Source: an uncultured archaeon (GTDB taxonomy: Archaea; Aenigmatarchaeota; Aenigmatarchaeia; CG10238-14; SCSR01). Taken from it: a stretch of 18,721 nt of DNA. This document shows positions 1 to 18,721 of the stretch, one piece after another; the stretch's first letter is position 1, and each line of letters starts with the position of its first letter. The stretch spans positions 1 to 18,721 of the forward strand of contig CAZRMN010000016.1 of the NCBI GenBank assembly GCA_964601215.1, given 5' to 3'. The translations under genes were made by a program, and so were the position numbers. Under the pieces are notes generated by a model, which worked only from the letters and a program-made list of their open reading frames with translations, was not told the origin of the DNA and searched no databases.

Positions 1-89
1 TTTTTCAAAACCTTTTCTTTCAAAAAGAAATCTTCTTGGAAAAACATATCATAACTAAAAAATTTAATTTAAAATTCCATAAGAGTATT

Positions 90-776
90 ATGAAACTTGA
101 TTTAAGTTTGTTTGATAAGAATTCCAAACAAATAATTTCCAAAACTTACAGTTTTCTTGAAAAAGAATTAAAGAAAAAATCTCTTTCCCCAGCCCATAAA
201 ATAGACCATTATGAAAGAGTTTTTAATCTTGCTATGAGGATAATTAAAAAAGAAAAAAGAAGGGCAGACCCTTTAATAGTAGGTGTTGCAGCTCTTTTGC
301 ATGATATAGGAGAGTTAAGGAGTTTTAAAAGTAAAATGAAGCATGTTGATATATCAGTCAAAATAGCCAGAAAAGTACTAAGAGAACTAAATTTTCCTTC
401 TAATAAAGTTAAAGATGTAATTTACGCAATTGAAACTCACAGTTTTACTAAAGGACATATAAAACCAAAAACTTTTGAAGCTCAAGTATTGCAAGATGCT
501 GATAGATTAGATGCTTTAGGTGCGATTGGTCTAGCAAGATGCCTTATGCCTGCAGGAGTATGGGATAGAGCTCTCTACAATCCAAAAGATCCGTTTGCTA
601 AAAAAAGAAAACTTAACGATATCAAATACACTATAGACCACTTTTTTACAAAACTTTTAAAATTGCCTTCACTAATGAATACAAAAACGGGAAGAAAAAT
701 TGCAAGAAGAAGGGTTAAAATATTAAAAGAATTTTTAAAGGAACTTAGAAAAGAATTAAAAGAATGTGGAATTTAA
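90..776 (+). CDS. HD-domain metal-dependent phosphohydrolase; start uncertain
   Basis: The translation has the HD motif (AALLHDIGE) and a downstream DADRLDALGA motif. The tool's start at 36 is a TTG, and the frame stays open to the window edge, so the gene could begin off-window. The first ATG is at 90 (MKLDLSLF...). The stop TAA is at 774-776. Confidence 0.7.
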   Translation: MKLDLSLFDKNSKQIISKTYSFLEKELKKKSLSPAHKIDHYERVFNLAMRIIKKEKRRADPLIVGVAALLHDIGELRSFKSKMKHVDISVKIARKVLRELNFPSNKVKDVIYAIETHSFTKGHIKPKTFEAQVLQDADRLDALGAIGLARCLMPAGVWDRALYNPKDPFAKKRKLNDIKYTIDHFFTKLLKLPSLMNTKTGRKIARRRVKILKEFLKELRKELKECGI

Positions 777-1210
777 AAATCAAACTTTAAAGTAGAAATA
801 AGACCATTTTTCTTTAACCATTCTTTCAATTCCTTTTTACTATTAAAACTCTTTTCAATCTTATTTCCCTTATTGTCCGAATAACAAACAGTATAAACTT
901 CTTTTCCAAACAATCCTTTCTTTGTTCTTTTGATAGAAGTTATTTTTATAGAACTTTCTATAGACTCTGCCTTCAAATCTCTAGGTAGTTCTATATAGTT
1001 TCCACATTTTGGACATTTTATTTTTCTTAAAACTCTTAAGGATTTGTTCAACTCTTCTACACTTTTTTCCAAATCTTTTTCATCCCAATTCTTCTTTATT
1101 TTTGAAAAAATTTCATCCATACCTAAGTTACCCTCAATATGTAATATAGCCCCACAATTAGAACATCTCAAAGTTATTTTTTCTTTTTTGCGTCTAAACA
1201 CAATTCCCAT
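773..1210 (-). CDS. hypothetical protein with N-terminal CxxC...CxxC zinc ribbon
   Basis: ATG at 1210. Two Cys pairs form a ribbon-like spacing (CSNCG ... CPKCG). The C-terminal part is basic. Its 3' end overlaps the HD gene's 3' end by 4 bp in convergent orientation. I recognise no family. Confidence 0.55.
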   Translation of the reverse strand: MGIVFRRKKEKITLRCSNCGAILHIEGNLGMDEIFSKIKKNWDEKDLEKSVEELNKSLRVLRKIKCPKCGNYIELPRDLKAESIESSIKITSIKRTKKGLFGKEVYTVCYSDNKGNKIEKSFNSKKELKEWLKKNGLISTLKFDF

Positions 1211-1268
1211 ACTATTAATTTGGACTTTAAAAGAAAATTTATTAGTCCAAAAATTAAATTTAAAATTA

Positions 1269-2204
1269 GTGCCTCAAGAATTTCATGTTGAAGTAAGGGA
1301 AACCCCTGTTCAAACTGGTAGTTCTAGTATTAAAGCCTTATCTTTTATTATCGGTCTAATAGTTTTTCTTTTGTTTGCCCTTCTTTCCTATTTATTCTTT
1401 AAAATTGGAAGTCCTTTTCTTGGAATTTTCTTCGGTTTTCTAGCTTTAGTTGGAGGACCTCTTGCAGGCTCTTCAGTAAGGATGAATAACGAATGGGAAG
1501 AAGCAATAATACTAAGATTAGGTAAATACTTGAAAACAGTAGGACCTGGTGTTTTTTTCAGATGGCCTTTTATAGATACTGTTATCACAAGAGATTTGAG
1601 AATTAGGGCAATTGACATTCCAAGACAAGAAGCAATAACAAAGGATAACATTTCTGTTGGTGTTGATGCAGTAGTTTTTCTTAGAGTTAAAGATACGAAA
1701 AAAAGTGTTGTTAACATTCAGAACTATATTGATGCAGTAAGTAAGTATGCTCAAACAACTTTAAGGAATGTTATAGGTCAAAAAGACTTGGACGAGCTTT
1801 TAGAAAAAAGAGAAGAAATTGCAACAGCAATAAAATCTATAGTTGATGAGGAAGCAGATAAGTGGGGTATAGACATAACAGGAATAGAGCTTCAAGATAT
1901 TGAATTGCCAGGAAACATGAAAAGAGTAATGGCAAGACAGGCTGAAGCTGAAAGAGAAAAGAGGGCAGTTATAATTAAATCCGAAGGAGAGGTAATTGCA
2001 GCTCAAAACCTTAAGAAAGCTGCAGACATTCTCATGCAAAGTAAAAAACAAGCAGCTATGAGGCTAAGAGAATTAGCAACACTTTCAGATATAAGCTACG
2101 ATCAAAGCAATACGATAGTTTTTTATCCAACTCATTTAGGTTCAGAAGTTTTGTTAGCTGGTACAGCACTTTCTAAGCCGTTAAAATACAAAAAAGAAAA
2201 ATAA
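1269..2204 (+). CDS. SPFH/band-7 (stomatin/prohibitin-like) membrane protein
   Basis: A hydrophobic N-terminus (LSFIIGLIVFLLFALLSYLFF ... GIFFGFLALVGGPLAG) is followed by a typical SPFH core (EEAIILRLGKY..VGPGVFFRWPFIDTV...) and a C-terminal coiled-coil (ARQAEAEREKRAVIIKSEGE). The tool's start at 1044 overlaps the convergent Zn-ribbon gene. The first in-frame plausible start after that gene is GTG 1269, with no clear SD. The internal ATG at 1482 would delete the membrane hairpin. Confidence 0.75.
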   Translation: MPQEFHVEVRETPVQTGSSSIKALSFIIGLIVFLLFALLSYLFFKIGSPFLGIFFGFLALVGGPLAGSSVRMNNEWEEAIILRLGKYLKTVGPGVFFRWPFIDTVITRDLRIRAIDIPRQEAITKDNISVGVDAVVFLRVKDTKKSVVNIQNYIDAVSKYAQTTLRNVIGQKDLDELLEKREEIATAIKSIVDEEADKWGIDITGIELQDIELPGNMKRVMARQAEAEREKRAVIIKSEGEVIAAQNLKKAADILMQSKKQAAMRLRELATLSDISYDQSNTIVFYPTHLGSEVLLAGTALSKPLKYKKEK

Positions 2205-2435
2205 TTAGCCTTTTTTAACTTTTTTCAATTTAAACTTAGTAGATTTTATCTTTTCCTTTTTGCCAATATAAGAAGGTAAAAGTGCTAAAGCAATTATTGC
2301 TATAACTAAAAAAACTATTGCCACGAATACATAGACTGAAACTATTAAGATTCCTAAGGCTATCAGAGCTGGTATTCCAACTACGATTAAAACTAGTAAA
2401 GTGAGCAATCCCTTCAAATAACTTTTTAATCCCAT
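2205..2435 (-). CDS. small two-TM membrane protein with basic C-terminal tail
   Basis: ATG at 2435 lies 1 bp downstream of the stop of the upstream AIM24-like gene, so the two are probably coupled. There are two long hydrophobic stretches and a KKEKIKSTKFKLKKVKKG tail. The stop abuts the stomatin stop, leaving a 0-bp convergent gap. Confidence 0.5.
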   Translation of the reverse strand: MGLKSYLKGLLTLLVLIVVGIPALIALGILIVSVYVFVAIVFLVIAIIALALLPSYIGKKEKIKSTKFKLKKVKKG

Positions 2436-2436
2436 T

Positions 2437-3162
2437 CTATCTCCTTGCTAGCATCGACCCTATTACTCCTGTAGCTATTCCTGCTGCCATAGCTTGCTTG
2501 GGTGGTATTCCAAGCTCAGCAACTAGCTTTTCCTTTGTCATACTTTGCAAGATAACTCTTCCTGGTCCTGTAAGTTTAGCGAGCATTAAACCAGCACCTC
2601 CGAAAAGTGCAGTTTTTATATTGCCAACATACTGAACATCATAGCTCACGCTTTCATCAAAACCAACTATATGACTTGTTGCAACTTGTAGTGTTTGATT
2701 TTTTTCTAGTTCATACTCAATAAAATCTCCTACTGCATGGATAAAAACTTCTCCTGGTCCAGTAAGTTTTTGAAGTATGAAACCCTCGCCTCCAAAAAAA
2801 GCAGCTCCAATTTTTGCAAATTTTAACTCGATACCAACGCTTTCTTCTGCACAAAGAAAAGCTCCTTTTTCAACTATGAAGTTTTGTCCTTTATTTAGTT
2901 TTATTTCTTTTATTTTTCCTGGTAAGCTTCCTGCAAATCCTACTATTCCTGTACCTTCCATAGTTCTAAACTCTGTTACAAAAAAACTTTCTCTAGTTAA
3001 AACTCTTTTTATCGCACTTGTTATCCCACCCTTCATCTTAGCTTCCATCTTCACGTTTTCAGACTTGTAAACAAACCTTCCTGCCTCTGCATAAACACCT
3101 TCACCTTTTTCTAGCTCAATATTTAAAACTTGCAGATTTTCTCCGATGATTTTGTACTTCAT
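2437..3162 (-). CDS. AIM24 / TIGR00266 (DUF124) family protein
   Basis: ATG at 3162. The N-terminus (MKYKIIGENLQVLNIELEKGEGVYAEAGRFVYKSENVKMEAKM) and two repeated FGGxGxxLxKLTGPGxV segments match my memory of the AIM24/DUF124 architecture. Confidence 0.55.
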   Translation of the reverse strand: MKYKIIGENLQVLNIELEKGEGVYAEAGRFVYKSENVKMEAKMKGGITSAIKRVLTRESFFVTEFRTMEGTGIVGFAGSLPGKIKEIKLNKGQNFIVEKGAFLCAEESVGIELKFAKIGAAFFGGEGFILQKLTGPGEVFIHAVGDFIEYELEKNQTLQVATSHIVGFDESVSYDVQYVGNIKTALFGGAGLMLAKLTGPGRVILQSMTKEKLVAELGIPPKQAMAAGIATGVIGSMLARR

Positions 3163-3185
3163 AAATAATATTTAGAATTAGAAGG

Positions 3186-3749
3186 TTATTTCTTTTTCTT
3201 TTTAATCCTTTCTTCTATTTTTTCTGCAAAACTTTTAGCAGCTTCCTCTAATTCTAAACCTAAAATCATAGCAAGTAAAACAGAAGCTATTACAACCCAA
3301 ACCACTATCAAAATCGGGATTATTGTTGTAAGCATAGGATGAATTTGTTCTAGTATGCTTGCAAAGATCAAGTAAGAAATTACTGTAGGAATTAAATAAC
3401 CAGTAATCCTAAAAGTTCTTCTAACCTTTCTAAGCCTTAATTCTTCTATTTCGCCTTGATGACTTATATAAGATACCATCAAACCAGCGCATGCATCAGC
3501 CAAATTTTTCATTTCAACAAAGGAAGCAAATATCAAAGCTAGCACAGCCCCTAAGATTAGTAAGCTATCTATTCTTGTAACTTCTATTAAGCCTATAGAG
3601 CTTCCCTTACTTAAAGGTAGAATAACCTTTAAACCAATAAGCCAAACCGAATAAGCCAAGCTTATGAAAAGCACGAACTTTGGAAAGCTCGCTCTTAATT
3701 TCTTCGCTGAACTTATGTAAATCTTATCCAAATCATTCTTAGGCATCAT
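3186..3749 (-). CDS. polytopic integral membrane protein (hypothetical)
   Basis: ATG at 3749 (MMPKNDL...). There are 4-5 hydrophobic helices and a KKKKK C-terminus. It is the first gene of a minus-strand unit: this gene, then AIM24-like, then the small membrane protein. Confidence 0.5.
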   Translation of the reverse strand: MMPKNDLDKIYISSAKKLRASFPKFVLFISLAYSVWLIGLKVILPLSKGSSIGLIEVTRIDSLLILGAVLALIFASFVEMKNLADACAGLMVSYISHQGEIEELRLRKVRRTFRITGYLIPTVISYLIFASILEQIHPMLTTIIPILIVVWVVIASVLLAMILGLELEEAAKSFAEKIEERIKKKKK

Positions 3750-3947
3750 CTTTAGTTATGAAAGTTAATTTCTTAAACTTTATTCTCTCTTTTAAATATC
3801 TCGCTACTTTTTGGTAGCAAGAAGATAACTTTAAATACGTATGGGTTGAATTATATACCAACTGAGGAGGTTGAAAAGAAAGAGGATGCTATTTCTTATA
3901 AATTCTACTCAGATAGCTCTGAGTAGAAAGGTAAAGGAGGGTTTTTA
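3750..3947. promoter_or_regulatory. divergent AT-rich intergenic/promoter region with several TATA-like boxes
   Basis: TATA-like octamers sit at about 3789-3798 (ttttaaatat), 3822-3831 (tttaaatacg), 3851-3858 (ttatatac) and 3896-3903 (ttataaat). The region lies between two divergently oriented genes. A purine-rich SD (aaaggaggg, 3932-3940) lies 7 nt before the TRAM ATG. Confidence 0.4.
3903..3928. promoter_or_regulatory. perfect 11-bp inverted repeat (ttctactcaga-tagc-tctgagtagaa) between TATA-like box and SD of the TRAM gene
   Basis: I read this directly from the sequence: the arms are exact reverse complements separated by a 4-nt spacer. It sits where archaeal repressor operators typically lie, or it could form a 5'-UTR hairpin. 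Confidence 0.45.
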
Positions 3948-4298
3948 ATGGCAAGGTTTGAAAGAAGAAGATTTCGTGGCAGGTTTGGTGGAAGACCAAA
4001 TATTCCTCGCCCTGTTAAAGAAGGCGAGGAATATGATGTTGAAATAAAAGAAGTTGGTTCTCGCGGCGATGGAATAGCAAGAGTTAAGAACTTTGTCGTC
4101 TTCGTGCCAGACACTAAAAAAGGCGAAAAGACTCACATCAAAATTACACAAGTAAGGAATAGATTTGCAATAGGGGAGAAAACAAAAGCTGAAGAAGCAA
4201 AGGAAGAACCAGAAGCTGAAGAAACTCCAGAAGAGGCTGGAGAAAAACCAACTGAAGAGCCAGAAGAACCTGCTGAAGAAAAAGAGGAAGAAAGGTAA
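3948..4298 (+). CDS. TRAM-domain small RNA-binding protein with Arg-rich N-terminus and long acidic C-terminal tail
   Basis: A strong SD precedes the ATG. The core (EGEEYDVEIKEVGSRGDGIARVKNFVVFVPDTKKGEKTHIKITQVRNRFAIGE) matches standalone archaeal TRAM proteins. The N-terminus is MARFERRRFRGRFGGRPN. The C-terminal ~45 residues are E/P/A/K low-complexity. Confidence 0.8.
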   Translation: MARFERRRFRGRFGGRPNIPRPVKEGEEYDVEIKEVGSRGDGIARVKNFVVFVPDTKKGEKTHIKITQVRNRFAIGEKTKAEEAKEEPEAEETPEEAGEKPTEEPEEPAEEKEEER

Positions 4299-4330
4299 AA
4301 TTTTCTTCTTTCCTTTTTTATTTTCTTAAG
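4299..4330. terminator. T-rich tract between convergent TRAM and DUF72 genes (putative bidirectional oligo-T terminator)
   Basis: The tract ttttcttctttccttttttattttctt lies immediately after the TRAM stop. Archaeal termination uses oligo-T runs. The reverse strand is also T-rich just beyond the DUF72 stop. Confidence 0.35.
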
Positions 4331-5058
4331 AGTTTTAAAAAGTTTAAAGCATCTTCTAGCATAAAAATATTGTTAAAAAGAATGAAAACTTCTTTTACTT
4401 TTTTCAAGTTTTCAATTTTCTTTTTTAGCTTGATCAAATCCTTTTTTGTATACTTATACTTGTACATCTGCTTACCAGGAGGAGAGCCATGCAGCCTAAA
4501 ATAAGCAATTCGTTTAGAAGAAAACCATAAGGGTTTGGAAGCAAAAGGGTCTACGCAAGAAATCAAATCAAACTTTTTGCAAATATTCTTAAAACCTTCT
4601 TCACTCCATCTTCTAAGCTCTAAAGCTATAGAAACTTTATCCCTTTTAATTTTCGAGAAAAACTTTTCAGCATTTCTTATGTTTTCCTCATTTTCCTTAA
4701 AACTTGCTGGAAGTTGAATTAAACAAACTCTAGCTTTAAGTATCTTACAAATTTCTAAAGTTTTTTCCCAAAACTCAAAAACTTCTCGAGTAGGTTTTAG
4801 AAACCCAACCTTTCCCTTAAGTTTTTCTAAATCCTTTATTCCACTCCTTCTCCAAGTTGGACTCGAGGTTGGATGAGAAATTCCTTGAAAGGCCTTAACA
4901 CAAAACTCAAAATTTTCTGGAGCTTGCTCACGCCATTTTTGAACAGTTTTTAATTGAGGCAGCCTGTAAAAAGTACTTTGAATTTCAACTAAAGAAAACT
5001 TTTGGAAGTATTTCTTCATTCCTCCAGGAAAGCCACAACAACCAACACGAATTTCCAT
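4318..5058 (-). CDS. DUF72 (UPF0759) family protein
   Basis: The tool's start at 5106 is a TTG. The first ATG is at 5058 and gives MEIRVGCCGFPG..., which matches the DUF72 N-terminal signature (MxIxxGxxGW-like). The rest of the protein is consistent with DUF72 length and composition. Confidence 0.75.
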   Translation of the reverse strand: MEIRVGCCGFPGGMKKYFQKFSLVEIQSTFYRLPQLKTVQKWREQAPENFEFCVKAFQGISHPTSSPTWRRSGIKDLEKLKGKVGFLKPTREVFEFWEKTLEICKILKARVCLIQLPASFKENEENIRNAEKFFSKIKRDKVSIALELRRWSEEGFKNICKKFDLISCVDPFASKPLWFSSKRIAYFRLHGSPPGKQMYKYKYTKKDLIKLKKKIENLKKVKEVFILFNNIFMLEDALNFLKLLRK

Positions 5059-5080
5059 ATTTCTCACAAGTTTTATTTTT

Positions 5081-5560
5081 TTAAACAAGTAAATGAATAT
5101 TTCCAATTCTTACTCTTTCTAATCCTTCTTCCTTAGCTATTTTTAAACAACTCTCTGCAAATTTCCTTGTTGTTAAGGGTAAATCCTTCATTTCAAAACA
5201 AGGATAAAAAGCAAGCAAAGAATAAGGTATACTCGAGTCCAAGCTTGCTATAAACCTACTTATTTCCCTTACCTCTTCCTCGCTCACATAACCAGGAATT
5301 AGGAGTGTGCTTGCTATTAGAAAAGGAACTTCCCTTCTTTTTTTATGCAATTTTACCAATTTTTCAAAATTCTCGTAGCTTTTCTCGTTTGAAACTCCTG
5401 TTAAAGCTTTGTTCAAACGCGAACCTTTAGGAAACTTTAAATCAAACTTAATACAACCACCAGTTTTAAAAGAATTAGTTGATATAGATGAATTAATTCC
5501 AATAGCAGTGGAAAAAGAAATAGGGACTTTAAAATTCCCAAAAATAAAAAAGCTAAGGCT
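5081..5560 (-). pseudogene. 3' remnant (C-terminal ~55%) of a PflA-like radical-SAM activating enzyme gene
   Basis: Hand-translating the frame upstream of the tool's TTG at 5416 shows it stays open to a TAA at 5561-5563, with no ATG. The segment GINSSISTNSF...FDLKFPKG...ALTGVSN...LLIPGY...YSLLAFYPCFEM aligns with the C-terminal half of the E. coli PflA pattern (GIHTCLDTNGF...LDLKQMND...LVGVSN...VVPGW...ELLPYHELG). The CxxxCxxC-bearing N-terminal half is absent. The remnant abuts the 3' end of the HPF-like gene. Confidence 0.55.
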
Positions 5561-5864
5561 TTAAACTCCTTTTAGGTTTCATCTTTTCAAATTTTTTGCT
5601 TATCATTTTTTCCAGTTTTTCTAAAAGTAAAGATAAGACAGAAGGAATATCCCATCCACTGGCTTTAGCAGTGAACAAAACATCTGAAGCTATAAGTTTT
5701 GCATGCATAGAGTATTTTTTTCTTCCTTCTGGACTATAAGTTTTCACATCCAACTTAAAACTTGAAATTTTCCACCTTTCTCCAAATTTTTCTAGGAATT
5801 TTTGGATTTCCTCTTGAATTTCAAGTTTTTCGGGTAAATGAGCATGAGAAATTTCTATTTGCAT
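5553..5864 (-). CDS. HPF/RaiA-like (Ribosomal_S30AE family) small protein
   Basis: The protein is 103 aa. MQIEISHAHLPEKLEIQEEIQKFLEKF ... DVLFTAKASGWDIPSVLSLLLEKLEKMISKKFEK parallels E. coli YfiA/HPF ([27 protein letters not shown] ... [29 protein letters not shown]). The ATG at 5862-5864 directly abuts the TGA of the upstream gene (TGAATG). Confidence 0.5.
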   Translation of the reverse strand: MQIEISHAHLPEKLEIQEEIQKFLEKFGERWKISSFKLDVKTYSPEGRKKYSMHAKLIASDVLFTAKASGWDIPSVLSLLLEKLEKMISKKFEKMKPKRSLKP

Positions 5865-6806
5865 TCAACCACTTTTTGCTATTAATGCACGCTCTTTAAC
5901 GAGCTTATTTTTCCATTTTTCTTTTAATCTTTCCCATTCATCCTCTTTCTTTGCTTTTTCTTTAATTTTTATTTCCTTTTGGCCAATTTTTTCCAATCTT
6001 TTATTTATCTCCTTCTTTAAATTTTCAACATATTCTTTTTCAACAAACTTGTTCATCTTTAGGCTTATTTCATCCAACATTTTAACTATATCCGTAGTCA
6101 ATTCATCTATTTTATTTATTTGCTCTTTCTGTCTTTCAATTTCATTCAATTTTTCACTCAATTCAGAAAAAATTAGTTCAACTTTAGCAGCTATTTTTTC
6201 AGTGTAAGCTTTTGCTTCTTCTATTTTTGAAATTTTCATTCCAATTTTTTCAGAAGTTTTCAATAAATTTTCTATACTTTTAACTTTTTCCATAATATTT
6301 AAGAACTCTTTAACTTCCCTTCTCAATTCATGAATCATTTCTTCAAGTTTTTCTATGTTTGCTTTAATTTCTTCTATTTCAGAATCTCTTTTTAAGAACT
6401 GTTTTTTAATTTTTTCTGGTTGTAGCTCAGAAACAGTTTCAAGAACCATTTCCATGTTTTTTTCAACTTTACTAAGGAACTTTTCTTTTTCAAGAATCAT
6501 AGACCTTAATTCTCCAATATTTTCAGATAAGTGACTTATTCTTTCATCAATTCCCTTTTTAAAATCTTCCAACATTTCTAATTTTCCATCAATCTTTTCA
6601 ATCCTAAGAAGAAGGTTTGGAAGGCTCATCTCCTTTGCCTCTCTTGTTGAAAAACTGGTAGGTTCGATTTCATCTTCTACCTCTCTTTCAGGAATTTCTT
6701 CAATCACTCCATACTTTTCTTTTAATTCTTTCTCTCTTTTTTTAATTTCTTCTTCTTTAATCGGTTCAATTAGCCTTTCCGTAAGTTCTATCTCATTTTT
6801 TGCCAT
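5865..6806 (-). CDS. K/E-rich coiled-coil protein (hypothetical)
   Basis: Almost the whole protein is heptad-like E/K/I/L repeats. Two ATGs are possible, at 6821 and 6806. The 6806 ATG is preceded by GGTGAAGGT (SD-like), so I prefer it. The gene overlaps the 3' end of the giant gene by 14 bp (29 bp with the other ATG), which suggests translational coupling. Confidence 0.6.
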   Translation of the reverse strand: MAKNEIELTERLIEPIKEEEIKKREKELKEKYGVIEEIPEREVEDEIEPTSFSTREAKEMSLPNLLLRIEKIDGKLEMLEDFKKGIDERISHLSENIGELRSMILEKEKFLSKVEKNMEMVLETVSELQPEKIKKQFLKRDSEIEEIKANIEKLEEMIHELRREVKEFLNIMEKVKSIENLLKTSEKIGMKISKIEEAKAYTEKIAAKVELIFSELSEKLNEIERQKEQINKIDELTTDIVKMLDEISLKMNKFVEKEYVENLKKEINKRLEKIGQKEIKIKEKAKKEDEWERLKEKWKNKLVKERALIAKSG

Positions 6807-9800
6807 ACTTACCTTCACCATACTTTGTTATCCAAAAATCAACGATTTTTTTCTTTAGTGAAGTTATATATATTTCAGCCATCCTAAACCTCCCTTGTTT
6901 TAATTTATCTTTCGCTAATTTTAATTCTGTTTTTAAATCAAATACATCTTTCCCTTCTCTTTCAAGCTTTTCTATTTCCATTTCTATTTCTTCGATGGCT
7001 TTACTAAACTCTCTATAAGTCTTAAGCTCCTTTTCAGGTATTTTATGAGGCATGTGTAATGGAGGTCTGAAAGAAACAAACCAAGGTATTCCATCATTAT
7101 ACTTTGGATTTTGCATCATCCCTACACCTACTTCTTCTCTTGCAACTCTTTTTGCATACTCTAGCCCATATTTCTTCTCAACTCTCACTAAATCTCCAAG
7201 GCCTTTTGTATGCATTTGAATTTCAGTTAATACATTTCCTTTTATTGCTTCCTTAAAGTCACTCAAAACTTGAGAGATCATTATTAGCCCAATCCCCCAT
7301 TTTCTGAATTCTCTGCAAGCCTTTTCTAAGACTATGTAACCTCCTTTTCCTCCGTATTTTTCTAATAAACGATGAACTTCATCAAAAACTATTACAAGCT
7401 TTAAACTACTCGACTCTTCCCAACCTTGTGCAAAAATTGTATTTATTATATTTGTAACCGCTTCATCATATTCTCCTGGTTTAAGCTTGTTTAAAGTGAA
7501 AATAGTAATTTCTCCTGGGTTCATGTACTTTTTGAAATCAATTTCAACTTTTGGAGTAGTAACTTCGTATATCATTCCTTTGAATGGTCTAGTATCATCC
7601 TTAGAAAGTCCAAACTTTTTATAGTATTTCAAAACTTTAGGGTCTCTACATGGCTTTACAAATCCTGTCCATTGAGCAGTTGGGTCAAAAACTATTACTG
7701 GTATTTTTCTATCTAACAATTCTTCTACAAATATGCTTCCAGTTACAGATTTTCCTGAACCAGTAGCACCAGCAATCAATACATGAGTTGTTAAATCATC
7801 CATTTTAAACGTTGCTTTCACGTTAGTTTCTGCAATTTTACCAAGCCATATTTTTCCTTTTGGAAGTTTTCTCATGTTTACTGGGAAAATGTACCTGGCT
7901 TTTGCTGCTTTCCATTTCAAATACCTCTTTCTTCCATACCATACAGAAAATGCGGAAATAACTGCTAAGCTTAAAACAGAAATCATTTGAATTCTTTGAG
8001 GAGTCCAGAATGGTTGAACTATTTCAAACAAATCCGTAGAACTTTTTTTCTTTCCATCATAAGTTGCTTCGACAACAAATAAATAAGAACCTAGTGAAAC
8101 GTTTGAAGGAATTAGTATCTCTTTTATGTACGATTCATAAGAAGATTCCATGGGTTTAATCTCACTACTCGAATAAATTACCTTTTCCGTTTCGGATTCT
8201 TTAATTAAATAAGTTATGTTAGCATCGTATCTTTTCTTTACTCCTAGGTTATAGAGCATAATTCTAAATCTTGCTATTTTTTCTGGGTTGATTTGTTTTG
8301 TTAATGCTTCAACCATTATGTCCAGTTCTATTAAACCTTTGAGTGAAACAGTTAAAGTTACTGGTAGAGTTTGTGTTTTTCCACTACTTCTTACTATTAT
8401 TTCACCAGTATAAGCTCCTGGTTCTATAGTCGGAGGAGCAAAAGCGTTTATTATTATCATACCCTCTTTTCCGCCTTGAATATTAATCGAATTCTTTTCA
8501 AGTTTAATTAGTTCTACTATAGAACCACTCAAAGAAATCGAAAAGTTAAGGTTTTTGTTCGCTTCATTTGAAATCCATAAAGCGAAATTTTTACTCTCAT
8601 TAACATTTATTTGTGCATCGGTTAAATTTGTCCTTAAGCTAAACTTGATTTCTTCTTCAGCTGGTGGAGTAGTAGGCAAACCACCTCCTGGTCCAGACGG
8701 TTGGGTTGTAGTTCCTCCGCTTGGCTGTCCACAATCCTCAGGACAGTTTAACTCAGATTCCCCAATACCACACTTTCCATTTCCACAAATTTCAATTTCA
8801 GCAGCTGCATAAACAGAAGTTGTTTTCTGGGTAGTAGACGCTAAATGTTTAGAAAAGTCTACTGTAGTATTAACTTCGCTCCAACCAGAAATACAGGATG
8901 GATATGTCCAATTAGAACACTTATAGATTTTTATACCAGGCTCATACCATATTTTTCCTTCCTGAAAATCCTCGGTATAATTAAAGGTTATAGTTAAATT
9001 TGAAAAGACAGCATTTGTTTTAATTTCAACAGCAGAAATCTTATATCTCTCAGGATTTGGCAAATCAATTATTGCTGTAGGTATTATTGACAAGTTTATT
9101 GGATTTGTCACATTTGAATTTGGATCACCAAACTGGAGTTCTGCAGTAGCTGTTGTATTAAAGTCAGATAGTTTAATGGAACTAGTTCCTATTTTTGCTA
9201 GGAAGTCATATGCTCTTTTATGCAAAGTAAAATTGTAAAAACCAGAATCATTCAAAAATGAATGAATTATGTAGTTTCTATTCGGTCTGTAAAGAGTGAA
9301 ATCTATTGGAAAGCTAGCATTCAAATACATTTGTATTGGTTCATAAACTTCAAACCAATTCACTGTTTGATTTAACCAACCAGAAGTATCGTTCGCGTAT
9401 AGTACATAATCATAATCTCCTTTTTTTGTCATATTTTCTAGAATAACTTTCCATGTTGTCCTAAGTGTGTCTGAAGTTAAATTCTGCAAATAATAAACAT
9501 AAGAAGAAGAATTTGGATAAGTTATATTGACCCAAACTTTATCAACCCCATACCAATCTGTTACATTTGCCTCTATTGTTACATTACCTCCTAAAGTTAC
9601 AGAGTTAGCATGTAAATAAGTTATAAAAGGAGGTGTTGTATCATATTCTCTAATTATTATTTCGACAGAACTTTCGTTCAAAGAAGTGTTGTAATGTCTG
9701 TAAGTACTTATGTCTGCATGGGTTATGTTACATTTTATAGTATGCAAACCTTCTGGTACTGTTGTATTGTCGCTTATGTTCCAAGTATAGCTTACGTATC

Positions 9801-12800
9801 CTATAGATTTTAAGCTAGTATTTGTTTCACCTTCATACAAAAGTATTTCATTATTATTGTACTTATCCCAGATTTTTACTGGATATTGGTCTATTCCTGA
9901 GGTTAGATTTGCATCCTCTACATAGCATACTATAGTAAGAGTTCTTTGATTTTCTGTTCTATTCACTTTTTGGTTATTGAGCGGGTAAGTTACATTAACT
10001 CTAGACCAACCGTATATCATTACTGAAACATTCTTTTCTGCTAGCTCATAAAATTCACCCTTTGCTTCAGCTTTTATTCTTAGTACTCCAGGAGCGCAAT
10101 ATCCAACAGTATAAGTTGTATTATCTCCATTTCTACTCATGCTACAAGTTGTCCATCCTTCATCAGTCGTGCTATTTCCTATCCAAGTCACATTATAAGT
10201 ATAGGATGGCAAACCACAGGAATCCTTGAGAGTAGAGTTTAATTGGATTGTCTCGCCAATATAATAAATTGAGCCTTCAACGGGTGAAATTATAGTTAAA
10301 TTCAAATAATCTTTTAAGGTTGTATTAATTGTACTGTTAATTATATTCAAATAATAGTATGGATTAACATTTCCAGATAGAGTCACATTAATTAGGTAAT
10401 AACCCAAGGCATCTGAACAATTAGTTTCCCAAGTTAAATTACAATACCCACTACTATTCGTTTGAGTCTTATTCTTTAAATTCCTATTTATATACCAGGT
10501 ACAATTGTAACCTTCAATAGGAACTGTTAACCCAAATTCATCTTGGATTCTTGCAGTAATGTTTGAAATTCCTCTGGTTAAGTTTTGAGTAGTAGTAAGG
10601 TTGATGTTAAGCTTTCCATAAATTTTTACGCTAAAGTTTTCTGAAATATTCGTTTGGTAGTAAGGATCTTGGTAAGTTCCTGCTTTCCACCATCTTTGTC
10701 CAGGTTTGTATGAAGCGTTAGGAGAAAATGTGTAATTACAAAAACCGGTTTGATTACTTATTGCATCACTCCCCCAATCCCAATGAGTTTCATTTAGAGT
10801 TATCCAAAAAGTGCAACTGGCATTTGAAACAGCTTCATTAAAATCAGTATCGTTTATTTGAATCATAAATAAAACAGAATCTGTTCTGTTTACTTCTGTA
10901 TTATTTCCCAAAACATAAATTATAGATACATTGTGCTTTGTAACGTTTGGACCATACTGCACACTACTATTTTGCCAATCATGGTATTGAATGTTTTGTG
11001 AGAAATTAAAATCTGCAAATTCAAATTTGAACAAATTATTTCCAGTCCAGCTTTTATTCGTAGTAAAATTAAAAGTAACTATTTTATTGCTTGTAGCATT
11101 TTTCTCATCTATAAGTTGCCAAACGTTTAACCTTGTAATGTTTACCCATAGTTTAATTGTTATGTTGTTGTTTTCTGCATCACTAACATTTACACTTATG
11201 TTAAACTCGCTTCCCCAAATTCCCTGAGCTGGGGTAATATTAATGTCAGAAAGTGTTGGAAGATTGTTGCTCGAACCACTTGCTTCATACAATACAGAAG
11301 AAGAATGTGGTTGTTTCCATACGAATAAGTCTTCCACATTATTTCCATTCGTGTCTTGTTTGCAAACCCAAAATGTATCACTACCAATTTGAATTGGGTA
11401 AAAAGTTGGATTGTTTGAATTACAATCTGTTGAAGGAGTGGAGGGGGTAATATCATAAAAAGTTCCGTTGTTAAACCAGTCAACTTTAAGTTTTGGTTCT
11501 GCTATAACTATAGAATCGTTTATCGTAGTGTTTGCAATTATGTCATAAAAAATTTCAGGAGTATTGTTCCAGATTGAAATATTCTTTTTCCAGAAGCCCT
11601 CGCTTACTATTGGTTGGGATTCATTTATGATAATAGGGACTGCAGAGCTCATTGAATCGTCCCATAAAGTATCATAAAATAAAGGTCCAGAACTTGGGAT
11701 AATATGGTTAAGAGCTGTTATATTACAAACTTTTTTTCCATTTAATGTAGTTACAGGATAAGAAGTTCCATTAAAGTCACATTTTGTTGCTGTATCACTT
11801 ACCCTAATATAATTAATCCTTATGTCCACTGCAGGATTATTTTTATAAGTTATATTTTTAATCTGGTTTCCAACAGATTCATTTGCTCTTACATTTCTTA
11901 TTCTAGACCAAGCACTCTTAATTTCATAAGTTATTAAATTAGAGATGTTATACTCATAGGTTATGTTTATTGAAGTAATTCTTAAATCACCTCCATAATC
12001 TGAATGAAAAACTAAAGGAATATCACAATTTCCAGTGGAATCTGCTTGACAGCTTGTCAAATAATTTTGGAATGCAGAATTGTTTGAAACAGAAGAACTT
12101 GACCTGAATTTTCCTTGATATAACCACTCTAAGTTCCCATCCCCTCCTATATCTAAGCTTACGTTTGTTGGATAATATTCAAAATTTAGGATGAAAAGGG
12201 TATAATTTGCAGGAATATTTGTTCCAGCCACAACTTCACTACCAGGGTCAGAAGTTAGATTTCCAGCTCCAACACCTCGAACATCGTTTTCTGTCAAATA
12301 ACTCCAAATAAGATAACCAGAAGAATTTAAAACATAAACTCTATCATCTAAACTACCAGCTATTATTTCGCCACCCACATCAGAAGATGTTATGTCGCTT
12401 ATTAAAACAGTGCCAACTTGTCCTTGAGTATCATAACTCCATAGAACATTACCATCGGAATCGAGCAAAAATACTGTTCCATTATTTCCAGCAACAGCAA
12501 TTTCTTCATACTCTTTACTCAAATCAGCATCTCCAACATCAACATCATTTATTTCCGTTCCTATGTTTGTATTCCACTTAAGGTTTCCAGAGGAGTTGAA
12601 AACATAAACTTTATAATCACTACCACCTGCTGCTATTTCATTTCCTTCATCAGATGAAAGGTTTCCTATAGCCACTCCTTTAAAAGAGCTACTCCCAGAA
12701 TAATTCCACAATTGTTGACCAGAGGAATCAAAAAGATAGACTCTATTATTGCTTGAAGCAACAGCAATTTCTTCATACTCTTTACTCAAATCAGCATCTC

Positions 12801-13383
12801 CAACATCAACATCATTTATCGTATTTCCTATACTCAAATTCCAGACTTGTTTTCCTGAGGAGTTTAATAAATATAAAAAACCACTAGAATCTCCACCCAC
12901 AACTTCCCTTCCTTCATGAGATGAAAGGTTTCCTATAGCTATACCATAAACATCTCCAGTTGTTGAAAAATTCCAAATACTGTTTCCTATACTATTAAGT
13001 AGTTGAATATAAGAAGGACCACTAGTTCCTATGGCAATTTCATCCCAATCGTTTGAAAAGATTACATTGCCTACACTTAAACTATAAATTTGCCGGTAAG
13101 TTGTTGAGGATACAGGCCTCATAACTCCAGTTAGGTTTATACTAGAGCTTAAAATCGTAGAATTCTTGGGAATTCTAATCCATCTTGTTTGATTTTCTAC
13201 ACCACTAAATATTATATCTTCAGTTTTGTTCGTGTTGTTTAAAGAATCTTGAGTAAAGTTAAAAACTGGGTTATCTAACTCTAAAAGAAAGGTTAATTGG
13301 GAAGAAGAAGAGAGCGCAAAACTATAGATAAAAAAAGCTAAAAAAAATGAGAAAATTACTAAAATTTTAAATTTCTTTCGCAT
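6793..13383 (-). CDS. giant (2196 aa) surface protein: signal peptide, beta-propeller repeats, multiple Ig-like domains, Cys/PT stalk, single TM, cytoplasmic FtsK/HerA-superfamily ATPase
   Basis: ATG at 13383. The N-terminus is a signal peptide (MRKKFKILVIFSFFLAFFIYSFALS). The extracellular region carries repeated ~45-aa blades (..AIGNLSSxEG.E...GG.D...Y..NSSG...WN / IG..INDVDVGDADLSKEYEEIAVA..N..V.L.DS.G..LW.Y). These are followed by ~1300 aa of beta-rich, N-x-S/T-dense sequence. Then comes CGNGKCGIGESELNCPEDCGQPSGGTTTQPSGPGGGLPTTPP, two more beta domains and a TM helix (ISVLSLAVISAFSVWY, ~7940-8000). The C-terminal ~380 aa has Walker A (HVLIAGATGSGKSV, 7747-7770), FDPT, Walker B (LVIVFDEVH, ~7369-7395) and RKWGIGLIMISQ. 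These match FtsK/HerA (DUF87)-type ATPases. The protein ends with a coiled-coil tail. Confidence 0.85.
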   Translation of the reverse strand: MRKKFKILVIFSFFLAFFIYSFALSSSSQLTFLLELDNPVFNFTQDSLNNTNKTEDIIFSGVENQTRWIRIPKNSTILSSSINLTGVMRPVSSTTYRQIYSLSVGNVIFSNDWDEIAIGTSGPSYIQLLNSIGNSIWNFSTTGDVYGIAIGNLSSHEGREVVGGDSSGFLYLLNSSGKQVWNLSIGNTINDVDVGDADLSKEYEEIAVASSNNRVYLFDSSGQQLWNYSGSSSFKGVAIGNLSSDEGNEIAAGGSDYKVYVFNSSGNLKWNTNIGTEINDVDVGDADLSKEYEEIAVAGNNGTVFLLDSDGNVLWSYDTQGQVGTVLISDITSSDVGGEIIAGSLDDRVYVLNSSGYLIWSYLTENDVRGVGAGNLTSDPGSEVVAGTNIPANYTLFILNFEYYPTNVSLDIGGDGNLEWLYQGKFRSSSSVSNNSAFQNYLTSCQADSTGNCDIPLVFHSDYGGDLRITSINITYEYNISNLITYEIKSAWSRIRNVRANESVGNQIKNITYKNNPAVDIRINYIRVSDTATKCDFNGTSYPVTTLNGKKVCNITALNHIIPSSGPLFYDTLWDDSMSSAVPIIINESQPIVSEGFWKKNISIWNNTPEIFYDIIANTTINDSIVIAEPKLKVDWFNNGTFYDITPSTPSTDCNSNNPTFYPIQIGSDTFWVCKQDTNGNNVEDLFVWKQPHSSSVLYEASGSSNNLPTLSDINITPAQGIWGSEFNISVNVSDAENNNITIKLWVNITRLNVWQLIDEKNATSNKIVTFNFTTNKSWTGNNLFKFEFADFNFSQNIQYHDWQNSSVQYGPNVTKHNVSIIYVLGNNTEVNRTDSVLFMIQINDTDFNEAVSNASCTFWITLNETHWDWGSDAISNQTGFCNYTFSPNASYKPGQRWWKAGTYQDPYYQTNISENFSVKIYGKLNINLTTTQNLTRGISNITARIQDEFGLTVPIEGYNCTWYINRNLKNKTQTNSSGYCNLTWETNCSDALGYYLINVTLSGNVNPYYYLNIINSTINTTLKDYLNLTIISPVEGSIYYIGETIQLNSTLKDSCGLPSYTYNVTWIGNSTTDEGWTTCSMSRNGDNTTYTVGYCAPGVLRIKAEAKGEFYELAEKNVSVMIYGWSRVNVTYPLNNQKVNRTENQRTLTIVCYVEDANLTSGIDQYPVKIWDKYNNNEILLYEGETNTSLKSIGYVSYTWNISDNTTVPEGLHTIKCNITHADISTYRHYNTSLNESSVEIIIREYDTTPPFITYLHANSVTLGGNVTIEANVTDWYGVDKVWVNITYPNSSSYVYYLQNLTSDTLRTTWKVILENMTKKGDYDYVLYANDTSGWLNQTVNWFEVYEPIQMYLNASFPIDFTLYRPNRNYIIHSFLNDSGFYNFTLHKRAYDFLAKIGTSSIKLSDFNTTATAELQFGDPNSNVTNPINLSIIPTAIIDLPNPERYKISAVEIKTNAVFSNLTITFNYTEDFQEGKIWYEPGIKIYKCSNWTYPSCISGWSEVNTTVDFSKHLASTTQKTTSVYAAAEIEICGNGKCGIGESELNCPEDCGQPSGGTTTQPSGPGGGLPTTPPAEEEIKFSLRTNLTDAQINVNESKNFALWISNEANKNLNFSISLSGSIVELIKLEKNSINIQGGKEGMIIINAFAPPTIEPGAYTGEIIVRSSGKTQTLPVTLTVSLKGLIELDIMVEALTKQINPEKIARFRIMLYNLGVKKRYDANITYLIKESETEKVIYSSSEIKPMESSYESYIKEILIPSNVSLGSYLFVVEATYDGKKKSSTDLFEIVQPFWTPQRIQMISVLSLAVISAFSVWYGRKRYLKWKAAKARYIFPVNMRKLPKGKIWLGKIAETNVKATFKMDDLTTHVLIAGATGSGKSVTGSIFVEELLDRKIPVIVFDPTAQWTGFVKPCRDPKVLKYYKKFGLSKDDTRPFKGMIYEVTTPKVEIDFKKYMNPGEITIFTLNKLKPGEYDEAVTNIINTIFAQGWEESSSLKLVIVFDEVHRLLEKYGGKGGYIVLEKACREFRKWGIGLIMISQVLSDFKEAIKGNVLTEIQMHTKGLGDLVRVEKKYGLEYAKRVAREEVGVGMMQNPKYNDGIPWFVSFRPPLHMPHKIPEKELKTYREFSKAIEEIEMEIEKLEREGKDVFDLKTELKLAKDKLKQGRFRMAEIYITSLKKKIVDFWITKYGEGKYGKK
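6796..7935 (-). other. cytoplasmic FtsK/HerA-like P-loop ATPase domain of the giant protein
   Basis: I verified the Walker A GATGSGKS codons by hand at 7747-7770. The Walker B DEVH is at about 7369-7395. An RKWGIGLIMISQ motif, analogous to the HerA R-K-y-G-l-g-l-i-l-i-t-Q or FtsK ATQRP segment, follows. Confidence 0.7.
12491..12552. repeat. 62-bp exact direct repeat, copy 1 (intragenic, beta-propeller blade region)
   Basis: The string gcaacagcaatttcttcatactctttactcaaatcagcatctccaacatcaacatcatttat also occurs at 12758-12819. Both copies encode INDVDVGDADLSKEYEEIAVA on the minus strand. Confidence 0.85.
12758..12819. repeat. 62-bp exact direct repeat, copy 2
   Basis: It is identical to 12491-12552, and the flanks diverge immediately on both sides. 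Confidence 0.85.
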
Positions 13384-13416
13384 ACTATCTATAAATATTT
13401 TTTATTTTCAATTAAA

Positions 13417-15405
13417 TTATTCTGATTCTAAGATCTTTTTTAATCTTCTTTTTATTTCTTCAAAAGTTTCCTCAATTCTCTTTTCTTTTCTCTTCTTGTA
13501 TTCTTTGATCAAAACATATGAAATTACTGTAAGTATTATTGCAATAGCAACTAAAACTAAACCGAAAACTATTTTTGAATATTTTGATAACTGTTGAATT
13601 TTAACATAAGGTTCACAAAATCTTTCAAAATTTTTTTCTCTTGCATAATCTCTTAGAATTCTCAAGTGATAGTTTATTTCTTCTTCGAATGGAATGAACG
13701 AAAAAACTTCAATTCTTGTCGCTTCTAGTTGAATTAGTGCGTGTGCCCGATTAACAGTTTTTTCGTACAGGGAAATTGCATAAATGAAAAAGTCTATTGC
13801 CTTTTCATAATTATTATTTTCATATTCTTCCATTCCTATTTCTCTTACATGCTCTCCGTTTTCAAAAATTTTTTTAATTTCATTTATGTTTAAGCATTCC
13901 AAGAAAAATATTTTATTTGCCTCTTCTCTAATTTTTTCTAGTTCTGCTAGTACCAAATCAGCTGCAGATTTCCAATCTTTTCCGATTATTAAAGTTACAT
14001 TTTCTGTATTACTCTTTACGCCATCGAATGCAGTAACTTTCAAATAGTATATTTTTTCTTCAATTTCTTTCGGAATTTTTATAAGAGCGATAAAATTTTG
14101 CGTTTCGTTGGGCTTGATTTCAGTTCTTGAAGGAGTTATTGAAATCCAGTTAGAAGGTATACCTTCTACTACAACTTCTACTACTTCTGATTTTGTCCCC
14201 AAGTTTTCGACGCTTGCCACAAAACCTGTTTCGTTTCCAGGAATTGTTACAAGTATGATGGGGGAAACGTTAAGGATAAGTTTTTCAACTTGCACTGGTG
14301 GTAGGGGTACATATGCACCTGAAGGAGGTGCAACCAAACATTCTTTTACTCGAAAAATATCTGTCGATGAAATTTGAATTTCTTTATACTCAAGAGTTGC
14401 GACAAAAGTATAATAACCAGGGGATAAATCTGAAGGAACGTGTAAGCTAGGTGTTCTTTGCATGGTAGTGTCTATTGCTATAGTTTCATTTTTTTTATCA
14501 ATGTATTCATTCAAATGGTTAGTTATCATATAAGTCATGTTGATGTCAGTAATTCCAGATGGAGAAAATTTTGTTATAGTAACAATAGCATAAACGCTAT
14601 CTCCTTGGCAAACTTCCTTTTTTTCAGATGGAATAGAAACACTTAAGTCGAATATACCACTTGCATTAACATAAATTTTAACTGTAATCGTTTTTTGTTG
14701 GTCGCCAGCTTTCACACTTATATAACCAGTATAATTACCAGTTTTAGCGTCTCTTGGAACTTTTATGCTTACTGTTACACTTTTTGCTTCACTTGTTTCA
14801 GGAAGGTAAACAGTTGAATTTGATAAGCTTAACCAATCGCCTGGTTCACCAGAAGATTTGTTTAAACTTGCATAAGTTCCGTAGCAAGGATATAACAACC
14901 AAAGGTATATAGTTTCATTCGAAGAATCCCCTGGTTTCATAGTTTTTTCTATTTTTAAAGGAGAAACAACTAAAGTTCCAATACCTTTTTTTACCCTAAA
15001 TTCTGTCTCTGCATACTTGAATTCTTTATTATAGCTAAAATTACTCTTTACAGTATAAATTCCTTCTGGACTAGAGCTTTCAACTGTGTAGTTTGAAAAG
15101 AAATTTTTTGTTTCACCTCCATTAACAGAAGTTTCCCATGTTTCATTCTTTATTTCATTTTCATAAGAGTCAATAATTTTTATAGTTAGGTTACCCGAAG
15201 CCCCATAATTTCCCCTGTTTTCTAGAGTTGTGGTTATGTTTACAATTTCAGGTTCACAGTAGGAAGATTTGTCAGTTGCAACTGAAAGGAATATATTCTC
15301 TTTTAAGGCTACTGTGCTATTCATAAAAGTTTCGATCCCAGAAGAAATTGGAACTAAAAAAAAGATTAAAAATAATAAGAAAAAATATTTTTTCTTAAAA
15401 CTCAT
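13417..15405 (-). CDS. type-I membrane surface protein with tandem CARDB/NEW3-like beta-sandwich domains
   Basis: ATG at 15405. It has a signal peptide (MSFKKKYFFLLFLIFFLVPISSG). Segments such as SSYCEPEIVNITTTLENRGNYGASGNLTIKI and EVVVEGIPSNWISITPSRTEIKPNETQNFIALIKIP are CARDB-like. Many N-x-S/T sequons are present. It has a helical membrane-proximal region, a TM helix (IVFGLVLVAIAIILTVISYVLI) and a short K/R/E tail. The stop lies 33 bp upstream of the giant gene's ATG. Confidence 0.75.
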   Translation of the reverse strand: MSFKKKYFFLLFLIFFLVPISSGIETFMNSTVALKENIFLSVATDKSSYCEPEIVNITTTLENRGNYGASGNLTIKIIDSYENEIKNETWETSVNGGETKNFFSNYTVESSSPEGIYTVKSNFSYNKEFKYAETEFRVKKGIGTLVVSPLKIEKTMKPGDSSNETIYLWLLYPCYGTYASLNKSSGEPGDWLSLSNSTVYLPETSEAKSVTVSIKVPRDAKTGNYTGYISVKAGDQQKTITVKIYVNASGIFDLSVSIPSEKKEVCQGDSVYAIVTITKFSPSGITDINMTYMITNHLNEYIDKKNETIAIDTTMQRTPSLHVPSDLSPGYYTFVATLEYKEIQISSTDIFRVKECLVAPPSGAYVPLPPVQVEKLILNVSPIILVTIPGNETGFVASVENLGTKSEVVEVVVEGIPSNWISITPSRTEIKPNETQNFIALIKIPKEIEEKIYYLKVTAFDGVKSNTENVTLIIGKDWKSAADLVLAELEKIREEANKIFFLECLNINEIKKIFENGEHVREIGMEEYENNNYEKAIDFFIYAISLYEKTVNRAHALIQLEATRIEVFSFIPFEEEINYHLRILRDYAREKNFERFCEPYVKIQQLSKYSKIVFGLVLVAIAIILTVISYVLIKEYKKRKEKRIEETFEEIKRRLKKILESE

Positions 15406-15453
15406 AATTCAATTTAAAAGTTTGGAAAAAATAAATTTAAGTAAAGTGGAAGC
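15406..15453. promoter_or_regulatory. 48-bp AT-rich divergent intergenic region (putative back-to-back promoters)
   Basis: The sequence aattcaatttaaaagtttggaaaaaataaatttaagtaaagtggaagc lies between the minus-strand 662-aa gene and the plus-strand A1 gene. It has TATA-like runs on both strands. GTGGA precedes the A1 ATG by 4 nt. Confidence 0.35.
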
Positions 15454-16056
15454 ATGAAAAAGGCGATATTTTTAATCTTATTGTTTTCTTTTATTTTTCT
15501 TCAAACAGGAAAAAGTATAAGAGAAACTCCAACTTTGCCCATGAATCTTTCTGTAATAAGTTTTTATTCTATAGAAATAAGTGATAAGTTAGCTGAAGGA
15601 ATTCTATTTACCAATTTAACTGGTTCTGAACTAAACGTTCAATATCCTTTGCTCGCAGGTTCTTTTGATAACAATGCAACTTTTAATTACAATAAAACTA
15701 ATCAAAAAACAGAGTATTGGGTTTATGTTTCTGGTAATATGTTAGTAGATATTTGCCAAGGAGCGAAATATAATTTATGCTCTAACTTAACTTGTGTTGG
15801 TCCAGGAAATTATGAAATTTATATTAGCAACGTAACTTGGAACAGTTCAAAAATAAACGATGCACAAAATCCTTCTCTTTTAAACTCGATTCCAATGGTT
15901 CTAGGCTTTGATAATAACAATAAAATAACTCAAATCCAGCCAGGAGAATACGTTTACTTGAGGTACTGGCTAGACGTCCCTCCAAATTTTCCTCCTTATA
16001 ATTATAGTACGATTTATCAAGTTCAAGCAGTACCTTCTGGTGGTACATGTGTTTAA
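15454..16056 (+). CDS. secreted Cys-containing glycoprotein, family 'A' paralog 1
   Basis: It has an N-terminal signal peptide (MKKAIFLILLFSFIFLQTG). The motifs ETPTLPMN...ILFTNLTG..NVQYP..NNATFNYN..KTEYWVYV..DICQ..NLCSNLTCVGPGNYEIYISNVTW..YVYLRYWLDVPP are shared with the ORFs at 17360-18040 and 18272-window edge. Confidence 0.7.
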   Translation: MKKAIFLILLFSFIFLQTGKSIRETPTLPMNLSVISFYSIEISDKLAEGILFTNLTGSELNVQYPLLAGSFDNNATFNYNKTNQKTEYWVYVSGNMLVDICQGAKYNLCSNLTCVGPGNYEIYISNVTWNSSKINDAQNPSLLNSIPMVLGFDNNNKITQIQPGEYVYLRYWLDVPPNFPPYNYSTIYQVQAVPSGGTCV

Positions 16057-16639
16057 AAAATTAATTTGTATAGCATTAGTATTAGCTTTAATTAAGCCTA
16101 CTTATGCAACAAGAGGTCTAGGCATAGGACCTGCAAAAATGAACATTTCTGTTAGTCCAGGAGAAGAACACTTATTTTATCTAATTCTTTTTAATCCAGG
16201 TGACGCAGATGAAAACGTGAGTTTAAAAGCTTACTGTTTGAACTGTCTAAGAGATTATAAGATTTTTGGGTTTTATGTGGGTAAGGTAAACTATACAGAA
16301 GATTTCTTAAGATTTCCAAAAACAATAAAAGTTGAAAAAAATACTACTCATCTGGAAGGAAAATTTGTAGAAATTAACATAAAAGTCCCAAAATTTGTTA
16401 GATCTCAAATTATTCTTGGAAATAAAACTATTTCATCCTATATTCTGGCATCGAATTTAAAACAGCTTGACTTCAGAATTGTTGCTACTGCTGGCGAAAA
16501 AACAAAAATTTCTGTAGTAAGCGATTTAAAAGTAAAAATAAAGGAAGAAACGAATTATTTTCCAGTTTTTTTAATAATTTTCTTTCTAGTTTTAATTTTT
16601 TTGATAAAAAAAACTACTTTGATTTTTTCTTTCTTTTAA
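16049..16639 (+). CDS. signal-peptide / C-terminal TM-anchored protein, family 'B' paralog 1
   Basis: The tool's start is GTG 16040. GTG 16049 gives MFKKLICIALVLALIKPTYA|TRGLGIGP and is preceded by GGTGG 7 nt upstream. It overlaps the A1 stop by 8 bp. The core GIGPAKMNISVSPG...NPGDADENVSLKAYCLNC...GKV aligns with the paralog at 16614-17318. The C-terminus has a hydrophobic anchor. Confidence 0.65.
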   Translation: MFKKLICIALVLALIKPTYATRGLGIGPAKMNISVSPGEEHLFYLILFNPGDADENVSLKAYCLNCLRDYKIFGFYVGKVNYTEDFLRFPKTIKVEKNTTHLEGKFVEINIKVPKFVRSQIILGNKTISSYILASNLKQLDFRIVATAGEKTKISVVSDLKVKIKEETNYFPVFLIIFFLVLIFLIKKTTLIFSFF

Positions 16640-17318
16640 AAAATTTGTAAATTCTTCTGAAACCAATTTTCCAAAGAATGAAAAGAATTACACAAATTAT
16701 TATAAGAATGATTATTATTAAGCTCCCGAGAGGTATCCCTTTTATATGCATGTTCAAGTCAGCACCTACTGCTGGAGTTGCTCCCATCGCTCCAAAAGTA
16801 GACCAAACAGCTGAAATAGTTATTCCACCTTTTATTTCCTTTTCATCTATTAGTAAAGTGTAATAAGGAATGGAAAATTCACCAGTATAACTTGGATTAA
16901 TTCCTCTAACCAAAAAGTTTATTTCCTCTGGAGTGGAAATCACAAGTTCTTTTTTAACCCAAATACTTGGAGTAATGTGTACTGTTATTGGAATAGCAGC
17001 TTCTGGACCAGTATGGTTTGGTACATAAACTTCTTCTGGGTCAAAAGTGAAAAATTGTCTATAGTCTTCCCTTACTTTACCTATACGCCAGCCAAAAAAA
17101 TAAGCATCACTTTCGCAATTCTCGCATTCAAAAGTAACTTTTGCTTTAATGTCATAATCTCCTGGGTTGTAAACTATTAGAGTAGCAGAGTAAGGATTTC
17201 CTATGCTTGTTCTAATGTTAAGCCTAGTAGGACCCATTCCAATTCCTACACCTGCAAAAACAGAAGGAATAGAAATAAGAAAAAAGAATACAATAAAAAC
17301 AAATAACGCTCTTTTCAT
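16614..17318 (-). CDS. signal-peptide / C-terminal TM-anchored protein, family 'B' paralog 2
   Basis: ATG at 17318. MKRALFVFIVFFFLISIPSVFA|GVGIGMGPTRLNIRTSIG...NPGDYDIKAKVTFECENC...GKV is followed by a C-terminal TM helix and a basic tail (RRIYKFFKRKKKSK). Its 3' end overlaps paralog 1's 3' end by 26 bp in convergent orientation. Confidence 0.7.
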   Translation of the reverse strand: MKRALFVFIVFFFLISIPSVFAGVGIGMGPTRLNIRTSIGNPYSATLIVYNPGDYDIKAKVTFECENCESDAYFFGWRIGKVREDYRQFFTFDPEEVYVPNHTGPEAAIPITVHITPSIWVKKELVISTPEEINFLVRGINPSYTGEFSIPYYTLLIDEKEIKGGITISAVWSTFGAMGATPAVGADLNMHIKGIPLGSLIIIILIIICVILFILWKIGFRRIYKFFKRKKKSK

Positions 17319-17359
17319 GTTTTCACTAAATTACTGTATTTTTTTAATATTTAAAAGTT

Positions 17360-18040
17360 TTAACAGTCGCATTCGCCGCAATCCAATGAAGCTTCTACTA
17401 TTTTGAATCTGTAAGTTGTATTGTATGTACCTGAAGTTATTGTATCTGGATAAGGATTAAGCCAATACCTTAAGTAAATATAAGCATCCTTGTATTCGGG
17501 CATGCTTGCATTTACTACTTGATAAACGTCTGTTCCTGGAGGTGGAAAACTGTATTGAGGCGTGTCGTCCACACCAGTTGCTGAAGTAGCGTTTGCCCAT
17601 CTTACACCCTCGCTATCTGGTTCGCTTGGAACATAAATGTACATATAATCTACATTTTTTTGGCAGTCTCCTCCCGAACATGTCAAGTTATTGCAAACAC
17701 AGTGACAAACTTTTGTCGGTGCTGTATTTGTATCAAAGGTATGTACCCAATACATCGTTCCATAGTTTGTATCATCTCCATAATTTTCTGTTGCATTGTT
17801 CCAATAATCCATTTGAGTTATTGGATATTGGATGTGCCTAGTTGTTGCGTTTGTGAAAAATATTCCTAAGGAAAGATTTCCTGAAAGTTCAAAGCCAATT
17901 ACTTGCTGAATGCTTGCATTCATTGGAACTGTCTGGGTTTCTGTTGCAAATATGTTTGGCATGCTTACTATTGCAACTATTACTAAAGCTGCTAAGAGAA
18001 CTATGAATGCTATTGAGGTTATCCCTCTCCTCAATTCCAT
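17360..18040 (-). CDS. secreted Cys-rich glycoprotein, family 'A' paralog 2
   Basis: The tool's start at 18064 is a TTG. The first ATG at 18040 gives MELRRGITSIAFIVLLAALVIVAIVSMPNIFA|TETQTVPMN.... The mature region aligns with A1 (ET.T.PMN.S...GI.FTN.T...QYP...NNAT.NY...YW...C.C.NLTC.GG...YIYLRYWL). The C-terminus has a CGECDC motif. A tttatatt box lies ~25-31 nt upstream of the ATG, so the transcript is possibly leaderless. Confidence 0.7.
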   Translation of the reverse strand: MELRRGITSIAFIVLLAALVIVAIVSMPNIFATETQTVPMNASIQQVIGFELSGNLSLGIFFTNATTRHIQYPITQMDYWNNATENYGDDTNYGTMYWVHTFDTNTAPTKVCHCVCNNLTCSGGDCQKNVDYMYIYVPSEPDSEGVRWANATSATGVDDTPQYSFPPPGTDVYQVVNASMPEYKDAYIYLRYWLNPYPDTITSGTYNTTYRFKIVEASLDCGECDC

Positions 18041-18071
18041 ATATAAAATTTGAATTCTGTCCAATATAAAT

Positions 18072-18263
18072 TTATTTTTTCAAATAGCAAAGAGAAACTA
18101 CCCCAATTCTCCTTTGTTCTACTTTATTGCTTTTAACTAAAGCAAAAATGTATTTGGAAACTGTGTTTCTGTGCAGGTTTGTCTTTCGAGAAATGTCCAT
18201 TATAGTTAAACCTTCTGGATGCTTAGAAAGTACTCTAATTATCTTTTCTTCTGTTTCATTCAT
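18072..18263 (-). CDS. small winged-helix (wHTH) DNA-binding protein, putative local transcription regulator
   Basis: The tool's start at 18278 is a TTG that overlaps the upstream gene. The first ATG at 18263 is preceded by AGGA. The region IIRVLSKHPEGLTIMDISRKTNLHRNTVSKYIFALVKSNKV is a classic HTH plus wing. The protein is ~63 aa. Confidence 0.65.
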   Translation of the reverse strand: MNETEEKIIRVLSKHPEGLTIMDISRKTNLHRNTVSKYIFALVKSNKVEQRRIGVVSLCYLKK

Positions 18264-18271
18264 TTTATCCT

Positions 18272-18721
18272 TTAGCAAGGTTCTTCCTCTCCCACGGCTT
18301 TAAAGACTACAGTAGAGTTGTACTTTCCAGAAGGTACTCCAGGAGGTGCGTAGAACCAATACCTTATGTAAATGGTTTGATCGACTGGTAAACTGTATGC
18401 AACTCTGTTACCAGTGGAATAACTTAAAGTCAAATTATTAACAGTAGTAAAAGCTGGATAGGTCAAGTTGTTGTAAGTTGAGTTGCTCCAGGTTACATTA
18501 CCAATATAAATTTCATAATTTCCGCAAGTTTCTCCTGGTGTGCAAATCATGTTTGCATTGGCTTTCTGGCATATATCTATAGGAGCAGTTCCATTGTTAG
18601 TAATCCAATATTCTGTTTTATTGTCGGAAGCATTGTAATTCCACGTAGCGTTATTATACCAACCTATTCTTACATTATACTGAGTATTAGTTTGAGCTCC
18701 TGTTTCATTCGTGAAGAATAT
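18272..18721 (-). CDS. secreted Cys-containing glycoprotein, family 'A' paralog 3 (partial; 5' end off-window)
   Basis: Hand translation shows the frame is open from the window edge. The segment IFFTNETGAQTNTQYNVRIGWYNNATWNYNASDNKTEYWITNNG..DICQKANANMICTPGETCGNYEIYIGNVTW...TIYIRYWFYAPPGVPSG..EEEPC* aligns along its whole length with A1 and A2. The ATG at 18550 chosen by the tool is internal. Confidence 0.65.
   Translation of the reverse strand: MFFTNETGAQTNTQYNVRIGWYNNATWNYNASDNKTEYWITNNGTAPIDICQKANANMICTPGETCGNYEIYIGNVTWSNSTYNNLTYPAFTTVNNLTLSYSTGNRVAYSLPVDQTIYIRYWFYAPPGVPSGKYNSTVVFKAVGEEEPC

Follow-up and report, generated by a model that had tools for sequence, protein, structure and literature searches.

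A SPEARE-type giant surface protein with a predicted HerA-clade ATPase in Aenigmatarchaeota

The 2196-aa protein encoded in the window (that is, the whole stretch of 18,721 nucleotides that was analysed) is very probably, as judged from sequence identity and architecture, the Aenigmatarchaeota (DPANN) version of the published family of SPEARE, or giant membrane-anchored surface, proteins. Taken as a whole, this identity and the mechanism proposed below are likely to be the best explanation of the gene. The earlier note on this DNA described the architecture, a large ectodomain coupled through a single helix to a translocase-type ATPase, as one not known as characterised, but it had already been published (Hamm et al., 2019, PMC6642349; Reva et al., 2023, PMC10266531). 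The same note guessed a DPANN origin, and the nearest relatives are indeed found in Ca. Aenigmatarchaeota MAGs, with 80% identity in the ATPase. The features of the protein and its neighbours are listed in Table 1.

SPEARE proteins were described as mostly extracytoplasmic, with a single transmembrane (TM) segment close to the C-terminus and a domain in the cytoplasm that is conserved, and relatives were noted in Aenigmarchaeota (Hamm et al., 2019, PMC6642349). The original definition comprised at least one laminin-G domain, a serine protease and toxin-like regions, and the expression of the Nha. antarcticus SPEARE protein was shown by proteomics (Hamm et al., 2019, PMC6642349). These three kinds of domains have been disputed as family-defining by Reva et al. 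(2023, PMC10266531), who described a signal peptide, PQQ-like propellers, Ig repeats, a TM segment, a VirB4/TraG-like ATPase and a coiled coil. In the present protein, we found an extracytoplasmic bulk, a single TM segment on the C-terminal side, the homologous P-loop domain, propeller and Ig modules, and a terminal coiled coil. Over 592 aa, its C-terminal module shares 42% identity (E 4e-172) with the end of SVXNc_0300, a 9409-aa giant protein of Ca. Nanohalococcus occultus; the identity is 52% with SVXNc_0299 (P0090) and 50% with AQV86_02330 of Nanopetramus SG9 (P0099), whose locus tag is among the SPEARE genes of Hamm et al. (2019, PMC6642349). In addition, the cytoplasmic domain has a set of Pfam profiles, including ResIII, in common with the named SPEARE members.

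The family extends beyond the Aenigmatarchaeota MAGs, with 362 clusters (50% identity) detected at E<=1e-30. Among the best 150 of these clusters, 107 have a length of 1000 aa or more and 62 a length of 2000 aa or more. In most of them the ATPase forms the C-terminal part, while a more divergent subset has several hundred residues after it. A symbiont-host interface had been suggested in the earlier note as an example of the setting. However, one member lies on a 1.9-Mb contig of a Hydrothermarchaeum genome, and therefore such an interface is not the sole setting of the family.

Table 1. Location of the giant gene, its predicted domains and motifs, and the neighbouring genes (nucleotide positions are those of the window)
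Feature	Residues (aa)	Nucleotides	Strand	Basis or remark
Giant surface-protein/ATPase gene	2196 aa	6793..13383	-	One unbroken 2196-codon ORF
Signal peptide, MRKKFKILVIFSFFLAFFIYSFALSSSS	1-28	13300..13383	-	Basic n-region, then hydrophobic core
Seven-bladed PQQ/BamB-like beta-propeller	~105-400	12184..13071	-	Pfam, PDB phmmer, blade repeats
Sequon-rich all-beta region, Ig/macroglobulin-type beta-sandwich string	401-1530	8794..12183	-	Sequons, AF2, Foldseek
Cys knot CGNGKCGIGESELNCPEDC and P/T/G-rich linker	1533-1551 (Cys knot)	8650..8793	-	Sequence, motif position
Two membrane-proximal Ig-like beta-sandwich domains	1581-1788	8020..8643	-	AF2
PFWT motif	1791-1794	8002-8013	-	After the two Ig-like domains
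Single TM helix, N-out/C-in	1798-1816	7936..7992	-	Hydropathy, AF2, charge, sequons
HerA-clade P-loop ATPase	1845-2105	7069..7851	-	Predicted cytoplasmic
Walker A GATGSGKS	1872-1879	7747-7770	-	
FDPT motif	1899-1902			
Walker B VIVFDEVH (DE)	1997-2004	7372-7395	-	
REFRKWG...ISQ	2024-2038	7294-7314 (REFRKWG); 7270-7281 (ISQ sensor)	-	
Helical/coiled-coil tail, ending in family motif ...DLKTELKLAKDKLKQGRFRMAEIYITSLKKKI	2117-2193	6805..7035	-	AF2, conservation
Cytoplasmic coiled-coil partner gene	318 aa	5865..6821	-	Overlaps 3' end of ATPase gene
Single-pass surface protein gene	662 aa	13417..15405	-	Signal peptide, Ig/MG-like, helical ecto domain, C-terminal TM, short basic tail
HPF/RaiA-like gene	103 aa	5553..5864	-	Abuts coiled-coil gene
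Small secreted-protein genes		15454-18550		Three o15454-type paralogues and two signal-peptide + beta-domain + TM paralogues

The hydropathy analysis reveals only two hydrophobic segments in the whole protein, aa 4-28 within the Sec-type signal peptide and the TM helix, the latter of which is also seen as a long helix (residues 236-269) in the AF2 model of aa 1560-2196. The N-x-S/T sequons, 102 in number, all lie in aa 1-1810 on the N-terminal side of the TM helix, where composition would lead one to expect 34, and aa 1830-2196 have none. Moreover, only one K/R is present in the 15 residues before the helix and seven in the 15 after it. The ectodomain is therefore predicted to be outside and the ATPase in the cytoplasm. 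Thus, the signal peptide and the one TM helix with the ATPase inside, both proposed in the earlier note, are borne out, and the order of domains that it gave is correct.

The propeller is supported by Pfam matches above the cut-offs, namely PQQ_2 (4.7e-14, 53 bits vs 27.6) and Beta-prop_CGLA (1.7e-16, 61 bits vs 26.8), and by PDB phmmer matches to the designed 'Cake' and archaeal cell-surface propellers. Seven blades of ~45 aa, '(E)(I/V)(A/V)xG...(Y/F)x(L/F)(N/D)xxGxxxW' with a double-blade period of 89 aa, could be recognized, within the six to eight estimated before. The next region holds 79 of the 102 sequons in the 100-aa bins spanning aa 401-1500, and is 57-58% identical to its Aenigmatarchaeota orthologues. 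This sequon-rich beta region, about 1100 aa in extent, was recognized in the earlier note as well. For aa 400-1559, AF2 predicts beta structure throughout (pLDDT 62, with some confident blocks), and the best Foldseek matches of this model are the MG-domain strings of alpha2-macroglobulin, complement and CD109, while the Pfam matches (Big_7, DUF4625) are weak. No enzyme domain was found in aa 401-1530. For laminin-G, serine protease and toxin-like regions, there is no Pfam family at E<=0.01 in the 2196-aa protein and no such fold among the Foldseek top matches of the aa 400-1559 model. The Cys knot and P/T stalk recognized previously is also present; a CGxxxCxxxExxxxCxxDC module ahead of the conserved core occurs in P0010, P0013, P0037, P0044 and a Woesearchaeon giant as well. 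The two Ig-like domains together with PFWT are the conserved core ectodomain across the whole SPEARE-type family. The AF2 model of aa 1560-2196 (pLDDT 88.4) shows, in turn, a pair of beta-sandwiches, a single long helix, the ATPase with its alpha/beta fold and a tail of helices.

The ATPase domain carries the features of the HerA clade in the FtsK-HerA superfamily, that is, Walker A, a Walker B of the hhhhDE type, and an Arg-rich motif plus [ST]Q after strand 4. All the motifs quoted in the earlier note, which assigned the domain to the P-loop translocase-type ATPases, are present, and both structural and profile searches give HerA as the best match of the core; the Pfam score for DUF87/HerA is far above that of ResIII. 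Among the NCBIfam models, CedD (NF053655) matches best (3e-13), with 49.3 bits vs a cut-off of 600 and over 93 aa only, at profile positions 168-260 of 527 in the Walker-A region. An FtsK_SpoIIIE motor domain above threshold joined to a polytopic N-terminal domain was not found in the protein, nor was the VirB4 N-domain (PF03135, CagE_TrbE_VirB) at E<=0.01. The ATPase is thus, on sequence criteria, of the HerA clade without the VirB4 N-domain. The Walker A, the Walker B DE, REFRKWG and SQ are invariant in 46 aligned family sequences, and judging from its motifs the predicted cytoplasmic ATPase is catalytically intact. The terminal coiled coil proposed before corresponds to AF2 helices after the ATPase (model residues 558-634) that end in DLKTELKLAKDKLKQGRFRMAEIYITSLKKKI. 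This motif is kept family-wide and also ends ATPase-less accessory proteins of other loci (E 5e-6 and 3e-4).

The neighbourhood was compared with those of 28 related loci. Only two gene families are common across the 29 loci, the ATPase protein and the coiled-coil partner. The latter forms one family with genes of 24 of the 28 loci, which without exception follow the ATPase gene downstream and have its orientation. These loci belong to Aenigmatarchaeota, Woesearchaeota, Nanohaloarchaeota, Pacearchaeota and Hydrothermarchaeum, and BLASTP gives E-values of 5e-34 with the partner gene product of the Woesearchaeon and 4e-29 with that of Nanohalococcus. Neither a TM segment nor a Pfam family was detected in this 318-aa protein, and its homologues are all annotated as hypothetical. 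The two genes share 14-29 nt in the window, and the overlap is 4 nt in the orthologous loci, in line with the coupling suggested in the earlier note. The giant gene was also said to head the operon, which is probably not the case: the gene of the 662-aa surface protein has the same orientation and its end lies 33 nt upstream, and this place is kept in four orthologous loci (L010, L011, L012 and L014, 31-33% identity), with a copy nearby in L003. The 662-aa protein (Pfam MG2 5e-8, NPCBM_assoc 1.1e-6) is a probable accessory subunit; its similarity to the accessory proteins of ~300 aa that are encoded in giant loci is suggestive only (hhalign probability 68%, E 4.7e-5). As for the HPF-like gene, counted as an operon partner before, no copy exists in any of the 28 related loci. 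Its product matches Ribosomal_S30AE at 1.3e-4 (23.0 bits vs a cut-off of 23.7) and has weak colinear PDB matches to HPF/YfiA; of the 23 members of its family, 15 match this Pfam model.

Based on these features, we infer a function for SPEARE-type proteins as follows. The ectodomain would bind the surface of another cell or a substrate, while the ATPase would form a ring beneath the membrane, as HerA, VirB4, FtsK and TrwB do. Since the TM helix occupies the place of the N-terminal barrel of HerA, the ring would face the membrane with its N-terminal side and six TM helices, and the coiled-coil partner would be the docking site of the helical tails. We lean slightly towards accepting a ring motor that is docked in this way. 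By hydrolysing ATP, it would then move a polymer, either across the contact site or at it. DNA is put forward tentatively as this polymer, and is favoured because of the analogy with the membrane-anchored HerA-clade proteins CedB and CedD. Two observations speak against this mechanism, namely that a conserved channel gene was not found across the loci and that the match to CedD is limited to the Walker-A region.

Could the protein be an adhesin whose motor transports nothing? The ATPase ring and the coiled-coil partner may cluster, anchor or tension the ectodomains, or signal from them, so that the protein would be the scaffold of an attachment organelle or a contact sensor, with no polymer crossing the membrane. 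HerA rings of bacterial defence systems act as scaffolds or activators and not as transporters, and therefore a non-transport role is possible for the SPEARE-type ATPase as well; such rings, platforms for partner proteins, are among the PDB matches (8woc, 8xav, 8ziq). Each subunit has one TM helix, and the genes adjoining the giant gene in the 29 loci include no conserved one for a polytopic channel protein, be it of the CedA, the VirB6 or the FtsK-N type. The dedicated coiled-coil partner and the tail-docking motifs common to ATPase-less accessory proteins suggest a scaffold, too. However, the strict retention of the catalytic residues (46 aligned members, 362 clusters) argues for real ATP turnover, and CedB and CedD, the nearest relatives that have a membrane anchor and a known role, take part in DNA import (PMC11868833). 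We regard this alternative as possible but rather unlikely. Conservation of the catalytic residues fits mechanical work and transport alike, and does not discriminate between them.

Another reading is a T4SS-like 'straw', in which a VirB4/TraG-like ATPase powers effector injection into the host cell (Reva et al., 2023, PMC10266531). It appears improbable, since all methods place HerA, and not VirB4, first among the matches, with no VirB4 chains at E<=10 in the profile search or in the Foldseek top 50. The PF03135 reported for SVXNc_0299 was not recovered at E<=0.1 with the current Pfam, nor was it found at this threshold in the C-terminus of SVXNc_0300, P0037 or P0099, and the region so labelled in SVXNc_0299 is an extracellular Ig-like domain behind the signal peptide. 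Furthermore, VirB6-, VirB2/3- and VirB8-like genes are not conserved in the 29 loci, and the ectodomain consists of beta-sandwiches in a row, which is not a fold that forms tubes.

The ATPase might also be the assembly or export motor for a surface structure made of the neighbouring small secreted proteins. In six Aenigmatarchaeota loci, synteny links the genes of these proteins to the giant gene, and more copies lie just after the coiled-coil gene in L010-L014. This is quite improbable: the link is limited to Aenigmatarchaeota, while the pair of ATPase and coiled-coil genes is much wider, and the small proteins have ordinary signal peptides without recognisable pilin features or database match. 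In the original view of SPEARE, the cytoplasmic domain was a type III restriction endonuclease degrading imported DNA, and the ectodomain carried a serine protease (Hamm et al., 2019, PMC6642349). ResIII does match at 1.3e-4 here and at 7e-7 in SVXNc_0299, but it covers the P-loop helicase-type core only and in the present protein stays just below the cut-off (22.3 bits vs 22.5), DUF87/HerA scores far better, and Pfam, NCBIfam and fold comparison gave neither a family nor a fold of nucleases or proteases in any part of the 2196-aa protein; this view, also rejected by Reva et al. (2023, PMC10266531), is hardly tenable. Finally, the chance that two genes were fused by a frameshift (near position 8000, as the earlier note had considered) or a chimeric assembly is negligible, since the frame is uninterrupted on sequence inspection, the closest full-length orthologue (2184 aa, on an Aenigmatarchaeota 802-kb contig) is colinear and 62% identical over 2183 aa, with five further complete orthologues there are six in as many Aenigmatarchaeota MAGs (2063-2210 aa), and hundreds of fused family members exist. 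By these comparisons, the ORF is a real gene.

Compared with HerA, whose Walker A, DE, REGRKFG-type and SQ motifs align with those of the SPEARE-type ATPase, the present protein lacks the N-terminal HAS barrel in its AF2 model, the ATPase beginning ~30 aa after the TM helix, and has the helix and the ectodomain instead. The NCBIfam HerA models score far below their cut-offs, and no NurA, Mre11 or Rad50 gene occurs in the window or in the 29 loci. Among the Ced proteins, CedD has a TM anchor and a HerA/VirB4-like ATPase and is essential for importing DNA, and CedB and CedD are both required for this process in Sulfolobales (PMC11868833). With their N-terminal TM anchor and cytoplasmic HerA-clade ATPase, they are the closest relatives with a tested role, although the match to CedD is partial (93 aa, 49 bits vs 600). 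The Ced proteins differ in having a cytoplasmic VirB4-like N-domain and no ectodomain, and work with the polytopic CedA/CedE and the CedA1 pilin (PMC11868833), whereas CedA, CedE, CedA1 and CedA2 partner genes were not found in the window or the related loci. VirB4/TraG and VirD4/TrwB are more distant, with profile E-values much weaker than those of HerA or no match, and PF03135 and T4SS neighbours are absent here. The membrane-proximal core resembles WxLIP (DUF916/DUF3324) of Enterococcus, in which two Ig-like domains also precede a C-terminal TM anchor (4.7e-4 over about 175 aa, with fold matches too); the similarity is weak, and WxLIP proteins are bacterial, bind WxL proteins and have no ATPase.

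The closest counterparts are SVXNc_0300 and SVXNc_0299, which have in common with the present protein the signal peptide, PQQ-like propeller, Ig repeats, linker, two Ig-like domains, PFWT, TM helix, ATPase and coiled-coil tail, as well as the downstream coiled-coil gene. In contrast to these Nanohaloarchaeota giants, the present protein is much shorter, has one propeller and no detected laminin-G, protease or toxin-like region, and comes from Aenigmatarchaeota and not from a halophile. Its ATPase gene is single, unlike the giant-plus-short tandem pair, and is preceded by an accessory single-pass gene. Beyond the published accounts of SPEARE, the comparison adds the assignment of the ATPase, on its sequence features, to the HerA clade without a VirB4 N-domain, the coiled-coil partner encoded in 24 of 28 loci, and the usually adjacent single-pass accessory protein.

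The giant adhesin-ATPase protein is encoded by a single unbroken frame of 2196 codons, and the window has a GC content of ~28-37% and contains no tRNA gene. The domain description made from the sequence in the earlier note proved right, with every quoted motif found in the stated order. No identical copy of the 2196-aa protein was retrieved from public assemblies. In a Kyte-Doolittle scan, only two segments are hydrophobic: a signal peptide at aa 4-28, whose n-region is basic, and aa 1798-1816. Ahead of the latter, 102 N-x-S/T sequons were observed against 34 expected from the composition, and none occurs in the 367 residues C-terminal of the helix. In addition, one K/R is present in the 15 residues before this helix and seven in the 15 after it. 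Therefore, the sequon distribution and the flanking charge place the ectodomain outside and the C-terminal domain in the predicted cytoplasmic position, and together with the hydropathy they agree with the proposal of one TM helix with the ATPase inside.

The PQQ/BamB-type beta-propeller has Pfam support above threshold, and seven blades of ~45 aa were counted at aa ~105-400. The AlphaFold2 model of aa 400-1559 is all-beta; its confidence is moderate (pLDDT 62), and its fold class was used while its domain arrangement was disregarded. The top Foldseek matches of this model are strings of macroglobulin/Ig-type domains (alpha2-macroglobulin, complement C3/C5 and CD109), with no enzyme fold among the best matches. 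The model of aa 1560-2196, built with a 46-sequence alignment, reaches a pLDDT of 88.4 and displays a pair of beta-sandwich domains and one long helix, then an alpha/beta ATPase with a helical tail behind it. The membrane-proximal module consists of two Ig-like domains and PFWT, with the TM helix directly behind them. It is similar to the WxL-interacting proteins of Enterococcus (DUF916/DUF3324, anchored at the C-terminus), both by the profile of the family alignment A1 (4.7e-4) and by fold, and may represent a surface-anchoring module common to Firmicutes and archaea. It should also be noted that GC and AT skews on the plus strand are strongly negative at 5000-8000 (GC skew down to -0.44), a stretch that takes in the coiled-coil gene and the 3' portion of the ATPase gene; such skews would be in keeping with purine-rich K/E codons in the coding strand, and not with a replication signal.

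A scan of the GTDB representative genomes gave 28 related loci, and the orthologous ORF is complete in six Aenigmatarchaeota MAGs, with lengths of 2063-2210 aa. The ectodomain (~1750-1830 aa) shares 57-58% identity with two orthologues and 42-44% with four others, and the closest orthologue, on an 802-kb contig, is colinear with 62% identity over 2183 aa. A mis-join or frameshift of two genes, which the earlier note had raised, is ruled out by the unbroken frame and these complete colinear orthologues. In the ATPase part, the identity with hot-spring MAGs of Ca. Aenigmatarchaeota is 80%; therefore, the window comes from a DPANN archaeon of the same phylum, as had been guessed.

Then, to which clade does the ATPase belong? 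In Pfam, DUF87, the HerA central domain (9.3e-12), and HerA_C (2.2e-6) are both over the cut-off, and ResIII, FtsK_SpoIIIE and AAA_10 are all under it. The top NCBIfam matches, CedD (3e-13) and HerA_Thermprot (5e-11), are both partial and far under the family cut-offs. In a profile search of PDB sequences, HerA-clade entries take ranks 1-7 (1.8e-9 to 1.6e-5), followed by IcmO/DotL (2.8e-3), FtsK (0.05) and TrwB (1.3), with no VirB4 chain at E<=10, and all ATPase matches among the best 50 of Foldseek are HerA. Therefore, taken together, these searches identify the C-terminal domain as an FtsK-HerA-superfamily ATPase of the HerA clade, which confirms and narrows the FtsK/HerA-superfamily call made from the sequence. 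GxTGxGKS, DE, REFRKWG and SQ are invariant across 46 family members, which points to an active enzyme under selection. The window ATPase is without the N-terminal barrel of HerA and has instead the TM helix ~30 residues ahead of the ATPase core.

A first homologue search returned a large DPANN family with ATPase identities of 50-76%. For example, ecto-TM-ATPase genes of 699 aa in a Woesearchaeon (L001) and 623 aa in Ca. Nanohalococcus occultus (L002) are located behind genes for proteins of 15808 and 9409 aa, respectively, with a 4-nt overlap in each case. When translated, the 3' ends of both giants show the module known from the window protein. In order, it has a sequon-rich beta domain bearing a Y(K/R)C...C motif, a G/P-rich linker, in which a Cys knot may or may not be present, a pair of Ig-like domains, (P/S)FWT, the TM helix, (A/E)RYVxP, the ATPase and a coiled coil. 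Against the end of the 9409-aa protein, SVXNc_0300, the window module has 42% identity over 592 aa (E 4e-172). When the translations are set side by side (L001 1-10100, L002 1-9872), the C-terminal module of each giant is similar to that of the short paralogue directly following it, which suggests recent duplication or gene conversion within each genome.

According to Reva et al. (2023, PMC10266531), SVXNc_0300 has, behind its Sec signal peptide, one Ig-like domain, two PQQ-like propellers and ~75 Ig-like domains, and then a TM, a VirB4/TraG-like ATPase in the cytosol and a coiled coil at the end, and they identify it with the SPEARE proteins described by Hamm et al. (2019, PMC6642349). The latter paper defines SPEARE proteins by three features: most of the protein is extracytoplasmic, a TM is located close to the C-terminus, and the cytoplasmic domain, then taken for a type III restriction enzyme, is conserved; their expression was shown by proteomics, and relatives were reported in Woesearchaeota, Aenigmarchaeota, Micrarchaeota and Altiarchaeales. 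One of our homologues, P0099, has the locus tag AQV86_02330, which that paper includes in its list of SPEARE genes of Nanopetramus SG9, with 625 aa in the database and a different length in the legend. A literature search found no newer mechanistic work on the SPEARE-type family.

A full HMMER scan of 1.84 billion representative proteins yielded 1194 relatives, of which 362 reach E<=1e-30. Lengths among the best 150 clusters span 353-7878 aa (median 1442), with at least 1000 aa in 107 and at least 2000 aa in 62 of the 150; most of them have the ATPase at the C-terminus or close to it, and a more divergent subset has several hundred residues beyond it. Therefore, the adhesin-ATPase fusion is common, not unprecedented, and the view that such an architecture is new has to be given up in the face of these lengths and of the fused layout described in PMC6642349 and PMC10266531. 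A word-indexed search, with only <=720 aa among its best 120 matches, had suggested that a long ectodomain is unusual, which the HMMER scan and the GTDB loci refuted. The giant protein is homologous to, and would work like, the SPEARE/giant surface proteins, and is a new compact Aenigmatarchaeota member of that family, the fused architecture itself being not new.

Some relatives lie further off. P0217, P0224, P0252 and P0261 form a more divergent branch (45-49% ATPase identity, different ectodomain, GPG-rich linkers) with 350-700-aa low-complexity C-terminal extensions, in which a small helical domain (...F..HV....N.FA.WI...) recurs behind the coiled coil. They were considered as Rosetta-stone fusions of the coiled-coil partner and the ATPase and rejected, the extensions being low-complexity sequence plus a different repeated helical domain. 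The non-DPANN Ca. Hydrothermarchaeum profundi JdFR-18 (L019, 1.9-Mb contig; 50-13479) has an open frame of >3600 aa that runs off the fetched flank and ends in the family ATPase. Behind it come a 271-aa copy of the core (two Ig, PFWT and TM) that lacks the ATPase and then the coiled-coil partner. Family matches assigned to 'Heimdallarchaeota' and to 'Bathyarchaeia' come from contigs of 2-3 kb, which may have been placed in the wrong bins.

When all ORFs of the window and the 28 related loci were clustered, only two families were widely shared, the ATPase protein (29/29 sequences) and the coiled-coil protein (the window and 24 of the 28 loci). The coiled-coil gene is always downstream of the ATPase gene on the same strand, often with a 4-nt overlap; in the window it overlaps the ATPase gene end by 14-29 nt, and the coupling of the two genes noticed earlier is thereby upheld. 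Gap-free BLASTP alignments of ~200 aa link its product to the Woesearchaeon (5e-34) and Nanohalococcus (4e-29) copies. The protein has no TM segment and no Pfam family, its homologues are all named 'hypothetical', and no discussion of it was found in the available portions of PMC6642349 and PMC10266531.

In seven loci with an ATPase-gene frame >3500 aa, the ATPase and coiled-coil genes are separated by a gene of 270-340 aa. Its product in most of the seven has a single Ig-like domain and a helical ecto domain behind the signal peptide, then a TM and a tail in the cytoplasm, and several copies end in the ATPase-tail motif (E 5e-6, 3e-4); the gene of L019 differs, with a signal peptide, two Ig-like domains, PFWT and TM, and without the tail motif. 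The 662-aa protein of the window matches these ~300-aa accessory proteins in hhalign (probability 68%, E 4.7e-5), a suggestive match by which its gene is probably the equivalent of the giant-locus accessory gene. This gene is directly upstream of the giant gene in four orthologous loci and ends 33 nt ahead of it here. Therefore, the giant gene is probably not the first of its operon, contrary to the earlier note. The 33-nt and 48-nt spacers are AT-rich, and no informative promoter signal was made out in them by eye.

The HPF-like gene had been placed in the same operon. It does abut the coiled-coil gene, but a conserved partnership is not borne out, with copies in 0 of the 28 related loci; the HPF-like gene and the small genes that follow the coiled-coil gene in L001 and in L002 show no mutual relationship. 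Its product resembles the bacterial ribosome hibernation factors HPF/RaiA/YfiA, with an end-to-end match to Pfam Ribosomal_S30AE (23.0 bits vs. a cut-off of 23.7) and weak PDB profile matches, nearly all to HPF/YfiA. The 22 homologues found all derive from Aenigmatarchaeota or from metagenomic sources without a name, and Ribosomal_S30AE is matched by 15 of the 23 family members. The gene may be a lineage-specific acquisition, since HPF-family proteins are, to our knowledge, not usual in archaea. Six Aenigmatarchaeota loci show synteny between the small surface-protein cluster and the giant gene; these small upstream secreted proteins have no Pfam or PDB match, and more copies occur after the coiled-coil gene in L010-L014.

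Features of the window around the giant gene
Feature	Position	Strand	Description
111-aa ORF	5081-5416	-	probably a gene remnant; matches C-terminal third only of AmmeMemoRadiSam radical-SAM enzyme (profile 204-287 of 349); between HPF-like gene and DUF72 gene, overlapping the latter
HPF-like gene	5553-5864	-	103 aa
Coiled-coil partner gene	5865-6821	-	318 aa
Giant gene	6793-13383	-	adhesin-ATPase fusion
TM helix of giant protein	7936-7992	-
Membrane-proximal module	8002-8643	-	two Ig-like domains, PFWT
662-aa gene	13417-15405	-	signal peptide, MG2/NPCBM_assoc-type domains, helical domain, C-terminal TM, basic tail
Small surface-protein cluster	15454-18550	both
Three Cys-/sequon-rich paralogues	15454-16056, 17360-18064, 18272-18550		common C-terminal Y(L/I)RYW...PP...Y(N)(S/T)T motif; N-terminal signal peptide/anchor in first two, none in the third (92 aa)
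Two paralogues	16040-16639, 16614-17318		signal peptide, 'GxGIGP...NPGD' beta domain, C-terminal TM
wHTH regulator	18072-18278

How could such a protein work? The cytoplasmic ATPase would form a ring, because all characterised FtsK-HerA superfamily members known to us do so, and its N-terminal face with six TM helices would be directed toward the membrane, because the TM helix replaces the HerA N-terminal barrel. Below the ring, the tails of the ATPase and of the accessory protein could dock on the coiled-coil protein, and ATP hydrolysis may be coupled to events at the cell-cell or cell-surface contact made by the ectodomain. By analogy, DNA would tentatively be the preferred substrate, because characterised HerA-clade members act on DNA and DPANN cells need external nucleotides. 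The analogy also draws on CedB and CedD, the only membrane-anchored relatives with a tested role, which are required for DNA import (PMC11868833). However, the CedD match is short, and the clustered loci have no conserved channel-forming partner in the vicinity. A non-transport role, such as clustering, anchoring or signalling, is a serious rival, albeit a rather doubtful one. As for translocation, we consider it unlikely, but worth stating, that the adhesin-ATPase, the coiled-coil protein and the single-pass accessory protein make up an unrecognised three-part contact-dependent machine across DPANN and some other archaea, which would move DNA or protein between cells with a HerA-type ring and single-pass helices only, with no T4SS or Ced channel components.

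The T4SS 'straw' of Reva et al. is a slim possibility: the VirB4/TraG label is closer than the ResIII one, but family-specific T4SS features are missing and HerA is best by every measure. The VirB4 N-terminal domain PF03135, reported for the short neighbour SVXNc_0299, was not recovered at E<=0.1 with the current Pfam, and the stretch assigned to it is a signal peptide plus an Ig-like ectodomain. The restriction-enzyme reading is not supported and is highly improbable, the ResIII label being traced to a weak P-loop similarity (22.3 bits in the window protein, 7e-7 in SVXNc_0299). The motor is accordingly reclassified as HerA-clade, neither VirB4 nor restriction enzyme. A symbiont-host interface, which the earlier note gave as an example, would not be the only setting of the family: it is also present on the 1.9-Mb Hydrothermarchaeum contig, and therefore its role is not limited to DPANN symbiosis.

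For nucleotides, lipids and amino acids, DPANN archaea rely on other cells, and material has to cross between the partners. The SPEARE-type family is the main published candidate for a contact apparatus and takes up a sizeable share of tiny DPANN genomes, and its function is of relevance. The compact 2196-aa version, with orthologues of similar length in Aenigmatarchaeota MAGs, should lend itself much better to expression and structural work than the 6000-15000-aa forms, and is an attractive experimental handle. The HerA-clade motor, the near-universal coiled-coil partner and the accessory proteins with the common tail motif are additions to the published picture that lead to testable hypotheses.

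Compared with known systems, the giant protein has all structural features of the SPEARE definition except the laminin-G, protease and toxin regions; these were not found by Pfam or among the Foldseek top matches, and Reva et al. (PMC10266531) dispute them for the definition itself. By contrast, it falls outside HerA proper, VirB4, CedB/CedD and FtsK, in each case by their defining features.
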